Shown piece by piece: positions 1 through 64,000 of a DNA stretch of 64,000 bases. Source of the DNA: Bacteroidaceae bacterium. Lineage in GTDB: Bacteria > Bacteroidota > Bacteroidia > Bacteroidales > Bacteroidaceae. The notes under the pieces are model-generated. The model was not told the origin of the DNA. It saw nothing but the letters and a program-made list of their open reading frames with translations, and did no database searches. The translations under genes were made by a program, and so were the position numbers. Where the stretch lies: assembly GCA_017526905.1 (NCBI GenBank), contig JAFXQT010000090.1, forward strand, positions 6,927 through 70,926, in the 5' to 3' direction. How positions within the stretch are numbered: position 1 is the first letter of the stretch; each line of letters opens with the position of its first letter.

Positions 1-31
1 CCGAGTGGATGATATTTCGGACAAATATGCG

Positions 32-39
32 TATCTTTG
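32..39 (+). promoter_or_regulatory. Bacteroidota -7 promoter box (TAnnTTTG)
   Basis: TATCTTTG, ~75 nt upstream of the SNF2 ATG. Confidence 0.5.
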
Positions 40-115
40 CAGCCGCTATGCGGCGTGCTGCCAGCACCCGCGCAGGCAGGACTACATCTAATGAACGAAT
101 AAACACACCTATTCT

Positions 116-3100
116 ATGACTTTTCTAAGGCAATATATACAAACCCTCAAACCATCCGTGCAGCAATTGGCATGCCTGTATGCCTATATCGGCGGCGACC
201 TCAAAGATGAGGACAAGACGCAGCTGGCTGTGCACGGTGTGTGCATGATGGGCGAACTGCAAATCATGACGGGCACCCTCCTGGACAGCACGATCATCGT
301 GCACCAGCCGGCCACCCACTTCGGCCCTGAGCAGCAGTTTATCCGCCCCAAATACTATGCTGAGGTCATGCTTTTTGCCATGGAGGAACACCCTGAGTGG
401 CTCAAGGATTTCGACAGCTGGCCACTGACACGCTACACGTCCATGAACAACTTGCAGAAAGCGGTGCGCATGTGCGCCGCCGGCAAGATGCCGCCCCCCA
501 TGTTGCTGGAAGCCGACATACCGCCCTATCTGATGGGATTTGCCCACGACAGGCGCTTCGAACCGCTCATCACGATGATCCGCGACGTGGACTTCCCCGC
601 CTTTATCAGTGCCTGCATCAAGAAATGGATTAAAGAGGACTTCAGCGATCCGGACGACGTACTGAAACACCAACTGTCCATGCGCAAGTTCGACACAAGC
701 GACCCCGACATCAAGGCGCTGCACGCCCTGGCCGGCTACTACCGCTATGTGTGCCAGGGGCAGTACACGCCACCCACCAGCATCCGAATGACCTTTTATG
801 ACCTGCTGCTGAAGGGCGTCCATGCCATGAGCCAAGGCAAGGCCGACCTGGCCGTGAAGGTGTTTGGCGAAGCCATCACCGCCACAAGCAAGAACGGCAG
901 CAACAAAGCCGAGAAGTTCCTGACCGATGGCGTTGCCGCACTGTTTTGGGTGGTAGCCACCTGGACCAGCAATACCAGCGACAACAAACAACGCCTGCAG
1001 ACGTTCTGCGTGCAGGCACGCGAAGGCAACTACCGCCGCGTCGGAACAGCCCTGCTGCTGGCCGAGATGCTGGTGCACCCGCTGCAACGCATCAACATGG
1101 ACCTGCTCACCGAACTGATTAACCCACAAAGCCTGGCCGACAAGGAATTCGTGTTCCAGCAGCAGATGGCCACCCTACTGGCTGCCCATTTCACTGGCTA
1201 CCAGATTTCGGCCGATACCTTCCAACCCCAGTCGGCTTTCCTACGTCATGAAGCAGCCGGGCTAATCAAGATGACGAAATATGAGAAGAAACTGCTGGAC
1301 GGCGTGTTCGGCAACAAGCCGCTCAGCAGTTTCATCCGTGCCAAGGCTCCCTGGGAGCTGATGCTGGACCGCCTCATCGCCACCGAGTCGCACCGTCAGG
1401 CACCGAGCGATGAGGGTGAGCACCGCGTTATGTACATCATTCTGAACGATGGCGAGAGCGTGGAACTGCGCGAGCAGAACCGCCTGCGCAGCGGCAAATG
1501 GGGCCTGGGCAAGGGGTTGCCATGGAGCCGTTTCATGAGCGGCAGCGAATCCTTCATGGACCGCGCCGACCAGGCCGTTGTGGCCGACCTGCGCTACCTG
1601 CAGGCCACACGTGTCACCGTGGGCGCCATCCTGCCCCACTTAGTGGGCAGCGACCGTGTATATACCGGCGAACAGACCCCCTTCCGCCGCGTCAACATCG
1701 AGGCCCAGCGCCCTTATGTCATTGTGGAGCGCACGACCGATGGCGGTTTCCACCTGCAGAGCAACGTGCAGTTCCAGGACATGCTCTCGCAGACCAATGT
1801 GTATCACCGCGAGGATTCCATGCACTACATCTTCTTCCCCATGAGCGACCGCGAACGCAGCGTGCTGCAGGAACTGCTCTCCGTGACCGACTTTCCCCCC
1901 GAAGCCGAAAGCCAGCTGCGCAAACTGCTGCCACTGATACGAAACGTCACCGACATACACTCCGACCTTATCGAGGACGAGCGCGAGCTGGAAACCATCA
2001 CCGGACAGACACCCATCCTCATCCGTCTGACGCCCGACCCCACCGCACAGACCATGTTCGATGCCTACGTGCTGGTGCGCCCCCTGCTTGGCGGCAAGAT
2101 GGCCCTGACACCGGGCCAAGGCGACAAGGTAATCATAGACGAGTGCGACAACGGGCGCTTCCGCGTGGAACGTGACATGGAAGGCGAGACATGCAACCTG
2201 GACACGCTGCTGGCATACACGCGCGAACATAAAATTGACTTCAACGAGAACCTAAACGGGCACTTGGGCACCGCACAGGTACTGGACCTGCTGGCCTTTG
2301 TCAGCTGCCATCAGGACATCTGTGCCGTGGAGTGGCCCGAGGGCGAAAAACTGCGTATGCACTCCACCACCAACGCAGACTGGAACATATCGCTGACCAG
2401 CCGCGGCCGGTGGTTTGAGATCGAAGGCGAGGTCAAACTCACCGACAACGCTGTGCTCAGCGCCCAGCAACTGCTGCAAGCCATCGGCAACAGCCATGGC
2501 GGCTACGTACAGCTGCAAAACGGCGACTACCTGTGGCTGAGCGAACGCATACGCCGCCAGCTGGATGCGTTGGAAAGCATCTCGACCACCGAGAACAACC
2601 GTCCGGCCATATCCACCCTGCAAACGGGTCTTCTGGCCGATATCCTGCACGGCGACATCGAGATAAAGCACGACGGCGAACTGGGCAACCTGAAACAACG
2701 CATTGAACAGGCCGACGACTGGCAGCCCACCGTGCCCGAACAACTCACCGCCACCCTCCGTCCCTATCAGACCGAAGGCTTCCAGTGGCTGATGCGCCTG
2801 GCATCATGGGGTGCCGGTGCCTGCCTGGCCGACGATATGGGTCTGGGCAAGACCGTGCAAACCATCGCTTTCCTGTTGGCACATGCGGACGAAGGCCCCT
2901 CACTGGTCGTTGCGCCCGCATCGGTGGTGAGCAACTGGCAAGCCGAACTGGGCCGCTTTGCACCCACCCTCACGTCCTACAACCTGAGCGACTACTACGA
3001 CCGCAAGCCCGTGGTCAAACAGGCATCGGCCCGCGATGTGGTGGTGTGCACCTATGGCCTGATCGTGTCGCAGGCCGAACTGCTGTGCAGCCGCAAGTGG

Positions 3101-4123
3101 AATATCATCTGCCTGGACGAAGCGCACAACATCAAGAACCGTGGCACCAAGACCAGCGCCGCCTGCATGAACCTCACGGCCAACTACCGCCTTATTCTGA
3201 CGGGTACGCCTGTGCAGAACCACCTGGGCGAGCTCTGGAACCTGTTCCAGTTCATCAACCCCGGCCTGCTGGGCACCTACGAACAGTTCAACGCCAAATA
3301 CATACTGCCCATTGAGAACAGCGACGACAAGGAACGCCACCAGCAACTGCAAGCCGTGGTGGCCCCCTTCATGCTCAGACGCACCAAGGCGTCGGTGGTA
3401 CAGGAACTGCCCGACAAGACCGAAATCACGCTGAATGTGGAACTGACCGAGGACGAGATGGCCACCTACGAAGTGATTCGCCGAGAGGCCGAACAGCGCT
3501 TCCGCGAGGAGGGCGAACAGCTGTCGGTCAACGCTCTGGCCGAGATTACACGTCTGCGCCGCACCGCATGCAGCGTTGCACTGACCAACAGCGAGTGGAC
3601 GGGTGGCTCATCCAAGGTAAACGCCTTTATGGAACTGGTGTCCGACATCGTCGAGGGCGGCCACAGCGTGTTGGTGTTCAGCCAATTCACCAGTTTCCTG
3701 AAGATTATCGGCGAGGCGCTGACGAACGCACATCTGCCTTACCTATACCTGGACGGAAACCTCACTATCCGCCAGCGCGAGCAACTGGTTACCGACTTCC
3801 AGAAAGGCAAGCGGCCCATCTTCCTCATCAGCCTCAAGGCCGGTGGTGTAGGTCTGAACCTGACGGCTGCCAACTACGTGATTCATCTGGATCCCTGGTG
3901 GAACCCCGCCATCGAACAACAGGCCACCGACCGCGCCTACCGCATCGGTCAGACCAAGGCCGTCACTGTGTATCACCTCATCTCACACCACACCATCGAA
4001 GAGAAGATTCTCCGACTGCACGAGAGCAAACGTGCGCTGTCCGACAGTATCCTCGAAACGGCCGAACAGTCACACCGCCTTACTGCTCAGGAGCTGCTTG
4101 AGATGTTGTCCAACAACTGGTAA
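116..4123 (+). CDS. SNF2-family (SWI2/SNF2) helicase with large uncharacterised N-terminal region
   Basis: 1335-aa ORF. The C-terminal ~460 aa carry SNF2 motifs: DDMGLGKT (I), LDEAHNIKN (II), LTGTPVQN (III) and the helicase-C block SLKAGGVGLNLT...QQATDRAYRIGQ. An SNF2-associated-like segment (WFEIEGEV...VQLQNGDYLWLS) precedes them. I recognise no motif in the first ~800 aa. Confidence 0.85.
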   Translation: MTFLRQYIQTLKPSVQQLACLYAYIGGDLKDEDKTQLAVHGVCMMGELQIMTGTLLDSTIIVHQPATHFGPEQQFIRPKYYAEVMLFAMEEHPEWLKDFDSWPLTRYTSMNNLQKAVRMCAAGKMPPPMLLEADIPPYLMGFAHDRRFEPLITMIRDVDFPAFISACIKKWIKEDFSDPDDVLKHQLSMRKFDTSDPDIKALHALAGYYRYVCQGQYTPPTSIRMTFYDLLLKGVHAMSQGKADLAVKVFGEAITATSKNGSNKAEKFLTDGVAALFWVVATWTSNTSDNKQRLQTFCVQAREGNYRRVGTALLLAEMLVHPLQRINMDLLTELINPQSLADKEFVFQQQMATLLAAHFTGYQISADTFQPQSAFLRHEAAGLIKMTKYEKKLLDGVFGNKPLSSFIRAKAPWELMLDRLIATESHRQAPSDEGEHRVMYIILNDGESVELREQNRLRSGKWGLGKGLPWSRFMSGSESFMDRADQAVVADLRYLQATRVTVGAILPHLVGSDRVYTGEQTPFRRVNIEAQRPYVIVERTTDGGFHLQSNVQFQDMLSQTNVYHREDSMHYIFFPMSDRERSVLQELLSVTDFPPEAESQLRKLLPLIRNVTDIHSDLIEDERELETITGQTPILIRLTPDPTAQTMFDAYVLVRPLLGGKMALTPGQGDKVIIDECDNGRFRVERDMEGETCNLDTLLAYTREHKIDFNENLNGHLGTAQVLDLLAFVSCHQDICAVEWPEGEKLRMHSTTNADWNISLTSRGRWFEIEGEVKLTDNAVLSAQQLLQAIGNSHGGYVQLQNGDYLWLSERIRRQLDALESISTTENNRPAISTLQTGLLADILHGDIEIKHDGELGNLKQRIEQADDWQPTVPEQLTATLRPYQTEGFQWLMRLASWGAGACLADDMGLGKTVQTIAFLLAHADEGPSLVVAPASVVSNWQAELGRFAPTLTSYNLSDYYDRKPVVKQASARDVVVCTYGLIVSQAELLCSRKWNIICLDEAHNIKNRGTKTSAACMNLTANYRLILTGTPVQNHLGELWNLFQFINPGLLGTYEQFNAKYILPIENSDDKERHQQLQAVVAPFMLRRTKASVVQELPDKTEITLNVELTEDEMATYEVIRREAEQRFREEGEQLSVNALAEITRLRRTACSVALTNSEWTGGSSKVNAFMELVSDIVEGGHSVLVFSQFTSFLKIIGEALTNAHLPYLYLDGNLTIRQREQLVTDFQKGKRPIFLISLKAGGVGLNLTAANYVIHLDPWWNPAIEQQATDRAYRIGQTKAVTVYHLISHHTIEEKILRLHESKRALSDSILETAEQSHRLTAQELLEMLSNNW

Positions 4124-4228
4124 ACCGCACCAGCACACTTTGAACATTGAACGGAGCACCCGGCCTAAAAGGATGCTTCTTGAAGTGTCAAGCGTCACCC
4201 TTAGGATGCCGAGCGGCCCAGCAAAAAC

Positions 4229-4277
4229 CATTAAACTTTCAACATTAAACTCTCAACATTAAACTTTCAACTTTCAA
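4229..4277. repeat. tandem repeat, 14-nt unit (two 7-mers)
   Basis: CATTAAACTTTCAA x3 plus a half unit, upstream of trmD. Confidence 0.9.
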
Positions 4278-4300
4278 CTGCGGCCAGCGCCGCCCCCAAT

Positions 4301-4984
4301 ATGCGCATAGACATCATCACCGTCCTTCCCGAACTGATTGAAGGCTTTCTCAACGAGAGCATTCTTGGAAGGGCACAGAAAAAAGGGCTTGTAGAGATTC
4401 ATCTTCACAACCTTCGCGACTACTCCAGCCGCAAAGACCGCCGCATTGACGATTACCCCTTCGGAGGCTTTGCCGGCATGGTCATGCAATGCGAGCCAAT
4501 CGACCGTTGCATCAGCGCCCTGAAGGCCGAGCGCCACTACGACGAGGTCATCTTTACCACCCCCGATGGCGAGCAGTTCTCCCAGCCCATGGCCAATAGC
4601 CTCTCACTGTGCCAGAACATTATTATCCTGTGCGGTCACTACAAAGGCATCGACTACCGCATCCGCGAGCATCTCATCACAAAGGAGGTGAGCATTGGCG
4701 ACTACGTCCTTACAGGTGGCGAACTGGCTGCCGCCGTCATGGCCGACGCCATCGTGCGCATCCTGCCCGGCGCCATCGGCGACGAGCAGAGCGCTCTCTC
4801 CGACTCCTTCCAGGACAACCTCCTGGCTGCACCCGTCTATACCCGCCCTGCCGACTACCGCGGCTGGCGCGTCCCCGATATCCTCCTCTCCGGCCACGAA
4901 GCCAAAATCAAGGAGTGGGAACTGCAGCAGAGTATGGAACGCACCAAACGACTGCGACCGGACCTGATAAAAGATAAGAGATAA
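4301..4984 (+). CDS. trmD: tRNA (guanine37-N1)-methyltransferase
   Basis: 227-aa [59 protein letters not shown] and [14 protein letters not shown] are typical TrmD blocks along the whole length. The last residues (LIKDKR) are encoded by the AGATAAR tandem array. Confidence 0.95.
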
Positions 4985-5017
4985 AAGATAAGAGATAAGA
5001 GATAAAAGATAAGAGAT
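4966..5017. repeat. tandem heptamer array AGATAAR
   Basis: GATAAAAGATAAGAGATAAAAGATAAGAGATAAGAGATAAAAGATAAGAGAT. It spans the trmD stop. Confidence 0.9.
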
Positions 5018-5072
5018 ATGGGCACATCCTTCTGCAATTCTGATACATCTTTTAGCAAGTCTAATACATCTT

Positions 5073-5108
5073 GCTCCCTCCCTACTGGGAGGGCGGGGGG
5101 AGAGTCCG
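5073..5108 (+). repeat. GC-rich palindromic element, solo type-a arm
   Basis: GCTCCCTCCCtactGGGAGGGCGGGGGGAGAGTCCG. It lies inside a 33-codon mini-ORF (5018-5119, ...SLPTGRAGGESDKR) and is flanked on both sides by AGATAAR arrays. Confidence 0.85.
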
Positions 5109-5139
5109 ATAAGAGATAAGAGATAAGAGATGAAGATAG
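5108..5139. repeat. tandem heptamer array AGATAAG
   Basis: GATAAGAGATAAGAGATAAGAGATGAAGATAG. It contains the first ATG of the PHP ORF. Confidence 0.9.
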
Positions 5140-5945
5140 CAAATCAAAATAGCGGTATGGAGAGTCCTTTCGGGCCGGGCGCTGCTCAGCCCCTTGAAGG
5201 ATGGCAAGGAGGGAGCCCACACTTTCTCCTCGACCTCCACACCCACACGGTAGCCTCCGGCCACGCCTACAGCACCATCCAAGAGATGGCACAGGCGGCA
5301 GCCACCAAAGGCATACAGTACCTGGGCATCACCGAGCACGCACCCGGAATACCCGGCACATGCTCGCCCATCTATTTCCGCAACCTGCATGTGGTGCCAC
5401 GCCAGATGTATGGCGTGCGTCTGCTGTTGGGTGCCGAACTCAACATCCTCGACACTCACGGCACCCTCGATCTGGACGAATATCACTACCAACTGCTCGA
5501 CATCCGCATAGCAGGCATACACAGCCTCTGCTGGACGGGTGGCACACGGCGCGAAAACACCAACGGCATGCTGGCAGCCATACACAATCCCTGGACACAC
5601 ATCATCAGCCATCCGGCCGACGGCACCGCCGAGCTCTATTTCGAACCCATCGTACTGGCCGCACGCGACACGCACACCCTGCTCGAAATCAACTCTTCCT
5701 CGCTCAACCCCGTCCGCCACAAGGCGGCAGCACGACCCAATAACCTGGAACTGCTGCAGTTGTGCAAGAAATATGATGTGCCGGTTATCCTTGGTTCCGA
5801 TGCGCACATCTCCTTCTCCATAGCCGACTATCAGTATGCCCTCCCGCTACTGGCCGAGACGCAGTTTCCGGCCGAACTCGTCGTCAACGACAAGCCCGAC
5901 TTCTGCTTCCAGTACCTGGGTATCGACTTGGGGGGCTACTCTTAA
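5130..5945 (+). CDS. PHP-domain phosphoesterase (YcdX-like)
   Basis: LDLHTHTVASGHAYSTIQEM, GITEHAPG and GSDAH are PHP metal-binding blocks, and the size fits YcdX-type proteins. The ATG at 5130 lies inside a tandem repeat. An alternative in-frame ATG at 5157 (MESPFG) is equally plausible. Confidence 0.75.
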   Translation: MKIANQNSGMESPFGPGAAQPLEGWQGGSPHFLLDLHTHTVASGHAYSTIQEMAQAAATKGIQYLGITEHAPGIPGTCSPIYFRNLHVVPRQMYGVRLLLGAELNILDTHGTLDLDEYHYQLLDIRIAGIHSLCWTGGTRRENTNGMLAAIHNPWTHIISHPADGTAELYFEPIVLAARDTHTLLEINSSSLNPVRHKAAARPNNLELLQLCKKYDVPVILGSDAHISFSIADYQYALPLLAETQFPAELVVNDKPDFCFQYLGIDLGGYS

Positions 5946-5982
5946 AAAGGTTTAATTTCTTTGCGCCATAGTCAAAAAGCCA

Positions 5983-5990
5983 TATCTTTG
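5983..5990 (+). promoter_or_regulatory. Bacteroidota -7 promoter box (TAnnTTTG)
   Basis: TATCTTTG, 66 nt upstream of the zeta-like gene ATG. Confidence 0.55.
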
Positions 5991-6055
5991 TAGCCGACAT
6001 CCCCTCCTTCCCACCACCGTGGAGATTACAGGGAGTTTCTACACCACAAACAGCC

Positions 6056-6664
6056 ATGAGCGATAACCGCAAACTGAACCTATACATCATAGCCGGGTGC
6101 AACGGCGCGGGCAAGACTACTGCCTCGTTCACCGTGCTGCCCGAGATGCTCAACTGCCGCGAGTTTGTCAATGCCGACGAGATTGCACGCGGCCTCTCCC
6201 CCTTCAACCCCGAGGGGGTGGCTATTCAGGCCGGCAGACTGATGATAGACCGCGTGCTGCACCTGCTGAAGGAAGGCGAGACCTTCGCCTTTGAAACCAC
6301 ACTGGCCACCCGTTCGTACGTGAAACTGATACAGCGCGCACAGAAACGCGGCTATTTCGTTACGTTGCTCTTCTTCAGCCTTTCATCGCCCGAGCACGCC
6401 ATTCGCCGCGTGGCGAAGCGTGTCAGCCAGGGCGGCCACAATATCCCCGTCGATGTGATAGAACGGCGCTACGAAGCCGGACTGCAGAACTTGTTCCAAC
6501 TGTACATCCCTATCGTGGATTACTGGGCTCTCTACGACAACTCCTCATGCCCCTCGCAGCGCATAGCCAGCGGCTGGAAGGACACTCGTATCAATGTTGA
6601 CAACGGCGATAAGTACGCCCGTTTCCTTGATCAATACGCTAATACCCCCGAAAGCCATGAGTGA
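6056..6664 (+). CDS. zeta-toxin-like / COG4185-type P-loop kinase family protein
   Basis: 202-aa ORF with Walker A (IIAGCNGAGKTT) near the N-terminus. The layout is typical of zeta-toxin/AAA-kinase family proteins (FVNADEIARGL, FAFETTLATRSY, GYFVTLLFF, RVSQGGHNIP). A TATCTTTG box lies at 5983-5990. Confidence 0.7.
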   Translation: MSDNRKLNLYIIAGCNGAGKTTASFTVLPEMLNCREFVNADEIARGLSPFNPEGVAIQAGRLMIDRVLHLLKEGETFAFETTLATRSYVKLIQRAQKRGYFVTLLFFSLSSPEHAIRRVAKRVSQGGHNIPVDVIERRYEAGLQNLFQLYIPIVDYWALYDNSSCPSQRIASGWKDTRINVDNGDKYARFLDQYANTPESHE

Positions 6665-6812
6665 CCGCGAAGTTAAAGAAATGCAGCGCCGCATAGACAA
6701 AGGTATCTTGCTGGCGCAACAACGACTGGTGGAGCGTGCGCGCCTGTTCGGCACGACCCTCGTGGTCATGCGCGACGGGCAGGTCATGGACTTGTCGCCC
6801 GATGAGCTCTGA
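6657..6812 (+). CDS. small hypothetical protein (51 aa), overlapping the upstream P-loop gene
   Basis: ATG at 6657 overlaps the upstream stop (6662-6664) by 8 nt. Product: MSDREVKEMQRRIDKGILLAQQRLVERARLFGTTLVVMRDGQVMDLSPDEL. A hairpin plus T-run terminator follows at 6858-6889. I recognise no homology. Confidence 0.4.
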   Translation: MSDREVKEMQRRIDKGILLAQQRLVERARLFGTTLVVMRDGQVMDLSPDEL

Positions 6813-6857
6813 CCCATCACTTACGCCCTTCCCCACCCGATTATACTGTTCTCACGT

Positions 6858-6889
6858 GAGGATATGCGCCAATGGCATATCCTCTTTTT
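6858..6889 (+). terminator. rho-independent terminator
   Basis: GAGGATATGC-loop-GCATATCCTC followed by TTTTT, downstream of the zeta-like gene pair. Confidence 0.75.
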
Positions 6890-6901
6890 GTCTCCGACGG
6901 T

Positions 6902-8362
6902 TCAGCCCGGGAAGTGTATGGTAAATCGTGTGAGACGGTCAGTAGCATCCGTATGGAGGCTGAAGGTGCAGCCGTGGCCCGACAGAATGTCGCGTATGAG
7001 CAGCAGCCCAATTCCCTGCCCATTGGGTTTGGTGGAGAAGAAAGGGGTGAAGAGGTTCTGCGACACCGCCTCGGAGATGCCCTGGCCGTTGTCCGTGACC
7101 ACCAGCGTTTGGGCGGATGTAGCGATGCTGACCCAACCACCTTCTCGGTTACCTATGCTCTCCACACTGTTCTTGACAATATTGACCAGTACTTGCTGGA
7201 ACAGGACAGAATCCAAACGCACGGGAATGGCATCGTCCGTCAGGTTGAATTCCAACCGAACCCTATTGGAAAGGCAGAGGTTTTCCAGGAACATACGGCA
7301 GGCCTCCACCTCCTCGCTCAAGTCGCACAGTTGCAGCTGGGGAGGTGGCATCTTGACAACCTCAGCAAAACGGGTGACGAAGGCCGACATGGAGCGCAGG
7401 CGGGAAGTGAATGACGAACGTTCTTTTAATGACGAATGACGAGTGACGAATGATGAATTGTTTTCTAATGACGAATGACGAGTGACGAATGACGAATGAG
7501 AGTTACCTTCAGGATTGGAAAGTAACTTTGATTCGTCATTCCGAGCGAAGCGAGATTCGTCATTCGTCATTCCTTCTGATTCGTCATTTCGAGCGAAGCG
7601 AGATTCGTCATTCGTCATTCCCCCTGATTCGTCATTCGTCATTCCCCCTGATTCGTCATTCGTCATTCCTTGTTCCTCAAGCGCGCCTACGATGCCCGCC
7701 ACGCTATTGTTCACCTCATGAGCTATCATCCGGATTACACGCTCATAAGCCTCCTTCTCTGCCAGCCTTACCTCCGAAGTCAGCGACTCTATCAAGTAGA
7801 AAGGATGTTGGTAGCCACGGTCTGTGAATGACAAGTGGCTGATGCGGTAGATACCCGGTTCGCCCATCAGTCGCATGGTGGTTTCATTGCCAATAGGCAA
7901 ACGCTCCATTGCTTCGCGGATGAGCGGCGTCAGCATCTGTTTGGCCGCCGGATTCATTGAGGTGATATGGCCGTCCAAGTCGCACTGCACTACGCCCATA
8001 GGCGAGGCTTCGATTAGCAGACTGAGGAAGTTGTACTGCTCTACCAGGCTCAGGTGTTCGCTGCGCAAGCGGGCCAGCAGGGCATTGAACGTGCGCACAA
8101 TCACATCCGTTTCGTATTGCCCTGAAGGTGCCAGCCGTGTGCTCAGGTCAAGGTCACGTACCAGCTCCATCCCCCCAATCAGTGTGTCATAGGGCTTCAA
8201 AGTCCGCCTATAGAAATAAAACAGGTAGAAAAGCAGCAGCACAACGAAGCACTCGATTGCGTAGAACAAGCCCGGCCGGCTGCCAAACGACGCGTAAAGT
8301 GCCGCACCGCCCAGCAGCAATATAAACAACACGAGAATGAGGAAGTAGTGAAAGAGCTTCAT
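6902..8362 (-). CDS. sensor histidine kinase (two N-terminal TM helices, PAS-like, HisKA, HATPase_c) with a repeat-encoded insertion
   Basis: The N-terminus has two hydrophobic helices separated by a very short loop. It has an H-box (RMIAHEVNNSVAGIVGAL), an N-box (VLVNIVKNSVESI), G1 (DNGQGI) and G2 (GQGIGL). About 88 aa between the H-box helix and the next helix (MTNDESGGMTNDESGG...SFVTRHSSL) are encoded by repeat arrays at 7407-7669. Confidence 0.8.
   Translation of the reverse strand: MKLFHYFLILVLFILLLGGAALYASFGSRPGLFYAIECFVVLLLFYLFYFYRRTLKPYDTLIGGMELVRDLDLSTRLAPSGQYETDVIVRTFNALLARLRSEHLSLVEQYNFLSLLIEASPMGVVQCDLDGHITSMNPAAKQMLTPLIREAMERLPIGNETTMRLMGEPGIYRISHLSFTDRGYQHPFYLIESLTSEVRLAEKEAYERVIRMIAHEVNNSVAGIVGALEEQGMTNDESGGMTNDESGGMTNDESRFARNDESEGMTNDESRFARNDESKLLSNPEGNSHSSFVTRHSSLENNSSFVTRHSSLKERSSFTSRLRSMSAFVTRFAEVVKMPPPQLQLCDLSEEVEACRMFLENLCLSNRVRLEFNLTDDAIPVRLDSVLFQQVLVNIVKNSVESIGNREGGWVSIATSAQTLVVTDNGQGISEAVSQNLFTPFFSTKPNGQGIGLLLIRDILSGHGCTFSLHTDATDRLTRFTIHFPG
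7407..7669. repeat. inverted pair of AATGACG-type arrays inside the histidine kinase CDS
   Basis: The left arm (7407-7500) has AATGACG units. The right arm (7531-7669) has the reverse complement TTCGTCA, organised in 24- and 48-nt super-units that include CCGAGCGAAGCGAG. The centre is the hairpin AGTTAC...GTAACT. Confidence 0.9.
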
Positions 8363-8364
8363 TT

Positions 8365-8519
8365 ATGATGAATGACTAATGACTAATGACGAATGACGAA
8401 TGACTAATGACGAATGACGAAGGCTGCGATTAAGCGAGCAGAGAGTCAAACTTGTTTGAGCTATCCCGAGCGTGAGCAGGCTCGACCGAAGGTCAATGAC
8501 GAATGACGAGTGATGACGG
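8365..8519. repeat. AATGACK heptamer arrays flanking a 72-nt unique core (regulator/kinase intergenic)
   Basis: Arrays at 8365-8421 and 8494-8519, in the same orientation. Confidence 0.85.
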
Positions 8520-8522
8520 CTG

Positions 8523-9962
8523 CTACAGCCCGTGCTTCTCGATCTTCCTGTACAACGCACCGCGGCTGATACCCAGTTCCTTGGCCACGAGCGAGAGATT
8601 ACCGGCATTTTTCTGAATGGAGGTGGCTATAGCTGCACGCTCCAAATCGTCCAACGTGGCCCCCTCCCGTCCCCCGGCCGAGGGGGCCGGGGTATGGGAG
8701 GGGGCCTCGGGTGCTCCGGGAATGACTCTTGGATTGAAGTCTTTTCCCTCTCCCATCAGCAGCGTCCTTTCAACGAGGTTCTTCAGTTCGCGTATATTAC
8801 CGCTGAGAGGTAGTGTTTGCAAATAGGCTATGGCATCTGCTCCGACTACCGGCATAGGCAGCCTGTTTGTCGTGCAGGCCTGCTGCAGGAAATAGTCAAC
8901 AAGCAACGGGATGTCCCCCCGCCTCTCGCGCAAGGGCGGCAGATGCAGGCTGATGGTGTTGATGCGGTAGAAGAGGTCCTCGCGGAAGGTGTGCTCCGCC
9001 ACCATCGTCCGCAGGTCGGCATTGGTCGCGCAGACGACGCGGACGTCGGTGCGGCGTGTGCGGCTGTCGCCCAGCACCTCGTAAGTCTGATCCTGCAACA
9101 CGCGCAACAGCTTCACCTGACAGGCCAGGTCCAGTTCGCCTATCTCGTCCAAGAAGATCGTCCCGCCGTTGGCCAGTTCGAAGCGGCCCACACGGTCCTC
9201 CTTGGCGTCGGTGAACGACCCTTTCTTGTGGCCGAACATCTCGCTCTCGAAGAGCGACGAGGAGATGCCGCCGAGGTTCACCTTCACGAAGGGACCGTTG
9301 GCACGCCGGCTCTGACGGTGTATGGCCTCGGCTATCAGCTCCTTGCCCGTGCCGCTCTCACCCGTGATGAGGACGGGGGCGTTGGTGGGTGCGATGCGGG
9401 CAATGGTGGTGTAGATAGAGGCGAGGGAGGGCAGGGGAACACCCGAGCAAGCCCCCTCCCGTCCCCCCCGAGGGGAAGCCCCCTCTAAATCCCCCCGAGG
9501 GGGGACTTGCGTTTCCATTGGGATTCCAGAGGATATGGTCGCCCCCCCTCGGGGGGGACGGGAGGGGGCCGGGGGACGGGAGTGGGCCTCGGGGGCTACC
9601 TTTATCGCTGTTTCCACCCGCTCCACCAGTACGCCATTGTCCCACGGTTTCGTGATGAAGTCGAAGGCACCGGCGCGCATACCCTGTACGGCCAGGTCGA
9701 TGGAGCCCCAGGCAGTCATCAGGATGCACGGGACGTCGGGGCGGAACACCTTGACTTGCTTCAGCAGCGTAAGGCCTTCCTCACCGTCGGTGGACATATT
9801 GTAATTCATGTCCATCAGCACCAACTCCACGGCCGGCGTGTTGCGGACGATCCGTATGGCTTCCTTGGGGCCCTCAGCCAAGGCCACCTCATATCCGTTG
9901 CGCTCCAGTATGAGCTTCAGCGAGAGCCGGATGTTCTTATCGTCATCAACTACGAGAATCAT
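8523..9962 (-). CDS. sigma54-dependent (NtrC-family) response regulator
   Basis: REC domain (MILVVDDDKNIR...LVLMDMNY...ILMTAW). AAA+ sigma54-interaction domain (VLITGESGTGKE, ESEMFGHKKGSFTDA, GGTIFLDEIGEL). Fis-type HTH (NLSLVAKELGISRGALYRKIEKHGL). There are two GC-rich in-frame insertions: one in the REC-AAA+ linker and one before the HTH. Confidence 0.9.
   Translation of the reverse strand: MILVVDDDKNIRLSLKLILERNGYEVALAEGPKEAIRIVRNTPAVELVLMDMNYNMSTDGEEGLTLLKQVKVFRPDVPCILMTAWGSIDLAVQGMRAGAFDFITKPWDNGVLVERVETAIKVAPEAHSRPPAPSRPPRGGATISSGIPMETQVPPRGDLEGASPRGGREGACSGVPLPSLASIYTTIARIAPTNAPVLITGESGTGKELIAEAIHRQSRRANGPFVKVNLGGISSSLFESEMFGHKKGSFTDAKEDRVGRFELANGGTIFLDEIGELDLACQVKLLRVLQDQTYEVLGDSRTRRTDVRVVCATNADLRTMVAEHTFREDLFYRINTISLHLPPLRERRGDIPLLVDYFLQQACTTNRLPMPVVGADAIAYLQTLPLSGNIRELKNLVERTLLMGEGKDFNPRVIPGAPEAPSHTPAPSAGGREGATLDDLERAAIATSIQKNAGNLSLVAKELGISRGALYRKIEKHGL
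8658..8706. repeat. 49-bp GC-rich imperfect palindrome inside the response-regulator CDS
   Basis: GGCCCCCTCCCGTCCCCCGGCC / GGCCGGGGTATGGGAGGGGGCC. It is translated in-frame as APSHTPAPSAGGREGA just before the HTH. Confidence 0.8.
9451..9569. repeat. 119-bp GC-rich element inside the response-regulator CDS (contains a 99-bp unit shared with 11981-12080)
   Basis: Terminal inverted repeats GCCCCCTCCCGTCCCCCCCG / CGGGGGGGACGGGAGGGGGC. The internal 9470-9568 differs from 11981-12080 by one substitution and one C in a C-run, by my manual alignment. Confidence 0.85.
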
Positions 9963-10064
9963 TATGGTATATACGTATTATCTTATCTGCCCCTTTGAGT
10001 CTGAAGGTACAGGAGGGACTTTTCCTCGGGGGCCTTTCTTTCATGAGCCTCATTGTTTATGCTG

Positions 10065-10072
10065 CAAAGATA
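10065..10072 (-). promoter_or_regulatory. Bacteroidota -7 promoter box (TAnnTTTG)
   Basis: Minus strand reads TATCTTTG, ~100 nt upstream of the response-regulator ATG (9962). Confidence 0.55.
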
Positions 10073-10210
10073 GTCAATAAAGGCAATCCAACAAATTTAT
10101 TTCCAAGAAAGGGTGTATTCAGCCGATATCTTTTAAGATTCAAGCAGAAATCTGTACCTTCTTGAGCATGAATTTGCCCTGTGCAGTAATGCGTCACTGT
10201 TCACTGACGA

Positions 10211-10236
10211 GCATCCGCTGAAACGGATTGCTTTTT
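10211..10236 (+). terminator. hairpin plus T-run (terminator-like) with no annotated gene upstream
   Basis: GCATCCG-ctgaaa-CGGAT(T)GC followed by TTTTT on the plus strand. Confidence 0.4.
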
Positions 10237-10274
10237 GGAGTGATAGAGCATGCCAGCGGCAACTTATATTTTTC

Positions 10275-10550
10275 ATTCAAGTTTCGCAAACGATGCCGTA
10301 GGCATTAGATATTGGTTCTTCGAAGTGTCGAAGCGTCCAGAGGCCGAGCGGCCAGCCATTCCTATGGCTGGTAATGTGCATGATATAGGATAGCGTGCCT
10401 TTAGGTACGCGATATCATTTGCGGTCGCATACCTAAAGGCATGCTTTATGTTGCCGCCATTTAACCAGCCACAGGAATGGCTGGCTACCAATGTCAAGCC
10501 CCTTTGGGGCTTTGGTTCACAGCGAATTAGCATACTTGCGAAACTTGAAT
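10275..10550. repeat. 276-bp long imperfect palindrome (MITE- or structured-RNA-like)
   Basis: 15-bp perfect termini: ATTCAAGTTTCGCAA (10275-10289) and TTGCGAAACTTGAAT (10536-10550). Matching internal blocks: CCAGCCATTCCTATGGCTGG (10352-10371) with CCAGCCACAGGAATGGCTGG (10465-10484), and TGCCTTTAGGTACGCGA (10396-10412) with TCGCATACCTAAAGGCA (10425-10441). Confidence 0.8.
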
Positions 10551-10554
10551 TATT

Positions 10555-10597
10555 CACTTTTCACTCTTTCACTTTTCACTCTTTACTTTTCACTCTC
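10555..10597. repeat. tandem array CACTYTT
   Basis: CACTTTTCACTCTTTCACTTTTCACTCTTTACTTTTCACTCTC. It encodes the HlyD C-terminus (...KEKLRVKSKE). Confidence 0.85.
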
Positions 10598-11913
10598 AGT
10601 TTCTCCTTCCCTTTGTACTTCGTCATATCGCTGACCACAAGCTGTTCGCCTTCGCTAAGTCCACTGACGACCTCGATGTAGTCATAGTTGCACTCGCCCA
10701 GCTGCACCTCGCGTGGCACGAGGGTCTCATCGTCCTTGAATACATATAAGGTGTACTTTCCGGGTCCAGCATAGAACGAGCCGTTGCGGATGCGGAGGGC
10801 GTCGTCCTTGATGCTGGTGATGACGTAAACCTCGGCGCGCAGCCCTGAGCGCAGGCGGGGATGGCTCATGTCATCGGGCACCACGGTGAAGGTGATGGCG
10901 CCACTTTGGCTCATGGGCGTGACGGTGTTGATGGTGCCCGCAAGGCGCTCCTTGCCGATGCGCAGTACGACGGCTCCTCCGACGCGGACTCGTTCGCTGT
11001 AGCTGTCGGAGATCTCACACTCGGCCTTGAAGTGCGTGAGGTCGCTCACCACGGCTATCTTCTGTCCGGCGCCGACGGTGCTGCCCACCTCGCTGTTGAT
11101 GTAGGTCAGCGTGGCGCGGCGCGGCGAGCGTATCTTGGCATCGTCGAGGGTGCGGCGCTTCTCGTCGAGCCCTTTCTCGAAGATATTGTTCTGCAGTTGC
11201 TGCATCCGCAGGTCGGCTTGCCGCACGCGCTGCTCGTTGCGGTACTGCTGGCGCAGCTGCGACAGTTGCAGCTGGGCGGTGCGCAGGGTGGTCTCGGCCT
11301 GCCGCACGCGGTCGCGTGTGCCGGAGCCGAGGCTGTCGAGGTAGAGCTCGTTGCGCAGCTGGGCTTCGAGCTGTGAGAGTTTCATCTCTTCCACCTCAAT
11401 CTGCATACGGCGGTCGGCGAGCTGTGTCTCTGTGTTGGCCTGCAGCTGTGCTGTCTGCTGCCTACGTATCTCGCGTTCGTCGAGCGCCTTGGCGTAATCG
11501 GTCTCGGCCGACTGCAGGTCGAGGCGCAGCAGCGGAGTGCCCACGTCCACGCTGTCGCCGCTGTGGGCATAGACCTCCAGGATCTGCGAGCTGATGGGCG
11601 ACACGATAATCTCCTCGAAGGCGGGCACGACGCGTCCCGTGGCCGTGACGCTGACATCGATGGTGCCGCGGTCCACCTCGGAGATGACGAGCGCCTTGCG
11701 GTCGAGGGCCGTCACCATCTGTGAGCCGAGCCAAGCGCCTGCGCCCAGCACGATGAGTATGGCGCCTACCAACTTTCCTATTCTCAACAGCTTATTGCGC
11801 CGTTGTACATTGACGGGGATGGCTCGGTCCATGGAAGAGGAGGACTCTCCCCCCCGCCCCTCCCTATGAGGGAGGGGAGTAGGATGTTTAAGGCTAGATG
11901 TATTCGTTTCCAT
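10576..11913 (-). CDS. HlyD-family membrane fusion (periplasmic adaptor) protein
   Basis: 445-aa ORF with an N-terminal TM anchor (LLRIGKLVGAILIVLGAGAWL), a long coiled-coil (QLADRRMQIEVEEMKLSQLEAQLRNE...) and barrel/lipoyl-like flanks. An alternative ATG at 11832 (MDRAIPV) would exclude the repeat-derived N-terminus. Confidence 0.85.
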   Translation of the reverse strand: METNTSSLKHPTPLPHREGRGGESSSSMDRAIPVNVQRRNKLLRIGKLVGAILIVLGAGAWLGSQMVTALDRKALVISEVDRGTIDVSVTATGRVVPAFEEIIVSPISSQILEVYAHSGDSVDVGTPLLRLDLQSAETDYAKALDEREIRRQQTAQLQANTETQLADRRMQIEVEEMKLSQLEAQLRNELYLDSLGSGTRDRVRQAETTLRTAQLQLSQLRQQYRNEQRVRQADLRMQQLQNNIFEKGLDEKRRTLDDAKIRSPRRATLTYINSEVGSTVGAGQKIAVVSDLTHFKAECEISDSYSERVRVGGAVVLRIGKERLAGTINTVTPMSQSGAITFTVVPDDMSHPRLRSGLRAEVYVITSIKDDALRIRNGSFYAGPGKYTLYVFKDDETLVPREVQLGECNYDYIEVVSGLSEGEQLVVSDMTKYKGKEKLRVKSKE

Positions 11914-12118
11914 TTTGTTTAATTGTCATTTAATCTGTTTACAATTCTTGAAAGGTATTTGCTCCCTCCCTCGCTCGGCTGAGGGGAAGCCCCCTCTAAA
12001 TCCCCCCGAGGGGGGACTTGCGTTTCCATTGGGAATCCAGAGGATATGGTCGCCCCCCCCTCGGGGGGGACGGGAGGGGGCTTCCCCTACAGGGAGGGCG
12101 GGGGGAGAGTCCGATTCT
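11842..12118. repeat. composite GC-rich palindromic element (type a) at the TolC/HlyD junction with a nested 100-bp unit
   Basis: Inner arm: GGACTCTCCCCCCCGCCCCTCCCtatgAGGGAGGGGAG (11842-11883). Outer arm: GGGAGGGCGGGGGGAGAGTCCG (to 12118). The nested unit is 11981-12080. The HlyD ATG (11913) lies inside the element and the TolC stop (12087) lies in the outer arm. Confidence 0.8.
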
Positions 12119-13574
12119 CAATAAAGTCCCATAGTGCGATGCTGCGCAACTGGTAGTAGTAGAGCCAGTAGTTGTAGAGTTGCGCTATGCGGCTGAGGCG
12201 TGCCTGGTCCTTGGCTGTCTGTGCGTCGGAGAGCTCGAGAGTCGAGATGCTGCCGATCTTGAAGGTCTCTACGTTCGTGTGATAGCGGCGCTGGGCGATG
12301 GTGTCGGCCTCGATGGCTATGCGCAGCTGCTCGGCCTGATTGTTGAACTGCTCGGTCAGTACGAAGATGTCCTGACGGAACTCCTGTGCCTGCTTGCGCA
12401 GCTGCCCACGCACAATCTCGCGGTTGCTCTCGGCCAGCCGCCGCTGTCCCTTGCGCTTGCCCCAGTCGAGGATAGGCACAGTGAAGCCTACCTGCACCAC
12501 CTCCTTGCTCAGCAGGTCGCGATAGGCGCCGCCCACCGAGGTGCCCGTACCCGTGTAGCCCAGTTGGGCATAGAGGTTGATGCTCTGTCGGTTGGCACGC
12601 GCCACAGCCACAGAGTAGTCGGCCTCCAACTGCCGCCGACGTATGGTCGTGGCATGAGCGTTGTTCTCGAGGGCATGGCTGAGAACGTCGTCATAGTTCA
12701 GCCGCACATCAGGGACGCCTTCTGGCACGATGGGCACGATATCCGCCTCCACATCCAGGAACGAGCGCAGGGCGAACTGGCGGGCTTGGCAGGTGCTCTC
12801 GCTGTTGGTCAGGGCGCTGCGAGCCGTGAGCATATCCAGTCGCAGCTGCAGCACATCGTTCTCGCTGATGCTGCCCATCTGGCGCTTGGCCAGAGCCACC
12901 TCGTAGAGCTTCTCGGCTGTCTGCAGATTCTGACGTGCAATGCCCACCTGCTCGATGGCCATCAGGAGATTGAAGAAATGGTTGATAGCCTGCATCGCCA
13001 CCTCCTCCGTCTCGGTGAGGAAGCGCGCCTGTGCCTCGCGGTAGCGAAGGGGTTCCAACCGCCGGCTCCACTTTACGTGGTTCACGCCGAAGAGCGGCTG
13101 CGAGAGGGTTACGGCAACGGGCAGCGACATAAGTTGGTTAAGCCCACCCCCAGCCCCTCCCTGGGGAGTGGAGTTTTGAAACTGATGAAGGAAGTCGAGT
13201 GATGATTCAATGGTGAGCGTGCCGCCCGTGGGCCATATCTTCTGCGTCACATAGAGCGAACCGTTCAGGCCTAAGTAGTCGTTGCGCACGAACGAGACGC
13301 CGCCGTCGGCCTGCTGATAGCTGGTATAGCGCTTGTTGTAGCTGGGCAGGGTGGCCGATAATGACACTTCCGGCAGCAGGTCGGCACGGTAGCTGCGCCA
13401 CTGCCAGTAGGCCGACTGCAGTTCGCCCCGCGCCACGGCAGCCTCCACGCTCTGGTTGCGCGCCATGGTGATACATTCATCGAGGCTCAGCCGCAGCGTG
13501 TCCTGCGCCAAGGTCGTGAGCCCTGCACAGGCAGTGAATGAGGCGATGATGATAATTCTTTTGACCATTTTCAT
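12087..13574 (-). CDS. TolC-family outer membrane efflux protein
   Basis: 495-aa ORF with a signal peptide (MKMVKRIIIIASFTACAGLTTLAQ). The two-repeat TolC-like sequence has the typical start LSLDECITMARNQSVEAAVARGEL. The C-terminal residues RTLPPPSL are encoded by a GC-rich repeat arm. Confidence 0.85.
   Translation of the reverse strand: MKMVKRIIIIASFTACAGLTTLAQDTLRLSLDECITMARNQSVEAAVARGELQSAYWQWRSYRADLLPEVSLSATLPSYNKRYTSYQQADGGVSFVRNDYLGLNGSLYVTQKIWPTGGTLTIESSLDFLHQFQNSTPQGGAGGGLNQLMSLPVAVTLSQPLFGVNHVKWSRRLEPLRYREAQARFLTETEEVAMQAINHFFNLLMAIEQVGIARQNLQTAEKLYEVALAKRQMGSISENDVLQLRLDMLTARSALTNSESTCQARQFALRSFLDVEADIVPIVPEGVPDVRLNYDDVLSHALENNAHATTIRRRQLEADYSVAVARANRQSINLYAQLGYTGTGTSVGGAYRDLLSKEVVQVGFTVPILDWGKRKGQRRLAESNREIVRGQLRKQAQEFRQDIFVLTEQFNNQAEQLRIAIEADTIAQRRYHTNVETFKIGSISTLELSDAQTAKDQARLSRIAQLYNYWLYYYQLRSIALWDFIENRTLPPPSL
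13142..13172. repeat. solo type-b arm inside the TolC CDS
   Basis: GCCCACCCCCAGCCCCTCCCTGGGGAGTGGAG, translated as TPQGGAGGGL. Confidence 0.75.
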
Positions 13575-13654
13575 TAGGATAAACAGGTTGAAACACGCCG
13601 GTGCTTTGTTTGCACGATGCTAATCGTGCAGGCAACAGACGAAGGTCTTTGGGG

Positions 13655-15046
13655 CTATGAATCCTGCCGCAGGGCGTCCACCGGCCGCTTGTTTACGGCT
13701 CGCCATATAGGTAGAGCGATGGCGAGGCTCACTACGCAGAGCATGATTACGTATTGGATGACACAGATGACGAGGTAGTGTATCCAGAAGATTTCCACCC
13801 AGTTGCGCTCCCGTCCCGTGCCGCTCATGCTTAGGCCATCGGAGAGGTCCATGTTGATGGCGAACTGGAACCAGATGAGCTGGCCGACGATGCAGGCCAG
13901 CAGGGTCAGCAACGCTGCCTCACCCCATACCATCCAGAAGATGTCGCGCCGCTTGGCGCCGAAGCTGCGCATGATGCCGATGTCCTCCGTGCGCTTGCGC
14001 AGTTGCAGCCAGAAGGTGCCCAGGGTGCCGAGGACGACGTTCAGCAGGAAGAGGGCAAGGAGGATGCCGAGGAGGGTGTTGGTGAGGTTGTAGTCTCTGT
14101 TGCCACTCCATGAAGACAGCCAATCTTCATAGGTCTGCACAGAGACGAGGATGCGGTCGCCGGCTTTTCTAAGCGCTTGGGATGCGGGACTTGTAAGCTG
14201 GTTCAGAAATGCCTGTGCATCAACTTCGGGATGTAGGCGAATGAGCATCTGCGGGGTTGCATACTCTTCGATTATAGGAGTCAGAATGGAATAGGCATAG
14301 CGATCATTCTGCTGCAAGCGGAAATCTTCGACAACACCCGCGATGGTGTAGCGGCTGACGATGACCGGCCCGCCTTGCTCCTGCAGCGCACGGTCGCTGA
14401 AGTCCCATTCCACTATGCGGCGCCCCACGACTTGGTCGGTATCGAATAGCGCCTGTGCCAGACTGCGGGTGATGACCACGCCGTCCAAAGGACAATCCTC
14501 GGAGAGTTCCTTTGCCGAAGGACTGCCCTCAATGGGCGTCAGACCCTGCGTCTCGAAGAACTGCTCATGTAGCAGAAACCCCTGCATGTAGGCTCCGCAC
14601 CTGCGCGTGGAATCCGTCTCGGAAGCATTGGAAATGATGTTGTAGGTACCTAGGCCAATGATGTGCCTGGCAAAGCCTGCATACTGCACCTCGGGCAGAG
14701 CACGGATCTGGTCGCGAAGGGCGTAGAGGGAGGACCGGCCCTCGACCTGAAGCCCATCCAGCCCACCCCCAGCCCCTCCCTGGGGAGGGGAGCTTGTTTC
14801 CGCTTGCCCACTGCCAGTTTGGACTCCCCTCCCCAGGGAGGGGTCGGGGGTGGGCTGTTGGATTCCCGTCTGCCCCACCAACAAGTGTTCCCGCTCAAAC
14901 TCTCCGGCGGGACTACAGAAATAACGGTCGTAGGTGGTTACGACGAAGTGGTCAATGAAGTAGAAACTGAGGACGGTGATGAGGATAATCTCGGCAAAGA
15001 CCCAACCGTTCTGACGGCGGTGGGACCAGAGGCTCTTGCGTATCAT
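13655..15046 (-). CDS. ABC transporter permease, FtsX/MacB type (B-type paralog, B3)
   Basis: FtsX-like C-terminal 3-TM block with GAKRRDIFWMV. N-terminal TM plus a large periplasmic domain. I chose the start at 15046 (MIRKSLW) because it forms an ATGA overlap with the upstream stop. The ORF is open to 15094. Confidence 0.8.
   Translation of the reverse strand: MIRKSLWSHRRQNGWVFAEIILITVLSFYFIDHFVVTTYDRYFCSPAGEFEREHLLVGQTGIQQPTPDPSLGRGVQTGSGQAETSSPPQGGAGGGLDGLQVEGRSSLYALRDQIRALPEVQYAGFARHIIGLGTYNIISNASETDSTRRCGAYMQGFLLHEQFFETQGLTPIEGSPSAKELSEDCPLDGVVITRSLAQALFDTDQVVGRRIVEWDFSDRALQEQGGPVIVSRYTIAGVVEDFRLQQNDRYAYSILTPIIEEYATPQMLIRLHPEVDAQAFLNQLTSPASQALRKAGDRILVSVQTYEDWLSSWSGNRDYNLTNTLLGILLALFLLNVVLGTLGTFWLQLRKRTEDIGIMRSFGAKRRDIFWMVWGEAALLTLLACIVGQLIWFQFAINMDLSDGLSMSGTGRERNWVEIFWIHYLVICVIQYVIMLCVVSLAIALPIWRAVNKRPVDALRQDS
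14761..14855. repeat. complete 95-bp type-b palindromic element inside permease B3 CDS
   Basis: GCCCACCCCCAGCCCCTCCCTGGGGAGGGGAG - 32 nt - CTCCCCTCCCCAGGGAGGGGTCGGGGGTGGGC. In-frame, translated as PTPDPSLGRGVQTGSGQAETSSPPQGGAGGGL. Confidence 0.9.
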
Positions 15047-16539
15047 TTCTTCTGATTTAACGATTCGACAATAGGTTTGCGTAGTGAGGTCCATGACGGT
15101 ATGAGGGCGACCATGAGGTTGAGGACGACGCAGCAGAGGAAGACGATGAGGAAGAGCGTGGGCGTGACGAACATCTTGGGGTCCAACGTGATATCACCTG
15201 TGAGGTTGCCTTCGCGGAGGATGAACGCCTGGAACAAGGCCGTATGACGGACGGCAAGGTAGAACAGCCAAGAGAGCACCCAACCCACGAGACCTCCGCA
15301 GCACGTTAGGACGAGGTTCTCGCGAATGACCTCGCGCAGCAGCGTGCGCCGCTTGGCTCCGAAGGCCTTGCGGATACCCATCTCTGCCCGCCGTGCTTCC
15401 ATGCGGTTGCTAACGAGACCGCTGAGGTTCAGGGCTGGCAGCAGCAGGAAGATAAGCATCAGGATGGCTGGCGGCATCAGGTTCTTGGCCTTGTCGGAAG
15501 TGGACTCATCATCGGAGTGGAAGAAGGAGAAGCACACGAAGAAATGTGACTTAGCATCCAGGGTGAAGTGCACCGGCTCACCTTCAACTGAACTCTGTGC
15601 CGCCTCATAGCGTCGGCACAGCGGCTCCAGCTCCTTCAGGAAGTCATCGCGCGAATAGCCCTTCTTCAGCAGCACACGCACGCTGAGGTTCCCTTGATAG
15701 TTGCTAGGATTAGATTCGGTATAGCTCAGACTCTTGCCAAGGCTGGGGACATAGATCTCTGCGTATGAAGTATCCATCAATGGGCTGGTTCTCTTGATGA
15801 CACCGATGATGCGGTAGGGGACGGAGTTGATGTAAATAAAAGAGGAGGAGCCCACCCCTAACCCCTCCCCAAGGGAGGGGGATTCGTTTCCGCTGGTATT
15901 TCTCTTTTGTTTTTTTTCTGCCACTTTGGACTCCCCTCCCTTGGGGAGGGGATGGGGGTGGGCCGATTCAAGGTGGGCCACCCCTATCTTTTCCAACAAC
16001 TTATCCGTCACCACACACACCTGCTCGCCATTGCGGAACTCCTGTTCGTTGAAAGGGCGGCCTTCGAGGAATTGGAAGTCATAGAGTTGAAAGAAGCGGT
16101 GGTCGCAGAATATGGCCTTCACGGAGTTTTGGGGGTTATTGGATACTGCCGATATGGAATCAACTGTAATCTCCCGATAAGGGTCCACTCGCAACCCTGT
16201 TGCCACCTCCACGCACTCCAGCTTACTGAACAACTCATCGACGGCCAAGGTGCTGCAGCCTGAGTAGAGTGGATCGCCTATCTCGCTGTCTTTGTATTGC
16301 AAGGCGGTGACATACAACGTGCGGTCGCGATGCTTCTCCGGGTAGATATTCGCCATCTTGACATTAAGCAGGATGGCCACTACCATAGCCGAGGCAATGG
16401 CCACCGCCGTGCCCGCGACGTAGATGGCGGAGAACAACTTGTCCTCACGGATGAGGGAGAAGGCGTGGGAGACCCACCCCCAACCCCTCCCTGTGAGGGA
16501 GGGGAGTAGATAGTCTTTAACCCAAAATGATATGTTCAT
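15043..16539 (-). CDS. ABC transporter permease, FtsX/MacB type (A-type paralog, A3)
   Basis: N-terminal TM motif LFSAIYVAGTAVAIA. MacB-like periplasmic domain. C-terminal FtsX block (FGAKRRTLLREVIRENL). It contains a complete 114-bp GC-rich element in-frame. The ATG lies inside an intercistronic element. Confidence 0.8.
   Translation of the reverse strand: MNISFWVKDYLLPSLTGRGWGWVSHAFSLIREDKLFSAIYVAGTAVAIASAMVVAILLNVKMANIYPEKHRDRTLYVTALQYKDSEIGDPLYSGCSTLAVDELFSKLECVEVATGLRVDPYREITVDSISAVSNNPQNSVKAIFCDHRFFQLYDFQFLEGRPFNEQEFRNGEQVCVVTDKLLEKIGVAHLESAHPHPLPKGGESKVAEKKQKRNTSGNESPSLGEGLGVGSSSFIYINSVPYRIIGVIKRTSPLMDTSYAEIYVPSLGKSLSYTESNPSNYQGNLSVRVLLKKGYSRDDFLKELEPLCRRYEAAQSSVEGEPVHFTLDAKSHFFVCFSFFHSDDESTSDKAKNLMPPAILMLIFLLLPALNLSGLVSNRMEARRAEMGIRKAFGAKRRTLLREVIRENLVLTCCGGLVGWVLSWLFYLAVRHTALFQAFILREGNLTGDITLDPKMFVTPTLFLIVFLCCVVLNLMVALIPSWTSLRKPIVESLNQKK
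15850..15963. repeat. complete 114-bp type-b palindromic element inside permease A3 CDS
   Basis: GCCCACCCCTAACCCCTCCCCAAGGGAGGGGG - 51 nt (including T8) - CTCCCCTCCCTTGGGGAGGGGATGGGGGTGGGC. In-frame, translated as HPHPLPKGGESKVAEKKQKRNTSGNESPSLGEGLGVG. Confidence 0.9.
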
Positions 16540-16616
16540 ATAATAATCTTTTTGCTAATCTGCACTTGAAAGTTACCACTCCCCTCCCTTTAGGGAGGGG
16601 CCGGGGGTGAGTCTGA
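16471..16616. repeat. composite type-b element filling the ATPase/permease-A3 junction
   Basis: Arms at 16471-16509 and 16576-16616 are inverted copies, ~80% identical by eye. The A3 ATG (16539) lies in the spacer. The ATPase stop (16617) abuts the outer arm. Confidence 0.8.
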
Positions 16617-17435
16617 TTACTGAATCTGCCGTCCATCCAAGAACTTAATAATCCTGTCCGTCTGCTGGGCCTGCTTCTCGTTGTGCGTCACCATGACAAT
16701 GGTGCGGCCGTCCTCTTTGTTCAGCTTATGCAGCAGCTCCATAATCTCGGCACCCATCTTCGAGTCGAGGTTACCTGTGGGCTCGTCGGCGAGGAGGATC
16801 TCGGGGTTACCGATGATGGCGCGGGCGATGGCTACGCGCTGGCACTGACCACCTGAGAGTTGCGTTGGGCGGTGCTTCATTCGGTGTGAGAGGCCTACGC
16901 GGGCTATGACTTCCTTGGCCAAGCGTGTGCGCTCGCTGCGGCCTACGCCACGATAGATGAGGGGCAGCATCACGTTGTCCAGGACGTTCAGCGTCGGGAT
17001 GAGGTGGAAGCTCTGGAAGACGAAGCCCAGCGTGCGGTTGCGGATCTCCGCCAGGCGGTTGTCGCTCATGTGCGGGTCGATGCGCTGTCCGCACAGTTCT
17101 ATCTCGCCGCTGGTGGGTTCGTCCAGCAAGCCCATGATGTTCAGCAGGGTCGATTTGCCGCAGCCCGAAGGTCCCATGATGCTCAGGAACTCACCCTTCT
17201 GCACTTCGATGTTCACGTTCTCCAACGCCTGTGTCTCCACTTCGTCGGTGCGGTAGATTTTGTTGATCTCAGTGAGCTTAATGGAAGACCCTCCTCCCGA
17301 GGACTCTCCCCCCGCCCTCCCTTGTAGGGAGGGAGCAGATACCATTTGACCGTTAGCGTTCTGCTGGGTTGTCGAATTCGCTTGTTTGTTTGGTTGGTTA
17401 CTTACTTGGTTGTCGGAATTAACTTGAGTATTCAT
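16617..17435 (-). CDS. ABC transporter ATP-binding protein (MacB/LolD-like)
   Basis: Walker A ([12 protein letters not shown]), signature ([14 protein letters not shown]), Walker B ([11 protein letters not shown]) and H-loop (VTHN). A ~50-aa Q/N-rich N-terminal extension ending in [13 protein letters not shown] is repeat-derived. Confidence 0.9.
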
Positions 17436-17539
17436 ACTTTTAGTATTTATTGGTTATTAACTTGTTCCTAATTTACTTCTATTCTTGAAAGGTGACCACT
17501 CTCCTCCCTACAAGGGAGGGGCTGGGGGGGGGAGGGTCC
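17301..17539. repeat. composite type-a element filling the fused-permease/ATPase junction
   Basis: Arms: GGACTCTCCCCCCGCCCTCCCttgtAGGGAGGGAGC (17301-17336) and its inverted copy with complementary loop acaa (17496-17539). The ATPase ATG (17435) lies in the spacer. The fused-permease stop (17541) abuts the outer arm. Confidence 0.85.
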
Positions 17540-17540
17540 T

Positions 17541-20060
17541 CTACTCTTCCTTTATTGCCTCCGTTATCCTCGTCCTGCTTATCCTCCACGCAGGGATTGC
17601 CGTTCCGATGAGCACGGTGCCTAATATAATAAGGTACACGCACGCGGAGACGATGAGGAAGTGGGTGCCGAAGCTGTCGAACCAGAGGTTTTTGGGACCA
17701 TCGGTGACGAGTTCCCCAGTGAAGAGCCCCTTGGAGGCCGCTATCTGGAAATAGATGATGCAGCCGAGAACGACGCTGACGGACGTGAGCAGCCATGCTT
17801 CGCGCAGGAAACCGAGGAACACGCTGCGCCGCGTGGCGCCGAAGGCACGCCGCACGCCAGCCTCCTCGCGCCGTTGCTGTGTGTACATCAGTAGGGAACC
17901 GAAGACACCGAAGGCTAGGTTCACGGCAAAGAAAGCTGCTATGAGCAGGTTGCGGCGGTTATGACCGTTCACACCGATACGCTCCGTCCGTTGCTCCAGA
18001 GCTTTCTGGCCTGGCTGCATCTGGCGTATATAGAGGTGTTCCGTCACCAAGCCACGCATCAGCTGCTCTCCACGCTCCTCGATGAAGCGGGTGGCATTCA
18101 CGCCATCGCGCAGCCGAAGAATGATTGGCGGCGTTGTCGTTCCTTCGGTGGTGCAACGGAACACCATGGAGCGGTCGCGGTCGAAAGCGTCGGCACGCAC
18201 GTCCTCCACCACGGCACGGATGCGATAGGGTTGCCAGTGCTGCTGCTGTCCGTCATCCCAATCCCAGAAGTAGCTCTGCACCTGTCGGCCGGCCACGTCT
18301 GTAGTGCCGAAGAGCGCTGTGGCAAAGGAACGGGTGACGATGATGTCCCGGTCATACTCGCAGCCCTGCGACAGCTCGCTTGTGGGCACGCCGGGCGTGA
18401 TGGACTGAATACCGAATATCTCGAACAGCGGAGAGCCCGGCCGGAACGAGTAATGGAAGGCGGTGAGTGTGTCGCCATCGACGCAATACTCGCGTGCTGT
18501 TGTTGGAGAGTAGAACACGGGAGCCACGCCGTCGGCGACGTATGCCCTCTCCACTCCCTCACACTCCTTCACCTTTTCCAGGAGGTGGTGTATTTCGTCG
18601 TCGTAGGAATAGATTTGATGGTCCGACTCCTGCTGGCGATAGCTGCTGGCGATTTGCAGTTGCACCACCTTCTCGGCATCATAGCCCAGAGGCATGTGTG
18701 TGATGAAAGCGTTCACGGTAACGGGGTCGAAGGTCCACCAACAAACCACTGTCACGAGCGTGAGTTCGGCCGCCAGCCACACCTTCGAGCGCCATCCGCC
18801 GCCTTCGCCCTGCTCCTCTTTCATCATGCCCTTCACAATGGGTTGTCTCAGGCTGAGCCAGGCAGGCAGTGCCGCTGCCAGCAGGTTCAGCAGCAGGCAT
18901 ACGAGCAATGCTGTGAGGAAGATGGCGGGAGCAAAAAGCATCTCGCCTTTCAACACAGGCACCGTCGCGTAGATGCCATTGCGGGTGGCGAAGAGATCAA
19001 AGACCCAGTCGCGCCAAGCGTAGATGGCCATCCACGCCAGGAAGAGTCCTACGGCGCCGCCGATGAGCGTCAGCCGCAGATTCTCCTTGATGACCAGCCT
19101 GAGCAGCGTGCGCCGCTTGGCACCGAAGGCCTTACGGACGGCCATCTCCGGCAGACGGTGTTGCATCCGGGCGGCCACCATGCCGCTGAGGTTCAGGGCC
19201 GGCACCAACAAAAGCAGCAGGATGGAGAGGGCCACGTACCACCAGAGGCTGTGGCTGTTGTCCGCCAGGAATACGGCGGTGAGTCCTTGCCACACGCTGG
19301 AATAATGCGATATGACAGAGGATTGAAGATCAATGGGAGTGTCTGTATTGACGCTGTTGTAGCGTGCTTGCACCTCCTTCAGTTCCTCGAAGAAGGCCTC
19401 GCGCTTGTCCTCTGCTACGGCAAAGCGAACAGCGAAAGGGACGTTCTCATAGGTTAAGGTAATCCCATTCACCACGAATACACCCTCGGCCATGTACGGC
19501 AGGTAGATGTCGGCACAGCAATTCTCTGTCAGCACCGATGGCGTTTCCACGATTCCACAGATGCGGTATTCCCGGTTGTTGAGCACGAGCGTTCCCCCCT
19601 GTTCCAATCCTTGTCGCCTGGCCAAGTCCTCGGTGACGACCGCCACGCAGCGGCGGCTGTCCATATCGTCCTCGGTGAACGGCGCCCCGCTTACGAAGCG
19701 GAACTGATAGAAGCGGAAGAAGGCAGGGTCGGTGACGATGGCGTTCACGCGGCGGTCGCGCAGGCCGTCGTGTTGCCGAATATAGTAGTTTTCCGGGTTA
19801 TAGAGCTGCGCCACCGCCGTCGCGCAGTCCGGAGTCTGCATCGATGTGGTAAGCTCGTGCTGAAGCCAGTGCCCTATCATCGTCACTTCTTTCTTATTCT
19901 GAAGTGAGGCAGCAAAGTTCATCGTGTACGTCCGGCTGCGGTTCACCTCTGGCGCGATGTCGGCCACTTTCACGTAGTAGATCTCGGCAATGACCATCGT
20001 GAAGGCGATGGCGATGGCGGTGCCGAGGATATAGATGGTGGAGAAAAGCTTATTATTCAT
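17541..20060 (-). CDS. fused double FtsX/MacB-type permease (A-type half + B-type half)
   Basis: 839-aa ORF. Residues ~1-405 align with A-type permeases (LFSTIYILGTAIAIAF ... FGAKRRTLLRLVIKENL ... LRQPIVKGMMKEE). Residues ~415-839 align with B-type permeases (LAAELTLVTVVCWWTFDPV ... FGATRRSVFLGF ... AWRISRTRITEAIKEE). The start overlaps the upstream stop by 8 nt. Confidence 0.8.
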   Translation of the reverse strand: MNNKLFSTIYILGTAIAIAFTMVIAEIYYVKVADIAPEVNRSRTYTMNFAASLQNKKEVTMIGHWLQHELTTSMQTPDCATAVAQLYNPENYYIRQHDGLRDRRVNAIVTDPAFFRFYQFRFVSGAPFTEDDMDSRRCVAVVTEDLARRQGLEQGGTLVLNNREYRICGIVETPSVLTENCCADIYLPYMAEGVFVVNGITLTYENVPFAVRFAVAEDKREAFFEELKEVQARYNSVNTDTPIDLQSSVISHYSSVWQGLTAVFLADNSHSLWWYVALSILLLLLVPALNLSGMVAARMQHRLPEMAVRKAFGAKRRTLLRLVIKENLRLTLIGGAVGLFLAWMAIYAWRDWVFDLFATRNGIYATVPVLKGEMLFAPAIFLTALLVCLLLNLLAAALPAWLSLRQPIVKGMMKEEQGEGGGWRSKVWLAAELTLVTVVCWWTFDPVTVNAFITHMPLGYDAEKVVQLQIASSYRQQESDHQIYSYDDEIHHLLEKVKECEGVERAYVADGVAPVFYSPTTAREYCVDGDTLTAFHYSFRPGSPLFEIFGIQSITPGVPTSELSQGCEYDRDIIVTRSFATALFGTTDVAGRQVQSYFWDWDDGQQQHWQPYRIRAVVEDVRADAFDRDRSMVFRCTTEGTTTPPIILRLRDGVNATRFIEERGEQLMRGLVTEHLYIRQMQPGQKALEQRTERIGVNGHNRRNLLIAAFFAVNLAFGVFGSLLMYTQQRREEAGVRRAFGATRRSVFLGFLREAWLLTSVSVVLGCIIYFQIAASKGLFTGELVTDGPKNLWFDSFGTHFLIVSACVYLIILGTVLIGTAIPAWRISRTRITEAIKEE

Positions 20061-21387
20061 CTTTCAAAGCCTCGTTGATATTCGTTCTCGTAATGCGCCA
20101 CGCCGGAATAGCCGTTCCGATGAGCACGGTGAGTAATATAATAAGGTACACGCACGCGGAGATGACGAGGAAATGGGGCCAAAAGTGGTCGGGCCAGGTC
20201 ATGTCCGAGGGGATGTTGACGAGTCGCGGAACATAGAGCTTTTCGCTGTAGGTGAAGCCGTTCTCGAGGGTGGAGTAACCGCTGTGGGCGTAGTTCAGGT
20301 AAATGATGAGCCCGACGGCAACAGCGGCGGTTGCGAGGGCGGCGTTGCGCAGTAACATCTCCCAGAGCAGACGCAGTTTCGTAGCTCCGAAGGCGCGGCG
20401 GACGCCACACTCCTCTGTGCGGCGCTTGGCGTGAAACCACACGGTGCCGATGACGGCCAGGCAGAGGTTGACGAGGAAGAAGAGGGCGAGGGCCAGACTG
20501 CGGTTTACCTCCTGTGTGCGGCCGTCGTCGAGCTCCAATTGCTGTAGGTGGTCGTCGTAGGTCATGAGGCGGCTGACACGGGTGTAGTTGGTGCGTGCGT
20601 TGCGGATGAGGTCGCGGCCGTGCTCCTCCACGAAGCGTCGGGCGTCCACGCCATGCTTCAGACGGATGACGAAGCGGCAGCGGGTGGTGGTCAGGTTTTC
20701 GGGTTGGAAGATGAGCGAACGCATGTTGTAGCCCAACGACTTGCGGATGTCCTCCACCACGCCTGCCACCGTCACCTCAGACTCTGGGTTGTAGCAGAAC
20801 GTGAGGCGACGCCCCACCACATCTGCGGAGCCAAACAGCGCCATGGCACTGGTACGTGTCAGCACCACCTTCTGCTCCGACCTTTTGATACACGAGAGCT
20901 CCTCGGCCGACGGGCTGCCAGGCAGGGGCTGCAGGCCGTAGGTCTCGAAGAAGTGGGAGTCGGGGATGAAGGCGAGCCAGCCCATATAAAGCGTATCGGC
21001 CTCGTGGCGACATGGGGAATAAGTCTCGTTGGTATGACCGATAGACCAAAGGTCCTGGTCGTAGAGATAGGCTGATTCCACGCCCTCCACGGTCGTGAGC
21101 TGGCGCGTCATCTGCTGCCGCCGTTCCTCGGTAATGTTGTACGGATCGCTCATCTCCTCTTCCGATGCCTCCTCTGATGGGCTCACGGTACATTCGCCAT
21201 AGAGCAGGCGGTTGGTGTCGTAGCCAAGGGGCAGACTGCGATAGTAGAGGTTGACGACGGCGGGGTCGAAGACCACCCAGGCAACGACGGTAATGATGAC
21301 GAGCTCGAGGAAAAGGACGGACTCTCCCCCCGCCCTCCCTGTTAGGGAGGGAGCGGAATGTATTTGACTGGCTGTATTCATTTTCAT
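20053..21387 (-). CDS. ABC transporter permease, FtsX/MacB type (B-type paralog, B1)
   Basis: B-type N-terminal TM (LFLELVIITVVAWVVFDP) and C-terminal FtsX block (FGATKLRLLWEM ... AWRITRTNINEALKDE). The first 23 codons (MKMNTASQIHSAPSLTGRAGGES) lie in a GC-rich element. Confidence 0.8.
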   Translation of the reverse strand: MKMNTASQIHSAPSLTGRAGGESVLFLELVIITVVAWVVFDPAVVNLYYRSLPLGYDTNRLLYGECTVSPSEEASEEEMSDPYNITEERRQQMTRQLTTVEGVESAYLYDQDLWSIGHTNETYSPCRHEADTLYMGWLAFIPDSHFFETYGLQPLPGSPSAEELSCIKRSEQKVVLTRTSAMALFGSADVVGRRLTFCYNPESEVTVAGVVEDIRKSLGYNMRSLIFQPENLTTTRCRFVIRLKHGVDARRFVEEHGRDLIRNARTNYTRVSRLMTYDDHLQQLELDDGRTQEVNRSLALALFFLVNLCLAVIGTVWFHAKRRTEECGVRRAFGATKLRLLWEMLLRNAALATAAVAVGLIIYLNYAHSGYSTLENGFTYSEKLYVPRLVNIPSDMTWPDHFWPHFLVISACVYLIILLTVLIGTAIPAWRITRTNINEALKDE

Positions 21388-21480
21388 TTATGTTTTATTG
21401 TTCATTTAATCTTTTTAAGTGTTTACCATCCTTGAAGGTATTTGCTCCCTCCCTAACAGGGAGGGCGGGGGGAGAGTCCG
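21319..21480. repeat. composite type-a element filling the permease-A1/B1 junction
   Basis: Arms: GGACTCTCCCCCCGCCCTCCCtgttAGGGAGGGAGC (21319-21354) and GCTCCCTCCCTaacaGGGAGGGCGGGGGGAGAGTCCG (21443-21480). They are near-perfect inverted repeats. The B1 ATG (21387) lies in the spacer. The A1 stop is at 21485. Confidence 0.9.
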
Positions 21481-21484
21481 TTTT

Positions 21485-22825
21485 TTATTGCTTTTCCATC
21501 ATTGATTGGACAATAGGTTTACGCAAGCACCACCACGCAGGCACGACGGCGGCGAGGAGGTTGAGGAGGAGAATGGCTGCAAAGGCGCCGAGGAAGAGTG
21601 CGGGAGCAAAGAGCATCTCACCCGAGACGAGGGGTGCTGAGCTGAGGGTGCTGTTATCGAAGAACATACCGAGAATTTCACGGCGGAAACCATAGATGGC
21701 CAGCCAAGCGAGTACAAGTCCGATGATGCCTCCGATGGTTGTCATCACCAGATTCTCCCACACCACCTGATGTAAAAGCGTGCTGCGACGTGCTCCGAAG
21801 GTCTTGCGCACAGCCATCTCTGCCGACCGTCGCTCCATGCGTCCCGCCACAATGCCGCAGAGGTTCAACGCCGGCACGAAGAGCAACACGAAGAGGATGC
21901 CCGCGTAGTGCCGAAAGAGCTGCCAACCCGAAGGCACCTCGAACTCGCCATCGCGGTTCTCTGCGCGCAGCACGTGCATCGGGTGCGTCGCCATATTCCT
22001 TGTCAGTACCATCTTCATTTTCACTCCTTCGCCGAAACCGAAATTCGAGCAGATGTCGGGATTCGTTTGCTGAATACGTGCCGCCACTCCATCGAGTTCA
22101 GTCTTCAGCGCTTGTAAGTGCTCGTTGTCTTTCACTGTAGCCACGATGGAGAATATGCCTTGGTAAGGCGAGCCGCCACAGAAATCCACGAGGTTATAGG
22201 GTACGATGAAATCGGCATAGCTGTCGGGCGTGAGCTGACTGCCGCTGCGCACCACGCCCACCACACGCGCCTCGTTGAAGTTTTCCAAGCCGACCATTTG
22301 CCCCACGGCGTCCACGCCCTTGCCGAACAGCCGCTCAGCCAGCGCATCGGAGATGACACAGACTGACTCATGCCCATCCACTTCTTGTTTCGTGAAGGGC
22401 CGTCCGCTCACGAAGTCGTACTCGTAGATCTTGAAGAAGTCGGCGTTGGTCCAATTCCTGACGACGTCGAAGTACTCATTGTCGAACTTAGCATATTCGT
22501 GGCTGCGGCTTTCAGACTTTCCCGTGCCAGCGGCGAGCAGCGTGGGGGCGCAGTACTCGATGTTCGGGCTGGCTGCGAACCACTCCTCGAACGCCTTCGG
22601 GCTAAAGCCTGTCTTTCCCATCCCGCCGTTCTCGGCCTCGATGTAAATGCCCTCGAAATAGACCGTCCGCGCCCGGTTCCTCTCAGGGTAGATGGGCGCC
22701 AACTTGATGTAATACACTACGGCCATCACCATCGTGAAGGCAATGGCCAAGGCCGTTCCCACGATGTATATGCCGGAGAAAAGCCGTTCCTCGCGCAGCA
22801 GGGCGAGGGCTTGGCGAAAATACAT
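21485..22825 (-). CDS. ABC transporter permease, FtsX/MacB type (A-type paralog, A1)
   Basis: A-type motif LFSGIYIVGTALAIAF and FtsX block FGARRSTLLHQVVWENL. I chose the start at 22825 (MYFRQALALL). The ORF is open to 22906, but that extension (MNSERMNSNK...) is encoded by a CATTCTTTC repeat array. Confidence 0.75.
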   Translation of the reverse strand: MYFRQALALLREERLFSGIYIVGTALAIAFTMVMAVVYYIKLAPIYPERNRARTVYFEGIYIEAENGGMGKTGFSPKAFEEWFAASPNIEYCAPTLLAAGTGKSESRSHEYAKFDNEYFDVVRNWTNADFFKIYEYDFVSGRPFTKQEVDGHESVCVISDALAERLFGKGVDAVGQMVGLENFNEARVVGVVRSGSQLTPDSYADFIVPYNLVDFCGGSPYQGIFSIVATVKDNEHLQALKTELDGVAARIQQTNPDICSNFGFGEGVKMKMVLTRNMATHPMHVLRAENRDGEFEVPSGWQLFRHYAGILFVLLFVPALNLCGIVAGRMERRSAEMAVRKTFGARRSTLLHQVVWENLVMTTIGGIIGLVLAWLAIYGFRREILGMFFDNSTLSSAPLVSGEMLFAPALFLGAFAAILLLNLLAAVVPAWWCLRKPIVQSMMEKQ

Positions 22826-22883
22826 GATGACTTTACTGTTCATTCTTTCCCCGTCGGCAAAACCGACGAGCACACTTTTATTA

Positions 22884-22950
22884 CTGTTCATTCTTTCACT
22901 ATTCATTCTTTCACTTCTCTTTCTATTCTCATTCTTTCTATTCTTCTTTC
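22884..22950. repeat. tandem array CATTCTTTC-like
   Basis: It lies between permease A1 and the permease remnant. A further copy is at 22835-22850, next to the hairpin CCGTCGGCAAAACCGACG. Confidence 0.8.
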
Positions 22951-23108
22951 AATGCCTCAGTGATCTCGCTGCGGCAAATCCTCCAGGCAGGTATTGCGGT
23001 TCCGATGAGCACGGTGCACAATATAATAAGGTACACGCACGTGGAGACCACGAGGAAGTGGGAGCCGAAGCTGTCGAACCAGTAGTGGATGTTGGGATTG
23101 TGGCCCGA
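22938..23108 (-). pseudogene. 3'-terminal remnant of a B-type FtsX permease gene
   Basis: My hand translation of the minus strand gives SGHNPNIHYWFDSFGSHFLVVSTCVYLIILCTVLIGTAIPAWRICRSEITEALKEE*. This aligns with the last ~55 aa of the B-type permeases (e.g. WFDSFGTHFLIVSACVYLIILGTVLIGTAIPAWRISRTRITEAIKEE). There is no upstream coding sequence, and tandem repeats flank it. Confidence 0.65.
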
Positions 23109-23111
23109 GCG

Positions 23112-23138
23112 CACTTTTCACTCTTTTCACTCTTTCAC
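23112..23138. repeat. tandem array CACTYTTT
   Basis: CACTTTTCACTCTTTTCACTCTTTCAC, between the sigma54 -12 element and the permease remnant. Confidence 0.8.
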
Positions 23139-23141
23139 TAC

Positions 23142-23157
23142 GGCAACAAGCATGCCA
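23142..23157 (-). promoter_or_regulatory. sigma54-type -24/-12 promoter
   Basis: Minus strand reads TGGCATGCTTGTTGCC. This gives GG-N10-GC spacing and matches TGGCAC-N5-TTGC at 10 of 12 fixed positions. It lies upstream of the ABC operon, and the locus encodes a sigma54-dependent activator. Confidence 0.6.
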
Positions 23158-23199
23158 AAAATGCATTTCGTTGATTCTGAGCATAGTGCACAATGACAA

Positions 23200-23239
23200 C
23201 TGTCCATTTCCGGACACACCAGTGTTCGGAAATGGACAG
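23200..23239. promoter_or_regulatory. 18-bp-stem inverted repeat = two tandem 16-bp palindromes (candidate enhancer/UAS, or terminator of carA::carB')
   Basis: CTGTCCATTTCCGGACAC-acca-GTGTTCGGAAATGGACAG. It resolves into TGTCC-N6-GGACA (23201-23216) and TGTTC-N6-GGACA (23223-23238), with centres 22 bp apart. The centre lies ~65 bp upstream of the -24 GG. Confidence 0.5.
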
Positions 23240-23270
23240 AAGTGACGGCCACGAGTGATCAACGACGCCG

Positions 23271-26108
23271 TTATAGATAGGAAAGGTAGAGGTAGTTGGT
23301 CTGTGCCGGATACTCGGCTGCGAGGGTGTCAATCTGGTGGCACATGGGCAGTATGCCGAGTTCCTTGCGCCACTGGCGGACTGTGAGCCCAGCCTGCTCC
23401 ATGCTCATGTTCGCCTCAAGACATAGCGCACGGGCTATCTGGAAGTCGGAAAAACCATAAATTTTAGCCTCACGGAGCAGCTCACCGAATTCGGGCTGCT
23501 CAAGGAGCTCCAGGAACTCGGTCGGTTCCATATATCCCATGCACGAGGCCAGATAGGAGAACTGCCCCAGGCGGTGGTTGGTGCTGATGATATGGCTGAG
23601 CTTTTCCAAAAACCAACGGTCAATGCTGGTTAGTTGGTGGATCTGATCTGTGGAGTAGCCCATCATCATGGCCTTGGCAATGGCAAAGATACGTATGTCG
23701 GTGGCGTGACGGAGCGCGTCGGGAACATCGGGAATCTTTATCGCGTGGTTATCCACGAAACCGTGCATCCCCTGCCCTATCATGCGCAAGCCTTTCTGTA
23801 TGGCCTCCTCGAAAGTGCGCCCAATGGCCATCACCTCGCCCACACTCTTCATGCTTGAGCCCAACTCGTGGTTGACACCATGAAACTTCGTGAGGTCCCA
23901 GCGGGGTATCTTGCACACCACGTAGTCAAGGGCGGGTTCGAAGAAAGCGCTGGTGGTCTTGGTGACGGCATTCTTCAGTTCGAAGAGGCCATAGCCCAAC
24001 CCGAGCTTGGCTGCCACAAAGGCCAAAGGATAGCCCGTGGCTTTTGATGCCAGGGCAGACGAGCGGCTGAGGCGGGCATTGACCTCAATGACACGATAAT
24101 CCTCTGAATCGGGGTCGAGGGCGTACTGGACATTGCACTCGCCAACAATACCGATGTGGCGTACAATCTTGATGGCCAGGGCACGCAACTTGTGGTATTC
24201 GCTGTTCGAAAGCGTCTGCGAGGGAGCCACCACAATCGACTCGCCTGTATGGATGCCCAGAGGGTCGAAGTTCTCCATGTTGCAGACGGTGATACAGTTG
24301 TCATAGCGGTCCCGCACAACCTCATACTCTATCTCCTTCCACCCTCGCAGCGACTTCTCCACCAACACCTGCGGCGAGAAGGCGAAAGCCTCCGCTGCCT
24401 GCGCCAACAGTTGCTCGTCATTGTCGCAGAAGCCCGAGCCAAGGCCGCCGAGGGCGTAGGCGGCACGAAGTATGACGGGGAAGCCCAGTCCGCGAGCGGC
24501 CTTCTGCACTTCTTCCACGGTGCTGCAGGCTACGCTCTTGATGGTCTTCACGCCAATCTCGTCGAGTCGCTTTACAAAAAGGTCGCGGTCTTCAGTATCG
24601 ATGATGGCTTGCACAGGAGTGCCCAGCACCTTTACACCATATTTCTCGAAGACGCCTCTCCTGTAGAGCTCCACGCCGCAGTTCAGGGCAGTCTGCCCGC
24701 CAAAAGAGAGCAGGATGCCATCGGGCCGCTCCTTCTCTATAACACGCTCCACGAACTCGGGCGTAACGGGTTGGAAATAGACGGTATCTGCCACATCCTT
24801 CGAGGTTTGGACCGTGGCGATGTTAGGATTGATGAGGATGGAGCGGATGCCCTCTTCCTTCAAAGCCTTCAGCGCCTGAGCACCGCTGTAGTCAAACTCG
24901 CCGGCCTGCCCGATCTTGAGAGCACCGCTGCCAAGGAGGAGGACCTTATTAAGGTTTTGAGGTTTTAAGGTTTTGAGGTCTTGAGGTTTTAAGGTTATTA
25001 GGTTTTGAGGTGAAGCAACCTTATAACCTGAGACCCAACAGACGAACTCATCAAACATCCATTCCGTGTCGGTAGGGCCGGAGCAGGCTTCGGGGTGGAA
25101 CTGTGCTGAGAACCAAGGCAACGTCTTGTGGCGGATACCCTCGTTGGAGCCGTCGTTCATGTTCACAAACAAAGGTTCCCAGTCGGCAGGAAGCGTTGAG
25201 GCATCGACGGCATAGCCATGATTCTGGCTCGTGATGAAGCAACGGGTGGTGCCTGCGAGCCGCACGGGCTGGTTATGACTGCGATGACCGTACTTCAGCT
25301 TGTATGTCTTAGCACCTACGGCCCTGGCCAGGAGCTGGTTGCCCAGGCAGATGCCCATGAGCGGCCGAACATTCGGCTTGTTAAGGAATGTGCGTATGTG
25401 CTCCACCGTCTTGCTGCATCGCTCAGGGTCGCCAGGGCCGTTCGACAGGAACAGGCCATCGAAGTCAAGCTGGTTGAAGTCGTAGTCCCACGGAACCCTG
25501 ATGACCTCTACGCCCCGATCCACCAGACAGCGGATGATATTGGCCTTGACACCGCAGTCAACCAGCACGACCCGCTTGCCGGCTCCCTCGTTATAGCGGA
25601 TGACCTCCTTGCAGCTCACCTGCTCCACCCAATTGATGCTTCCATAATCAGCCTGTCCTGAATAATCATAGTTATCGGAATACTCCGAAATGATGATATG
25701 CCCTCGCATCACGCCGCACTCCCTGATCCGCCGGGTGAGCCTTCGCGTGTCGATGCCCGTGATGGCTGGCACCATCTCTTGCTTCAGCCATTCGGAGAGC
25801 GACTCCTTGGCATTCCAGTGGCTGTACTTCTCGCTGTAATCTGCCACGACAAGGCCCTTGACGTGAATGTGCTCGCTTTCCATAAATTTAGGCAAAGGCG
25901 CGCCTCCTGTCTCAGGGACACCATAGTTGCCTATCAACGGAAAAGTCGTCACCAGTATCTGACCTGCATAGCTTGGGTCGGTCAGGCTTTCAGGGTAGCC
26001 CGTCATGGCTGTGTTGAACACCACTTCGCCCACGGCGTCGGCCTCGTAGCCAAAACTCTTGCCGTGAAACTGAGTTCCATCACTCAATATCAATATTGCG
26101 TCCTTCAT
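23271..26108 (-). CDS. carA: carbamoyl-phosphate synthase small subunit (CarA) fused to an N-terminal half of the large subunit (CarB')
   Basis: Residues 1-~365 are CarA, with the GATase triad context (GICLGNQLL, SQNHGYAV, FSAQFHPE). A 20-25-aa linker (QNLITLKPQDLKTLKPQNLNK) is encoded by an 8-nt tandem repeat. Residues ~385-945 match the first ATP-grasp plus oligomerisation domains of CarB (LGSGALKIGQAGEFDYSG ... EVNARLSRSSALASKATGYPLA ...). The protein ends at YLYLSYL, the alignment position where the full-length CarB in this window continues into its second half. Confidence 0.8.
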   Translation of the reverse strand: MKDAILILSDGTQFHGKSFGYEADAVGEVVFNTAMTGYPESLTDPSYAGQILVTTFPLIGNYGVPETGGAPLPKFMESEHIHVKGLVVADYSEKYSHWNAKESLSEWLKQEMVPAITGIDTRRLTRRIRECGVMRGHIIISEYSDNYDYSGQADYGSINWVEQVSCKEVIRYNEGAGKRVVLVDCGVKANIIRCLVDRGVEVIRVPWDYDFNQLDFDGLFLSNGPGDPERCSKTVEHIRTFLNKPNVRPLMGICLGNQLLARAVGAKTYKLKYGHRSHNQPVRLAGTTRCFITSQNHGYAVDASTLPADWEPLFVNMNDGSNEGIRHKTLPWFSAQFHPEACSGPTDTEWMFDEFVCWVSGYKVASPQNLITLKPQDLKTLKPQNLNKVLLLGSGALKIGQAGEFDYSGAQALKALKEEGIRSILINPNIATVQTSKDVADTVYFQPVTPEFVERVIEKERPDGILLSFGGQTALNCGVELYRRGVFEKYGVKVLGTPVQAIIDTEDRDLFVKRLDEIGVKTIKSVACSTVEEVQKAARGLGFPVILRAAYALGGLGSGFCDNDEQLLAQAAEAFAFSPQVLVEKSLRGWKEIEYEVVRDRYDNCITVCNMENFDPLGIHTGESIVVAPSQTLSNSEYHKLRALAIKIVRHIGIVGECNVQYALDPDSEDYRVIEVNARLSRSSALASKATGYPLAFVAAKLGLGYGLFELKNAVTKTTSAFFEPALDYVVCKIPRWDLTKFHGVNHELGSSMKSVGEVMAIGRTFEEAIQKGLRMIGQGMHGFVDNHAIKIPDVPDALRHATDIRIFAIAKAMMMGYSTDQIHQLTSIDRWFLEKLSHIISTNHRLGQFSYLASCMGYMEPTEFLELLEQPEFGELLREAKIYGFSDFQIARALCLEANMSMEQAGLTVRQWRKELGILPMCHQIDTLAAEYPAQTNYLYLSYL
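24947..25012. repeat. 8-nt tandem array RAGGTTTT inside the carA::carB' CDS
   Basis: TTAAGGTTTTGAGGTTTTAAGGTTTTGAGGTCTTGAGGTTTTAAGGTTATTAGGTTTTGAGG. It encodes the linker LITLKPQDLKTLKPQNL (three 8-nt units make 8 codons). Confidence 0.9.
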
Positions 26109-26125
26109 CTAATTGATAGCTTTGT

Positions 26126-26157
26126 GATAAATAGTAAGTCGTAAATAGTAAATGGTG
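26126..26157. repeat. TAAATAG-type heptamer array
   Basis: GATAAATAGTAAGTCGTAAATAGTAAATGGTG, between asnB and carA. Confidence 0.8.
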
Positions 26158-27822
26158 TCAGTAAGCCTGTTCATGAACGCCTTTGACAGCCCTGCCGCTT
26201 GGGTCGTTCATATTCTTGAAAGCCGCGTCCCATTCCAGCGCGATGGCCGTGGAGCAGGCCACACTTGCCTCCTGGTTCACGCTCCGGGCTGCCGAGTCGC
26301 TGGGGAAGTGTTCGGCAAAGATGCTGCGGTAGTAGTACTCCTCTTTGTTGAGCGGCGGGTTGACAGGGAAGCGTTCGGCTGCATGTGCCATCTGCTCGTC
26401 GCTGACCACCTCGGAAGTTATCCGCTTCAACGTGTCAATCCACGAATAGCCTACGCCATCGCTGAACTGTTCCTTCTGCCGCCAGACAATCTCCTCGGGC
26501 AACATATCGGCGAAAGCTTCGCGCACTATTTTCTTCTCAATCGTCGCACCAGGACACATCTTGGCTTCGGGATTAGTCCTCATGGCCACATCGAGGAATT
26601 CCTTGTCGAGAAACGGCACACGCCCCTCCACACCCCAGGCCGAGAGGCTCTTGTTCGCCCGCAGACAGTCATAGTAGTGCAGTTTGCCGAGCTTGCGCAC
26701 GGTCTCCTCGTGGAAAGCCCTTGCGCTCGGAGCCTTGTGGAAATAAAGATAGCCGCCGAACACCTCGTCGGCGCCCTCGCCCGAGAGCACCATCTTGATG
26801 CCCATCGACTTGATGACACGTGCCAGCAGGTACATTGGCGTGGAGGCACGCACGGTGGTCACGTCGTAGGTCTCGATGAAATAGATGACGTCGCGGATGG
26901 CATCCAAGCCCTCCTGTATGGTGTAGTTAATCTCATGATGTACAGTGCCTATATGCTCGGCCACGAGGCGCGCCTTCGCCAGGTCGGGCGCTCCCTTCAG
27001 CCCCACGGCAAAGCTGTGCAGACGAGGCCAGTAGGCGCGCGACTGCGAGTCATCCTCGATGCGATGCTCGCTAAACTGCTCTGCGATGGCAGAGATGACG
27101 GACGAGTCCAGTCCGCCGCTGAGCAGCACGCCGTAGGGCACGTCGGACATCAGCTGGCGCTTCACCGAGGCCATGAGCGCATCGCGAATGGCGGCGCTGC
27201 TGGCGGCGTTGTCTTTGACGGCAGCGTAGTCGAACCAGTCGCGCTGGTAATATCGCTTCATACCAGGCTCGCCGCTCCAATAATAGTGCCCCGGCAGGAA
27301 AGGCTCATAGCGCTCACACTGTCCTTCGAGCGCCTTCAGTTCGGAGGCCACGTACACCGTGCCGTCGCTGTCATAACCTATATATAAGGGTATCACGCCG
27401 ATGGGATCGCGGGCTATCAGGAACTCGTCCCGCTCCTCATCATAGAGGGCGAAGGCAAAGATGCCGCTGATGCCCTCCAGGAAGCGAATGCCCTTGTCGC
27501 GATAGAGCGCAAGGATCACCTCGCAGTCGCTGCCCGTCTGGAACTCGTAGCGACCGGCATACTGGCGGCGAATCTCCTGGTGATTGTAGATCTCTCCGTT
27601 GACGGCCAGCACCACCTTCCTGTCGGGCGAGAACAGCGGCTGTCCGCCGCTCTCGGGGTCCACGATGGAGAGACGTTCGTGGGCAAGGATGGCCGAACCG
27701 CCGCAATAGATGCCGCTCCAGTCCGGGCCGCGGTGCCTGATTTTCTGACTCATGCGCAGAGCCTTCTCGCGAAGAGCGTGCGTCTGCTGCTTAATATTGA
27801 ATATTGATACGATTCCACACAT
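26158..27822 (-). CDS. asnB: asparagine synthase (glutamine-hydrolysing)
   Basis: 554 aa. MCGIVSIF gives an N-terminal Cys nucleophile. The SGGLDSS pyrophosphatase loop is present, and the layout is typical AsnB. Confidence 0.95.
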   Translation of the reverse strand: MCGIVSIFNIKQQTHALREKALRMSQKIRHRGPDWSGIYCGGSAILAHERLSIVDPESGGQPLFSPDRKVVLAVNGEIYNHQEIRRQYAGRYEFQTGSDCEVILALYRDKGIRFLEGISGIFAFALYDEERDEFLIARDPIGVIPLYIGYDSDGTVYVASELKALEGQCERYEPFLPGHYYWSGEPGMKRYYQRDWFDYAAVKDNAASSAAIRDALMASVKRQLMSDVPYGVLLSGGLDSSVISAIAEQFSEHRIEDDSQSRAYWPRLHSFAVGLKGAPDLAKARLVAEHIGTVHHEINYTIQEGLDAIRDVIYFIETYDVTTVRASTPMYLLARVIKSMGIKMVLSGEGADEVFGGYLYFHKAPSARAFHEETVRKLGKLHYYDCLRANKSLSAWGVEGRVPFLDKEFLDVAMRTNPEAKMCPGATIEKKIVREAFADMLPEEIVWRQKEQFSDGVGYSWIDTLKRITSEVVSDEQMAHAAERFPVNPPLNKEEYYYRSIFAEHFPSDSAARSVNQEASVACSTAIALEWDAAFKNMNDPSGRAVKGVHEQAY

Positions 27823-27826
27823 GATA

Positions 27827-27863
27827 ACATTTATTATTTATCATTTACCATTTACTATTTAAC
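27827..27863. repeat. ATTTAYY heptamer array
   Basis: Immediately 5' of the asnB ATG. The sense strand reads GTTAAATAGTAAATGGTAAATGATAAATAATAAATGT. Confidence 0.8.
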
Positions 27864-27980
27864 TTTCGCCCTACACCCTCCATTCACTCGCCCCAAGGGG
27901 GAGGGCGCTTAGCGCCGGATAACGCCACGCAGCCCCTGTCAGGGGCTACATAGTTCTAATAGCACCTTGTCAAATGGGCT

Positions 27981-28022
27981 CATCTTTTCACTTTTATCTC
28001 TTATCTTTCATCTCTTCTTCTC
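27981..28022. repeat. CATCTTTT/ATCTCTT heptamer array
   Basis: Immediately 3' of the glmS stop. With 27827-27863 it brackets GC hairpins at ~27889-27949. Confidence 0.75.
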
Positions 28023-28024
28023 CC

Positions 28025-29869
28025 CTATTCCACCGTCACGCTTTTGGCCAGGTTCCTGGGGCGGTCAACATCTTTGCCCTTGCACACAGCGATGTGATAA
28101 GCCAGCAGCTGAAGGGGTATGCTGGCGATGAGGGGTTGGAAACACTCGAGCGTGTCGGGCAGGGTGATGACGTGGTCGGCGAACTTCTGAATCTGCGTGT
28201 CGCCTTCGGTGACGAGTGCCGTGACACGTCCGCCGCGTGCCCGCACCTCCTGAATGTTCGAGATGACCTTCTCGTACAGACGGTCGCGCGTGGCAATGAC
28301 GAAGACGGGCATCTCGCTGTCGATGAGGGCGATGGGTCCGTGCTTCATCTCGGCAGCCGGATAGCCCTCGGCATGAATATAGGAGATCTCCTTCAGCTTC
28401 AAGGCCCCTTCCAGCGCCAAGGGATAGTTGTAGCCGCGCCCTAAGTAGAGGCAATTCTTGGCGTAGGTGAAGATAGGCGCCAGCTGTGCTATCTGCTCAT
28501 TGGTCTCGAGGGCCTGCTCCATCTTGGCAGGAATCTGGGTCAGTTCCCCCACCATCTGCCGATACAGTTCCTCGGAGACAGTACCGCGTTCTGCCGCCAG
28601 GCAAAGCGCCAGCATCGTGAGCACCGCCACCTGGCCCGTGAAGGCCTTCGTAGAGGCGACACCGATCTCAGGACCGACGTGGATATATGTCCCCGTGTCC
28701 GTAGCTCTCGGAATGCTCGATCCGATGGCGTTGCAGATGCCGTAGATGAAGGCTCCACGCTCCTTGGCCAGCTGGATGGCAGCCAGCGTGTCGGCCGTCT
28801 CGCCGCTCTGCGAGATGGCTATCACCACATCCTCCTTCGTCACTACAGGGTTGCGATAGCGGAACTCCGAGGCATACTCCACCTCGCACGGGATGCGGCA
28901 CAGGCTCTCGAAGAGCTGACCCGCGATGAGGCCGGCATGCCACGACGTGCCGCAGGCCACAATCACGATGCGTTTCGCGCCAATCAGCTGACGGCGGTAG
29001 TCAATCATGGCCGACAGCGTCACATGGTCGCCATCCACGTTGATGCGCCCTCGCATACAGTTCTTCAGGCATGCCGGCTGCTCGAAGATCTCCTTCAGCA
29101 TGAAATGTTCATAGCCGCCTTTCTCTATCTGTCCGAGGTCCAGGTCCACCGTGCTTACTTTCAGTTCCTGCTCCTGCCCGAGGATGCTCACCACCTTCAG
29201 CTCCTCCCCCAGCCGGATCACCGCGATGTTGCCGTCCTCGAGATACACCACCTTGTCGGTGTAGTCGATGATCGGGCTGGCATCGGAACCCAGGAAAAAC
29301 TCATCCTTGCCGATACCCACCACCAGGGGGCTCTGCTTGCGCGCAGCAACGATCTGGTTGGGGTCGCGCTTATCCACAATGGCGATGGCGTAGGCGCCAA
29401 TCACCTGGTGCAGTGCCACCCGTACGGCCTCAAGCAACGACAGGCTCCGCCTCACCATGATATACTCCACCAGCTGCACCAGCACCTCCGTGTCCGTGTC
29501 GCTCTTGAACTCCACACCCTTCGCCTGAAGCTGCGTCTTGATGTCCGCGTAGTTCTCGATAATGCCATTATGGATGATGGCCAGGTTGTGGCTCCGGGAA
29601 TAATGCGGATGAGCGTTGCGCGCCGATGGCTCGCCATGCGTCGCCCAGCGCGTATGGGCAATCCCTACGCACCCCGTCACATCCTTGTCGCTGCAATACT
29701 CAGTCAGGTTGTCCACCTTACCCTTGGTCTTGTACACATTCAGGTCGCCGCCATCGCTGATCATTGCCACGCCGGCGCTGTCATAGCCACGATACTCCAG
29801 GCGCTTCAGGCCTTTAATCAGTATCGGATAGGCTTGCTTGGTTCCTATGTAACCTACGATTCCACACAT
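28025..29869 (-). CDS. glmS: glutamine--fructose-6-phosphate aminotransferase
   Basis: 614 aa. N-terminus MCGIVGYIG, two SIS domains, C-terminal ...DVDRPRNLAKSVTVE, characteristic of GlmS. Confidence 0.95.
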   Translation of the reverse strand: MCGIVGYIGTKQAYPILIKGLKRLEYRGYDSAGVAMISDGGDLNVYKTKGKVDNLTEYCSDKDVTGCVGIAHTRWATHGEPSARNAHPHYSRSHNLAIIHNGIIENYADIKTQLQAKGVEFKSDTDTEVLVQLVEYIMVRRSLSLLEAVRVALHQVIGAYAIAIVDKRDPNQIVAARKQSPLVVGIGKDEFFLGSDASPIIDYTDKVVYLEDGNIAVIRLGEELKVVSILGQEQELKVSTVDLDLGQIEKGGYEHFMLKEIFEQPACLKNCMRGRINVDGDHVTLSAMIDYRRQLIGAKRIVIVACGTSWHAGLIAGQLFESLCRIPCEVEYASEFRYRNPVVTKEDVVIAISQSGETADTLAAIQLAKERGAFIYGICNAIGSSIPRATDTGTYIHVGPEIGVASTKAFTGQVAVLTMLALCLAAERGTVSEELYRQMVGELTQIPAKMEQALETNEQIAQLAPIFTYAKNCLYLGRGYNYPLALEGALKLKEISYIHAEGYPAAEMKHGPIALIDSEMPVFVIATRDRLYEKVISNIQEVRARGGRVTALVTEGDTQIQKFADHVITLPDTLECFQPLIASIPLQLLAYHIAVCKGKDVDRPRNLAKSVTVE

Positions 29870-29870
29870 G

Positions 29871-29920
29871 ATGTTATTTACTATTTAATGATTTACTATT
29901 GTCCATTATCCATTGGCCAT
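29871..29920. repeat. ATTTACT/CCATTRK heptamer array
   Basis: It lies between the purF-like stop and the glmS ATG, and encodes the purF-like C-terminus (MANG). Confidence 0.8.
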
Positions 29921-31663
29921 CTTATTCTCTATATATTCCACAAAGGCCTTGTTCACGAGGCGCGTGCCACCGGGCGTGGGGTAACACCCCGTGAAATACC
30001 AGTCGCCACCATGCTCGGGGCAGGCGGCATGCAAGCCATCGATGGTCTGAAACACGAACTCCACGGGGGCCTGCATCCCTGCCGGACGCAGCATCTCGGC
30101 CATCTTTCGGTTGATATCCTCTTCGGTGAAAGGCTCGTAGATGGCGCAGACACAGTTCCGCTGCTCACACTTAGGCTTTGCCAGCTCAGACTTGCAGCTT
30201 CGGTACGTGGCCTCAATGAGCGTTTCCATACCACACTCACGCAACAGCGCTATGGCGGCACGGAAAGCACAGAACTCCTCCAGCCGAGCCATGTCAATCC
30301 CGTAGTAGTCTGGATAGCGCACCTGCGGCGCACTGCTCACCATCACTATCTTCCGCGGATGCAGGCGGTCCAGGATCTTGAAAATGCTCTCCCGCAAAGT
30401 GGTGCCCCGGACGATGCTGTCGTCGATGATGACGAGGCTATCGTCGTATGGCCGCAGCGAACCGTAGGTGATGTCATAGACGTGCGAAGCGAGGTCATTG
30501 CGCGAGCCTGCCTCGGTGATGAAGGTGCGCAACTTGATGTCCTTCCACGCCACCTTCTCGCTTCGCACGCTGAGCCCCTCGCTGCGTAAGCCCTCCATCA
30601 TTCCGTAGAAGGCAACCTCGGCCGTGTTGGGGATAAAGGAGAAGACGGTGTGCTCGGTATCTCCGTCGATGGCTCGGAGTATGGGTTCCGTGAGTTGCTG
30701 CCCCAGCTGCTTGCGCTCACGGTAAATGTCGCGGTCGGAGCCGCGGCTGAAGTAGATGCGCTCAAATGAACAGCGCGCCTGCAGACGAGCCTCCAAGATG
30801 GTCTCCAACGCCGACGTGCCGTCCTTGTGCACGATGAGCGCTTGGCCTGCAGGCAGTTCACGGACATCGTCGCAGGCGAGATCGAAGGTCGTCTGCAGCA
30901 CGGCACGCTCGCTGGCCACGGCCACCACCTCGTCGTCACGATAGAAAAAGGCGGGGCGGATGCCCCAAGGGTCGCGCATGGCAAACATCTCGCCACTGCC
31001 CGTCATGCCGCACATGACGTAGCCACCGTCGTAATCGGCCATCGTGGTGCGAAGCACATTGGCCATCTGCACGTGATCCTCTATGTAGCGCGTGATGTCT
31101 GTCCCTTCCAGCCCGTTGGCCTTTGCCTCGACAAACAGGCGTTCCACCTCGCGGTCCAGCCGGTGTCCCATCAGTTCGAGCGTGATGTAGGAGTCGCTGT
31201 AGATGCGAGGCGACTGCCCCTGCGCCACCATCTTCTCGAACACCTCGCCGATGTTCGTCATGTTGAAGTTGCCACAGAGACACAGGTTCTTGGCACGCCA
31301 GTTGTTGCGGCGCAGGAAGGGATGGACATACTGCAGGCCGCTCTTGCCCGTCGTGCTGTAGCGCAGGTGGCCCATGAAGAGTTGTGCCTTGGCCCATTCG
31401 GGTGTGATGACGTCAAAGACCGAGGTGATGGCATCCTTGCCCATCGCTTTCTCACGGAACATATACTCCCTCCCCACCTCGGCATTCATGTCCACGCAGG
31501 CAATGCCAGCTCCTTCCTGTCCTCGGTTATGCTGCTTCTCCATCATCAGATAGAGCTTGCCGAGGCCGTAGGACGCAGTGCCATACTTCTCTTTATAGTA
31601 GCCCTGCGGCTTCAGCAGTCTAATCAGTGCCACACCGCATTCATGCTTCAACTGTTCCACCAT
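29906..31663 (-). CDS. purF: amidophosphoribosyltransferase (long Bacteroidota-type PurF-like)
   Basis: 585 aa. Ntn-type start (MVEQLKHECGVALI), PRTase loop (LVIIDDSIVRGTT), and a longer C-terminal part than classical PurF. The assignment to de novo purine synthesis is inferred from the family. Confidence 0.8.
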   Translation of the reverse strand: MVEQLKHECGVALIRLLKPQGYYKEKYGTASYGLGKLYLMMEKQHNRGQEGAGIACVDMNAEVGREYMFREKAMGKDAITSVFDVITPEWAKAQLFMGHLRYSTTGKSGLQYVHPFLRRNNWRAKNLCLCGNFNMTNIGEVFEKMVAQGQSPRIYSDSYITLELMGHRLDREVERLFVEAKANGLEGTDITRYIEDHVQMANVLRTTMADYDGGYVMCGMTGSGEMFAMRDPWGIRPAFFYRDDEVVAVASERAVLQTTFDLACDDVRELPAGQALIVHKDGTSALETILEARLQARCSFERIYFSRGSDRDIYRERKQLGQQLTEPILRAIDGDTEHTVFSFIPNTAEVAFYGMMEGLRSEGLSVRSEKVAWKDIKLRTFITEAGSRNDLASHVYDITYGSLRPYDDSLVIIDDSIVRGTTLRESIFKILDRLHPRKIVMVSSAPQVRYPDYYGIDMARLEEFCAFRAAIALLRECGMETLIEATYRSCKSELAKPKCEQRNCVCAIYEPFTEEDINRKMAEMLRPAGMQAPVEFVFQTIDGLHAACPEHGGDWYFTGCYPTPGGTRLVNKAFVEYIENKMANG

Positions 31664-31665
31664 CT

Positions 31666-31703
31666 CAATTTACAATTTGACGATTTACTATTTACGATTT
31701 ATC
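31666..31703. repeat. ATTTACR heptamer array
   Basis: It lies between the pyrG stop and the purF-like ATG. Confidence 0.8.
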
Positions 31704-33317
31704 TCACCTACCACCCAGGTGAAGGGTGAGGCTTTTTATGAACGACATAAACAGCGGATGCGGATGCAATACCGTTGAGGAGTATTCGGGGTGGAACTGC
31801 GTGCCGATGTACCAACTATGAGTAGGAATCTCCACAATCTCGACAAGACCCGTGCCGGGATTGATGCCCACGCACTTCATGCCCTTGGCCTCGTATTCTT
31901 CTTTATACCGGTTGTTGAACTCATAGCGGTGCCGATGACGCTCGCTGATCTTTGTCGCACCACCGTATGCCTCGCACGCACCACTTCCTTCCCTTAGCAG
32001 ACAATCGTATGCACCCAGTCGCATGGTGCCGCCCATCTGCGTGATGCTTTTCTGCTCTTCCATGAGGTCTATGACGCCGGCTGCGGTGTCGGGATTCATC
32101 TCCGTGCTGTTGGCATCTTTGTAGCCGAGGACGTTTCGCGCGAACTCTACCACCATCATCTGCATACCGAGGCAGATGCCGAACGTCGGGATGTCGTGGG
32201 TGCGAGTGTACTCGGCTGCGATAATCTTTCCCTCAATGCCGCGCTGCCCGAAGCCCGGGCAGATGACGATGCCTGCCATGCCCTCCAGCCTTGCCGCCAC
32301 GTTTCCACCGGTTATCTCTTCGCTGCTGATGAAGTGTAGCTTCACCTTTACATTATTATAAATGCCCGCCAGGTTCAGGCTCTCGCGGATGCTCTTGTAG
32401 GCATCTTGAAGGTCGTATTTCCCGACCAGACCTATATGTAACTCGCGGGTAGCACAACGCTGTTTTTCAAGGAAGTCGTGCCAAGGTGCCATGACGGGTG
32501 TCTCGCCGACGGGAATACCTGTCCCCCGCAGGATGGCGGCATCGAGGCCTTGGCGCTGCATGCTGACCGGCACCTCGTAGATGCTTGCCATGTCCTCGCT
32601 CTGCACCACACATTCCAGGTTGACATTGCAGAACGAAGCCACTTTCATGCGCAATGCGTCGTCGAGGTGGCGCTCGGTGCGCAGCACAAGGATGTCGGGC
32701 TGGATGCCCATGCCTTGCAGTTCCCCTACGGAATGTTGGGTGGGCTTCGTCTTCAGCTCATCGGCTGCCTTCAGGTAGGGAACGTATGTCAGGTGCACAC
32801 AAACGGCATTGCGCCCCAACTGCCATCGAAGCTGACGGATAGCTTCCATGAACGGCGCACTCTCTATGTCGCCGATGGTGCCGCCCACCTCTGTAATGAC
32901 GAAATCCAGCTCCTCTTCCGTTACATCTTCTCGCAGCATCCTTCGCTTTATCTCGTCCGTGATGTGTGGCACCACCTGGATGGTCTTGCCCAGGTAGTCG
33001 CCACGACGCTCACGGTCGATGACAGCCTTGTAGATTCGCCCCGTTGTAATACTGTTGTGGCGTGTGGTATTTATGCCCGTGAAGCGCTCGTAGTGGCCGA
33101 GATCCAAGTCCGTCTCCATGCCGTCGGCCGTGACGTAGCACTCGCCATGCTCATAGGGGTTCAGCGTTCCCGGGTCGATGTTGATGTAAGGGTCGAACTT
33201 CTGGATAGTGACCTTGTAGCCACGTGCCTGCAGCAGTTTGCCGATGCTCGCAGCTATGATGCCCTTTCCGAGCGAGGAAACCACGCCGCCTGTCACGAAG
33301 ATGTACTTTGTATTCAT
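31704..33317 (-). CDS. pyrG: CTP synthase
   Basis: MNTKYIFVTGGVVSSLGKG start, GATase block GICLGMQ, C-terminal ...HPEYSS. I chose the start at 33317. The ORF is open to 33350. Confidence 0.95.
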   Translation of the reverse strand: MNTKYIFVTGGVVSSLGKGIIAASIGKLLQARGYKVTIQKFDPYINIDPGTLNPYEHGECYVTADGMETDLDLGHYERFTGINTTRHNSITTGRIYKAVIDRERRGDYLGKTIQVVPHITDEIKRRMLREDVTEEELDFVITEVGGTIGDIESAPFMEAIRQLRWQLGRNAVCVHLTYVPYLKAADELKTKPTQHSVGELQGMGIQPDILVLRTERHLDDALRMKVASFCNVNLECVVQSEDMASIYEVPVSMQRQGLDAAILRGTGIPVGETPVMAPWHDFLEKQRCATRELHIGLVGKYDLQDAYKSIRESLNLAGIYNNVKVKLHFISSEEITGGNVAARLEGMAGIVICPGFGQRGIEGKIIAAEYTRTHDIPTFGICLGMQMMVVEFARNVLGYKDANSTEMNPDTAAGVIDLMEEQKSITQMGGTMRLGAYDCLLREGSGACEAYGGATKISERHRHRYEFNNRYKEEYEAKGMKCVGINPGTGLVEIVEIPTHSWYIGTQFHPEYSSTVLHPHPLFMSFIKSLTLHLGGR

Positions 33318-33401
33318 AACTATTTTCTTTGCTTGATGATGATGCAGCAATTACACCATCATGATGCAGCAATTGCTTTATCATGATGGTGCAATCGATA
33401 A

Positions 33402-34091
33402 TCATAGGGAGAACGAGGCGCCAAACAGGAGATAGAGCTTCTCAGACCTGGGGTTGGCGGTCAATCCGACGAATAGAGGAAGGTGATACCTCTCTTTGAT
33501 GACGAAGTCCTTGGTGGCACGCAGACTCACGTTGGTTATGCAGAAGCTGTTGGCGTCATAGAGTGTCGTGGCATAGGGCACGGCACCGAGCGTGGCCGTC
33601 CAGTCGAGGTTTCCCAGACGGAAAGGCGCCGACAGCTCCAAGTAGCTGCTGTAGGCACGTTTGCCATCTTTGTTTACGCCGTCATCTCCTGCGAAATTGG
33701 TGTACCACTGCACATTAAGGAAGCCGAAGTCATACCCTAAGTTGGCCTCCCATACGTGCGTAGTCTGATGCGCTTTATACTTGAAATAGCTGCCGTTGGA
33801 AAACCAATAGTCAGTAACGCCAACATTAAAACCCTCATAGGTATAGCCAAGCGTCAGGTCCAGTTCCTTGGTATCTTGGGGATCTGTGATTCCGACACTG
33901 CCCCAGGCAGCAAGGCTGAGTCCTTGCCAGCCGATACCCAACGAGGGCTGAAGGTTCGCGTCGCCTAAGTCCTGACCGCGCCAGATGTATTGATTGACAA
34001 GCCCGGCGCCAAGACTTACCTTCAACGTATCTTGAGCTTCTGCTGTAGCCATGCCAACTACACACAGGATAATGAATAGTATCTTTTTCAT
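33402..34091 (-). CDS. small outer-membrane beta-barrel (porin-like) protein
   Basis: 229 aa with a signal peptide (MKKILFIILCVVGMATAEAQ). Alternating-hydrophobic strands rich in Y/W/G, with C-terminal ...LLFGASFSL. It resembles TorF/Gcw-type small porins. It sits directly downstream of amtB. Confidence 0.55.
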   Translation of the reverse strand: MKKILFIILCVVGMATAEAQDTLKVSLGAGLVNQYIWRGQDLGDANLQPSLGIGWQGLSLAAWGSVGITDPQDTKELDLTLGYTYEGFNVGVTDYWFSNGSYFKYKAHQTTHVWEANLGYDFGFLNVQWYTNFAGDDGVNKDGKRAYSSYLELSAPFRLGNLDWTATLGAVPYATTLYDANSFCITNVSLRATKDFVIKERYHLPLFVGLTANPRSEKLYLLFGASFSL

Positions 34092-34126
34092 TGTTTCTTT
34101 ATGCTTTATATGATTTGGTTGATGGT

Positions 34127-35380
34127 TCAGTTATAACATGTTTCTCCGTGTTCATACACATCCAGTCCTTCGTCCTCAATGCGGGCATCCACGCGCAGGC
34201 CATGCAGCTTCTTGATGCCATAGAACAGGGCAATACCGCAGACGGCAGCCCACAGGTCGATGACAACGATGCCGAAGCACTGAGCGCCGAAGAAGCCCCA
34301 ACCACCGCCGTACAGAGCACCGTTGGAGGTCGATAGCAGACCAGTCAGCAACGTACCGAGGACGCCACAGACGCCATGCACCGAAGAGGCGCCCACTGGA
34401 TCGTCGATGTGCAGCACGTGGTCGATGAACTCAATGGAAAAGACCAGCACAAGGCCGCAGATGAGGCCGATGACCACTGCTCCAACGGGAGAGACGAGGT
34501 CGCAACCCGCCGTGATGCCCACGAGGCCAGCCAGCACGCCGTTGAGCATCAGCGAGAACGAAGGCTTACCGTACTTCCACCATGTGAGGAACATCGTGGC
34601 CACGCCGCCCGCTGCGGCAGCCAAGTTGGTGGTCAGCAGCACATGGCTGATGGCCGTGCGGTTCACCTCGCCCGAGGCGGCCAGCTGTGATCCGGGGTTG
34701 AAACCGAACCATCCCATCCACAGGATGAACACGCCCAGGGCAGCCAGCGTCAGCGAGTGACCGGGGATGGCCCGACTGCTGCCGTCCTTGGCGTACTTGC
34801 CGCGGCGAGGTCCCAACGCAAGCGCGCCGATCAGCGCCAGTGCGCCACCCACGCTATGCACGATGGCCGAACCTGCGAAGTCGTGGAATACGTCGCCGAA
34901 GGTCTGCATCATGAAACTGTCTGCAGTGGCATCCGAGAGCCAGCCGCCGCCCCAAGTCCAGTGTCCCTCAACGGGATAGATGAGCAACGTGATGACGGCA
35001 CTATAGATGACGTACATCGAGAACTTGGTGCGCTCGGCCATGGCACCGCTGACGATGGTGGCTGAGGTGGCGCAGAAAACCGTCTCGAACATTAGGAAAC
35101 CCTCCACAGGCAACTCGCCCTTGTAGAACGAGAGGTCGCCCCAGTTGGGTGCACCGATGAAGCCGGCTCCTTCAGAACCGAACATGAAACCGAAGCCCAC
35201 GAACCAGAACAGCAGCGAGCCGAACATAAAATCGACGAAGTTCTTGAACAAGATGTTGGCGGTGTTCTTACCGCGCGTGAAACCGGCCTCACACAGAGCA
35301 AACCCCGGCTGCATCCAGAAAACGAGCATGGCTGCAAGCAGCATCCATACGGTATCGAGCGATAGTGCAATGTCGTTCAT
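34127..35380 (-). CDS. amtB: ammonium transporter
   Basis: 417 aa, ~11 TM. Amt signature regions: FGFNPGS, AIVHSVGGALAL, VHGVCGVLGTLLTG. Confidence 0.93.
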   Translation of the reverse strand: MNDIALSLDTVWMLLAAMLVFWMQPGFALCEAGFTRGKNTANILFKNFVDFMFGSLLFWFVGFGFMFGSEGAGFIGAPNWGDLSFYKGELPVEGFLMFETVFCATSATIVSGAMAERTKFSMYVIYSAVITLLIYPVEGHWTWGGGWLSDATADSFMMQTFGDVFHDFAGSAIVHSVGGALALIGALALGPRRGKYAKDGSSRAIPGHSLTLAALGVFILWMGWFGFNPGSQLAASGEVNRTAISHVLLTTNLAAAAGGVATMFLTWWKYGKPSFSLMLNGVLAGLVGITAGCDLVSPVGAVVIGLICGLVLVFSIEFIDHVLHIDDPVGASSVHGVCGVLGTLLTGLLSTSNGALYGGGWGFFGAQCFGIVVIDLWAAVCGIALFYGIKKLHGLRVDARIEDEGLDVYEHGETCYN

Positions 35381-35443
35381 AATATAATAATGTGTTGTGT
35401 GTTGATGTGTGTTGTTGTTTCTTGTATTATCCTGAGTATTTGT

Positions 35444-35791
35444 TTACTTCTTGTCACGCAGCACCGTATCGCCATGCTCACCTGTGCGGATGCTCCATGT
35501 GTCAATCATTTCGCTGACGAAGATGCGTCCGTCGCCGACCTCACCCGTATGAGCTGTTTCGATAATGACATTCACGGTAGGCTCAACGAACTGGTCACGG
35601 CAGACAATGGCGATGGCCACGCGCTCAATGACATCCGTCGAATACTGCACGCCACGATAGATTCGTTCCTGACGGCTTTGGCCGATTCCGTGTACGTCAT
35701 GATATTCAAACCAGTCGATGTCCGAACTGAGGAGCGCTTCTTTGACCTCCTCAAACTTTGTTTTCCTGATAATTGCTTCAATCTTCTTCAT
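35444..35791 (-). CDS. glnK: P-II nitrogen regulatory protein
   Basis: 115 aa. MKKIEAIIRKTKFEEVKEAL start, T-loop region YRGVQY, C-terminal GDGRIFVSEM block. It lies immediately upstream of amtB, the classical glnK-amtB pairing. Confidence 0.9.
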   Translation of the reverse strand: MKKIEAIIRKTKFEEVKEALLSSDIDWFEYHDVHGIGQSRQERIYRGVQYSTDVIERVAIAIVCRDQFVEPTVNVIIETAHTGEVGDGRIFVSEMIDTWSIRTGEHGDTVLRDKK

Positions 35792-35845
35792 CTTTTTAAA
35801 GAATAAACGTTAGCGTCCTATTATCACATTGCAATGTTTCGGCGG

Positions 35846-35853
35846 CAAAGATA
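35846..35853 (-). promoter_or_regulatory. Bacteroidota -7 promoter box (TAnnTTTG)
   Basis: Minus strand reads TATCTTTG, ~55 nt upstream of the glnK ATG. Confidence 0.6.
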
Positions 35854-36053
35854 CGTCATTTTGTAAACATAGCGAAAAGAGCAGGCTTAGTTTCTTAGTT
35901 GCAATAACGCGCAAGTTATAGATTGTTACCATATACACAATTATCAATTACAAATTAAAAAGAAATACAGATTGTAACAAACAATATGTAACAAGCAACA
36001 AAATAAATACACTTAAATAGGGCCCCTTCCATTGCCAGAAAAACGAAAGTTTG

Positions 36054-36061
36054 TACCTTTG
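36054..36061 (+). promoter_or_regulatory. Bacteroidota -7 promoter box (TAnnTTTG)
   Basis: TACCTTTG, 46 nt upstream of the gltB ATG at 36107. Confidence 0.6.
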
Positions 36062-36106
36062 CAGCGATTTACAAAAAGAAAGCACAAACTTTGTTTTATA
36101 AGCAAA

Positions 36107-39100
36107 ATGATAAAGGATAACGGACTATACAGACACGACATGGAGCACGACGCCTGCGGCGTAGGAATGGTCGTAAATATCCATGGTGGCAAGAGCCACG
36201 AACTGGTGGATCAGGCGCTGCGGGTGCTGGAGCACATGCAGCACCGCGGTGCCGAGGGCGCCGACAACAAGACGGGCGACGGTGCCGGCATCATGATTCA
36301 GATACCCCATGAGTTCATACTCCTGCAGGGCATCCCTGTTCCCGAGAAAGGACATTATGGCACGGGGCTGGTCTTTCTGCCTAAGGACGAAAGGGCACAA
36401 GACGCTCTGCTTGCAATCATCAGCGAAGAGACGGAACGCGAAGGGCTGAAGCTCGCCCATGTGCGCACCGTTCCGACAAATCCCGACTGTCTCGGCACCA
36501 CCGCCCTCAGCAGCGAACCTTCCATCAAGCAGCTGTTCATAACAGGAGAGAGCGACGAACCGACCGACAGCCTCGCGCGTACATTATATATTATACGCAA
36601 GCACGTGGAGCGACGTGTTCGCGAACTCGCAACACAGAGTCCCGCCTACGACGCATTCTACATCTGCTCGCTGAGCAACACAAACATCATCTATAAAGGC
36701 ATGCTGACCAGCATACAGCTGCGACAGTATTTCACGGACCTGCAAAGTCCTTATCTGACAAGCGGACTGGCGCTGGTGCACTCACGTTTCAGCACAAACA
36801 CCTTCCCCACGTGGGCACTGGCCCAGCCCTTCCGTCTGTTGGCACACAACGGCGAAATCAACACCATCCGCGGCAACCGCCTCTGGATGCAGGCGCGAGA
36901 GAGTGTGCTGCACTCCACGGTCTTGGGCGAGGCGTCGGACATAGCACCCATCATCGAACCGGACATGAGCGATTCGGCCTCGCTGGACAATGTGCTGGAA
37001 TACCTCGTCATGGCCGGCCTATCGCTACCGCACGCCATGAGCGTGCTCGTGCCGGAGTCGTTCAACGACAAGAACCCCATCAGCCCTGAGCTGAAGGCCT
37101 TCTATGAATACCACTCCATTCTGATGGAGCCGTGGGACGGTCCGGCGGCCCTGCTTTTCTCCGACGGACGTTACGCCGGCGGTATGCTCGACCGCAACGG
37201 CCTGCGCCCGGCACGCTACGCCATCACAAAGAACGGCATGATGATCGTGGCATCGGAGGTTGGCGTGATAGATTTCGATCCTGGCAAGATAGCCGAGAAA
37301 GGGCGCCTGCAACCAGGCAAGATACTGCTCATCGACACCCAAGAGGGCCGTATCTACTACGACGGCGAGGTGAAGCGACAGCTGGCGGCTGCGCACCCCT
37401 ACGGGCAGTGGCTCTCAACCAACCGCGTCCAGCTGGAAAAGCTGAAGAGCGGCCGTAAGGTGGAAAACGGGCTCCCCGACTTGCAACAGAAGGAGGCGCT
37501 CTTCGGCTACGGTGCCGAAGACATAGACGCCACCATCATACCCATGGCGACGAAGGGCCAGGAGCCCACGGCATCGATGGGCAACGACACGCCGCTGGCT
37601 GTACTGAGCGAGCGCCCGCAGGTGTTCTTCAACTATTTCCGCCAGCAGTTTGCGCAGGTGACAAACCCGGCCATTGACTCCATTCGCGAGGAACTTGTGA
37701 TGAGCCTCACGGAATATATCGGGCGCGTAGGAACGGGCATATTGAGCCCCGACGAGACGAACTGTAAGATGGTGCGTCTGCCCCACCCCATCCTGACCGG
37801 CACGCAGCTGGACATGCTATGCAACATCGGCTACAAGGGGTTCAAGACAATTAAGTTGACATTAGCCCACCCCCAGCCCCTCCCCAAGGGAGGGGAGACT
37901 GATTGGTCTCTGGCTGGTGAAAACCTTAGGATAGCATTGGACAAACTCTGCAAGGATGCAGAACAGGCAGTGGATGATGGTTATAATTACATTATTCTGA
38001 CGGACAAGGAATGCCCCTCCGCCGGGGAGGGGATGAGATGGGCTTACATCCCCTCGCTCCTGGCCGTCTCGGCCGTCCACCACTATCTCATCCGCGCCGG
38101 CAAGCGTGTGCAGACGGCGCTCATCGTAGAGTCCGGCGAGATCCGCGAGACGATGCACGCTGCCCTGCTGCTGGGCTACGGAGCCTCGGCCCTGTGCCCC
38201 TATATGGTTTACGCCATTCTCGACGACCTGGTCAGGCGCGGAAAGATTCAGGAGGACTACGCCAACGCCGAGGCCAACTACATCAAGGCTGTGAAAAAAG
38301 GACTGTTCAAGATCATGGCCAAGATGGGCATCTCGACCATCCGCAGCTATCGCGGTGCCAAGATCTTCGAGGCTGTAGGCCTGAGCGAAGAGGTGCTGAG
38401 AACCTACTTCGGCACGGAAGTGAGCACGATTGGTGGTGCCGGCCTCGAGAAGATTGCCAGCGATGCCATCCGCAGGAAGGAAGGGAATGAAGCGCTAAAG
38501 GACAACGGCCAGTTCCACTGGCGGCGCGATGGCATCCGGCATGCCTGGAACCCCGAGACGATAGCACGCCTGCAGCTGGCCTGCCGCACAGGGTCGTACG
38601 AGAAGTTCAAGGAGTGGGCGCGGCTGGTCGACGAGAAGCAGCAGCCCATCTTCCTCCGCGACTTGTTGGCTCCTGCTACGACAGAAACGGGAAAGGCAGG
38701 TGCCATCCCCCTTGACGAGGTCGAACCAGAGGAGGAAATCATGAAGCACTTCGTGGCTGGCGCCATGAGCTTCGGTGCCCTGAGCAAAGAGGCCCACGAG
38801 GCCATATGCCTGGCTATGAACAAGATCGGCGGACGTTCCAACACCGGCGAGGGCGGTGAGGATCCGTCACGCTTCCACGCCACCATCGACGGCATCAGCC
38901 TCAACAGCAAGACGAAGCAAGTGGCCAGCGGGCGCTTCGGCGTCACGACGGAATATCTCGCTAACGCCGAGGAGATACAGATCAAGGTGGCCCAGGGCGC
39001 CAAGCCTGGCGAAGGCGGTCAGCTGCCGGGCTTCAAGGTGAATGAGGTCATTGCCCGCACGCGCCACAGCATACCCGGCATATCGCTCATCTCGCCACCG

Positions 39101-40669
39101 CCCCATCACGATGTCTACTCCATCGAGGACCTGGCACAGCTCATCTTCGACCTCAAGAGCGTGAATCCCAGAGCAGCTGTCAGCGTGAAGCTGGTGGCCG
39201 AGAGCGGCGTGGGCACGATTGCAGCCGGTGTGGCCAAGGCCAAGGCCGACCTCATCGTCATCAGCGGCGCCGAGGGCGGCACGGGTGCATCACCAGCCAG
39301 CTCAATGCGCTTTGCGGGCATCTCGCCCGAGATAGGTCTGTCGGAATCGCAGCAGACGCTGGTGCGCAACGGGTTGCGTGGCGGTGTTCGTCTGCAAGTC
39401 GACGGCCAGCTGAAGACGGCACGCGACGTGGTGCTCATGGCACTGCTGGGGGCTGACGAGTTTGCTTTCGGCACGGCGGTGCTCATCGTGCTGGGCTGCG
39501 TGATGATGCGCAAGTGCAACCTCAACACCTGCCCGATGGGCGTAGCCACACAGGATGCCGAGCTCCGCCGCCATTTCATCGGGCGCTACGAACACCTCGT
39601 CAACTATTTCACTTTCCTCGCCCGCGAGGTGCGCGAGTATCTGGCTGCCATAGGCGCCCACTCGCTCAGCGAGATCGTAGGGCGCACCGACCTTATCGAG
39701 CTCAGGGCCAAGGGGGACGCTGACGGCGAGCTGTGCTGCACCGTCGCAGATGGCGTCACGCTCAACTTCAGCCGTCTGCTTCATCAAGAAACGGGCGAGC
39801 TCCACTTCACCGCCGACGCCCGTCAGCCTCAGGCGCCGTTGGGCAAACAGTCCGACAGCCTTGACGAGCGCATCATGGAGGATCGCAAAGCCTCATCAGT
39901 ACTCGCCTACACGATTCACAATACCGACCGTGCCGTAGGCGCCCGTCTCGCGGGTTCGATAGCCGAAGTGTGTGGCTTGGCCGGTCTTCCCGAAGGCCCC
40001 GTCAGTGTCAGCTTCAAGGGCTCTGCCGGCCAGTCGTTCGGTGCCTTCCTCGTGCGCGGCATCAGTTTCTGGCTCGAAGGCGAGACAAACGACTATTTCG
40101 CCAAGGGACTGTCGGGCGGACGCATAGCCATTCTGCCTCCGGCCGGGGCGACCTTTGCCGCCGAGGACAACGTCATAGCCGGCAACACAGGGCTCTACGG
40201 CGCCACGAGTGGCGAGCTCTACGTGAACGGCCGCGTGGGCGAACGCTTCGGCGTGCGAAACAGCGGGGCCACGGCCATCATCGAAGGCGCCGGCGACCAC
40301 TGCTGCGAATATATGACGGGCGGACGCGTCGTCGTGCTCGGCCCCACGGGGCGCAACTTCGCAGCGGGCATGAGCGGCGGTTTGGCCTACGTCTATGACC
40401 CATCCCACACCTTCGACTACTTCTGCAATATGGACATGGTGGAACTCTCGCTCGTCGAGGACAGCGCAAGCCGCAAGGAGCTGCTGGAGCTCATCCGCCA
40501 GCACTACCTGCACACCGGCTCCGCCCTTGCCGGACGGATGCTCGACGACTGGAGCGCCTACGTCAAAGATTTTATCCAAGTGACGCCCATCGAGTACAAA
40601 CGCGTGCTCGAAGAGGAAAAGATGCTACGGCTGAAACAGAAGATTGCCGACGTGCAAGGAGAATACTGA
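36107..40669 (+). CDS. gltB: glutamate synthase large subunit
   Basis: ~1520 aa. Ntn start (HDACGVGMV), FMN/central domains and the GXGXG C-terminal domain (GNTGLYGATSGELYVNGRVGERFGVRNSGA). I chose the start at 36107 (MIKDNG). The ORF is open to 36032. A TACCTTTG box lies at 36054-36061. Confidence 0.95.
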   Translation: MIKDNGLYRHDMEHDACGVGMVVNIHGGKSHELVDQALRVLEHMQHRGAEGADNKTGDGAGIMIQIPHEFILLQGIPVPEKGHYGTGLVFLPKDERAQDALLAIISEETEREGLKLAHVRTVPTNPDCLGTTALSSEPSIKQLFITGESDEPTDSLARTLYIIRKHVERRVRELATQSPAYDAFYICSLSNTNIIYKGMLTSIQLRQYFTDLQSPYLTSGLALVHSRFSTNTFPTWALAQPFRLLAHNGEINTIRGNRLWMQARESVLHSTVLGEASDIAPIIEPDMSDSASLDNVLEYLVMAGLSLPHAMSVLVPESFNDKNPISPELKAFYEYHSILMEPWDGPAALLFSDGRYAGGMLDRNGLRPARYAITKNGMMIVASEVGVIDFDPGKIAEKGRLQPGKILLIDTQEGRIYYDGEVKRQLAAAHPYGQWLSTNRVQLEKLKSGRKVENGLPDLQQKEALFGYGAEDIDATIIPMATKGQEPTASMGNDTPLAVLSERPQVFFNYFRQQFAQVTNPAIDSIREELVMSLTEYIGRVGTGILSPDETNCKMVRLPHPILTGTQLDMLCNIGYKGFKTIKLTLAHPQPLPKGGETDWSLAGENLRIALDKLCKDAEQAVDDGYNYIILTDKECPSAGEGMRWAYIPSLLAVSAVHHYLIRAGKRVQTALIVESGEIRETMHAALLLGYGASALCPYMVYAILDDLVRRGKIQEDYANAEANYIKAVKKGLFKIMAKMGISTIRSYRGAKIFEAVGLSEEVLRTYFGTEVSTIGGAGLEKIASDAIRRKEGNEALKDNGQFHWRRDGIRHAWNPETIARLQLACRTGSYEKFKEWARLVDEKQQPIFLRDLLAPATTETGKAGAIPLDEVEPEEEIMKHFVAGAMSFGALSKEAHEAICLAMNKIGGRSNTGEGGEDPSRFHATIDGISLNSKTKQVASGRFGVTTEYLANAEEIQIKVAQGAKPGEGGQLPGFKVNEVIARTRHSIPGISLISPPPHHDVYSIEDLAQLIFDLKSVNPRAAVSVKLVAESGVGTIAAGVAKAKADLIVISGAEGGTGASPASSMRFAGISPEIGLSESQQTLVRNGLRGGVRLQVDGQLKTARDVVLMALLGADEFAFGTAVLIVLGCVMMRKCNLNTCPMGVATQDAELRRHFIGRYEHLVNYFTFLAREVREYLAAIGAHSLSEIVGRTDLIELRAKGDADGELCCTVADGVTLNFSRLLHQETGELHFTADARQPQAPLGKQSDSLDERIMEDRKASSVLAYTIHNTDRAVGARLAGSIAEVCGLAGLPEGPVSVSFKGSAGQSFGAFLVRGISFWLEGETNDYFAKGLSGGRIAILPPAGATFAAEDNVIAGNTGLYGATSGELYVNGRVGERFGVRNSGATAIIEGAGDHCCEYMTGGRVVVLGPTGRNFAAGMSGGLAYVYDPSHTFDYFCNMDMVELSLVEDSASRKELLELIRQHYLHTGSALAGRMLDDWSAYVKDFIQVTPIEYKRVLEEEKMLRLKQKIADVQGEY
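37865..37897. repeat. solo type-b arm inside gltB
   Basis: GCCCACCCCCAGCCCCTCCCCAAGGGAGGGGAG, translated as AHPQPLPKGGE. Confidence 0.8.
38013..38043. repeat. solo type-b-like arm inside gltB
   Basis: GCCCCTCCGCCGGGGAGGGGATGAGATGGGC, translated as CPSAGEGMRWA. Confidence 0.7.
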
Positions 40670-40684
40670 CGGGATTATATTGCA

Positions 40685-40717
40685 GATAAACAGTAAATCA
40701 GTAAAGAGTAACTAAAC
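40685..40717. repeat. GTAAAYM heptamer array
   Basis: GATAAACAGTAAATCAGTAAAGAGTAACTAAAC, directly 5' of the gltD ATG. Confidence 0.75.
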
Positions 40718-40720
40718 GCG

Positions 40721-40788
40721 ATGGAAAAGAACTCAATATCTCAAATACATACCACTCCCTCCCTACAGGGAAGAGCGGGGGGAGGGGC
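40721..40788 (+). repeat. type-a arm with 5' ATG-containing module forming the gltD N-terminus
   Basis: ATGGAAAAGAACTCAATATCTCAAATACATACCACTCCCTCCCTACAGGGAAGAGCGGGGGGAGGGGC. It aligns over ~70 nt with the 5' ends of permease B1 and HlyD. Confidence 0.8.
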
Positions 40789-42139
40789 TGCCTTCCTCTA
40801 TGTGCACCGCCAGGAGGCGGGCTACCGCCCTGTGCACGACCGCATCCACGATTTCGGCGAGGTGGAGCAGACACTGAACACACGCGAGCGCAAGCTGCAG
40901 GCGTCGCGCTGCATGGATTGCGGCGTACCCTTCTGCCACTGGGCCTGCCCGCTGGGCAACAAACCGCCCGAATGGAACGACGCGCTTGCCCGTGGCGAGT
41001 GGGAACGGGCCTACCAGCTACTATCTGCCACCAACCCCTTCCCCGAGTTCACGGGGCGCGTCTGCCCAGCCCTCTGCGAGAAGGCATGCGTGCTCAACCG
41101 CTTCAACCACGAGCCCACCACCAACCGCGAGGACGAAGCAGCCATCACCGAGGGTGCCTTCCGCGAGCGGTTCATACAGCCGCGCATCCCCCAGCGCAAT
41201 GGCAAGCACGTGGCCGTCATCGGCAGCGGACCGGCCGGACTGGCTGCGGCCGACGCGCTGAACCAGATGGGCTACACCGTCACCGTCTTCGAGAAGGACG
41301 AGGCCCCCGGAGGCCTGCTACGCTACGGCATCCCTAACTTTAAGCTCAACAAGGCCATCATCGACCGCCGCATCCGTGTGCTGGAGGCCGAGGGCATTGA
41401 CTTCAAGTATAATTGTCCCGTTTCCTCCGCTGCGCTTCTATCGCAGCTCAATGCCTCCTTCGATGCCATCGTCGTCGCCACCGGCACCCCCACTGCCCGC
41501 GACCTCGACATCCCCGGCCGCTCGCTCAGTGGCATTCACCTGGCCCTGGAACTGCTTTCGCAGCAAAACCGTGTGCTCGCAGGCATGGAGTTCTCAAAAG
41601 ACGAGCGCATCACAGCGCGCGGCAAGGACGTGCTGGTCATCGGCGGAGGCGACACGGGCAGCGACTGCATAGGCACCGCCCATCGCCAAGGCGCTCGCAG
41701 CGTCACGCAGATCGAGATCATGCCGCGCCCCGTTGAAGGTCCCGACGACCCGCAGAACCCTTGGCCGGCCTACCCACGCACGCTCAAGACCACCTCGTCG
41801 CACGAAGAAGGCTGCACGCGCCGATGGAACATCAACACATTAGAGTTCCTCTCGGCCGACGGCAAACACGTCAGCGGCGTCAAGGTACAGGAAATCGAAT
41901 GGCAGCCGAACCCGGCAGGCGGCCGGCCGCGGATGGCGCCCAAGGGCGAACCCGAAATCATCAAGGCCGAGCTCGTGCTGCTGGCCATGGGATTCCTCAA
42001 GCCCGAACACCCACAATACCCCGAGCAGGTCTTCGTCTGCGGCGATGCTGCCAACGGAGCCAGCCTCGTCGTGCGCGCCATGGCCAGCGGCAGGGAGACA
42101 GCACTCAAGGTGCATGAATATTTGAGTAATGGATCGTAG
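40721..42139 (+). CDS. gltD: glutamate synthase small subunit (NADPH)
   Basis: 472 aa. Fe-S cysteine clusters (CMDCGVPFCHWACP, GRVCPALCEKAC) and FAD/NAD folds (VAVIGSGPAGLAAA, VLVIGGGDTGSDC). The first ~24 codons are a GC-rich repeat module. A GTG (YVH) downstream is an alternative start. Confidence 0.92.
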   Translation: MEKNSISQIHTTPSLQGRAGGGAAFLYVHRQEAGYRPVHDRIHDFGEVEQTLNTRERKLQASRCMDCGVPFCHWACPLGNKPPEWNDALARGEWERAYQLLSATNPFPEFTGRVCPALCEKACVLNRFNHEPTTNREDEAAITEGAFRERFIQPRIPQRNGKHVAVIGSGPAGLAAADALNQMGYTVTVFEKDEAPGGLLRYGIPNFKLNKAIIDRRIRVLEAEGIDFKYNCPVSSAALLSQLNASFDAIVVATGTPTARDLDIPGRSLSGIHLALELLSQQNRVLAGMEFSKDERITARGKDVLVIGGGDTGSDCIGTAHRQGARSVTQIEIMPRPVEGPDDPQNPWPAYPRTLKTTSSHEEGCTRRWNINTLEFLSADGKHVSGVKVQEIEWQPNPAGGRPRMAPKGEPEIIKAELVLLAMGFLKPEHPQYPEQVFVCGDAANGASLVVRAMASGRETALKVHEYLSNGS

Positions 42140-42230
42140 ATAATGGACAATGGACAATGGACAATGGACAATAATCAATGTCCAATGGTAAATAGTAAGT
42201 GGTAAATAGTAAACAGTAAATCGTAAATCC
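42126..42230. repeat. 105-nt heptamer array (GGACAAT then GTAAATA units)
   Basis: GGACAAT x4, followed by AATCAAT GTCCAAT GGTAAAT AGTAAGT GGTAAAT AGTAAAC AGTAAAT CGTAAAT. It fills the gltD-dapF gap. Confidence 0.9.
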
Positions 42231-42231
42231 C

Positions 42232-43083
42232 ATGGTTCCTTTCACCAAAATGCACGGCTGCGGCAACGACTATATCTATGTGGATGCCTCTCGCCACCCT
42301 ATCGCCGACCCCGCAGCGACTGCCAGACGATGGAGCTGCCCGCACACAGGCATCGGCAGCGACGGACTGGTGCTCATAGGGCGCAGCCCCATCCCCGAGG
42401 CCGATTTCACGATGCGCATCTTCAACGCCGATGGTTCCGAAGCCCTGATGTGCGGCAATGCCAGCCGCTGCATCGGCAAATATGTCTATGAGCGGGGCCT
42501 GACGGACAAGACGCTCGTGCGCCTGCTCACGGCCACAGGCATCAAGGTGCTCACGCTGAACACCACCAGGACATCGGCCCGCGAGGTGGCGAGCGTGACG
42601 GTGGATATGGAAGAACCCGCCTTCGATGTGCCGTCACAGTTCACACCCAGGCAAGACAGCGACCTGCCCGAGGGCACCTTCGTCAGCATGGGCAACCCCC
42701 ACTATGTCATCTTCGTGGCCGACATCACGGCCGTTGACGTGGCAGCCGAAGGCGCACGCCTTGAACGCCACCCGCAGTTCCCGGAGCGCTGTAATATCGA
42801 ATTTGCCGAAATGCGTCCTGACGGCATTCGCATGCGCGTCTGGGAACGCGGCAGTGGCATCACGCAAGCCTGCGGCACGGGCGCCTGTGCCACGGCCGTC
42901 GCGGCGGCCCGAACGGGCCGTTCTCCACGCCACTCCCGCATCATTATGGACGGTGGCACACTCGATATCGAATGGCTCAGCACCGACCGCAACCTCCATG
43001 ACCACACCTTCGCCCACAACCACGTTCTCATGACCGGCCCTGCCGCATTCGTCTTCGACGGGGAGATAACAGTGGATGATTGA
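42232..43083 (+). CDS. dapF: diaminopimelate epimerase
   Basis: 283 aa. [11 protein letters not shown], active-site cysteines in MCGNASRC and ACGTGACA. Confidence 0.9.
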
Positions 43084-43151
43084 AATATGAAATACAAAAT
43101 ACGCCTACGGCCTTAGACCGTACCCCTTCGTCACTCCTCATTAGTCATTCC

Positions 43152-43181
43152 CTATCCCCCGCCGGGGGATTACAGGGAGCC
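43152..43181. repeat. GC hairpin flanked by TCATTMG arrays
   Basis: CTATCCCCCGCCGGGGGATTACAGGGAGCC lies between arrays at 43126-43151 and 43182-43208. A related GGAGATTACAGGGAG is at ~6019-6035. Confidence 0.6.
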
Positions 43182-43214
43182 TTATTAGTCATTCGTCATT
43201 AGTCATTCTAAATT

Positions 43215-44444
43215 ATGGCACTCGTCAACGATCATTTCCTCAAGCTGCCGAACAACTACCTGTTCGCCGACATCGCCAAGAAGGTGAATGCCTTCAAGGC
43301 GCTGCACCCCAAGACCGACATCATCTCGCTCGGCATAGGCGACGTCACACAACCGCTTTGCCCTGCCGTCATCGAGGCACTGCACCGTGCCACCGATGAG
43401 ATGGCCACTGCGGCCACCTTCCGAGGCTACGGCCCCGAACAAGGCTACGACTTCCTGCGCGATGCCATCCTGAAGAACGACTTCCTCGCCCGCGGCATCC
43501 ATCTCGACCGCGACGAGATCTTCGTCAACGACGGCGCCAAGAGCGACACAGGCAATTTCCAGGAACTCATACGCTGGGACAACAGCATCGCCGTCACCGA
43601 CCCCATCTACCCCGTCTATATCGACTCCAACGTGATGATCGGCCGCGCCGGAGTGAAGGGCGACGACGGGCGGTGGTCCAACGTCATCTATCTGCCCTGC
43701 ACGGCCGAGAACGGCTTTGTGCCCGAACTGCCCCGCCAGCGCGTAGATGTCATCTACCTCTGCTATCCCAACAACCCCACCGGCACCGCCCTCACGCGCC
43801 GGCAGCTGAAGCAATGGGTCAACTACGCCCTCAAGAACGACACCCTCATCTTCTTCGACGCCGCCTACGAGGCCTACATCCGCCACGACGACGTGCCCCA
43901 CAGCATCTACGAGATCAAGGGCGCCCGCCGCGTGGCCGTCGAGTTCCACTCCTACTCCAAGACGGCAGGCTTCACCGGCGTGCGCTGCGGCTACACCGTG
44001 GTGCCCAAGGAAGTATCCGCAGCCACGCTCACGGGCGAGCGCATTGCGCTGAACCCGCTCTGGAACCGCCGTCAGTGCACCAAGTTCAACGGCACCAGCT
44101 ACCTCAGCCAGCGCGCCGCCGAGGCCATCTACACGCCCGAGGGGCGCCGGCAGGTGCAGCACACCATCGACTACTACATGCAAAACGCCGCCCACATGAA
44201 AGAGGCGCTGAGGGGCATTGGCCTCAATGTCGTGGGAGGCGACAACGCGCCCTACCTGTGGGTGCAGACACCCGGCGGCATGACCTCGTGGCGCTTCTTC
44301 GAGCAGATGCTCTACAACGCACATGTGGTCTGCACCCCGGGCGTGGGCTTCGGCCCTTCGGGCGAAGGCTTTGTGCGCCTCACCGCCTTCGGCTCGCACG
44401 AGCGCACCGAGGAAGCACTCGACCGCATTGCAAGATTCTATTAA
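43215..44444 (+). CDS. dapL: LL-diaminopimelate aminotransferase
   Basis: 409 aa. MALVNDHFLKLPNNYLFADIAKKV start and the PLP lysine context (SYSKTAGFTGVRCGY) are typical of DapL. It is adjacent to dapF. Confidence 0.88.
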   Translation: MALVNDHFLKLPNNYLFADIAKKVNAFKALHPKTDIISLGIGDVTQPLCPAVIEALHRATDEMATAATFRGYGPEQGYDFLRDAILKNDFLARGIHLDRDEIFVNDGAKSDTGNFQELIRWDNSIAVTDPIYPVYIDSNVMIGRAGVKGDDGRWSNVIYLPCTAENGFVPELPRQRVDVIYLCYPNNPTGTALTRRQLKQWVNYALKNDTLIFFDAAYEAYIRHDDVPHSIYEIKGARRVAVEFHSYSKTAGFTGVRCGYTVVPKEVSAATLTGERIALNPLWNRRQCTKFNGTSYLSQRAAEAIYTPEGRRQVQHTIDYYMQNAAHMKEALRGIGLNVVGGDNAPYLWVQTPGGMTSWRFFEQMLYNAHVVCTPGVGFGPSGEGFVRLTAFGSHERTEEALDRIARFY

Positions 44445-44483
44445 CACGTTAACACATTAACCCCATAAACACAAGACAAGACT

Positions 44484-46712
44484 ATGACAAGCAACCTGAG
44501 ATTCCAAATGGTCGGCGAGGCATTCAAGAAGAAGCCCCTCGACATTACAGCACCGGGCGAACGCCCCTGCGACTACTTTGCAGCGCATGTATTCAACCGC
44601 GAGAAGATGTATAAGTACCTGCCGAAGGACGTCTATGAGAAGATGATCGACGTCATCGACGGCGGCGCCCGCCTGGACCGCAAGGTGGCCGATGCCGTGG
44701 CCGCCGGCATGATCAGTTGGGCCAAGGAGAACGGCGTGACGCACTACACCCACTGGTTCCAGCCCCTCACCGAAGGCACTGCCGAGAAGCACGACTCGTT
44801 CATCGAGCACGACCATAAAGGCGGCATGATTGAGGAGTTCAGCGGCAAGCTGCTCGTGCAGCAGGAGCCCGATGCCAGCAGCTTTCCCAGCGGCGGAATA
44901 CGCTCCACCTTCGAGGCCCGCGGCTACTCGGCCTGGGACCCCACCAGCCCCGTATTCATCATCGACGACACACTTGTCATCCCCACCGTGTTCATCAGCT
45001 ACAGCGGCGAGGCCCTCGACTACAAGGCACCGCTGCTCCGGGCCCTGCGCGCCGTCAGCGAGGCAGCCACAGCGGTGTGCCACTACTTCGACCCGGCCGT
45101 GAAGAAGGTCACCAGCAACCTCGGCTGGGAGCAGGAGTATTTCCTCGTCGATGAAGGGCTCTACGCCGCCCGCCCCGACCTCTTGCTCACCGGGCGCACC
45201 CTCATGGGCCACGACTCGGCCAAGAACCAGCAGATGGACGACCACTACTTCGGCTCCATCCCCGAGCGCGTGGCTGCCTTCATGCGCGACCTCGAAATTC
45301 AAGCCCTCATGCTCGGCATACCCGTGAAGACACGCCATAACGAGGTGGCACCCAACCAGTTTGAGGTGGCTCCTATCTTCGAGGACACCAACCTGGCCGT
45401 GGATCACAACATGCTGCTCATGTCCGTGATGAAGCGTGTGGCACGCAAGCACGGCTTCCGCGCCCTCCTGCACGAGAAGCCCTTCGCCGGCATCAACGGC
45501 TCGGGCAAGCACAACAACTGGAGCCTCTCCACCGACACCGGCGTGCTGCTGCATGCACCCGGCAAGACAGCCGAACAGAACCTACGCTTCGCCACCTTCA
45601 TCGTCGAGACGCTGATGGGCGTGTACCGACACAACGGTCTGCTCAAGGCCAGCATCATGAGCGCCACCAACGCCCACCGTCTTGGCGCCAACGAGGCTCC
45701 GCCCGCCATCATCAGTTCCTTCCTCGGCAAGCAGCTGTCGGAACTGCTCGACCACATAGAAAAGGCCGACAAGGAGGACCTCTTCGCCATGGACGGCAAG
45801 CAGGGCATGAAGCTCGACATACCCGAGATTCCCGAACTGCTCATCGACAACACCGACCGCAACCGCACCAGCCCCTTTGCCTTCACCGGCAACCGGTTTG
45901 AGTTCCGCGCCGTGGGCAGCGAGGCCAACTGCGCCAGTGCGATGATTACACTCAACAGCGCCGTTGCCGAGGCGCTCGTCTCGTTCAAGCAGCGCGTTGA
46001 CGAAAGGATCTCTGAATACGCAAAGAAGCCTGCCTATGCAGAAGGCTCCGGCCATTCGCCCGTGTACCATGCCATCATCGACGTGCTTCGCGAAGACATC
46101 GGCACTTGCCACCCCATCCGCTTCGACGGCAACGGCTACAGCGACGAGTGGAAGGCCGAAGCCGCCCGTCGCGGCCTGGACACCGAGACCTCCTGCCCAG
46201 TCATCTTCGAGCGTTACCTCGACAAGGACAGCGTACGGATGTTCGAGAGCCTGGGCGTGATGAGCCAAAAGGAGCTCGAGGCCCGCAACGAAGTGAAGTG
46301 GGAAACCTACACCAAGAAGATACAGATTGAAGCCCGCGTGCTGGGCGACCTCTCCATGAACCACATTATTCCCGTTGCCACCAGCTATCAGAGCCTGCTG
46401 CTGCAAAACGTGGAGCACATGCGCGCCGTATTCCCCGAGGCAAAGGCCGCCCAGCTCAACGCACGCAACCTGAAGCTGATCGAGGAGATAGCCGAACGCA
46501 CGGCCACCATCGAAACGCTGGTGGAGGAACTGGTCGAGGCACGCAAACGGGCCAACAAGATTGCCGACGAGCACCAGCGAGCCATAGCCTATCACGACAC
46601 CATCGCACCGATGTTCGACAAGATCCGCTACCAGATAGACAAGCTGGAACTCATCGTCGACGACAGCCTCTGGCCGCTGCCCAAGTACCGCGAACTGCTG
46701 TTCATCAGGTAA
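44484..46712 (+). CDS. glnA: glutamine synthetase, type III
   Basis: 742 aa, the size of GSIII. The N-terminus (MTSNLRFQMVGEAFKKKPLDITAP...YFAAHVFNREKMYKYLPKDVY) is characteristic of Bacteroides-type GlnN. A strong terminator lies downstream. Confidence 0.9.
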   Translation: MTSNLRFQMVGEAFKKKPLDITAPGERPCDYFAAHVFNREKMYKYLPKDVYEKMIDVIDGGARLDRKVADAVAAGMISWAKENGVTHYTHWFQPLTEGTAEKHDSFIEHDHKGGMIEEFSGKLLVQQEPDASSFPSGGIRSTFEARGYSAWDPTSPVFIIDDTLVIPTVFISYSGEALDYKAPLLRALRAVSEAATAVCHYFDPAVKKVTSNLGWEQEYFLVDEGLYAARPDLLLTGRTLMGHDSAKNQQMDDHYFGSIPERVAAFMRDLEIQALMLGIPVKTRHNEVAPNQFEVAPIFEDTNLAVDHNMLLMSVMKRVARKHGFRALLHEKPFAGINGSGKHNNWSLSTDTGVLLHAPGKTAEQNLRFATFIVETLMGVYRHNGLLKASIMSATNAHRLGANEAPPAIISSFLGKQLSELLDHIEKADKEDLFAMDGKQGMKLDIPEIPELLIDNTDRNRTSPFAFTGNRFEFRAVGSEANCASAMITLNSAVAEALVSFKQRVDERISEYAKKPAYAEGSGHSPVYHAIIDVLREDIGTCHPIRFDGNGYSDEWKAEAARRGLDTETSCPVIFERYLDKDSVRMFESLGVMSQKELEARNEVKWETYTKKIQIEARVLGDLSMNHIIPVATSYQSLLLQNVEHMRAVFPEAKAAQLNARNLKLIEEIAERTATIETLVEELVEARKRANKIADEHQRAIAYHDTIAPMFDKIRYQIDKLELIVDDSLWPLPKYRELLFIR

Positions 46713-46748
46713 GGCATTAACAGCCTCCACACACTATTCGTGCGGTGA

Positions 46749-46812
46749 GTGGGTCCTACAAATCAGCTGCAAATACGCTGTGCTGATTTGAGGGCCCACC
46801 ACTGTTTTTTTT
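46749..46812 (+). terminator. rho-independent terminator of the gltB-glnN operon
   Basis: GTGGGTCCTACAAATCAGC - 14-nt loop - GCTGATTTGAGGGCCCAC (18-bp imperfect stem), then T8 (46805-46812). Confidence 0.85.
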
Positions 46813-46985
46813 GGGGGGGGGAACGATGGTTACAAACTGGGGTAATAATTGTTCAAAAGCGCACTACGCCCCATTGTTAACCTACCTTCTTACGCTTTTT
46901 CTTGTTGCTCCCTGCCAGGGACCATACCTTTGAGCCAGTTTTCCCCACACACAACACCTACTTGCTTAATATAAAGAACACCACT

Positions 46986-47816
46986 ATGAAACAACTGGCA
47001 AACATGAAACACCACGTTAAGACATTCCTCCTATGCCTGACGCTCACCACCATAGGTGCCATGGCTCAGGAGCAGGAGAATTGGCTCCCCGACGGAACCT
47101 ACTACATCCAGAACAAAGCCTCCGGCACCTTCATTTCTGCCGGTGCCTATTGGGGCTGCTGGGGCGTGCTTCGAGAGCATGGCATCGACTTTGCCGTGAC
47201 ACGCTCGGGCGATACCTACACCCTGACCTCACGCATCAACGAAACAGGCCAACATCACTATCAATGTCCCCGGATTCGTGAAGGACTATAACTGGTGTCT
47301 CTACAACAACCTCAAGCTTGAGGCCATGGCTGAAGACGTGACCCTGAGCGAGAATGCCACCACGGCCCCGACGGCAACGGCCTACGCCAATGTGGCGCTG
47401 GAGCGCACACTGAAGCCAGCCATCTGGAACACCTTCAGCCTCCCCTTCAGCCTGAGTGCTGAGCAGATTGCAGCCTCTCCGCTACAGGGTGCTACGATCT
47501 ATGCATACGAGAGTTCAGATGCTAACAGCATCCGCTTTACATCAGCCACCGAGATAGAAGCAGGCAAGCCTTATCTGCTGAAGCCTATTTCTTAGTTTCC
47601 GACGCTACCGATGCCGCAGGCGTGAAACTGTTCTTTAGCGGCACTGCCGTGGGGTTGCATGAGGTTACCGGCGCTGACACCCACATTGCTGCGCACGAAA
47701 TCTACGACCTTGTAGGTCGGCCCGTGCACAAAAGCGCCCTCAGCCGTAAAGGCATCTACATAACAAACGGCAGGAAAATAACCATCAAATACAATTCCAG
47801 AATAAAGTATCACTAA
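46986..47816 (+). pseudogene. decayed secreted protein gene with T9SS C-terminal sorting domain
   Basis: There are three consecutive ORF pieces in frames 0/1/0. 46986-47291 has a signal peptide (MKQLANMKHHVKTFLLCLTLTTIGAMAQ). 47278-47595 is the middle piece. ~47583-47816 ends in a CTD-like segment (EIYDLVGRPVHKSALSRKGIYITNGRKITIK). At least two frameshifts are needed to join them. Confidence 0.55.
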
Positions 47817-47911
47817 TATCACAAATCCGTTCATCGCCCTCATGGCCAAGCACATAGGCTGTGATATTTCTGTGATATTTAAGTGATATTTCCGGGTGAA
47901 AAGTGATACTT
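47806..47911. repeat. six copies of GTGATAYTT (two inverted, four direct, three at 11-bp phasing)
   Basis: Direct copies at 47861, 47872, 47883 and 47903. Inverted copies AAGTATCAC and AATATCAC at 47806-47822. All are immediately upstream of the TATATTTG box. Confidence 0.75.
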
Positions 47912-47938
47912 TTCCTTGCAAGTTTCCCCGAAAAACAC

Positions 47939-47946
47939 TATATTTG
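47939..47946 (+). promoter_or_regulatory. Bacteroidota -7 promoter box (TAnnTTTG) with no annotated gene downstream
   Basis: TATATTTG. GTGATAYTT iterons precede it, and the 22-bp palindromic array follows ~125 nt later. Confidence 0.45.
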
Positions 47947-48070
47947 CAGTATGAAAAGCCACTTGTCCGACAGCCCGCTCCGCTTCAACCGCGGTACACC
48001 CGCGCCCAGGGTTTGTCCAGCAAAAACTTGAGGTTGAACGCTCGGCCGTGTGGGGGGGAACCGCATGGGT

Positions 48071-48180
48071 GTGTCTCACCAATGCGACGGCCGTGTCTCA
48101 CTAATGAGACGGGCGTGTCTCACTGCTGAGACAGTCGAGTCTCACCGCTGAGACGGCTGTGTCTCACCGCTGAGACACCC
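48071..48180. repeat. 5 x 22-bp tandem array, each unit a GTCTCA-N4-TGAGAC palindrome
   Basis: Units start at 48071 (degenerate), 48093, 48115, 48137 and 48159. An example unit is GTGTCTCACCGCTGAGACACCC. There are no spacers between units. Confidence 0.9.
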
Positions 48181-48185
48181 CTGCC

Positions 48186-48971
48186 CTACTTGGCAAGGCA
48201 CTTCTTTGATGGTGGGCTGCTGATGACTTTGATTTGGCATGTACTAATCTGATTGCTGGCAGGTGTTGGTTCGGTTGGGCCGGCGTAGGGCAGGATATGC
48301 TCCTTCAGCACCAAGGCAACCAGGCTGACCGTGTTTTTCACGCCGAACTTGGCCAGCAATCGCTTCCGGTACCATTTCACGGTTTCGGTGCTGAGGTGCA
48401 GACGCTCGGCAATCTCCGAGTTGGAGCGCCCTTCGCAGACAAGGCTGAGTATGTTCTGCTCCTGGATGGTGAGGCGTACGGCCTGGTCGGCAGACTCCTG
48501 AATGATGCTTTCAACCTCCGGACTGATGTAGCGCTGCCCCTTCCACACTTGCTTGATGGCGGTGATGAGCTGGTCGATGGGGGCGCTTTTCAGCACATAG
48601 CCATGAGCGCCGCTGTCCAGCATGCGACGGATGACGCCATATTCGTCGTGGATGGTGACGGCCACAACCCTAACTTTCGGATACGCACTGACGACCCACT
48701 GGCAGAAGGCTATGCTGTCGGCAATGTCTGCATCCGGCCAGGCGGCTTCGCCGGCCGATGAACCACACTCGGCCGCTCGCTGCCTTTCGGGCACAGAGAT
48801 GTCGAGCAACAGCACGTCCGGACAGCGTTCTGCCATGGCAAGCCGGCAATCGCTCAGTGTTGTGAAACAGCGGCTTACGTGTACGGTATCGCTGTGGTTT
48901 ACGACATCTGCCAACCCCTGGTTGAACATGGCGTGGTCGTCCACGATATAAACATCTATCTTATATTTCAT
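48186..48971 (-). CDS. LuxR/NarL-family response regulator
   Basis: REC domain (MKYKIDVYIVDDHAMF ... DVLLLDISVP ... VVAVTIHDE) and LuxR HTH (LTIQEQNILSLVCEGRSNSEIAERLHLSTETVKWYRKRLLAKFGV). The start at 48971 forms an ATGA overlap with the kinase stop. The ORF is open to 49211. Confidence 0.85.
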   Translation of the reverse strand: MKYKIDVYIVDDHAMFNQGLADVVNHSDTVHVSRCFTTLSDCRLAMAERCPDVLLLDISVPERQRAAECGSSAGEAAWPDADIADSIAFCQWVVSAYPKVRVVAVTIHDEYGVIRRMLDSGAHGYVLKSAPIDQLITAIKQVWKGQRYISPEVESIIQESADQAVRLTIQEQNILSLVCEGRSNSEIAERLHLSTETVKWYRKRLLAKFGVKNTVSLVALVLKEHILPYAGPTEPTPASNQISTCQIKVISSPPSKKCLAK

Positions 48972-50854
48972 AGCGGCAATGTGACGTTGATTTCTGTTCC
49001 TTCGTTTGGGCTGGTAAGCACCCGCAGCGTGCCGCGGAAGGCTTCGGTTCGTTCGCGGATGTTCTGCAGGCCCATGCCCTTGGCATCGGCCATGCCTTTG
49101 CCATCGTCGCCGACGGTCAGCGTCACCTCGCGGGCGGTCTGCATCAGCTGGATGTCGATACGTGAAGCCTCGGCATACTTCAGGGCGTTGTTCACCAGTT
49201 CGTAGGCGCAACGGTAGAGTGTCAGTTCGCGCTCGCGGTCGAGCCGGATGTCGCCATAGGCCTGAAACGCAGCCCCAGGCACAGAGCGTGCAAAGTCGCG
49301 AAGGGCCGGCACCAGCCCGCCGCGCAGCAGCTCTTCGGGCATCAGGTGATGGGCCACGCGGCGCAGTTCCTCGATCGTAGCATCCAATAGCTTGAGATAT
49401 TCACTCCCCTCTCCCTTTGGAGTGGGGTCGGGGGTGAGGCTTTTTATTCTCAGCAACGACAACATACCGCCCAGCGAATCGTGCAGTTCGCGTGCCAGGA
49501 TATGCCGCTCTTTCGCCTCGGTCTGCAACGCCACCCTGGCGGCGAGCAGTGCCTTTTGCCGACGGTGTGCCAGCTGGAAATAGACCATCAGGGCAATGGC
49601 CGCCAACAACAGCGCTACGGCCAGGGCCAACAGCCACCGCCAGTGCCGCTGCTCACTGGCCAGTTGTGCTATCCGAACCTCCTTCTTCTCCGTTTCGTAG
49701 AGCACCTCCATCTGCGAAAGTCCGCTCTGGTAGTGGTCGGTGGCGTAGCGGTTCATCAGGCCGATGGCCTTCTGCATACAGGCGCGGGCATTGGCCTTCT
49801 GCCCCAGTTCGGTGTAGATTTCGGCCAGCAGCATGTAGCCGCCACGGTCGGCAACGGTGGCTGCGGAGTCGGGGTGGACGCTCTGCAGGGCGTAGCCGAG
49901 TGCCTGCTGCCAGTGGTGCTCGGCCATTGCCACCTCGCAGGCGGCCATATAGATCTCGGCGGCATCGTCGAACATAACCTCGGCGCTATCGATGTAGGGC
50001 AGCGCTTCTTCCACACAGGCTTTGGCTGCCGCCACGTCCTCATGGCCCTCCATCAAGAGGATGCGGGCCTTGCTGGCCAGCGTGTAGGCAAAGTCCTGGG
50101 GCTCCTCCTTGCGGTGGGGGCGATAGTAGGCCAGCGCTTCGTTGGCAGCCTGCAGGGCCTTGGCGTGCCGCGCAGTGTCGAAGTACACGCCCGCGAGACC
50201 TTTCTTGGGCAGGGTCATCATCAGCGAGTCGGCCGCTGCCTCGGCCTTCCCGATGGCCTTCAGGTAGTTGCGCTCGGCCTCGTCGTAGTTGCCCATCTGG
50301 GCGTACAGTTCTCCTATATTATAATAGAGGATGGTCTGGCTCTCCCGCCAGTCGTGCTTCTCGAAGATGGGCAGCGCCTGTTGGTAGTAGTGGATGGCCA
50401 GGTGGCCCTGGTCCTGCATGTTGTAGAGGTTGCCCAGACTGCCGTAAATGACCGAGCGTGCATCGTCGATGTCCTCCTCGGTGTAGCGCTTCATCGTGGC
50501 CATGGTGTCGACGACGGCCAGCGCCTGCCGGTACAATGCGGCGGCCTCGCCGTACTCCTCGCGGCCATAGTGCATCTGTGCAAAAAGGCGCAGCACGTTC
50601 TGCCGCACGTACAGGCCGTTTTGCTTATAGCTTAGGGCCAGCGCCTTGCGGCCGTAGTCGGCGGCCTTGGCGGCATCATAGTTCAAATAGCCGCGCATCA
50701 GCTCGTCGTAGGCACGCAGAAGGTCGTCGCCTTTGGGCGGATTGCTGCTGTTCAGTGCCGCTTCCAGGGAATCGACACGGGCATTGCGATGGTCATTGTA
50801 GGCCTGGGCCGCAAGGCTGACCATAAGACATAGTGTCAGGCACAGATACTTCAT
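48968..50854 (-). CDS. TPR-repeat sensor histidine kinase (HisKA_3 / NarX-like)
   Basis: Signal peptide (MKYLCLTLCLMVSLAAQA), multiple TPR-like repeats, a single TM (WRWLLALAVALLLAAIALMVYF), H-box ARELHDSLGG and HATPase_c (DDGKGM, GMGLQNIRER). I chose the start at 50854. The ORF is open to 51157. Confidence 0.8.
   Translation of the reverse strand: MKYLCLTLCLMVSLAAQAYNDHRNARVDSLEAALNSSNPPKGDDLLRAYDELMRGYLNYDAAKAADYGRKALALSYKQNGLYVRQNVLRLFAQMHYGREEYGEAAALYRQALAVVDTMATMKRYTEEDIDDARSVIYGSLGNLYNMQDQGHLAIHYYQQALPIFEKHDWRESQTILYYNIGELYAQMGNYDEAERNYLKAIGKAEAAADSLMMTLPKKGLAGVYFDTARHAKALQAANEALAYYRPHRKEEPQDFAYTLASKARILLMEGHEDVAAAKACVEEALPYIDSAEVMFDDAAEIYMAACEVAMAEHHWQQALGYALQSVHPDSAATVADRGGYMLLAEIYTELGQKANARACMQKAIGLMNRYATDHYQSGLSQMEVLYETEKKEVRIAQLASEQRHWRWLLALAVALLLAAIALMVYFQLAHRRQKALLAARVALQTEAKERHILARELHDSLGGMLSLLRIKSLTPDPTPKGEGSEYLKLLDATIEELRRVAHHLMPEELLRGGLVPALRDFARSVPGAAFQAYGDIRLDRERELTLYRCAYELVNNALKYAEASRIDIQLMQTAREVTLTVGDDGKGMADAKGMGLQNIRERTEAFRGTLRVLTSPNEGTEINVTLPL
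49402..49440. repeat. solo type-b arm inside the TPR histidine kinase CDS
   Basis: CACTCCCCTCTCCCTTTGGAGTGGGGTCGGGGGTGAGGC, translated as SLTPDPTPKGEGSE. Confidence 0.75.
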
Positions 50855-50862
50855 AACAGGCG

Positions 50863-50870
50863 CAAAGCTA
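50863..50870 (-). promoter_or_regulatory. Bacteroidota -7 promoter box (TAnnTTTG)
   Basis: Minus strand reads TAGCTTTG, ~9 nt upstream of the kinase ATG at 50854. The leader would be very short. Confidence 0.4.
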
Positions 50871-50891
50871 CAATTTTCTTTCCAGAACTCA

Positions 50892-50953
50892 CCACCCAAA
50901 CGGGTGGAAAATTGTTTTTGTAACGTGGAGCGCCACCCAAAAGGGTGGAAAAT
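50892..50953. promoter_or_regulatory. two copies of a 21-nt palindrome-containing motif (candidate operator pair)
   Basis: CCACCCAAACGGGTGGAAAAT (50892-50912) and CCACCCAAAAGGGTGGAAAAT (50933-50953), 41 bp apart. They lie in the divergent region between the TPR kinase/LuxR operon and the LRR gene. Confidence 0.45.
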
Positions 50954-51010
50954 AGCCCCTTCGCTTGCAATTCGCGGGCCACGAGGCGGGCGGAACTGCG
51001 GAATTATGCC

Positions 51011-51018
51011 TAACTTTG
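51011..51018 (+). promoter_or_regulatory. Bacteroidota -7 promoter box (TAnnTTTG)
   Basis: TAACTTTG, 33 nt upstream of the LRR protein ATG. Confidence 0.55.
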
Positions 51019-51050
51019 CGGAGAGTGTATCAACATTACATCCGTTTATT

Positions 51051-53003
51051 ATGAAGAAGACATTACTTACCTTGGCAGCCCTCGGGCTGATGTATAGCTC
51101 GGCGCAGGCCAGCGTAGTGATAAACCAGACGAACTTCCCCGATGAGGCGTTGCGCAACTATGCATCGGAATACGACGAGGATGGCAACGGCACACTGAGC
51201 GACGCCGAGCTGGCTACGATTACAATCATCAATGCCGGCGGCATTCTGAACCTGAAGGGCGCCGAACATTTCAAGAACCTGGAGGAGCTCCACCTGTGGG
51301 GCTATTCGGAAGAGGAAAGCATCCGGGCAATCGACCCCAGCGTATTTCCAAAACTCTATCGTTTCACCTTGGGGGATTGTAATGGCGTAACGACCCTGGA
51401 CTTCAGTAAGAACACGATGTTTGAGACCATAGAGCTGTCGCACTGCCCCAACGTCCAAGCCCTCTCGCTGCCAACCAGCGTGAAAGAAATCCAACTGAAC
51501 GGCACGCCGAAGCTGACGGCGCTCAACGTCAGCAAGTTGACTAACCTGACGGGATTATGGCTACAGCATACGGGCATCACCGACCTCGACTTCTCGAACC
51601 ATCCCGCCATCCAGCTCGTCAGCATTCAGGGCGAGGAGGATGCTGTCGATAAGATGAACTCGCTGAACCTTCAGAACTGTGCTGCCTTGGAGAATGTGGA
51701 TATCCGCTACACCACCATCAAGTCGCTCTCGATGAAGCACCTGCCCATCGTCCGCACGCTGATGATGCTGAACAACGACATCACCACCATCACCATCGAC
51801 GACTGCGAGGAGTTCAACGACATCACCTGCGACCATAATGTTTTAGGCACGCTCAGCCTGACGAACAACCCTGAACTCAGAGTCGTCAACTGCGAGGACA
51901 ACCAGTTGCAGGTGCTCATTGCCGACAACTGCCCGGTGCTCGGACGGGTGCAGGCTTTCAACAACCGCCTGATGTGGCTCGACCTGAAAGACGTGGTGAA
52001 AGGCAATGTGGACGAAAGCATACTGAAACTCGACAACCAGCAGCCCACCGTGCAAGCCGTGAAGCTGTCGCCGACCGAGGTGGGACTGCGCGTGCATGAG
52101 CGCCTTGATGTCAGCCGTGTGCTGAACCTGCGCGCCAAAGGTCAGGCCCAGACACCGAAGGAAGTCACAGTCGATGGCATCCGCTACTTCGTCATCTACG
52201 ACAACGGCCCCGACACGCCCAACCTCGTGGGCAGCGACTGCGGCTACGAGTACAACACGAAGTGGCCCTATACCTGGCAGGAAGGCAACACAAAGGACAA
52301 CCGCCTGCCCGTGACGCTGAACGTGACGAGCTGGACGAAGCACCAGGCCTTCCTGACGCTATCGGCGAGCCGCGTGGAGGGCCGCTACGGCGAGCCTGCC
52401 CCGGCGGCACCCACCGTGACCCGCTCGCAGGACTACGACGGACGGATCACCTTCACGTCAAGCAACGAGAAGGTGGTGAAGGTGAATGCCCAAACCGGCG
52501 AACTGACCGTTGTCGGTGCCGGCACCGCCTACATCAGCGTCGGCGGCACAGAGACCGACTACCGCCTGGCTCCCGCCACAAGGACCTATACCGTATGGAT
52601 AGACAAGGCCACGCCGACCTTCTCCTTCGAAAAGACGGCTGTCGCCACCACCCTCGGTGCCGCCGTGCAAGAGAACAAGCTCAGCATCGGCCTCTACGAC
52701 GGCGAGGTCGAGTACACGTCGAGCGACGAGCAGATTGCCACCGTAGGGCAGGACGGCGTGGTAACGGCCCTGGCCATTGGCGAAGTGACCATCACAGCAA
52801 CGGGCGTCGAGACAGACAACTGCTACGAGGCCCAAGAGGCTCAGTATCAGCTTACCATTTCCGCCCCCTCCGGCATCGGCACCACAGCCACCGACACTGT
52901 CGGCACAGACAGGGCCTACGACCTGAAAGGCCGGAAAGTGAGCCTGCCGACGGCCCACAAAGGGGTGTATATTGTGGCTGGGAAGAAAGTGGTGAAGACA
53001 TAA
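51051..53003 (+). CDS. leucine-rich-repeat surface protein with Big_2-like Ig domains and T9SS C-terminal domain
   Basis: Signal peptide (MKKTLLTLAALGLMYSSAQA). About 12 LRR units of 22-24 aa (e.g. LTALNVSKLTNLTGLWLQHTGITDLDFS). Two Ig-like segments (ITFTSSNEKVVKVNAQTGELTVVGAGTAYISV; VEYTSSDEQIATVGQDGVVTALAIGEVTITA). CTD: YDLKGRKVSLPTAHKGVYIVAGKKVVKT. Confidence 0.8.
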   Translation: MKKTLLTLAALGLMYSSAQASVVINQTNFPDEALRNYASEYDEDGNGTLSDAELATITIINAGGILNLKGAEHFKNLEELHLWGYSEEESIRAIDPSVFPKLYRFTLGDCNGVTTLDFSKNTMFETIELSHCPNVQALSLPTSVKEIQLNGTPKLTALNVSKLTNLTGLWLQHTGITDLDFSNHPAIQLVSIQGEEDAVDKMNSLNLQNCAALENVDIRYTTIKSLSMKHLPIVRTLMMLNNDITTITIDDCEEFNDITCDHNVLGTLSLTNNPELRVVNCEDNQLQVLIADNCPVLGRVQAFNNRLMWLDLKDVVKGNVDESILKLDNQQPTVQAVKLSPTEVGLRVHERLDVSRVLNLRAKGQAQTPKEVTVDGIRYFVIYDNGPDTPNLVGSDCGYEYNTKWPYTWQEGNTKDNRLPVTLNVTSWTKHQAFLTLSASRVEGRYGEPAPAAPTVTRSQDYDGRITFTSSNEKVVKVNAQTGELTVVGAGTAYISVGGTETDYRLAPATRTYTVWIDKATPTFSFEKTAVATTLGAAVQENKLSIGLYDGEVEYTSSDEQIATVGQDGVVTALAIGEVTITATGVETDNCYEAQEAQYQLTISAPSGIGTTATDTVGTDRAYDLKGRKVSLPTAHKGVYIVAGKKVVKT

Positions 53004-53072
53004 GGGACACAAGCTCAGCATCGGCCTATCCAACTAAGCACAACTGCTGCAAACAGTTTATCAGCTTGAGCG

Positions 53073-53105
53073 ACACACGCCCCACACACAGGACGGGGCG
53101 TGTGT
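53073..53105 (+). terminator. terminator-like hairpin after the LRR gene
   Basis: ACACACGCCCC - 11-nt loop - GGGGCGTGTGT. The T-run is weak. Confidence 0.5.
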
Positions 53106-53145
53106 TAAAGTCTGTTATTACAGCCCTACATTGGGGTAAATGCAG

Positions 53146-53153
53146 TAACTTTG
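53146..53153 (+). promoter_or_regulatory. Bacteroidota -7 promoter box (TAnnTTTG)
   Basis: TAACTTTG, 8 nt upstream of the AraC ATG (near-leaderless). Confidence 0.45.
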
Positions 53154-53160
53154 TGCTGCA

Positions 53161-54066
53161 ATGACGATAGACTTGTACATCAACGAAGCGAACGACTACG
53201 CACGGGATATCGGTGCGCCGGTGTACCATCCGCACGTCTCGGTGATACACTACGACGAGGTGGGCGCGATACGCCACACGCTGAACCGCACAGGCTGCTA
53301 TGGCATCTTTATGCAAGAGGAGTTTCCGGAGGGGCTGGTTTATGGCATCGGCACGTATCATGAGGGCGACGGATCGCTGATTGCCTTCTCGCCTGGGCAG
53401 ATAGGCGGCAAGCCGGACGACGGCACACGCCGGCAGTACCACGGTTGGGTGCTGCTGTTTGACAGCCAGTTCATACAAGGTTCGGCCATCGAACAAAGGC
53501 TCGACGGCTATCAGTTCTTCTCCTACCACTCCAACGAAGCCCTTGTGCTGACGGCCCAGGAGAAGGACGCGCTGGCTCAGCTCATGGCCAACCTGCGCCG
53601 GGAACTGGCAACACAGGCGCAGGCGCTGGGACACGACGACATCGTCAGAGACCACATCCTGCTTATCCTTGACTACTGCAACCGCTTCTACATGCGCCAG
53701 TTCAAGGAGATGACGGCCCAGGGGAGCGACATCCTGAGCCGCTTCCAACAGGTGCTGACCGACTACTACGCGCGTGGCATGCAGCGTGCGAACGGCCTGC
53801 CCAGCGTGAAGTTCTGCGCCAGCGAGCTGTGCCTTTCGCCGAGCTACCTTGGCGACATCATCCGAGACGCGCTGGGCGAGAGCCCCAAGGACTACATCCG
53901 CAGCTTCGTTGTGATGCGTGCCAAGAGCCTCATCCTCAGCGGCAGGAGCATTGTCCAGGTGTCTGAAGACCTGGGCTTTGAATACCCCCAGCACTTCACG
54001 CGGATGTTCAAGAACGCAACGGGCCAGACCCCGCGCCAGTTCTTCGACAGCCAGCGTAAAAGGTGA
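53161..54066 (+). CDS. AraC-family transcriptional regulator
   Basis: 301 aa. C-terminal double HTH (SVKFCASELCLSPSYLGDIIRDALGESPKDYIRSFVVMRAKSLIL ... VSEDLGFEYPQHFTRMFKNATGQTPRQF). Confidence 0.85.
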   Translation: MTIDLYINEANDYARDIGAPVYHPHVSVIHYDEVGAIRHTLNRTGCYGIFMQEEFPEGLVYGIGTYHEGDGSLIAFSPGQIGGKPDDGTRRQYHGWVLLFDSQFIQGSAIEQRLDGYQFFSYHSNEALVLTAQEKDALAQLMANLRRELATQAQALGHDDIVRDHILLILDYCNRFYMRQFKEMTAQGSDILSRFQQVLTDYYARGMQRANGLPSVKFCASELCLSPSYLGDIIRDALGESPKDYIRSFVVMRAKSLILSGRSIVQVSEDLGFEYPQHFTRMFKNATGQTPRQFFDSQRKR

Positions 54067-54128
54067 GTTACCTCATTTCGGGTAGTTTTGTCCGCAATCT
54101 GTCTATGCAGGTTGCGGTTTTTTCGCCA

Positions 54129-54136
54129 TACCTTTG
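54129..54136 (+). promoter_or_regulatory. Bacteroidota -7 promoter box (TAnnTTTG)
   Basis: TACCTTTG, 24 nt upstream of the RibD_C-family ATG. Confidence 0.5.
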
Positions 54137-54159
54137 CACTCGCAATTCCAACATGACGA

Positions 54160-54846
54160 ATGATGAGACCCTATGTTATTTGCCACATGATGGCCTCGCT
54201 CGACGGCAGGATCGACTGCGCGATGACCGAACAGATAGACGACACCAACCATTATTACGAAGCGTTGGCACAGCTGGGCTGCCCCTCCACACTGGAGGGC
54301 AAGACAACCCTGGCCATGCACTATGCACAGAACGGTGTGTTCCAACCGCAGAAGCCCCGCGAAGATGCAGGCCGGCAATTGTACAAGGCCGTGGAGGCAG
54401 CGGGCTACGCCATCGGCGTTGACACGCACGGGACATTGCTATGGGACGACAACACCACGGAGCTGTTTGGCCGCCCACTGCTGATGATCCTCTCGGAACA
54501 AGCCAGCCAGGAGTATCTTGACTACCTGAAGGGCAAACACATATCTTACATCACAACAGGCCAGGGCAGCACAGACCTTGTTGCGGCCCTGGAAACACTG
54601 CGGACGGTGTTTGGCGTGGAGCGCCTGGCTGTGGTTGGCGGCGGGCACATCAACGGCTCCATGCTCGACCAAGGACTGATTGACGAAGTGAGCATGCTGT
54701 ACGGCTACGGCATTGACGGGCGCGGCGGCATGGCTGCGGCTTTCGATGGCCGGCCAATGGACCGCAAGCCCGTTCGCCTTACCTTCAAAAGCGTGGAGGA
54801 ACAGGATGGCATTGTTTGGATGCGGTACCAAGTAAACAATAAATAA
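54160..54846 (+). CDS. RibD C-terminal domain / dihydrofolate-reductase-like family protein
   Basis: 228 aa. The start (MRPYVICHMMASLDGRID) and the block LAVVGGGHINGSMLDQGLIDEVSML are typical of RibD_C family proteins. Confidence 0.75.
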   Translation: MMRPYVICHMMASLDGRIDCAMTEQIDDTNHYYEALAQLGCPSTLEGKTTLAMHYAQNGVFQPQKPREDAGRQLYKAVEAAGYAIGVDTHGTLLWDDNTTELFGRPLLMILSEQASQEYLDYLKGKHISYITTGQGSTDLVAALETLRTVFGVERLAVVGGGHINGSMLDQGLIDEVSMLYGYGIDGRGGMAAAFDGRPMDRKPVRLTFKSVEEQDGIVWMRYQVNNK

Positions 54847-54855
54847 GCGACAACG

Positions 54856-55959
54856 ATGAAGAAGGTAGTAATGGCTGCCATGCTCGGAGCCGGAGTGCTC
54901 GCTGCATGCAATCAAAAGGACAATCAAACCAAAACAGACGATAATATGACTACTTTAGTATTGACACAGGAGTGGGACAAGACGTTCCCGAAGAGCGACA
55001 AGGTGAACCACCGGAAGGTGACCTTCCACAACCGTTACGGCTTTGAACTGGCTGCCGACATGTACACGCCGAAGGATGCCGAGGGCCGCAAGCTCGCTGC
55101 CATCGCCGTGAGCGGACCTTTCGGAGCGGTGAAGGAGCAGTCCAGCGGCCTCTACGCCCAGCACATGGCCGAACGCGGATTCCTGACCATTGCCTTCGAC
55201 CCCTCGTTTACGGGCGAGAGCAGCGGTGAGCCCCGCCGCATGGCATCGCCCGACATCAACACCGAGGACTTCCTGGCTGCCGTGGATTTTCTCTCCGTGC
55301 AGGATAATGTCGACGCCGAGCGCATCGGCATCATCGGCATCTGCGGATGGGGTGGCATGGCCGTGAATGCCGCTGCCATCGACCCCCGCATCAAGGCCAC
55401 CGTTGCCACCACGATGTACGATATGACAAAGGTGACCCGCGAGGGCTACTTCCAGAGCGAGGACACCCCTGCACAGCGCATGGAAAAGCGCAAGGCCATG
55501 GCCGCACAGCGCACCGAGGACTACAAGACAGGAACCTACAAGCGTGCAGGCGGCGTGATCGACCCACTGCCGACGGATGCTCCCTGGTTTGTAAAAGACT
55601 ACCATGCCTACTACAAGACAAAGCGCGGCTATCATGAGCGCTCGGGCAACTCGACCGACGGGTGGAACGTCACGGGCTGTCAGTCGTTCCTCAACCAACC
55701 CATCCTGGCCTTCGCCGCCGAGATAGAGAGCCCCGTGCTGCTCATCCACGGCGAGAAAGCCCACTCGCGCTATTTCTCCGAGTATGCCTTCGAGAAAATG
55801 ACGGGCAAGCACGTCGAGGGCCACAGCGCCAAGGAAGGCAACAAGGAACTCTACATCGTTCCCGGCGCCTCGCATGTTGACCTGTACGACGACGTGGCCG
55901 GTGTCATCCCCTACGACAAGCTGGAGGCTTTCTTCGACGAGAACCTGAAACCCGAATAA
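54856..55959 (+). CDS. alpha/beta hydrolase lipoprotein
   Basis: Lipobox (LGAGVLAAC). Nucleophile-elbow-like IGICGWGG, with Cys in place of Ser as in dienelactone-hydrolase-like enzymes. LLIHGEKAH and ASHVDLYD blocks. Confidence 0.7.
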   Translation: MKKVVMAAMLGAGVLAACNQKDNQTKTDDNMTTLVLTQEWDKTFPKSDKVNHRKVTFHNRYGFELAADMYTPKDAEGRKLAAIAVSGPFGAVKEQSSGLYAQHMAERGFLTIAFDPSFTGESSGEPRRMASPDINTEDFLAAVDFLSVQDNVDAERIGIIGICGWGGMAVNAAAIDPRIKATVATTMYDMTKVTREGYFQSEDTPAQRMEKRKAMAAQRTEDYKTGTYKRAGGVIDPLPTDAPWFVKDYHAYYKTKRGYHERSGNSTDGWNVTGCQSFLNQPILAFAAEIESPVLLIHGEKAHSRYFSEYAFEKMTGKHVEGHSAKEGNKELYIVPGASHVDLYDDVAGVIPYDKLEAFFDENLKPE

Positions 55960-55988
55960 ACAGCATCGGCCAAGCCGGAACCTATGCG

Positions 55989-56030
55989 AAAAGGTCCTGT
56001 AAGGAGCATGCCCCCCTTACAGGACCTTTT
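55989..56030. terminator. bidirectional rho-independent terminator
   Basis: AAAAGGTCCTGTAAGG - 10-nt loop - CCTTACAGGACCTTTT between the convergent hydrolase (+) and Fe-ADH (-) genes. The A/T runs form part of both arms. Confidence 0.8.
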
Positions 56031-56052
56031 CAAGTGGCCGCAGATGGTGTTC

Positions 56053-57246
56053 TCAGGCTGTGCCGTTGGCCATTCGGTAGATGGTGCGCATGGCCTCGGC
56101 ATCAATCTTCTCCATGGCGCCGACACAGATGGTGCCGCCATTTGAGCACTTATCCACCAGCGTGTCTATTTCGGCCTCGGTGAGTGGCCGGCCGAGCAAT
56201 TCGGGCACGTTGGTGGGCATGCCAATCTTCCGATAGAACTCCTCAATGGCCTGGATGCCACGCTCGGCGGTGTCGGCCGGGTGTGCGAAATCATTGGGCA
56301 CTCCCATCACATTCACCGCAAACTGAACGAAACGGCTGAGATGGCGGCCACAGACGAAACGCGCCCACGAAGGCCACAAGGCGGCAAGACCGGCGCCATG
56401 TGTCACACCGAACAGGGCGCTAAGTTCGTGTTCCAGCTTGTGGGTGGCAAAGTCCTTCTCGGTGCCACACTCCGTAAGGTCGTTGTGCGCCAGCGACCCG
56501 GCCCACATAATCTGCGCCCGCAGACGGTAGTCGGTGGGCGCATCCAGCACCGCTATGGCAGCCTCCTTGACGGTGCGCAGCAGCGCCTCGCTGATGGCGT
56601 CGGTCAGCGTCATGTCCTCGTACTTCGAGAAATAGCGCTCCATGGTGTGCATCATGATGTCGGTGGCGCCGGCGGCCGTCTGATAGGCAGGAAGGGTATA
56701 GGTGCGCTCGGGGTTCATCACGGCGAAACGGCAGCGGCACAGGTCGCTGTTCACGCCCCGCTTCAGCAGGCTCTCGTCGTGTGTGATGACACAACTGGAC
56801 GACATCTCTGAACCGGCAGCGGGAATGGTCAGCACCACACCGATGGGCAGGCACGCCTGGGGCACTGCCCTACCCTGCCAGAAATCCCACACGTCACCGC
56901 TGTAGGGCACGCCATAGCCGATGGCCTTGGCCGAGTCGATGACGCTGCCGCCACCCACAGCAAGGATGAAATCCACACCTTCGCGCCGGCACATTTCGAT
57001 GCCTTGGCGCACCTTGGACAGCAACGGATTGGGCACCACGCCGCCCAGCTCGCAGAAGCTGATGCCAGCATTCTGAAGCTGGCTGCGCACCACGCCGAGC
57101 AGGCCCGACCGCTCGGCCGAACCGCCGCCATAGTGTATGAGAACCTTGTGACCACCGGCGGCCACCACTAAACGTCCGATTTGCTGTTCGGACTCGCGCC
57201 CGAACACCACTCGTGTGGGTGCGTAGAAATTGAAATCCTTAATCAT
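56053..57246 (-). CDS. iron-containing (group III) alcohol dehydrogenase
   Basis: 397 aa. GGGSVIDSAKAIG NAD-binding block and metal-binding histidines (HKLEHELSALFGVTHGAG). Butanol-dehydrogenase-like. Confidence 0.9.
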   Translation of the reverse strand: MIKDFNFYAPTRVVFGRESEQQIGRLVVAAGGHKVLIHYGGGSAERSGLLGVVRSQLQNAGISFCELGGVVPNPLLSKVRQGIEMCRREGVDFILAVGGGSVIDSAKAIGYGVPYSGDVWDFWQGRAVPQACLPIGVVLTIPAAGSEMSSSCVITHDESLLKRGVNSDLCRCRFAVMNPERTYTLPAYQTAAGATDIMMHTMERYFSKYEDMTLTDAISEALLRTVKEAAIAVLDAPTDYRLRAQIMWAGSLAHNDLTECGTEKDFATHKLEHELSALFGVTHGAGLAALWPSWARFVCGRHLSRFVQFAVNVMGVPNDFAHPADTAERGIQAIEEFYRKIGMPTNVPELLGRPLTEAEIDTLVDKCSNGGTICVGAMEKIDAEAMRTIYRMANGTA

Positions 57247-57274
57247 AAGTATGCTACATTTGCGCGTTTCGCCG

Positions 57275-57282
57275 CAAAGATA
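57275..57282 (-). promoter_or_regulatory. Bacteroidota -7 promoter box (TAnnTTTG)
   Basis: Minus strand reads TATCTTTG, ~29 nt upstream of the Fe-ADH ATG. Confidence 0.55.
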
Positions 57283-57357
57283 GCAAAACTATTTTTCATA
57301 CGCGCGACGGCCATCGCAAAAAAGCACTGCTTGAAGGCTATATTTGCCTTTTTAAAA

Positions 57358-58272
57358 CTATTCTGCTCTCCGGAACACCAGCCAGGGAATGACGCCCGCC
57401 CATTTCCGGTGTGGATACCGACCGGCATCGCCGATGTCATGCCGCACGCCGTCGGCCGAACGGTAAAAACTGTAGTCGGTGCCGCCGGTGATATAGATGG
57501 CATCGATGAACCCGTATTCGCGCAAGGCATCTGCAAAGTCCCAAAGCGTCTCTTTATAGCGAGTGGCTATGTAATAGAGCATATCGCCCTTACGCCCGAT
57601 GGCACGGCGCTCCACCTTGCCATGCAGGTAAAAGCGCTTGGGGATGGTGTTGGCGCTGACCAGCACGAACTGGCGGAAGAACGATCCGCCCAACGGCTGG
57701 ACGTAGTTCTTGACCTCATCGCTCCTGCCCACGCCAATGACCATGCGCCCGTCCGCCATGGCCATATAGCCCAGCCTCGAGCGGTCGCTCTGATACTCGG
57801 TGCCATCGGCCACCAGGGTGCCGATATAGGTAGTGTCGGCCTTGTGGTCGGCACAACGGCAGTACAAGAACACGGAAGCATCGGCTGTATCGGGCTCTTC
57901 GAACTGGATGCTGGCCTGCAACCCATGTATGGCATAGAAATCCATGGCCACACCCAAGATGCTGTCGCTCGTGCTGACCACCTCCGGCTCAGCGGCGGTA
58001 AGGGGCGCTTTCAGTTTCTGGATGTTCTGGGCGGGCGTGGTTGATACCTCGATGCCTATGCGGTAATAATAGGCCCATTGCCTGTACCCGGCTACGAGGG
58101 CCGTCAGCAGCAGGACCGTGCCCACCACAACAAGCGCCCATTGACGCCATGTGCGTTGGCGCACCGCCCCCCCAGCCGGCTTTCTTTTGTTCAGTCCAGG
58201 CATCTCTTCATCATCGCGTTCGATGACGATGACGGGCACTTCTTGGCCGAGTTGGCCGGTCTGTTCACTCAT
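57358..58272 (-). CDS. single-pass membrane protein with phosphodiester-glycosidase-like (DUF2233-like) extracytoplasmic domain
   Basis: 304 aa. Charged N-terminus, one TM (WALVVVGTVLLLTALVAGY), and a C-terminal domain whose pattern resembles NAGPA/DUF2233 (ERRAIGRKGDMLYYIATRYKETLWDFADALREYGFIDAIYITGG). The family call is from memory of the motif pattern only. The start overlaps the upstream stop by 8 nt. Confidence 0.5.
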   Translation of the reverse strand: MSEQTGQLGQEVPVIVIERDDEEMPGLNKRKPAGGAVRQRTWRQWALVVVGTVLLLTALVAGYRQWAYYYRIGIEVSTTPAQNIQKLKAPLTAAEPEVVSTSDSILGVAMDFYAIHGLQASIQFEEPDTADASVFLYCRCADHKADTTYIGTLVADGTEYQSDRSRLGYMAMADGRMVIGVGRSDEVKNYVQPLGGSFFRQFVLVSANTIPKRFYLHGKVERRAIGRKGDMLYYIATRYKETLWDFADALREYGFIDAIYITGGTDYSFYRSADGVRHDIGDAGRYPHRKWAGVIPWLVFRRAE

Positions 58273-58720
58273 AGTCGCCTCCTTTCTCTGTTTCCAATGT
58301 CTGCTTGAGCTCTTTCAGCGCTTCGCGCGAGACGGTAAGCGTGTAGATGTCCTCAAAGCGTTTCGTCCGCTCCTGAGCCAGCGCCGTGGAGATATCCTTC
58401 AGCAGATACGGCCCAGCAAAAACCAACTTCTGCTCCGGCAGGTTGATCAGGTAGATGAAGCGTTTGTTCACGATGAGACTGCGCCCCACACGCACGAAAA
58501 AATTGTGTCGCAACTGGCGGAAATAACCCTCAAAGACGTGCAGTTGCATGGTGATCCTGTGCTTGCGGTTGTTGATAAGCACAATCTCAGAGTAGTTGCC
58601 ATCGGCCTTGACATAGACAATCTCGGTGGTGGCTACTCGCAGCAGTTCCGTTGACGAATATACCTTGAACCATTCCATATATGAAACTAACGTGTATCGG
58701 TGTGCTTTTATTGCCTCCAC
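58265..58720 (-). CDS. stand-alone LytTR-domain DNA-binding protein
   Basis: 151 aa. LytTR pattern (EIVYVKADGNYSEIVLINNRKHRITMQLHVFEGYF...FFVRVGRSLIVNKRFIYLINL). No receiver domain. The start is 3 nt after the upstream stop. Confidence 0.7.
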   Translation of the reverse strand: MEAIKAHRYTLVSYMEWFKVYSSTELLRVATTEIVYVKADGNYSEIVLINNRKHRITMQLHVFEGYFRQLRHNFFVRVGRSLIVNKRFIYLINLPEQKLVFAGPYLLKDISTALAQERTKRFEDIYTLTVSREALKELKQTLETEKGGDYE

Positions 58721-58723
58721 CCG

Positions 58724-60148
58724 TCAGAAAGCGACGCGTCCCAGCATCTGCGGTGCGATGATGGCGGCTGTGCCCTGCTGCTTGGGCCGCGTGTGGGCCA
58801 GCAACTGCTCCAGCAGGGGCAGCATGCGGTTGAGCCTGCCATAGCGTATCATGAAGTTCCAGAAGGGTTCGAACTTTTTCCAACCACCCGTGTACATGAG
58901 ATGCGCCAGGCGTTGTTGCAGGTTGTCATGCCCGAAGCTGGCTTTCAGGATGTTGCGCCAGGCGTAGAACTCGCGGTAGGCCCAATCATACCCTTCCTTC
59001 AGTTGCTCTGGCGTGAGGCTACGTGTCTTATACACCACCGTTCGGGTGTCATAGCGACTCCAGTCACGGCTGGTGATGCGCCCCTCACGCTCCATCTGCC
59101 GGAAGAGCCGCGTGCCAGGATAGGGCGTCAGGATGTGATAGGTGGCTGTAGTGATGCTGTGTTCTATGCCCCAGTCAACGGTGCGGCGGAACACATCTGG
59201 GTCGTCATGGTCCAGGCCGAACACGAAACTGCCGTTGATCATGATGCCCAGGCTGTGCAAGCGCTCCACAGCGGCCACGTAGTCCTTGGAGAGGTTCTGC
59301 AGTTTGTTGCTCGAGCGCAGATTCTCGGGCGAGAAGGTCTCGAAGCCGAGGAATACGCTGCGCAGTCCGGCTTCTGCTGCTTTCTCTATCAGATTGCCGT
59401 TCAGCACAGAGGCCACCGTGGCGGCGCTCTGGAACACGCGGCCCATGCCCCTCATCCCCTCAAACAGCGCGGTGGCAAAACGTGGGCTGCCCAGCAGGTG
59501 GTCATCGAGGAAATAGAGATGACGGCCTGGCAGGCGGTCGATCTCAGCCAGCGCATCGTCCACCCTTTGTGTATAGAAGGATTTGCCTTCGCCATAGAAA
59601 GCATCCTTATAGCAGAAGTCGCAGTGGTGAGGGCAGCCACGCGATACGACCAGCGAGTTTGGGACGAAGTATCGCTCGCGTTTGATTAGGTCGCGTCGAA
59701 CAGGCGGAATGTTCTCCAGCGAACGCCATCGTGCCACATAGCGCCGCTGTGGATGGCCCTCGCGCAGCTCCTGGACGAACCGCGGAAATGCTTCCTCGCC
59801 AGGCCCCAGCAGGATGGTGTCAGCATGAAGGGCGGCCTCATCCGGCAGCGCCGTGACATGGAGCCCGCCCATGGCCACATAGACACCGCGGCTGCGGTAG
59901 CTGTCGGCTATAGCGTACGCCCGATAGGCATTGGTCACATACACCTGAATACACACCAAGTCAGGCTCATCGTCCAGCGTCAGTGGCTCGACATGCTGGT
60001 CCTGGATCTCCACATCGTCGTCCTCGCTGAAATAGGCGGCCAGTGTTGCCAGCCCAAGCGGTGGGAAGAGCGCATACTTGATGGGGCGCCAGTATGGACT
60101 TTCGGCCTCTTGCAGTGCCGGCAGGATCATTTTCACTCTCATTGTCAT
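58724..60148 (-). CDS. B12-binding-domain radical SAM protein
   Basis: CxxxCxxC cluster motif (SRGCPHHCDFCYK). The N-terminal Rossmann-like region is typical of B12-binding rSAM enzymes (LGLATLAAYF...DLVCIQVY). Long helical C-terminal extension. Possible start codons at 60148, 60142 and 60130. The ORF is open to 60277. A TATCTTTG box lies at 60165-60172. Confidence 0.8.
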   Translation of the reverse strand: MTMRVKMILPALQEAESPYWRPIKYALFPPLGLATLAAYFSEDDDVEIQDQHVEPLTLDDEPDLVCIQVYVTNAYRAYAIADSYRSRGVYVAMGGLHVTALPDEAALHADTILLGPGEEAFPRFVQELREGHPQRRYVARWRSLENIPPVRRDLIKRERYFVPNSLVVSRGCPHHCDFCYKDAFYGEGKSFYTQRVDDALAEIDRLPGRHLYFLDDHLLGSPRFATALFEGMRGMGRVFQSAATVASVLNGNLIEKAAEAGLRSVFLGFETFSPENLRSSNKLQNLSKDYVAAVERLHSLGIMINGSFVFGLDHDDPDVFRRTVDWGIEHSITTATYHILTPYPGTRLFRQMEREGRITSRDWSRYDTRTVVYKTRSLTPEQLKEGYDWAYREFYAWRNILKASFGHDNLQQRLAHLMYTGGWKKFEPFWNFMIRYGRLNRMLPLLEQLLAHTRPKQQGTAAIIAPQMLGRVAF

Positions 60149-60295
60149 TTCTTTTTCTCCGATGCAAAGATAGGGAGAATACTGACATCGGCCTAAAGCG
60201 GAGAAGCACCATTGTACGAAAGCCCCCGTTTTTTGTATGAGTAGTGCATGTATCCGTCTGTTTGGCAATGAGCACATGGCCTCCTCTCAAGAACT

Positions 60296-60386
60296 CCCAC
60301 TTTAAATTCCTCTTTTACTCCCTCTTTAACTTCCCCTTTAACTCCCCTTTTAACTCCCTCTTTAACTCCCTCTTTAACTCCCCCTT
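60296..60386. repeat. ~12-nt tandem array CTTTAACTCCC(T)
   Basis: Seven to eight degenerate units between the radical-SAM promoter region and the carB terminator. Confidence 0.85.
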
Positions 60387-60388
60387 AA

Positions 60389-60422
60389 TAAAAAAGTGTG
60401 CCTCCCGTTGCAGGGGGCACAC
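60389..60422 (-). terminator. rho-independent terminator of carB
   Basis: Minus strand reads GTGTGCCCCCTGCAACGGGAGGCACAC followed by TTTTTTAT. Confidence 0.8.
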
Positions 60423-60495
60423 CTGTTCTTGCTTCATTGATCCTGGACCAATATCCTCTTGGCCACGTTTCCTATGGCCGTGCAGGCACTGGGCT

Positions 60496-63400
60496 TTAGG
60501 CCGTGTATTCCTGCCAGCTCTTGATCTTGATGTCGTCCTGGCCCATGGCCGTGAAGGCCTCGATGAAGGCTTTGGCCAGGCGGACGTTGGTCATGAGGGG
60601 GATGTTGTGGTCGATGGCGCCGCGGCGGATGCGGTAGCCATTGGTCAGCTCGCGGTTGGAGTGGTTCTTGGGCACGTTGACAATGAGCCCGAAGCGGTGC
60701 TGCGCCATCAGGTCCATCACACCAGGAGCGTCGGGAGTGGCCTGCTCGTCGGGCCAGGACACCTCGGTCACGGGCACGTTGTTCTCATTGAAGAAGCGTG
60801 CGGTGCCGTGTGTGGCGCAGATCTGATAGCCTTTCTTGACCAACTGGCGGGCGGGCTCCAGCAGGGCCACCTTGCCCTTGGCGCTACCCGACGAGATGAG
60901 GATGGCACTGCCGGCGGCGGGCAGGCGGTAGCCGGTGGCAATGAGGGCATTGAGCATGGCCTCGTGAAGGTCGTCGCCCAGACAGCCCACCTCGCCGGTG
61001 GAGCTCATATCCACGCCCAGCACGGGGTCGGCGTTCTGCAGACGTGCAAAGCTGAACTGGCTGGCCTTGACGCCGATGCGGTCGATGTCGAACTCGGAGC
61101 TGTCAGGGCGCGAGTAGGGTGCATCGAGCATGATGCGTGTGGCGGTTTCGATGAAGTTGCGCTTGAGTATCTTGGACACGAAGGGGAAGGAGCGGGATGC
61201 ACGCAGGTTGCACTCGATGACCTTCACCTCGCGGTTCTTGGCCAGGAACTGGATGTTGAAGGGGCCGCTGATGTTCAGCTCGACGGCTATCTTGCGCGCG
61301 ATCTTCTTAATTTGGCGGATGGTGGAGAAATAGATGTGCTGTGCGGGGAACACCATCGTGGCATCGCCTGAGTGCACACCGGCATACTCCACATGCTCGG
61401 AGATGGCATACTCCACGATATCGCCCTTGTCGGCCACGGCATCGAACTCAATCTCCTTGGTTTCCTGCATGAACTGGCTCACTACGACGGGGTATTCCTT
61501 GCTCACCTCAGTGGCCATCTGGAGGAAGCGCTCCAGCTCGTCGTAGTCGTAGCACACGTTCATGGCGGCACCGGAGAGCACGTAGGAGGGGCGCACCAAC
61601 ACGGGGAAGCCCACCTGCTGGACGAACTCCTTGATGTCGGCAAGCGAGGTGAGTGCGCGCCAGGCCGGCTGGTCGATGCCGAGCTTGTCGAGCATGGCGG
61701 AGAACTTGTCGCGGTTCTCGGCGCGGTCGATATCCACCGGCGATGTGCCCAGCACGGGCACGCCCTGACGATGCAACTTCATGGCCAGGTTGTTGGGGAT
61801 CTGTCCACCCACGCTGACCACCACGCCACGCGGCTGCTCAAGGTCGATGACATCGAGCACGCGTTCCATGGAGAGCTCGTCGAAGTAGAGACGGTCGCAC
61901 ATGTCATAGTCGGTGGAGACGGTCTCGGGGTTGTAGTTGATCATGATGCTCTTGTAGCCGAGCTTGCGGGCGGTGTTGATGGCATTGACCGAGCACCAGT
62001 CGAACTCGACGCTGGAGCCGATGCGGTAGGCACCACTGCCCAGCACCACCACGCTCTTGTCGTTGTGGTAGTAGGGGATGTCGTGCTGCATAGCCCCTGC
62101 GTCGGCAGCCGCCTGCACCTGCTGCCGCCACTCGGCGGGTGTGAGGGCATCGGCCATGGTGGGCTCCACCTGCGGCAGGTAGGTAAAGTAGAGGTAGTTG
62201 GTCAGTTCGGGATGCTCGCTGGCCACGGTGTTGATGCGCTTCACAGAGGGCAGGATGCCGCGCTGCTTGCGGTGCTGGCGCACGCGCAGGTTCTCGCGTT
62301 CCATGTTGGTGGCCTGCGGCTTGAGCACGAAGCGTGCTATCTGGAAGTCGCTGAAACCGGCTGCCTTCACCTCCTTCAGGAGTGTGTCGGGCAGGGCCTC
62401 AAGGGTGTCATATTGCATCAGTTCGTGCTTCAGCTGCACGATGTGGCGCAGCCGCTCAAGGAACCACACGTCGATCTTGGTGAGCTGCTCGATGCGCTCC
62501 ACGGTGTAGCCATCCTCCAGTGCCTGGGCGATGGCAAAGATGCGAAGGTCGGTGGGGTTCTGCAGTTCCTCGTCGAGGTTGTCGAAGCGCACGTGGTCGT
62601 TGCCCACGAACCCGTGCATGCCCTGCCCTATCATGCGCAGGCCCTTCTGGATCATCTCCTCGAACGAGCGGCCGATGCTCATGATCTCGCCGACGCTCTT
62701 CATGCTGGAACCGATCAGGCGGCTCACGCCCGAGAACTTGGTCAGGTCCCAACGCGGAATCTTGCAAATCATGTAGTCCAGCTGGGGTGCCACGTAGGCC
62801 GAGTTGGGGGTGCCCATCTCGCCGATCTGGTCCAGGGTGTAGCCCAGTGCAATCTTGGCTGCCACGAAGGCCAGTGGGTAACCGGTGGCCTTACTGGCCA
62901 GGGCGCTGGAACGGGAGAGGCGTGCATTCACCTCGATGATGCGATAGTCGTTGGTTTCGGCATTGAAGGCAAACTGGATGTTGCACTCGCCCACGATGCC
63001 CAAGTGGCGCACCGTGCGGATGGTGATTTGCTGCAGCATTTGCACCTGCTCCTGGGTGAACGAGCAGGTGGGTGCCACGACGATGCTCTCGCCGGTGTGG
63101 ATGCCAAGGGGGTCGAAATTCTCCATCGAGGCCACAGTGAAGCAGTGGTCGTTGGCATCGCGGATGCACTCAAACTCGATTTCTTTCCATCCCTTCAAGC
63201 TCTCCTCGACCAGAATTTGCGGGGCGAAGGTGAAGGCGCTGTCGGCCAACTCGCGGAAGGTGGTCTCGTCGGGGCAGATACCGCTGCCCAGACCGCCCAG
63301 GGCGTAGGCACTGCGAATCATCACGGGGAAGCCGATGCGGTGGGCGGCCTCCAAGGCCTGCTCCATGGTCTCGACGGCTTGGCTCACGGGCGTCTTCAGC

Positions 63401-63813
63401 TCGGCCTCGTCCAGTTTCTTGACGAAACGGTCGCGGTCCTCTGTGTCCATGATAGCCTCCACGCTGGTGCCCAGCACCTCTACGCCATATTCCTTAAGAA
63501 TGCCTTTCGTGTAGAGTTCGGTTCCGCAGTTCAACGCCGTCTGGCCGCCGAAAGCCAGCAGGATGCCGTCGGGGCGCTCCTTCTTAATGATTTCGGTGAC
63601 GAAATGGGTGGTGACGGGTTGGAAATAGACCGTGTCGGCAATGCCTTCGGAGGTCTGAATGGTAGCGATGTTGGGATTGACAAGGACGGAGCGAATGCCC
63701 TCCTCGCGCAAGGCCTTGAGAGCCTGGCTTCCAGAATAATCAAACTCACCGGCTTGTCCGATTTTCAATGCGCCCGAACCGAGCACGAGCACTTTCTTCA
63801 ATTGCTTCTTCAT
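60496..63813 (-). CDS. carB: carbamoyl-phosphate synthase large subunit (full length)
   Basis: ~1105 aa with both ATP-grasp halves (LGSGALKIGQAGEFDYSG and LGSGAYRIGSSVEFDW), an oligomerisation domain and an MGS-like C-terminal domain. I chose the start at 63813 (MKKQLKK). The ORF is open to 63873. Confidence 0.95.
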   Translation of the reverse strand: MKKQLKKVLVLGSGALKIGQAGEFDYSGSQALKALREEGIRSVLVNPNIATIQTSEGIADTVYFQPVTTHFVTEIIKKERPDGILLAFGGQTALNCGTELYTKGILKEYGVEVLGTSVEAIMDTEDRDRFVKKLDEAELKTPVSQAVETMEQALEAAHRIGFPVMIRSAYALGGLGSGICPDETTFRELADSAFTFAPQILVEESLKGWKEIEFECIRDANDHCFTVASMENFDPLGIHTGESIVVAPTCSFTQEQVQMLQQITIRTVRHLGIVGECNIQFAFNAETNDYRIIEVNARLSRSSALASKATGYPLAFVAAKIALGYTLDQIGEMGTPNSAYVAPQLDYMICKIPRWDLTKFSGVSRLIGSSMKSVGEIMSIGRSFEEMIQKGLRMIGQGMHGFVGNDHVRFDNLDEELQNPTDLRIFAIAQALEDGYTVERIEQLTKIDVWFLERLRHIVQLKHELMQYDTLEALPDTLLKEVKAAGFSDFQIARFVLKPQATNMERENLRVRQHRKQRGILPSVKRINTVASEHPELTNYLYFTYLPQVEPTMADALTPAEWRQQVQAAADAGAMQHDIPYYHNDKSVVVLGSGAYRIGSSVEFDWCSVNAINTARKLGYKSIMINYNPETVSTDYDMCDRLYFDELSMERVLDVIDLEQPRGVVVSVGGQIPNNLAMKLHRQGVPVLGTSPVDIDRAENRDKFSAMLDKLGIDQPAWRALTSLADIKEFVQQVGFPVLVRPSYVLSGAAMNVCYDYDELERFLQMATEVSKEYPVVVSQFMQETKEIEFDAVADKGDIVEYAISEHVEYAGVHSGDATMVFPAQHIYFSTIRQIKKIARKIAVELNISGPFNIQFLAKNREVKVIECNLRASRSFPFVSKILKRNFIETATRIMLDAPYSRPDSSEFDIDRIGVKASQFSFARLQNADPVLGVDMSSTGEVGCLGDDLHEAMLNALIATGYRLPAAGSAILISSGSAKGKVALLEPARQLVKKGYQICATHGTARFFNENNVPVTEVSWPDEQATPDAPGVMDLMAQHRFGLIVNVPKNHSNRELTNGYRIRRGAIDHNIPLMTNVRLAKAFIEAFTAMGQDDIKIKSWQEYTA

Positions 63814-63860
63814 AAGGGATAAGAACGAATATATGATAAGGTGTGTTTTATTCTGGGCTG

Positions 63861-63868
63861 CAAAGATA
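63861..63868 (-). promoter_or_regulatory. Bacteroidota -7 promoter box (TAnnTTTG)
   Basis: Minus strand reads TATCTTTG, ~48 nt upstream of the carB ATG at 63813. Confidence 0.6.
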
Positions 63869-64000
63869 GGCATTTCCTGTCAAGCCGCCTTACAATTTAG
63901 CATGTTTTTGCGTCGGAAACCACATTTCTTCCATTTTCTTTGGTCCTTTCGCTCAATTGTTGTAATTTTGACACGTCTTTTCCCTTTTAACTGCCGAAAA

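Follow-up and report, generated by a model that had tools for sequence, protein, structure and literature searches.

The window, a 64,000-nucleotide stretch from the draft genome (79% complete) of an uncultured rumen Prevotella-like bacterium, contains a gene whose product is predicted to be an NtrC-family sigma-54 activator. The protein combines a REC domain (Response_reg, residues 2-117), an AAA+ sigma-54 interaction domain (Sigma54_activat, 179-339, and AAA_lid_14, 345-416) and a Fis-type HTH (HTH_8, 436-476), all with Pfam scores far over the cut-offs, and its GAFTGA-like loop reads GSFTDA. Two tracts of this regulator, residues 123-171 and 420-435, are derived from palindromic repeats, and both lie between Pfam domains. 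The features of the locus are collected in Table 1.

Table 1. Regulator gene, repeat-derived segments and intergenic copy in the window
Feature	Position	Strand	Description
NtrC-family sigma-54-dependent response regulator (predicted)	8523..9962	-	479 aa, intact open ORF (ORF list, translation, Pfam)
Core-less palindrome (two end units)	8655..8709	-	AAA-lid/HTH linker; encodes APSHTPAPSAGGREGA, residues 420-435
Solo end unit X'	9450..9476	-	27 nt, 9 codons; encodes SPRGGREGA, residues 163-171
Palindromic element X-core-Y'	9477..9569	-	93 nt, 31 codons, in frame; encodes APSRPPRGGATISSGIPMETQVPPRGDLEGA, residues 132-162
Unit Z	9570..9596	-	27 nt; encodes APEAHSRPP, residues 123-131
REP2 host hairpin	11961..12112	.	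GCTCCCTCCCT-loop-AGGGAGGGCGGGGGGAGAGTCC; copy B lies in its loop
Intergenic copy B	11971..12088	-	118 nt, between the tolC-like stop and the hlyD-like start
Predicted insert-derived peptides			GGATISSGIPMETQVPPR and GGTCVSIGIPEDMVAPPR

The tract between the REC and AAA+ domains includes a palindromic stretch of 119 nt (9451-9569) bounded by perfect 25-nt terminal inverted repeats (9451-9475 and 9545-9569). The initial annotation had placed here a translated 119-bp element with terminal repeats of about 19 bp; its length, its position between the Pfam borders and the open frame across it all held, and only the repeats had to be redrawn as longer and perfect. The 25-mer end, allowing up to three mismatches, occurs three times in the window and not once in 100 shuffles. 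Judging from the alignment of copies, the 93-nt X-core-Y' segment is the mobile unit common to different loci, and the 119-nt stretch is this unit plus one solo 27-nt end unit. X and Y' are hairpin-forming ends of about 25 nt, imperfect inverted repeats of each other, on either side of a core of about 42 nt. The X' unit pairs with the X end of the element to give the perfect 25-nt inverted repeat, and the direct repeat has a period of 27 nt. The adjoining Z unit resembles the second linker (89% identity between 8680-8715 and 9562-9597). Of the alleles, only those of the window and P0002 have it; P0003 and P0004 lack it despite having the same second linker.

Four of the six reading frames of the element are free of stop codons, and folding of family members gives a single long imperfect GC-rich hairpin. 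The regulator translation across the insert includes APEAHSRPPAPSRPPRGGATISSGIPMETQVPPRGDLEGASPRGGREGACSG, which contains the peptide quoted in the initial annotation. From the open frame, the inserts would be translated as Pro/Gly/Arg/Ser/Glu-rich peptide, which is probably disordered. An AlphaFold2 model of the regulator, built on a 16-sequence alignment, was too poor for fold comparison (mean pLDDT 51, pTM 0.31), and in this same low-confidence model no helix or strand is predicted at residues 123-179 and 404-436.

The linker before the Fis-type HTH had been annotated with a translated 49-bp palindrome, an observation borne out by the repeat search and the Pfam borders. Its 25-nt arms (8655-8679 and 8685-8709) are 88% complementary. 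Alleles of the sister clade (clade 2) have in this same linker a full 92-nt X...X' element, reading CCCCCCTCCCGTCTACCCCGAGGGGGGGCGAACATATCC...GGGACGGGAGGGGGC. Allele comparison thus marks the 49-nt palindrome as a core-deleted remnant of the full family member that the sister clade has kept.

Orthologues of the regulator span 440 to 533 aa in length. The more distant ones have REC/AAA+ linkers of only about 22-45 aa, without the segment, and the P0001-type segment is missing beyond the two closest clades. The insert is absent in P0008, P0016, P0034 and P0089 and in the orthologues of G005, G017 and G022. The segment is therefore not conserved protein sequence, and its recurrence in unrelated genes of other congeneric species upholds the earlier suggestion of an insertion. 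A search of the orthologues turned up no clean empty site for the genic copy; the closest element-free allele, P0008, has other repeat-like sequence at the corresponding place. A wider search for regulator alleles, with a degenerate 20-mer from the flank against metagenome contigs, returned eight unrelated chance matches.

A second copy of the element, copy B, lies in the neighbouring efflux operon and points the same way along it as the genic copy. Between 9470-9569 and 11981-12081 there is one substitution (T at 9524 versus A) and one extra C in the intergenic copy (C7 versus C8), for 98% identity over 101 columns, which reproduces the near-identity noted at first. The idea that this copying was recent also stood up. 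Copy B is present in two conspecific assemblies, the window and L015, and precisely absent from a third, L013, where the empty site reads GCTCCCTCCC-TA-ACAGGGAGGG and forms an intact short hairpin. Comparison of the filled and empty alleles indicates that 118 nt have taken the place of the 2-nt hairpin loop TA, with no target-site duplication at this one exact site, and no defined target motif for the element was found. The receiving hairpin belongs to a family, REP2, with 33 copies in the genome; its canonical form is seen in the empty allele, and one of its arms also encodes the final codons of the TolC-like ORF.

Over the length of the element copy B has 94 nt rather than 93. The initial annotation had taken this one-nucleotide difference to be what keeps the regulator in frame. 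The length difference is real, although it does not mark a special adaptation of the genic copy: in an alignment of 15 genic copies, consisting of the regulator alleles and nine other genes from related species, 14 are exactly 93 nt long and the remaining diverged allele is 1 nt shorter. On this alignment, the excess nucleotide of copy B is drift of an untranslated copy and not a genic adaptation. An assembly error in the C-run is unlikely, as the genic run has an identical length, in both orientations, in independent assemblies from ENA (P0002, P0005, P0006), Logan (P0003) and JGI (P0004).

Only two full copies of the element occur in this draft genome, at 79% completeness. Seven further genomes of the genus have full family copies, and 36 of 179 genomes have short end units; in all, about 20 further copies were located in other genes and genomes. 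Members of the 93-nt family are in frame in genes for an FtsX/MacB permease, a FAD oxidoreductase, a cobalamin adenosyltransferase, a CobD/CobQ fusion, a PspC protein, an M16 peptidase, a TonB receptor and UvrA, and diverged relatives (72-76% identity) are in frame in ArgRS and PurL. The copy-bearing genes have long open frames, with the expected Pfam domains on either side of the insert, and one oxidoreductase has two family copies in opposite orientations, each in frame. In the genome studied here, end units also occur inside ArgC, a histidine kinase and ValRS. Matches to the exact Y unit were confined to ruminant Prevotellaceae/Bacteroidaceae metagenome-assembled genomes (MAGs). Counting only perfect GC-rich hairpins with a stem of at least 9 nt proved too strict to capture these families.

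The ends of the element recur around nuclease-like genes. The genome encodes five DUF559 proteins, each gene lying between inverted GC-rich hairpin ends. In the congeneric genomes G005 and G060, two cassettes (L099, G005:C8; L110, G060:C9) have the structure X, about 500 nt with a DUF559 ORF (PF04480, 116 bits), X', and their ends are 97-100% identical to the X/X' of the window over 28-37 nt. Just inside the ends, cassette and miniature alike read X then GGGCGA, and TCGCC then X'. Beyond these roughly 6 nt on each side, the interiors are only weakly alike; the cassette on C49 matches positions 42-91 of the element profile weakly with its 3' end (E about 0.003). The link of the element to DUF559 cassettes, as suggested by these sequences, would rest on the common ends. 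The REP2-type hairpin also flanks DUF559 genes on C66 and C58. The sites of DUF559 cassettes, at junctions of conserved genes or within such genes, are recurrent; one is the ispG|cysS junction in three species. No RAYT/Y1 transposase (PF01797) was identified in the 79% complete genome, with positive controls, and no recombinase gene occurs within 8.5 kb upstream of the regulator or in the adjacent downstream efflux operon. DUF559, Vsr and a homing endonuclease have been assigned to one PD-(D/E)XK superfamily (PMC3424549).

On balance we favor, with considerable confidence, the view that the inserts are a translated mobile repeat resembling the Rickettsia palindromic elements (RPEs), probably derived from a nuclease cassette and changing rapidly through inversion, slippage of units and ectopic copying. 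We hypothesize that the element is a gene-less miniature of a DUF559 cassette. It could be copied by break-induced, homology-primed (homing-like) repair or by recombination between similar hairpin arms, and would often land in the loop of a hairpin repeat already in place; if copying proceeds by break repair, the lack of a target duplication at the insertion would be explained. The element might change its orientation when its own pair of 25-nt inverted repeats, Y and Y', recombines or allows template switching, and slippage between the 27-nt direct repeats might add or remove units. Since four of six frames are stop-free, in-frame insertions would survive in permissive loops and inter-domain linkers. 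The inserts would then be close to neutral, carried along in a flexible linker that tolerates changes of length, and no designed part of the regulator.

The alleles of the regulator give an indication of how quickly the linker changes. Alleles of one species that are about 98% identical have at least four linker architectures, which differ in core orientation and in the number of 27-nt units. The architectures across the alleles compared are Z-X-c-Y'-X' in the window and P0002 (and identically in the independent assembly L015), Y-X-c-Y'-X' in P0005, Y-c'-X'-Y'-X' in P0004, Y-c'-X'-Y' in P0003 and Y-c'-X'-X' in P0006. Both core orientations are found in each of two clades (identity 97.5-98.5% within and 90% between them), and the orientation states were recovered again in independent assemblies. 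In silico inversion of the Y..Y' interval of P0005 yields P0004 save for a few substitutions. The idea of two independent inversions was downgraded: a T/A core difference accompanies orientation in both clades, so a single old inversion with allele exchange is inseparable from recurrent inversion.

A possible but less probable account of these alleles dispenses with inversion in situ. The linker would be a hot site at which the element is repeatedly replaced, through ectopic gene conversion or re-insertion from other copies, and a donor could be copied in either orientation because the element ends are inverted repeats. Several observations point this way. Compared with conspecific alleles whose flanks are 98% identical, P0004 shows 3-4 differences over the roughly 42 core positions, and its element is identical at 92 of 92 positions to a copy that another species has in a different gene. 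The element of P0007 is much more diverged than that of its 98%-identical sister P0005, and copy B itself arose by copying into the hairpin loop of another repeat. At one position of the FAD oxidoreductase gene, near-identical alleles are empty or have any of three or four different elements; replacement or re-insertion must therefore be common and may explain some of the orientation differences. Against replacement as the whole explanation, Y-X-c-Y'-X' and its exact inversion product Y-c'-X'-Y'-X' are both found with outer units and flanks unchanged, a pair that a fresh insertion is not expected to recreate, and P0003 and P0006 are only one core substitution away from the forward alleles.

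The same inversion pair raises the idea of a programmed intragenic inverton, in which a site-specific invertase that recognizes Y/Y' or X/X' would flip the core reversibly in a population and the linker would read APSRPPRGGATISSGIPMETQV... or APSKSPRGGTCVSIGIPEDMVA..., giving two regulator isoforms. The Y/Y' and X/X' repeats lie wholly inside the regulator ORF, which is open either way among the roughly 98%-identical alleles of both clades. Invertons that recode part of a gene are known in Bacteroides (10.1101/2023.03.11.532203), and DUF559 genes are over-represented among predicted programmed inversions (PMC9881135). Each orientation is nonetheless recovered consistently from many independent contigs (11 of the P0007 type and 9 of the P0006 type), and the surroundings, with the efflux operon downstream, offer no recombinase gene over the interval given above. 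What would be recoded is a linker predicted to be unstructured, in which a functional difference is not obvious. The family also occurs in many housekeeping genes, in both orientations at different sites, which fits passive tolerance, and we consider programmed switching unlikely.

It is very unlikely that the palindromes are selected nucleic-acid structures, such as an mRNA stabilizer, a terminator, a translational pause site or a protein-binding cruciform. REP-like hairpins at intercistronic junctions affect mRNA stability, and both the long GC-rich hairpin fold and the location of copy B in such a junction would suit a role of this kind. A consensus fold of 12 family members is indeed a long hairpin, but it lacks covariation support (covariation term +1.16; 1 of 24 pairs compensatory), and the structured-RNA reading was dropped on this account. 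An Rfam scan of 8000-12500 with permissive thresholds matched no family and gave only chance matches to miRNA-hairpin models, far below gathering scores. Presence and orientation moreover vary among conspecific strains, and the many unrelated host genes have no common regulatory logic. Linkers of NtrC-type regulators are variable and often of low complexity, but an ordinary Pro/Gly-rich linker evolved in place, with its symmetry and second copy due to coincidence or assembly artefact, is refuted by the shuffle test (no perfect 25-nt inverted repeat expected by chance), the 98% copy 2.4 kb away, the family alignment with copies in other genes and genomes, and the identical L015 assembly, and we give it practically no credence.

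Within the favored reading of a translated, cassette-derived mobile repeat, a bolder version can be offered tentatively. The elements may be the non-autonomous offspring of an undescribed class of mobile element, small DUF559 cassettes with GC-rich, translatable hairpin ends that would insert by homing at gene junctions and in hairpin loops in rumen Prevotellaceae, and the miniatures may be self-inverting, giving the linker two in-frame peptides and possibly flipping within populations. If so, this would be an intragenic inverton made from selfish DNA. The common ends point to a concrete candidate for the mobilizing enzyme, and its confirmation would give a function to the very widespread DUF559.

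Selfish DNA within protein-coding genes, best documented in Rickettsia, would also be present, at high turnover, in a free-living and ecologically important gut and rumen lineage. The modularity in multiples of three, together with four readable frames of six, would make the repeats a natural generator of variation in linker length and sequence in regulators, tRNA synthetases and repair proteins. They enlarge and diversify the proteins of Prevotellaceae MAGs and can mislead orthology clustering, domain annotation and inverton callers.

We found no published description of this repeat family. Its closest analogue is the RPEs, which PMC10969869, relaying Ogata et al. (2000), describes as palindromes of about 100-150 bp that lie in frame in many unrelated, often housekeeping genes, are translated, are tolerated in permissive protein parts and are polymorphic between related genomes. 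The regulator family is likewise short (about 100 nt), palindromic, in frame in unrelated open genes and missing in orthologues. It differs in its hosts, rumen anaerobes of the Bacteroidota, and in its very GC-rich composition with runs of C and G; no sequence resemblance was noticed, and we regard it as an analogue and not a member. Rickettsia genomes are AT-rich. Further differences are the modular build from a 93-nt unit and 27-nt solo units, all multiples of three, the occurrence of both orientations at one site among conspecific strains, and the ends in common with DUF559 nuclease cassettes. To our knowledge, RPEs have no identified autonomous partner.

The recoding intragenic invertons of Bacteroides have inverted repeats within a coding sequence, and flipping alters a short stretch of the protein without loss of frame (Chanin et al., 10.1101/2023.03.11.532203). 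The present host belongs to the same order, Bacteroidales, and the arrangement of repeats inside a coding sequence that is open in both orientations is shared. Here it is differences between strains, and not among members of one population, that point to inversion; the segment belongs to a mobile-repeat family with dispersed copies and recodes a predicted disordered linker, and no invertase is implicated.

Like REP/REPIN-RAYT systems and MITEs, the family consists of short non-autonomous repeats that form hairpins or are bounded by terminal inverted repeats, are presumed to be mobilized in trans and show nested insertions. REP/REPIN-RAYT systems differ from it by their Y1/RAYT transposase, which this genome appears to lack. 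With classical MITEs it shares terminal inverted repeats (the 25-nt X and Y' or X' ends), whereas the single exact empty site, that of copy B, lacks a target-site duplication, and the ends are common to DUF559 nuclease cassettes and not to an IS, with no transposase partner seen; we know of no DDE transposase partner for this family. In contrast to the extragenic placement of REPs and MITEs, copies here are mostly within genes, and the candidate partner is a PD-(D/E)XK (Vsr-like, DUF559) nuclease.

The DUF559 cassettes themselves are comparable to free-standing or intron-borne genes for homing endonucleases of the Vsr-like PD-(D/E)XK group (PMC3424549, group 58), being small nuclease genes at recurrent sites. 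They differ in that no intron or intein is involved and in that the DUF559 nuclease is putative. At their ends the cassettes have GC-rich inverted hairpins, which are translated in the frame of the neighbouring genes, and they have counterparts in gene-less miniatures such as the one in the regulator.

The sigma-54 regulator gene contains two repeat-derived segments (residues 123-171 and 420-435), each lying between Pfam domains. The first is a palindrome in the linker between the REC and AAA+ domains (linker 1), whose terminal repeats had been put at about 19 bp in the initial annotation and are in fact perfect over 25 nt. At up to 3 mismatches, the window contains three occurrences of this 25-mer, versus 0 in 100 shuffles. 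Positions 9470-9569 differ from the intergenic copy at 11981-12081 (copy B) by one substitution and one additional C, the C being in the intergenic copy. Apart from the terminal-repeat length, the initial description is correct, including the near-identical copies, the second palindrome before the HTH and the inter-domain location of both insertions. A low-confidence structure model predicts neither helix nor strand for residues 123-179 and 404-436, as would fit disordered segments carried as passive passengers.

Features of the window and linker-1 architectures of regulator alleles (X and Y, end units of about 25 nt; X' and Y', their reverse complements; c, core; c', reverse complement of c; Z, extra 27-nt unit)
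Feature	Position	Strand or clade	Description
Regulator gene	8523-9962	minus	open ORF, 479 aa
Regulator domains	residues: Response_reg 2-117; Sigma54_activat 179-339; AAA_lid_14 345-416; HTH_8 436-476		Pfam
Linker-1 palindrome	9451-9569		perfect 25-nt terminal inverted repeats, 9451-9475 and 9545-9569
Second palindrome	arms 8655-8679 and 8685-8709		25 nt each, 88% complementary
Copy B	between TolC-like stop (12087-12089) and HlyD-like start		intergenic
Window, P0002		clade 1	Z-X-c-Y'-X' (coding strand)
P0004		clade 1	Y-c'-X'-Y'-X'
P0003		clade 1	Y-c'-X'-Y'
P0005		clade 2	Y-X-c-Y'-X'
P0006 (and genome G060)		clade 2	Y-c'-X'-X'
P0007		clade 2	diverged X-c-X'
P0008		clade 2	no element

Unit X is GCCCCCTCCCGTCCCCCCCGAGGGG (peptide APSRPPRG; PRGGREGA from X') and unit Y is GCCCCCTCTAAATCCCCCCGAGGGG (APSKSPRG; PRGDLEGA from Y'), and the end units recur with a period of 27 nt, or nine codons. 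The segment common to different loci is X-core-Y', with 93 nt or 31 codons. We aligned 17 copies, comprising 15 genic copies, copy B and a copy in the congeneric genome G060 that is apparently intergenic, judged by its flanks (L054, contig C63). The segment measures exactly 93 nt in 14 of the 15 genic copies, the diverged P0007 allele being 1 nt short over the aligned segment, and intergenic copy B has 94 nt over the element. Stops occur in only two of the six frames of the 119-nt stretch, in each case solely at the centre of the Y unit (TAAAT / ATTTAG). The element folds into a single long imperfect hairpin; folding of the family gave no covariation support for it, and comparison with Rfam families gave no match.

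Alignment of orthologous regulators (440 to 533 aa, with length differences confined to the two linkers) bears out the view of the segment as an insertion: orthologues of 70-80% identity do not have it, and many have repeat-derived peptides of other kinds in those positions. Copies beyond the two in the window were found in genes of other genomes. In the genome studied here, a draft MAG (2.8 Mb, 57.5% GC, 79% complete), the regulator and copy B are the only full copies. In-frame pieces of end units occur there in three other genes, encoding an ArgC-type dehydrogenase, ValRS and a histidine kinase, the last between the expected DHp region and HATPase_c, the only domain detected by Pfam. Seven other genomes of the genus have full copies, and 36 of 179 have short units; among 185,579 species representatives, the exact Y unit matched only ruminant Prevotellaceae/Bacteroidaceae MAGs. 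Nearly all full copies keep the frame of a long ORF whose expected domains are found on both sides of the copy. Genes with in-frame 93-nt members encode an FtsX/MacB permease, an FAD oxidoreductase, a cobalamin adenosyltransferase, a CobD/CobQ fusion, a PspC protein, an M16 peptidase, a TonB receptor and UvrA; more diverged relatives (72-76% identity) keep the frame of ArgRS and PurL. Pfam domains flank at least four of these ten copies (CobD/CobQ, UvrA, ArgRS and PurL), and others are at or near domain edges. One oxidoreductase has two family members, oppositely oriented and each in frame.

In the ValRS (contig C69, 990 aa), repeat-derived peptides occur at about five separate places (SSLTGRAGGES, EAPLSSSEGDTYAPSAANNGIEAPSGAVEGAS, ISPLPTSPRGGDY, LEAPSGAVGEGATS and RPLPEGGVEAL). 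On that contig, a second histidine kinase (35990-36190) has three, one of them a Y' unit (VPSRGDLEGA). Partner kinases of the orthologous regulators in genomes G017 (locus L003) and G005 (locus L002) have repeat-derived SPLKGENTGEGSLPLREGRGGSGSWGGSGG and PSRPTPNPSRKGGESS…PSLTGGVGGGS, respectively, within the ATPase domain region.

With linkers masked, the DNA of seven close regulator homologues falls into two clades (97.5-98.5% identity within, 90% between). In silico inversion of the Y..Y' interval of P0005 yields P0004; a few substitutions separate the two, as does one 6-nt indel that lies outside the element. The reversed alleles encode APSKSPRGGTCVSIGIPEDMVAPPRGGREGA, which is what the window's own element gives when read on the plus strand, and the remaining forms would be derivable by loss of single 27-nt units. 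The Z unit, confined to the window and P0002, is a near-copy of second-linker sequence, and was therefore probably gained by conversion between the two linkers. In the second linker, between AAA-lid and HTH, where the window has its 49-nt palindrome, the sister clade and P0008 have a full 92-nt X...X' member. This insertion is thus older than the split of the two clades, and in the window's lineage it was subsequently cut down to its two ends.

A single old inversion together with allele exchange is a viable account of the orientation states, since the same T/A core difference goes with orientation in both clades alike. Some orientation changes may also be due to overwriting by copies from elsewhere. 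The P0004 core is unlike its conspecifics at 3-4 positions, and the P0004 element is identical (92/92) to the copy in another species' FtsX/MacB permease gene. Near-identical alleles of an FAD oxidoreductase likewise have the same two positions empty or occupied by one of several unrelated elements. These loop positions are hot sites of very rapid turnover, and elements at such sites are thus also overwritten from elsewhere. Across G060 and its relatives (L052 / P0137-P0145), the two loops hold nothing or three to four unrelated repeat families, nested combinations included. Possibly the regulator linker houses a designed switch. An assembly artefact is ruled out as the source of the orientation difference, because every linker-1 state recurs in independent assemblies and the end repeats, at 25-27 nt, are spanned by longer assembly k-mers.

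The proposal that copy B was recently copied is supported by an exact empty site, GCTCCCTCCC-TA-ACAGGGAGGG, on the conspecific contig L013. The empty site belongs, as a canonical member, to a second hairpin family with 33 copies in the genome, and in the window and the conspecific assembly L015, 118 nt occupy that hairpin's loop, with no target duplication between filled and empty sites. This points to a preference for insertion within an existing hairpin; in the oxidoreductase, similarly, an element stands in place of another repeat's middle. In more distantly related orthologous operons, tolC and hlyD meet at a plain, repeat-free junction. With the TolC-like frame taken from the window, the contig being truncated, L013:1-80 (compared with window 11913-12112) has no stop before the HlyD-like ATG (…CTG TTA GGG AGG GAG … AAA ATG GAA ACG). 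The window and L015 have a TolC-like stop (TAG or TAA) at the hairpin/element junction. The L013 allele could encode a TolC-HlyD fusion or use an alternative upstream stop.

Other repeats surround the regulator. A 276-nt nested palindrome with internal hairpins and perfect 15-nt termini (ATTCAAGTTTCGCAA / TTGCGAAACTTGAAT) lies between the regulator and hlyD (10275-10550) and shares no sequence relationship with the X/Y family. Tandem heptamer arrays, of AATGACG type and TTCACTTTTCACTCT (8365-8516 and 10553-10596), sit immediately next to the kinase and hlyD-like stop codons and are the genome's most over-represented 14-mers, with 60-85 copies.

A search of the 79%-complete genome for a Y1/RAYT transposase found none. 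Each of its five DUF559 (PF04480) genes is flanked by inverted GC-rich hairpin ends, two of the second family, two X/Y-like and one of a third type. The ispG|cysS junction of two congeneric genomes has cassettes containing a 120-aa DUF559 ORF; their ends, X on the left and X' on the right, are 97-100% identical to the window element over 28-37 nt. Given the shared inverted ends, the element is most simply a miniature derivative of such a cassette that lacks the gene, and the DUF559 nuclease may be what moves it. The PD-(D/E)XK superfamily groups DUF559 with Vsr and a group I intron homing endonuclease (PMC3424549), and DUF559 genes are reported to be 14-fold enriched at predicted programmed inversions (PMC9881135). 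DUF559 cassettes occupy the ispG|cysS junction in three species with differing end types (G000:C49:603-1440; L099, G005:C8; L110, G060:C9), their upstream ends in frame with ispG and their downstream ends giving cysS an ATG (MET… / MNT…).

The finding is real. The best reading of the element is an RPE-like mobile palindrome, translated and undergoing rapid rearrangement, lodged in permissive linkers of a regulator that is itself intact. We found no description of such translated palindromes in Bacteroidota. The closest parallel is the Rickettsia palindromic elements (RPEs), in-frame palindromes in varied genes (PMC10969869); the present family behaves alike, which suggests RPE-like translated in-frame insertion in genes of a Bacteroidota genus.

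Follow-up and report, generated by a model that had tools for sequence, protein, structure and literature searches.

The 64-kb window analysed here (by which we mean the whole stretch of DNA, at its full length) carries a transporter operon with permease, ABC ATPase, TolC-like OEP and HlyD-like genes, and between these genes lie GC-rich palindromes that are genuine copies of a widespread, apparently undescribed family of mobile elements in rumen Prevotella-like bacteria. Four composites on the minus strand, designated E1 to E4, each pair two inverted GC-rich arms, with an AT-rich spacer (27-35% GC) between them, as a sequence-only reading of the same DNA had described them. The type-a and type-b arm consensus sequences given in that reading were likewise borne out, with five type-a matches in the window (at most 3 mismatches) against 0.00 expected, and nine type-b matches against 0.02 expected. 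E4 (21319-21479), between the permease genes 21485-22906 and 20053-21387, comprises an outer arm at 21444-21479, a spacer at 21355-21443 (27% GC) with an ATG at 21387, and an inner arm at 21319-21354 that is read as APSLTGRAGGES; its arms are 95% complementary over 43 nt, the element as RNA folds into a 38-bp stem (-95.8 kcal/mol, z = -13.9), and a strain copy was found with an altered loop. E3 (17301-17539), between an 839-aa permease gene and the ABC ATPase gene, has a type-b-like outer arm (17496-17539), a spacer (17337-17494) with ATGs at 17435 and 17345, and a type-a inner arm (17301-17336). E2 (16471-16614), between the ABC ATPase gene and the permease gene 15043-16539, has its outer arm at 16576-16614, its spacer at 16510-16577 with an ATG at 16539, and its inner arm, read as LPSLTGRGWGW, at 16471-16509 (-81.8 kcal/mol, z -9.0 as RNA). 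E1 (11842-12112), between the OEP and HlyD-like genes, has an inner arm at 11842-11882, a spacer at 11883-11960 with an ATG at 11913, and an outer arm in two pieces (11961-11971 and 12089-12112), because a 117-nt type-c palindromic element (11972-12088, minus strand) is nested in its hairpin loop; this insert is 91% identical over 99 nt to 9470-9568 of the window.

The upstream stops lie where they had been placed, at 12087, 16617, 17541 and 21485, i.e. 1-6 nt ahead of the outer arm or, in E1, within the outer-arm loop, where the OEP stop (TAG, 12087-12089) straddles the boundary between the nested insert and the distal arm piece, of which it takes in one base. The longest downstream ORFs also begin within the spacers as claimed, at 11913, 16539, 17435 and 21387, and then run through the inner arm. 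Complementarity between the loops of paired arms holds for E3 (TTGTA/TACAA) and E4 (TGTTA/TAACA), but not as a general rule, being present in 24 of 43 pairs at related loci, among which the window's loop sequences are the commonest loop types. The claim that every junction is filled was wrong: elements occupy 4 of approximately 9 junctions, two others (20053-20060 and 15043-15094) are gene overlaps, and inspection of the window at 13575-13654, 9963-10575 and 8363-8522 revealed no composite.

At least eight further copies, missed in the sequence-only reading, are present in the window beyond these four, mostly in frame within genes; the window has at least 14 arms in all. A short type-b element (14759-14857, minus strand; arms plus a 31-nt spacer; RNA fold -86.1 kcal/mol) lies in frame within the permease gene 13655-15094, where it encodes QPTPDPSLGRG...PPQGGAGGGL; it is missing from the ortholog in a syntenic operon of a related genome (L126), and a diverged copy occupies the same site in the strain L114. 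Another, with a 52-nt spacer (15850-15963, minus strand), is in frame within the permease gene 15043-16539, is also missing from L126, and is represented in L114 by another arm subfamily. Single type-b arms are read as 12 codons (TPQGGAGGGL) of the OEP gene (13141-13176, minus strand), at whose position L126 has a related G-rich stretch, and as AHPQPLPKGGE within gltB (arm 37864-37899, plus strand; gene 36032-40669), where solved GltB structures, when aligned, leave a gap at the arm. In gltD, codons 1 to 22 are a half element, a leader ATG with a degenerate type-a arm (40721-40784, plus strand), and solved GltD chains align from query residue 23 onward only. A type-c element (9449-9570, minus strand) lies, in frame, within the linker of a sigma-54 response-regulator gene (8523-9962), a further single hairpin (8657-8692) is in frame within the coding sequence, and a second half element, leader plus type-a arm (5018-5108, plus strand), is intergenic and out of frame, within an array of GATAAGA heptamers.

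The family extends well beyond the window, with more than 113 stretches matching the type-a arm across many Prevotellaceae and Bacteroidales genome species in a genome scan, a lower bound among the matches listed, the related sequences being nearly all metagenome-assembled. Loci picked by their arms (0.86 Mb) hold 222 arms of approximately 36-45 nt, and include 80 inverted pairs. Lengths are compatible with coding: elements cluster at 115, 118 and 121 nt, with 24 of 31 in one residue class modulo 3, and 23 of the 24 short elements (109-118 nt) lie in frames that stay open for 50 codons or more in either direction. In 34 of the 80 pairs translation from the spacer ATG would cross the inner arm in an ORF of 80 codons or more. 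At the insertion sites of arm pairs no conserved target motif was found, and target-site duplications were not seen, there being no adjacent direct repeat in 60 of 77 pairs and none longer than 3 nt in the rest. We found no published description of this element family.

Orthologous operons show empty sites, rather than the same sequences as conserved N-termini. Both observations that the sequence-only reading had named as refuting the family, a lack of other copies and ordinary conserved N-termini in orthologs, were thus looked for and neither was borne out. Empty orthologs of the ABC ATPase (225 aa, ~90% identity) start METVIKLTGINKIY / METVIKLT, whereas filled alleles read ...GRAGGES-VIKLT; empty permease orthologs (432 aa) start MKLNNILNANTWLFLELV, whereas filled alleles read ...GRAGGES-VLFLELV. 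Near-identical relatives differ in the same way, one filled and one empty (P0248/P0267, P0281/P0285 and P0310/P0295), and the L126 operon is without E2, E3 and both in-gene permease copies, its HlyD having the native start MDREIPV and its OEP a longer C-terminus. At filled sites the native segment is replaced and not merely interrupted. Genes carrying an element have lost the native start and are read from the spacer ATG through the inner arm, and therefore the proposal that the elements donate start codons is supported for three of the four composites. In E2, E3 and E4 there is no usable in-frame start between the arm and the conserved sequence: the next one past the arm is codon 66 in the ATPase, beyond the conserved N-terminal strand, and codon 38 in the permease, in the middle of the first transmembrane helix. 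For E1 a donated start is not required, as the HlyD-like gene keeps its native ATG at 11832. In L114 different arms stand at the same sites (another subfamily at E3, another arm type at E2), and the frame from the spacer ATG is nonetheless kept. From ORF logic and comparative frames, the arms may really be translated. Strains with 96% identity have exchanged arm subfamilies rapidly while the sites stayed fixed, a pattern that points to gene conversion or re-insertion still under way.

Related genomes contain a gene for a 121-aa DUF559 (Vsr-type PD-(D/E)xK) endonuclease, and in 14 of 14 cases (seven from arm-picked and seven from protein-picked loci) it stands between these same inverted arms. 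The protein matches Pfam DUF559 (E 4.6e-33), PDB 3HRL (4e-16) and the homing endonuclease I-Bth0305I (3R3P, "mobile intron protein"; E 0.002), and Vsr, DUF559 and I-Bth0305I have been grouped together (PMC3424549). Residues of the protein are conserved across 116 homologs, and it is no known transposase. Six of seven arm pairs spaced 450-4000 nt apart enclose a DUF559 gene and nothing else, and the nuclease stop shares bases with an ATG whose frame runs on across the arm into the host gene (fmt, leuA-like, argB-like, HAD, ribF and acyl-CoA synthetase genes). Across different loci, nuclease clade follows arm subtype. One locus (L094) holds a shortened intermediate with 48 nuclease codons left, and a run of the E1 spacer (ACCTTTCAAGAATTGT) recurs at 16 of 16 nt in the 5' leader of a nuclease gene (L031); the right ends align too.

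The window spacers match both cassette ends, so we consider it probable (approximately 0.7) that the composites arose by deletion from a small mobile cassette common in rumen Prevotellaceae and are its non-autonomous, MITE-like derivatives; among the roles that had been offered for the palindromes, the mobile MITE is the one supported. The full cassette spans approximately 480-640 bp, with GC-rich terminal inverted repeats of ~36-45 nt, each itself a hairpin, enclosing the single 121-aa DUF559 gene. It is placed in sense orientation between host genes that run in the same direction, against the upstream stop or just within it, and is probably transcribed by read-through from the host operon. 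The nuclease start lies within a short AT-rich stretch, and its stop overlaps or closely precedes an ATG whose frame is open through the right arm, so that the downstream host gene would be translated as a fusion to a leader of ~20 aa (M-N-T-S-S-Q-I-H-S-A-P-S-L-x-G-R-A-G-G-E-S). Loss of the nuclease ORF would then have left an arm, an AT-rich spacer with ATG and a second arm, as in E1-E4, i.e. a portable intercistronic region plus start site; where the stops and the ATG were lost as well, the result would be the 109-121 nt forms that survive in frame as Pro/Gly/Ser-rich linkers, and single arms would be the last remnants. The DUF559 protein is a candidate for the enzyme that moves the elements, by break-and-copy or by hairpin cutting.

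Several points count against this cassette model. There is no DUF559 gene within the 64-kb window. The same junctions (CLC-fmt, MFP-ABC) carry DUF559 cassettes in different species, which also fits old, vertically inherited and possibly domesticated genes. A 38-bp GC stem directly past the ATG should impede ribosomes, a single cut-and-insert step does not account for the replaced native segment, and the nuclease alone cannot explain integration, which would also call for a ligating or strand-transfer activity.

Known systems offer analogies. The comparison already drawn with Rickettsia palindromic elements (RPEs), as translated repeats, and with BIME/REP elements, as intercistronic ones, is apt in this sense. 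RPEs are palindromic repeats of ~100-150 bp, in many copies per genome, that sit in frame within genes and are carried as an extra peptide, and in-frame palindromic insertion without ORF disruption is equally present here. In contrast to RPEs, the window family is of unrelated sequence and phylum, with very GC-rich arms in a 55-58% GC genome, some of its copies supply a start codon at cistron boundaries, and its full-length members carry a nuclease gene; to our knowledge, no protein is encoded by RPEs. Given the C/G-run composition and the host phylum, membership in the RPE-1 to RPE-10 families of Rickettsiales seems implausible, and the likeness is one of "works like", not "is". Terminal inverted repeats, small size, many copies and lack of a transposase are generic MITE traits that this family shows, as is internal deletion of a longer coding element with the same ends, seen here in the shared arms and subterminal sequences and in the L094 intermediate; the usual target-site duplication is absent. 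Correia elements (CREE, Neisseria) and ERIC/IRU elements (enterobacteria) are also MITE-like inverted-repeat elements of ~100-150 bp with long stems, co-transcribed with their neighbours, some at or within ORF ends where they alter expression. Correia elements differ in their TA target duplications, promoters, IHF sites and AT-richer composition, and we know of no Correia, ERIC or IRU element that derives from a nuclease cassette or systematically supplies start codons. The mobile GC clusters of yeast mitochondria are short GC-rich palindromes in AT-rich surroundings that can be in frame in var1 and are strain-polymorphic; they are organellar and much shorter, unlike the window family, and no cassette of flanking repeats around a dedicated nuclease gene is known for them. 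Free-standing homing endonuclease genes (phage T4 seg/mob type) and I-Bth0305I likewise are small nuclease genes wedged between conserved host cistrons, expressed from the host transcript and polymorphic for presence at the same site among close relatives. DUF559 belongs to a nuclease family with known homing members, and filled and empty alleles occur at the same site in close relatives for the derivative elements, the nuclease-bearing cassettes themselves having been seen at filled sites only. Unlike classical homing genes, however, the DUF559 gene is bracketed by long inverted hairpin repeats and has spawned hundreds of non-coding derivatives at many sites.

The REP, BIME and REPIN elements of proteobacteria raise a rival account, in which a single-copy Y1 transposase (RAYT or IS200-like) encoded elsewhere would mobilise the arms in trans as REP/REPIN-type sequences, with DUF559 as recurrent cargo or a gene that tolerates bracketing. 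REPs too are 20-40 nt GC-rich imperfect palindromes, often inverted doublets around a spacer, that stand between operon genes, form stable mRNA hairpins, lack target duplications and flank the gene of a presumed mobilising enzyme. The GC-rich ~36-nt hairpin arms in spaced inverted doublets, the absent target-site duplication, the type-c element nested in a hairpin loop and a RAYT-like Y1_Tnp gene that adjoins the syntenic L126 operon are all in keeping with it. However, that Y1 gene is flanked by unrelated repeats (GGATCA..CCGTCCCC..TGATCC) and is the sole Y1 homolog across the 1.04 Mb of arm-bearing DNA, which comprises the window and both the arm-picked and the later-fetched loci and in which no arms flanking a Y1 (RAYT) gene were found, whereas the 0.86 Mb of arm-picked loci hold seven DUF559 genes and no Y1 gene. 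REPs carry a conserved GTAG or CGTC tetranucleotide at the 5' end (PMC3733652); the arm ends here read (G/A)GACTC without such a tag, GTAG occurring in some variable loops only. REPs are extragenic, whereas most copies here lie within or are fused to coding sequence (23 of 24 short elements in frame in ORFs, 34 of 80 pairs forming gene N-termini), with a start codon in the spacer. The associated protein is a PD-(D/E)xK DUF559 nuclease and not a Y1 HUH transposase, the MITE interiors match the DUF559 cassette ends, and arm type covaries with nuclease clade; we therefore regard movement by a distant Y1 enzyme as unlikely.

That the host now retains the composites as operon punctuation, their long stems setting mRNA processing, stability or translational coupling and thereby explaining the junction location, is suggested by the very stable stems (-82 to -96 kcal/mol, z -9 to -14), by the start codon in an AT-rich loop right behind the upstream stop, by the ATPase junction being filled in many orthologs, and by L114, where the same junctions are occupied with the arm sequences changed and the palindromy kept. 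We nevertheless doubt it, as close relatives with 85-92% identical proteins do without the elements (the 225-aa and 432-aa alleles, and L126), the same elements are found in unrelated genes and within coding sequence, and also, out of frame, inside an array of intergenic repeats, and just 4 of ~9 cluster junctions carry one. It is very improbable that the composites are invertons whose spacer is flipped between the arms by a recombinase, switching the downstream start on or off. Bacteroidales are rich in invertons, perfect 36-43 nt inverted repeats do bracket a short start-codon segment, and a flip between inverted arms would retain the arm-encoded peptide. But E4 has the same orientation in the window, L114 and L115 (three assemblies of the lineage only), and orthologous short elements in L064, L069 and L092 share one orientation relative to the gene; spacers are as short as 31 nt, their ends are homologous to the gene cassette, and ectopic inversions would be expected with hundreds of identical repeats in each genome. 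The view that there is no repeat family, just ordinary conserved low-complexity N-termini or chance palindromes, had only the P/G/S-rich, low-complexity look of the peptides in its favor, and is refuted by the many copies in unrelated genes, the chance expectation near 0 and the empty-site orthologs.

The cassette-derivative reading has consequences at several levels. With it, the range of in-frame translated palindromic elements widens from Rickettsia to Bacteroidota that abound in gut and rumen. Such elements alter the N-termini, C-termini and linkers of proteins encoded at many loci, which affects how metagenome-assembled genomes are gene-called and annotated. The composites represent a natural portable translation-start module in Bacteroidota, a phylum in which Shine-Dalgarno-led initiation is largely lacking. 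The swapping of arm subfamilies between strains can be tracked in metagenome time series, and having DUF559 as a candidate enzyme makes the movement of the elements, and the role of the domain, open to experiment. We tentatively propose, at somewhat less than even odds, that this DUF559 clade comprises the mobilising nucleases of an unrecognised class of mobile element, a ~0.5 kb cassette with hairpin ends that coevolve with the nuclease, which lodges at cistron boundaries, re-initiates translation of the next gene and seeds hundreds of translated palindromic derivatives. If true, this would be the first biological role for DUF559, a widespread domain of unknown function, and would provide a testable mechanism for the spread of RPE-like in-frame palindromes.

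The operon is read on the minus strand of the window (57.8% G+C), and its open reading frames and Pfam matches give, in order of transcription, a MacB/FtsX-type permease (21485-22906), a second permease (20053-21387), a double permease of 839 aa (17541-20060), an ABC ATPase (16617-17435), two further permeases (15043-16539 and 13655-15094), a TolC-like OEP (12087-13574), an HlyD-like fusion protein (10576-11913), a sigma-54 response regulator (8523-9962) and a histidine kinase (6902-8362). A sequence-only reading had described four palindromic composites at the junctions of these genes, and all four are present (E1, 11842-12112; E2, 16471-16614; E3, 17301-17539; E4, 21319-21479), each consisting of an inverted pair of GC-rich arms and a spacer of 27-35% G+C. 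Both arm consensi were also correct and match far more often than chance would give: type a has five matches with no more than 3 mismatches (0.00 expected) and type b has nine (0.02 expected). As described, the upstream stop lies against or in the outer arm (1-6 nt ahead of it or, for E1, in its loop), and at E1-E4 each downstream gene has its longest ORF beginning in the spacer and continuing through the inner arm. The claim that every junction is filled was too broad: composites occupy 4 of about 9 junctions, while two others are short overlaps and three are spacers without such an element.

Folded as RNA, E4 forms a 38-bp stem (-95.8 kcal/mol, z = -13.9), with similar folds for E2 and the in-gene copies, and no Rfam family matched the window at the gathering threshold. 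A 117-nt palindrome of a third type (11972-12088) is nested in the hairpin loop of the E1 outer arm and splits that arm; it shares 91% identity with a copy within the response-regulator gene. Complementarity between the loops of paired arms, which had been taken to mean that a pair moves as a unit, was discarded as proof: it is seen in no more than 24 of 43 pairs, and the loops found in the window belong to the most frequent types. Fission by E4 of an 800-aa two-module permease was likewise rejected; the best 120 orthologs of the C-terminal half are all 429-464 aa long, and the split is therefore older than E4. A truncated FtsX permease C-terminal fragment (22940-23100, minus strand, repeat family D2) lies immediately upstream of the first permease gene and looks like the leftover of another paralog. 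In addition, the 612-nt spacer between the HlyD-like and response-regulator genes (9963-10575) holds paired hairpins (gccagccattcctgtggctgg / ccagccataggaatggctggc) with no Rfam match, and could be a promoter region or a novel RNA.

At least eight additional copies in the window had been overlooked. Two are paired short elements, E5 and E6, lying in frame in permease genes (14759-14857 and 15850-15963), and single in-frame arms are found in the OEP gene (13141-13176) and in gltB (37864-37899), the latter coinciding with an alignment gap against solved GltB structures. Type-c copies occur in the regulator gene (9449-9570 and 8657-8692). A half element forms the first 22 codons of gltD (40721-40784), and the alignment to solved GltD chains begins only at residue 23 of the window protein. 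A second half element of 91 nt (5018-5108), out of frame, is set inside a GATAAGA/GATAAAA heptamer array (4966-5134) downstream of ORF 4301-4984, which gives it clean insertion boundaries. A second small GC hairpin in gltB (38014-38032, CCCCTCCGCCGGGGAGGGG) coincides with a 5-residue insertion relative to the solved structures, and may be a decayed arm.

Tandem arrays of other kinds are frequent in the same DNA. AATGACG/TCGTCAT heptamers are translated in frame in the histidine-kinase gene (7409-7675) as a 77-aa insertion (GMTNDES..., SSFVTRHSS...) that the kinase of the syntenic L126 operon lacks; they also fill the regulator-kinase spacer (8357-8524) and recur 35 kb away at 43127-43208. An 8-nt tandem repeat (24941-25019, AAGGTTTT) encodes PQNLITLKPQDLKTLKPQNL within the linker that joins carA to carB in a fused gene (23271-26108), and short arrays of GTGAAAA heptamers and a 12-mer (AACTCCCTCTTT) stand at gene ends (10540-10600, 22880-22940, 23110-23150 and 60280-60398). 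The genome seems unusually rich in tandem arrays at cistron boundaries.

The exact type-a 21-mer was found in more than 113 stretches among the matches listed by a genome scan, all of them from metagenome-assembled Prevotellaceae/Bacteroidales, each another species, and nearly all from the rumen where a source was stated. In 113 of these loci (0.86 Mb) together with the window, we counted 222 arms at up to 3 mismatches and 80 inverted arm pairs, with pair lengths peaking at 115 and 118 nt and a minor class at 121 nt. A single length class modulo 3 is common to 24 of 31 short elements, and 23 of the 24 elements of up to 118 nt have an open frame of at least 50 codons on each side, usually hundreds; in this, these short elements resemble Rickettsia palindromic elements. 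Stop codons are present in the longer pairs (about 125-270 nt). For 34 of the 80 pairs, an ORF of 80 codons or more begins at an ATG within the element and crosses the inner arm, usually reading ...APSL(T/I/Q)GRAGGES (predicted arm-encoded peptide, e.g. MNTASQIHSAPSLTGR), and the upstream ORF terminates at the outer arm in 14 of these 34. Neither a target-site duplication nor a target motif was found for the arm pairs of the loci and the window. A phage vector was set aside on a viral contig collection in which the exact type-a arm is absent. By eye, a Bacteroides-type -7 motif (TAnnTTTG) stands beside many left arms (e.g. GGTTACCTTTG), the promoter scan having covered the sigma-70 consensus only.

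Six of the seven arm pairs spaced 450-4000 nt apart enclose one small gene and nothing else. Its product is a 121-aa DUF559 protein (PF04480, E 4.6e-33) that matches a Neisseria endonuclease-like protein (3HRL, E 4e-16) and, more distantly, the Vsr-fold homing endonuclease I-Bth0305I (3R3P, E 0.002); Vsr, DUF559 and I-Bth0305I have been placed together by Steczkiewicz et al. (PMC3424549). The protein has more than 1100 homolog clusters, with strong residue conservation, and those with a named source come from Prevotella or 'Bacteroidaceae' genomes. Arms stand on both sides of all seven DUF559 tblastn matches in the loci picked by their arms, and equally of all seven copies chosen by protein identity alone, with arms disregarded. 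The cassette always lies in sense between co-directional host genes (14/14 copies), among them fmt, leuA-like, argB-like, HAD phosphatase, ribF, acyl-CoA synthetase, amidohydrolase and ABC ATPase genes. Its left arm adjoins the upstream host stop. Where that arm aligned in full, the nuclease ATG lies 14-44 nt beyond it; in a single copy, whose ungapped arm match is truncated, the distance is 70 nt. This leaves little space for an independent promoter. At the other end, an ATG overlaps the nuclease stop or follows it closely (ATGA or ATGAATAA), and its frame continues via the right arm into the gene of the host.

Both ends of this cassette can be aligned with the spacers of E1 and E4: the left end is ACCTTTCAAGAATTGT, a 16-nt identity between E1 and locus L031, followed by a remnant of ATGGATTAT, and the right end is the leader ATGAATACA..CAGTCAAATACATTC. 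These alignments, together with a truncated cassette in locus L094 that keeps only 48 nuclease codons, mark the composites as internal-deletion derivatives of the cassette; the short in-gene forms and single arms are the cassette reduced further. The nucleases form two clades, with identity mostly 76-96% within and 65-72% between them (about 66-74% to their own groups for those of L025 and L140), and the pairing of these clades with type-a and type-b arms, respectively, holds across different insertion loci. Cassettes in different species also recur at the same operon junctions, including those of MacAB-type efflux operons like the window's. At the junction of a CLC channel gene with fmt (L129, L140), the cassette type differs between species, being type a in one and type b in the other, and the order MFP, DUF559, ABC ATPase, FtsX recurs in L137, L141 and L143.

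The sequence-only reading had also proposed that the elements donate the downstream start codon, and here the four composites differ. A metagenome scan for orthologous operons gave only two near-identical contigs, and empty sites were taken from protein searches. Close orthologs of the ABC ATPase sort into length classes: an empty class of 225 aa, about 90% identical over the shared part, has the N-terminus METVIKLTGINKIY, and classes of 252-281 aa read M...(S/T)(A/T)PS(L/P)...G(E/G)(S/A)-VI(K/R)LT and include several arm subtypes as well as nested inserts. The E4 permease has the same pattern, its 432-aa orthologs beginning MKLNNILNANTWLFLELV and its filled alleles reading ...GRAGGES-VLFLELV or ...RGVGGEA-FLFLELI; in three near-identical relative pairs, filled versus empty is the sole difference. 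The L126 operon of a related genome is without E2, the E3-type extension and both in-gene elements. Past the inner arm, the next in-frame start (ATG/GTG/TTG) is codon 66 in the ATPase, after the conserved N-terminal strand, codon 38 in the E4 permease, midway through the first membrane helix, and a TTG at codon 35 in the E2 permease, which is CTC in strain L114. On these comparative frames, E2, E3 and E4 would provide the start codon in use. E1 need not, as the native HlyD start (MDRAIPV, ATG 11832) persists directly after the arm; about 14 C-terminal codons of the OEP have been replaced by E1, with the OEP stop now near TAG in the arm's split loop. The E2 spacer was rejected as the permease's native 5' end, and the likeness of its MNISFW to the native MISKF is treated as coincidence, because the element consensus matches the spacer at either end.

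Strain L114, about 96% identical to the window in DNA, has the same junctions and in-gene sites occupied, with arms of a different subfamily (CCCCTCTCC stems) and different spacer lengths, and the spacer-ATG frame into conserved protein is kept. Between L114 6700-9300 and window 17540-14700, the arm subfamily differs at E3, E2 and E6, and E5 differs in spacer length; palindromy and reading frame are intact at all four sites, a pattern that suggests rapid concerted replacement.

Chance palindromes or ordinary N-termini are excluded as the source of these features, and switching by inversion of the spacer seems unlikely from the assembled contigs. It is possible, but disfavoured, that a Y1 transposase mobilises the arms in trans with DUF559 as cargo: spacer ends match the DUF559 cassette, and the nuclease clade covaries with arm type. 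A RAYT-like Y1 gene does adjoin the element-free operon of L126 (9998-10807), with REP-like hairpins of its own (GGATCA..CCGTCCCC..TGATCC) and then tandem arrays; RAYT was rejected as the mobilising enzyme, since these flanking repeats are unrelated to the arms and no second homolog occurs in the 1.04 Mb searched. The gene and its hairpins would then make up another repeat system of these bacteria, distinct from the arms. The composites may secondarily have gained a host-selected role in punctuating the operon, but such a role fails to explain the copies in unrelated genes and the element-free alleles in close relatives.

The comparisons above show how the cassette and its derivatives are built, which reading frames run through them, that filled and empty alleles exist, and that nuclease and arms occur together and covary. 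Beyond this, we infer that read-through from the host operon transcribes the cassette, and that ribosomes finishing the upstream or nuclease gene re-initiate at the ATG of the AT-rich spacer. Bacteroidota generally start translation on unstructured A/U-rich leaders and not on Shine-Dalgarno sites, and a ribosome terminating on the outer arm would hold the long stem open. The DUF559 nuclease may trigger mobility by cleaving arms or target junctions, with repair copying the element in. Break-and-copy or gene conversion fits better than cut-and-paste, though this is not proof, because target duplications are absent, the native junction is replaced and not merely interrupted, elements nest in hairpin loops, close relatives vary between filled and empty, and arm subfamilies are exchanged wholesale at fixed sites in 96%-identical strains.

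In the literature covered, which takes in few subscription journals and so gives absence of evidence only, no account of the family turned up, nor any mention of translated palindromic elements from Prevotella or Bacteroidota or of repeats flanking DUF559 genes. The elements belong in kind with translated palindromic MITE/REP-like repeats, and their unusual features are the cassette with its nuclease gene and the way in which start codons are systematically supplied.

What the first reader, a model, noticed from the sequence alone, without database searches (positions are those of the whole stretch)
14761..15963. Two complete palindromic elements (95 and 114 bp) sit in-frame inside the periplasmic domains of permeases B3 and A3
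14761-14855 and 15850-15963 each have both type-b arms and a related spacer (...GTTTCCGCT...GCCAsTTTGGAC...). Both lie wholly within long ORFs that continue with family-conserved sequence on each side. They add 32 and 38 residues rich in P, G, S and L (PTPDPSLGRGVQTGSGQAETSSPPQGGAGGGL and HPHPLPKGGESKVAEKKQKRNTSGNESPSLGEGLGVG). The arms contain essentially only C/G-rich codons and have no stop codon in the frames used, which may explain why insertions are tolerated. The 114-bp copy also contains an A8/T8 run (15910-15917) inside the CDS, which is a potential slippage site. A solo arm is likewise translated inside tolC (13142-13172).
Basis: seen in the sequence. Interest (0 to 1): 0.65.

Follow-up and report, generated by a model that had tools for sequence, protein, structure and literature searches.

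The report
Palindromic repeats translated inside efflux-pump genes
Two small GC-rich hairpin repeats have landed in-frame inside two efflux-pump permease genes of an uncultured rumen Prevotella-like bacterium and are read through as floppy 30-38-residue loops, a Bacteroidota counterpart of the "selfish DNA inside genes" known from Rickettsia.

Summary
14761-14855 and 15850-15963 are near-perfect palindromes (31-34-nt arms, 94% complementary). Both lie inside intact MacB-type permease ORFs on the minus strand, and the quoted peptides are correct.

They are insertions. Close orthologues in rumen Prevotellaceae MAGs and metagenomes exist with and without them. More distant orthologues and the in-window paralogues lack them. 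Both genes are under purifying selection (dN/dS 0.2-0.35).

The B3 insert is a low-confidence coil between two confidently modelled elements of the periplasmic domain. The A3 insert maps to a MacB periplasmic-domain loop.

The same loops carry other element variants in other strains. In the window, arms or whole elements are also translated in TolC, GltB, a sigma54 regulator and several N-termini.

In a metagenome sample, 22 of 48 complete elements in contigs below 60% GC sit inside long ORFs. All 10 ORFs tested have real Pfam domains.

I found no target-site duplication, no transposase nearby, no Rfam match and no family-wide stop-codon avoidance.

Best reading: REPIN-like, non-autonomous hairpin elements tolerated in permissive loops. 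They behave like Rickettsia palindromic elements but are unrelated in sequence. The mobilisation mechanism and actual translation remain untested.

The parts
14761..14855 (-). Element e1 (95 bp, type-b arms 14761-14792 and 14824-14855). It is translated in B3 as PTPDPSLGRGVQTGSGQAETSSPPQGGAGGGL (residues 81-112).
   Evidence: Inverted repeat I10. Translation. No stop codon in any of six frames. mRNA-strand hairpin of -80.3 kcal/mol, z = -7.0. Absent from empty alleles L002/L004, P0128, P0134, P0137, P0141, P0148.
15850..15963 (-). Element e2 (114 bp, arms 15850-15880 and 15933-15963, T8 run 15910-15917). It is translated in A3 as AHPHPLPKGGESKVAEKKQKRNTSGNESPSLGEGLGVG (residues 193-230).
   Evidence: Inverted repeat I19. 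Translation. Hairpin of -69.7 kcal/mol, z = -8.1. 98.2% identical copy at the same site in L001/L005. Absent from P0003 and most orthologues.
13655..15094 (-). Host gene B3, a MacB-type (FtsX + MacB_PCD) permease. The database version of the protein starts at M17 (about 15046).
   Evidence: Pfam. P0121 is 100% identical and 463 aa long. AF2 model has pLDDT 81.7 and pTM 0.74, and Foldseek matches MacB/LolCDE at E = 2e-11. dN/dS is 0.23-0.35.
15043..16539 (-). Host gene A3, a MacB-type permease that overlaps the start of B3.
   Evidence: Pfam. PDB profile hits to MacB. Foldseek hits to MacB. dN/dS is 0.20-0.25.
13142..13176 (-). Solo type-b arm translated in the TolC-like outer-membrane factor (12087-13574) as ...STPQGGAGGGL...
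   Evidence: Direct-repeat family D14. In L001/L005 the same place holds only a shorter G-rich remnant (SGMGGG).
16471..16506 (-). Arm inside the annotated N-terminus of A3 (LTGRGWGWV). The N-termini of orthologues vary, with or without such arms.
   Evidence: D14. Alignment A3.
37865..37897 (+). Solo type-b arm translated in glutamate synthase large subunit (LAHPQPLPKGGET). A degenerate hairpin at 38014-38032 is also translated (CPSAGEGMRW).
9470..9568 (-). Complete 99-nt palindromic element of another family. It sits in-frame in the receiver/AAA+ linker of the sigma54 response regulator. Its intergenic twin lies at 11981-12079.
   Evidence: D16, 91% identity. Translation. Domain limits. The same peptide occupies the B3 loop in P0136/P0144.
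21312..21486 (-). Complete type-a element (43-nt arms, 95% complementary) spanning the A1/B1 junction. It includes B1's annotated start codon.
   Evidence: I2. B1 translation MKMNTASQIHSAPSLTGRAGGES.

Best explanation
e1 and e2 are copies of a family of small, non-autonomous, GC-rich palindromic repeats.

Anatomy. Each arm is a C-rich tail (GCCCACCCCNN) followed by its own mini-hairpin (CCCCTCCC-loop-GGGAGGGG). Two arms in inverted orientation flank a 30-50-nt spacer, the same layout as a REPIN.

What happened (shown). Copies entered the permease genes A3 and B3 in one lineage of rumen Prevotellaceae. They persist because three conditions are met:
1. The G/C-only arms cannot encode stop codons.
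2. The spacer happens to be open in the frame used.
3. The net length change is a multiple of three, and the position is a surface loop of the periplasmic domain that accepts a disordered P/G/S-rich segment.

The genes stay intact and under purifying selection. By inference, the element is transcribed and translated as part of the protein, as Rickettsia palindromic elements are.

Decay and turnover (shown). Elements decay to solo arms and short G-rich remnants, as in TolC. At the same loops, different family members occur in different strains.

Not shown. How the elements move is unknown. I infer a hairpin-dependent, duplication-free route: single-strand transposition by a trans-acting HUH/RAYT-like enzyme, or recombination between arms. 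I found no evidence that the encoded peptide has a function.
For: - Repeat nature: the arms recur at least 15 times between 5.0 and 21.5 kb and again in gltB, against 0.02 expected by chance.
- Insertion polarity: presence/absence among 72-96% identical orthologues, and absence from 55-66% identical orthologues and from paralogues.
- Independent assemblies carry the same e2 insertion at 98.2% identity.
- Function retained: ORFs are intact and dN/dS is 0.20-0.35. Every element variant seen at the B3 loop keeps the reading frame.
- Permissive position: in the B3 model the insert has pLDDT below 50 for residues 88-112 and is coil, between strand 71-78 and helix 113-131, which have pLDDT above 90. 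The A3 insert falls between the helix and strand aligned to E. coli MacB ~395-435 and has pLDDT below 50 in the weaker A3 model.
- Generality: 22 of 48 complete elements in contigs below 60% GC lie in ORFs with at least 75 codons on each side. In 10 of 10 tested, Pfam domains flank or span the insert, including three elements in one aminotransferase gene.
- The hairpin is the conserved feature: the unconstrained arm triplets are perfectly complementary in 79 of 125 elements, against 1.6% by chance. Predicted RNA hairpins are -70 to -80 kcal/mol.
- No target-site duplication.
- Decay series in TolC.
Against: - Translation through the elements is inferred from frame conservation only. I have no proteomic or transcript data.
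- The junctions are not clean. Flanking codons differ between filled and empty alleles, so the original insertion event cannot be reconstructed.
- No transposase of any kind lies in the 64-kb window. A crude RAYT search of 0.98 Mb of fetched DNA found nothing.
- The arms lack the GTAG/CGTC head typical of REPs.
- A hairpin of -70 to -80 kcal/mol inside an mRNA might be expected to be costly, and nothing here explains why it is tolerated.
- The sharp identity peak around e2 (94-98% against 61-86% in neighbouring 100-nt blocks) shows recombination or constraint that a purely neutral picture does not predict.
Confidence: 0.8

Rival explanations
1. There was one ancient insertion per loop, followed by in-situ turnover. 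After a first element landed, its arms served as homology for gene conversion or recombination with other family members, plus paired indels. That produced the many variants and reading frames now seen at the same site. On this view there is no insertional hotspot. This is a rival for the hotspot reading only, not for the insertion itself.
For: - At the B3 loop, the window's element and the L001/L005 element share the left boundary within 5 nt and the AGCGGAAAC spacer motif. They differ by a 17-nt spacer indel and by flank indels that together restore the frame.
- The e2 region is a 94-98% identity island in an otherwise 61-93% identical gene, which indicates recombination.
- A collapsed GGGGTGG|CCCACC remnant lies just 5' of e2.
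Against: - At least four clearly different families occupy the B3 loop: type-b, the PSPLPLKGED type, the APSRPPRGG type also found in the regulator gene, and the P0125 type.
- A different family occupies the A3 loop in P0008/P0030.
- Their spacers are unrelated, and empty alleles are interspersed among close relatives.
Confidence: 0.4
2. The inserts are kept because they are useful. One version: they act as flexible linkers that tune the periplasmic domain or A3/B3 pairing. Another version works at the RNA level: the very stable hairpins act as RNase III sites, ribosome pause sites or G-quadruplex switches that set the relative expression of genes in the operon.
For: - e2 is more conserved than its host gene (98.2% against 61-94%).
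- Hairpin complementarity is maintained across 125 divergent copies.
- Hairpin energies are extreme.
- Each outer arm contains four G-runs (GGGAGGGGNNNGGGGTGGG), which fits the canonical quadruplex motif. This is read from the sequence; folding was not tested.
- Among intragenic copies the PTPxPS frame is used 15 times, the HPxPLP frame 6 times and the poly-proline frame once.
Against: - Close orthologues do without the inserts.
- Different strains carry unrelated peptides at the same loop.
- The inserts are predicted to be disordered.
- The same elements are scattered through unrelated cytoplasmic enzymes.
- Elements decay to remnants.
- Spacers show no selection for open frames.
Confidence: 0.12
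3. The inserts are an artefact or sit in dead genes. They would be assembly chimeras at repeats, or the permease genes would be pseudogenes whose ORFs survive only because the repeat lacks stop codons.
For: MAG and metagenome assemblies can collapse or mis-join at repeats. Stop-free arms artificially lengthen ORFs at several N-termini in the window.
Against: - The same e2 insertion appears in the window, two goat MAGs and five further protein clusters from ENA, JGI and NCBI.
- 250-380 codons of conserved sequence continue downstream in the same frame.
- dN/dS is 0.2-0.35.
- The fold is predicted with confidence on both sides of the B3 insert.
Confidence: 0.02

Closest known systems
Rickettsia palindromic elements (RPE; Ogata et al. 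2000, as summarised in PMC10969869)
   Same: Both are short (about 100-150 bp) palindromic repeats in many copies. A large share is inserted in-frame into unrelated, still-functional genes, adding a peptide at positions compatible with the fold. Both are polymorphic between related genomes.
   Different: - There is no sequence relationship, and the phylum is different: free-living rumen Bacteroidota rather than reduced intracellular Alphaproteobacteria.
- These elements are G/C-rich with nested hairpins in each arm, and they encode P/G/S/L-rich low-complexity peptides. From memory, RPEs are AT-rich.
- Several families compete for the same loops.
REP / REPIN elements mobilised by RAYT transposases (PMC3116915, PMC3733652)
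   Same: The architecture matches. Two imperfectly palindromic units lie in inverted orientation around a short spacer and form one long hairpin. Singlet units also occur, and there is no target-site duplication. P. fluorescens REP cores (GGGAGGGGGCTTGCCCCCTCCC) look similar in style.
   Different: - REPINs are almost exclusively extragenic: 14 of 1,067 16-mer occurrences overlap genes in SBW25 (PMC3116915). Here 46% of sampled copies are intragenic.
- There is no GTAG/CGTC head.
- No RAYT gene was found in the DNA available.
Intragenic MITEs of other bacteria (Coxiella QMITE, enterobacterial ERIC/RU, cyanobacterial MITEs; PMC5896051, PMC2759123, PMC10969869)
   Same: Both are non-autonomous inverted-repeat elements that occasionally create in-frame fusions or add peptides to host proteins.
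   Different: - MITEs normally have target-site duplications and a parent IS. Neither was seen here.
- In a survey of 183,232 genomes, about 90% of conserved MITEs are intergenic (PMC11602168).
Repeat-derived linker inserts in Mesorhizobium aldehyde oxidase
   Same: A rhizobial contig (L084) carries a type-b-armed element in-frame in the 2Fe-2S/molybdopterin linker. Cultured Mesorhizobium orthologues range from 915 to 1009 aa because of repeat-like inserts at the same linker.
   Different: Most Mesorhizobium inserts belong to another repeat family (AAPHPPAGTFSPYSDGEKG...). I did not analyse them at the DNA level.

Membership tests
Rickettsia palindromic elements (RPE) | Short palindromic repeat present in many copies, a substantial share of them inserted in-frame in functional protein-coding genes. 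| tested here: met
Rickettsia palindromic elements (RPE) | Sequence homology to the RPE-1 to RPE-10 consensus sequences; confined to Rickettsia. | not testable with these tools
   No RPE consensus sequences were available. The host is Prevotellaceae and the elements are G/C-rich, so homology is very unlikely. This is a functional analogue, not a member.
Rickettsia palindromic elements (RPE) | The element is transcribed and translated with the host protein. | not testable with these tools
   Only indirect evidence: frame conservation in all variants and purifying selection on the host genes.
REPIN / REP-RAYT system | Two REP hairpins in inverted orientation around a short spacer, forming one long hairpin; REP singlets also present. 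| tested here: met
   Solo arms lie at 13142-13176, 16471-16506 and 37865-37897.
REPIN / REP-RAYT system | Conserved GTAG or CGTC tetranucleotide head next to the hairpin. | tested here: not met
   The arms begin GCCCACCCC / end GGGGTGGGC. No GTAG or CGTC lies at either end in the window copies or in 125 metagenomic copies.
REPIN / REP-RAYT system | A cognate single-copy RAYT (Y1/HUH transposase) gene, usually flanked by the REPs. | tested here: inconclusive
   None among the Pfam-scanned ORFs of the window. tblastn with an E. coli RayT sequence recalled from memory gave nothing below E = 0.3 in 0.98 Mb. The rest of the genome was not available.
REPIN / REP-RAYT system | Almost exclusively extragenic location. 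| tested here: not met
   22 of 48 elements are inside long ORFs, against about 1% reported for P. fluorescens (PMC3116915).
MITE (IS-derived miniature inverted-repeat transposable element) | Terminal inverted repeats flanked by a target-site duplication. | tested here: not met
   Inverted arms are present. Flank direct-repeat lengths are at chance level: 0 nt in 90, 1 nt in 32 and 2 nt or more in 6 of 128.
MITE (IS-derived miniature inverted-repeat transposable element) | A parent insertion sequence sharing the same terminal repeats. | not tested
   No IS was seen in the window. No genome-wide search was possible.
MacB-type (type VII ABC) permease, for the host genes | FtsX transmembrane domain plus a MacB-like periplasmic core domain between TM1 and TM2. 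| tested here: met
   Pfam PF02687 and PF12704 in both genes. B3 model matches MacB/LolCDE at Foldseek E = 2e-11, TM 0.49. A3 profile hits MacB chains at E = 3e-11. Adjacent ABC ATPase, HlyD-type adaptor and OEP genes are present.

The most novel reading that the evidence does not exclude
These are not a Prevotella oddity. They would belong to a widespread, cross-phylum class of G/C-armed, REPIN-like hairpin elements. Arms matching the same pattern occur in at least 120 metagenome contigs of 42-72% GC, including a rhizobial one. Because the arms cannot encode stop codons, such elements would routinely colonise coding sequence and act as a general source of disordered linkers, loop hypervariability, new N-termini and gene fusions. 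Their spread would depend on an as yet unidentified hairpin- or quadruplex-recognising mobilisation system that leaves no target duplication.
Probability: 0.3. Interest if true: 0.75.

Novelty: new variant of a known kind. Interest (0 to 1): 0.55.

Why it matters
In-frame "selfish DNA" in genes has been treated as a curiosity of Rickettsia and a few pathogens. Here the same behaviour appears in abundant, free-living gut and rumen Bacteroidota, at a high rate: nearly half of the sampled copies are intragenic, and one enzyme gene carries three.

This has practical consequences:
- Gene callers and homology tools will mis-set start codons, split Pfam domains and inflate protein-length variation in these genomes.
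- Strain-level comparisons will see hypervariable loops that are really repeat turnover.

It also offers a natural experiment. One can ask which loops of MacB-type pumps, TolC, GltB and many enzymes tolerate 30-40 disordered residues, and how ribosomes and RNases cope with hairpins of -70 to -80 kcal/mol inside coding regions.

Tried and rejected
- Rfam: no family at gathering score in the whole window. Sub-threshold hits over the elements are generic miRNA-precursor hairpins.
- BLAST of e2 against PLSDB plasmids: no match, possibly because of the low-complexity filter.
- Target-site duplication or target motif: none among 128 copies.
- Family-wide avoidance of stop codons in spacers: rejected for contigs below 60% GC. 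Observed open frames were 2.1-2.3 of six, against 2.0-2.5 in shuffles. e1's six open frames are an exception, not a design feature.
- RAYT or other transposase: none in the window and none in fetched loci using a query recalled from memory. This is weak negative evidence.
- Phase variation at the A8/T8 run: orthologous copies have A8 or A7C, both in-frame. No support, but read-level data were not available.
- First A3 structure model (33 close orthologues): too poor (pLDDT 54) to place the insert in 3D. I used profile alignment to MacB instead.
- Clean empty-site reconstruction: failed, because the flanks differ between filled and empty alleles.
- Literature searches: no description of this family in Prevotella or Bacteroidota. 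This is absence from an open-access subset only.
Full report
**Observation**

The region holds two nearly perfect palindromes.
- 14759-14792 pairs with 14824-14857: 34 nt, 94% complementary, 31 nt apart.
- 15850-15880 pairs with 15933-15963: 31 nt, 94% complementary, 52 nt apart.

The core motif CCCCTCCC-NN-GGGGAGGGG gives 8 matches in the window against 0.02 expected from shuffles. A slightly looser scan finds 18 such mini-hairpins, 15 of them between 5.0 and 21.5 kb.

Both elements lie within long minus-strand ORFs: 13655-15094 (B3, 479 aa) and 15043-16539 (A3, 498 aa). Each ORF has MacB_PCD and FtsX domains. They sit in an operon-like block with an ABC ATPase, three further permease ORFs, a HlyD-type adaptor and an OEP/TolC-type gene.

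**Are they insertions? Yes.**

The in-window paralogues have gaps at both places, although at 30-34% identity that is only indicative. Orthologues decide the question.

For A3, 33 sequences of 55-95% identity were aligned.
- The same peptide sits at the same place in P0001, P0002, P0004, P0005 and P0025.
- It is absent from P0003, which is 95% identical over the aligned columns, and from most other orthologues.
- Total lengths run from 423 to 505 aa.

Genome loci identify the lineage as uncultured rumen Prevotellaceae/Bacteroidaceae: goat and cattle MAGs RGIG2642, RGIG2663, RGIG3507, RUG11694 and RUG367. In L001 and L005 the A3 element is 112/114 identical to e2.

For B3:
- e1 recurs in the same frame in P0122 and P0124.
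- L002, L004, P0128, P0134, P0137, P0141 and P0148 have an empty site (...GQTGIKDFSPNSSSVGEASLYALRD...).
- No element is present in the 58-72% identical orthologues P0145 and P0150-P0154.
- The length difference between filled and empty alleles is 90 nt in B3 and 38 codons in A3.

So the empty state is ancestral and the inserts are derived.

The host genes are alive. dN/dS between the window and four MAGs is 0.20-0.25 for A3 and 0.23-0.35 for B3.

**Where in the protein**

A 127-sequence alignment gave a good B3 model (pLDDT 81.7, pTM 0.74). It matches MacB, LolCDE and HrtB structures (Foldseek E = 2e-11).

The insert is the only long low-confidence stretch inside the periplasmic domain. Residues 88-112 have pLDDT below 50 and no secondary structure. 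It lies between strand 71-78, which follows TM1, and helix 113-131. Both neighbours have pLDDT above 90.

The first A3 model was poor (pLDDT 54), although there too residues 188-231 are below 50. A profile of the A3 family aligns to MacB chains. It places the insert between the segments aligned to E. coli MacB '...vvvldsntrrqlfphkadvvg' and 'evilvgnmparviGva'. From my memory of Crow et al. 2017, that segment belongs to the Sabre subdomain of the periplasmic domain.

**The loops are hotspots, and the phenomenon is general**

At the B3 loop other strains carry several different inserts:
- an e2-like element read in another frame (HHQPLPKGGEPPEVENNSVANTSGNGFPSLGEGLGVGQ; L001, L005, P0123, P0126, P0127, P0130, P0135);
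- a third family (PSPLPLKGEDVHLPE...SPSEGERGGGL);
- a fourth (P0125);
- a fifth (P0136, P0144), whose peptide APSRPPRGGATISSGIP... is the translation of the 99-nt element the window carries in its sigma54 regulator gene (9470-9568) and, intergenically, at 11981-12079.

A second B3 site near residue 300 carries an e2-like element in P0130, P0133 and P0135. The A3 loop carries an unrelated element in P0008 and P0030.

In TolC, the window's solo arm corresponds to a shorter G-rich remnant in L001/L005. Those loci in turn have a 48-residue element-derived insert that the window lacks.

Inside the window, arms or whole elements are also translated in glutamate synthase (37865-37897, 38014-38032), in the regulator, and in the annotated N-termini of A3, B1, the ATPase and the adaptor.

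**Census outside the window**

It also found two IMG/VR contigs.

Although not required by the pattern, nearly all copies have the inner halves of both mini-hairpins. The three free positions in each arm are perfectly complementary to their partner in 79 of 125 distinct copies, against 1.6% by chance. The first 16 inner nucleotides match at 13 of 16 on average. The long hairpin itself is therefore what is conserved.

In contigs below 60% GC, 22 of 48 judged copies lie in ORFs that extend at least 75 codons on each side, against 61% for random points. I tested ten of these ORFs against Pfam, and all are ordinary genes with domains flanking or spanning the insert:
- GH35 beta-galactosidase
- a metallophosphoesterase
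- methionine synthase
- a GT2 glycosyltransferase
- a class I/II aminotransferase carrying three elements
- an AAA_25 protein
- a THUMP-like protein
- a MiaB-like radical-SAM enzyme
- an S41 peptidase
- SufE

For comparison, about 90% of conserved MITEs are intergenic (PMC11602168). Only 14 of 1,067 REP 16-mer occurrences overlap genes in P. fluorescens (PMC3116915).

One contig above 60% GC (L084) is rhizobial. Its aldehyde oxidase carries a type-b-armed element in the 2Fe-2S/molybdopterin linker. Cultured Mesorhizobium orthologues vary from 915 to 1009 aa through other repeat-like inserts at the same linker.

**Mechanism: what is shown and what is inferred**

Shown:
- The arms are almost pure G/C and so cannot contain stop codons. 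e1 is open in all six frames and e2 in four.
- Across the family, the spacers are no more stop-free than shuffled controls in contigs below 60% GC. Survival in genes is therefore a filter on open frame, 3n length and a permissive loop. It is not a design feature of the family.
- There is no target-site duplication and no flanking target motif.
- No Rfam family matches.
- No transposase lies in the window.
- The mRNA-strand hairpins are predicted at -80.3 and -69.7 kcal/mol, with z-scores of -7 and -8.
- The e2 region is a 94-98% identity island in a gene otherwise 61-93% identical to L001. A collapsed GGGGTGG|CCCACC remnant lies just upstream. This points to recombinational exchange of this segment between strains.

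Inferred:
- The elements are translated, on the basis of frame conservation only.
- They are mobilised without duplication, by a hairpin-recognising single-strand transposase of the RAYT/IS200 kind or by recombination between arms.
- Repeated occupancy of the same loops reflects permissiveness, in-situ replacement, or both.
- The under-use of the poly-proline frame among intragenic copies (15 PTPxPS, 6 HPxPLP, 1 PPP) suggests selection against ribosome-stalling peptides. The sample is small and contains some duplicates.

**Comparison with known systems**

In behaviour the closest system is the Rickettsia palindromic elements. They are short palindromes, many of them inserted in-frame in functional genes (PMC10969869).

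In architecture the closest is the REPIN: two inverted REP hairpins, singlets, and no duplication (PMC3116915).

The family fails REPIN membership on two features, the GTAG/CGTC head and extragenic location. It fails MITE membership on target-site duplication. It cannot be an RPE by taxon and composition.

Six full-text searches found no paper describing it in Prevotella or Bacteroidota. I therefore class it as a new variant of a known kind.

**Verdict**

The most interesting part lies beyond the given coordinates: the scale and breadth of in-frame colonisation by this element class. Translation, mobilisation and any cost or benefit remain untested.

Noticed in passing
window 9470-9568 (twin at 11981-12079); also 8657-8683: A 99-nt palindromic element of another family lies in-frame in the receiver/AAA+ linker of the sigma54 response regulator (8523-9962, minus strand). 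A 91% identical copy is intergenic. A further hairpin is translated just before the HTH domain. The same element-encoded peptide occupies the B3 loop in orthologues P0136/P0144.
   Followed up: partly
window 37865-37897 and 38014-38032: Glutamate synthase large subunit (36032-40669, plus strand) contains a translated solo type-b arm (LAHPQPLPKGGET). About 120 nt downstream, a degenerate hairpin is also translated (CPSAGEGMRW). The two flank genuine GltB sequence.
   Followed up: partly
window 21312-21486; also 16471-16618 and 17301-17532: Type-a elements straddle gene junctions in the permease operon and contain the annotated start codons. The peptide M..SSQIHS(A/T)PSL.GR.GG recurs at the N-termini of B1 and of many A3 and B3 orthologues. 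Either the elements supply start codons or the ORFs are over-extended through stop-free arms.
   Followed up: partly
window 24941-25019 within ORF 23271-26108 (minus strand): A fused carA-carB (GATase plus CPSase large chain) ORF is joined by an 8-nt tandem repeat translated as SPQNLITLKPQDLKTLKPQNLNK. This suggests a gene fusion made by reading through simple intergenic repeats.
   Followed up: partly
window 17541-20060 (minus strand): The second permease pair is a single 839-aa ORF (A2 fused to B2), whereas pairs 1 and 3 are separate genes. No clear arm remnant is visible at the junction (about 18800).
   Followed up: partly
window 4966-5134, 7409-7680, 8357-8524, 27828-27874, 29876-29907, 31668-31699, 43103-43215, 48067-48190, 60280-60398: Intergenic DNA is full of short tandem repeats: GAATGAC heptamers, GATAAGA heptamers, TTTAC-rich runs, a 22-mer x5 and a 12-mer x8. 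Some are in inverted orientation between distant loci.
   Followed up: no
L060 515-1453: A rumen metagenome contig encodes a class I/II aminotransferase with three complete type-b elements in one reading frame, all read as PTPxPS...PLPSGGxGGG.
   Followed up: partly
L084 3576-3668; proteins P0241-P0360: A Rhizobiaceae/Mesorhizobium-like aldehyde oxidase carries a type-b-armed element in its 2Fe-2S/Mo-domain linker. Orthologues in cultured Mesorhizobium range from 915 to 1009 aa because of other repeat-like inserts (AAPHPPAGTFSPYSDGEKG...RGEGKGEGQ) at the same linker.
   Followed up: partly
L007 37-139 and L008 3496-3601: Two IMG/VR viral contigs (64-67% GC) contain complete elements with the same arm pattern. 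Their flanks are themselves inverted repeats (GCGGGCTG / CAGCCCGC).
   Followed up: no
window 23271-46712: The window holds a dense nitrogen-assimilation cluster: carAB-like, asnB, glmS, a GATase gene, pyrG, amtB, gltB, gltD, dapF and type III glutamine synthetase. A second CPSase large-chain paralogue lies at 60496-63873.
   Followed up: no
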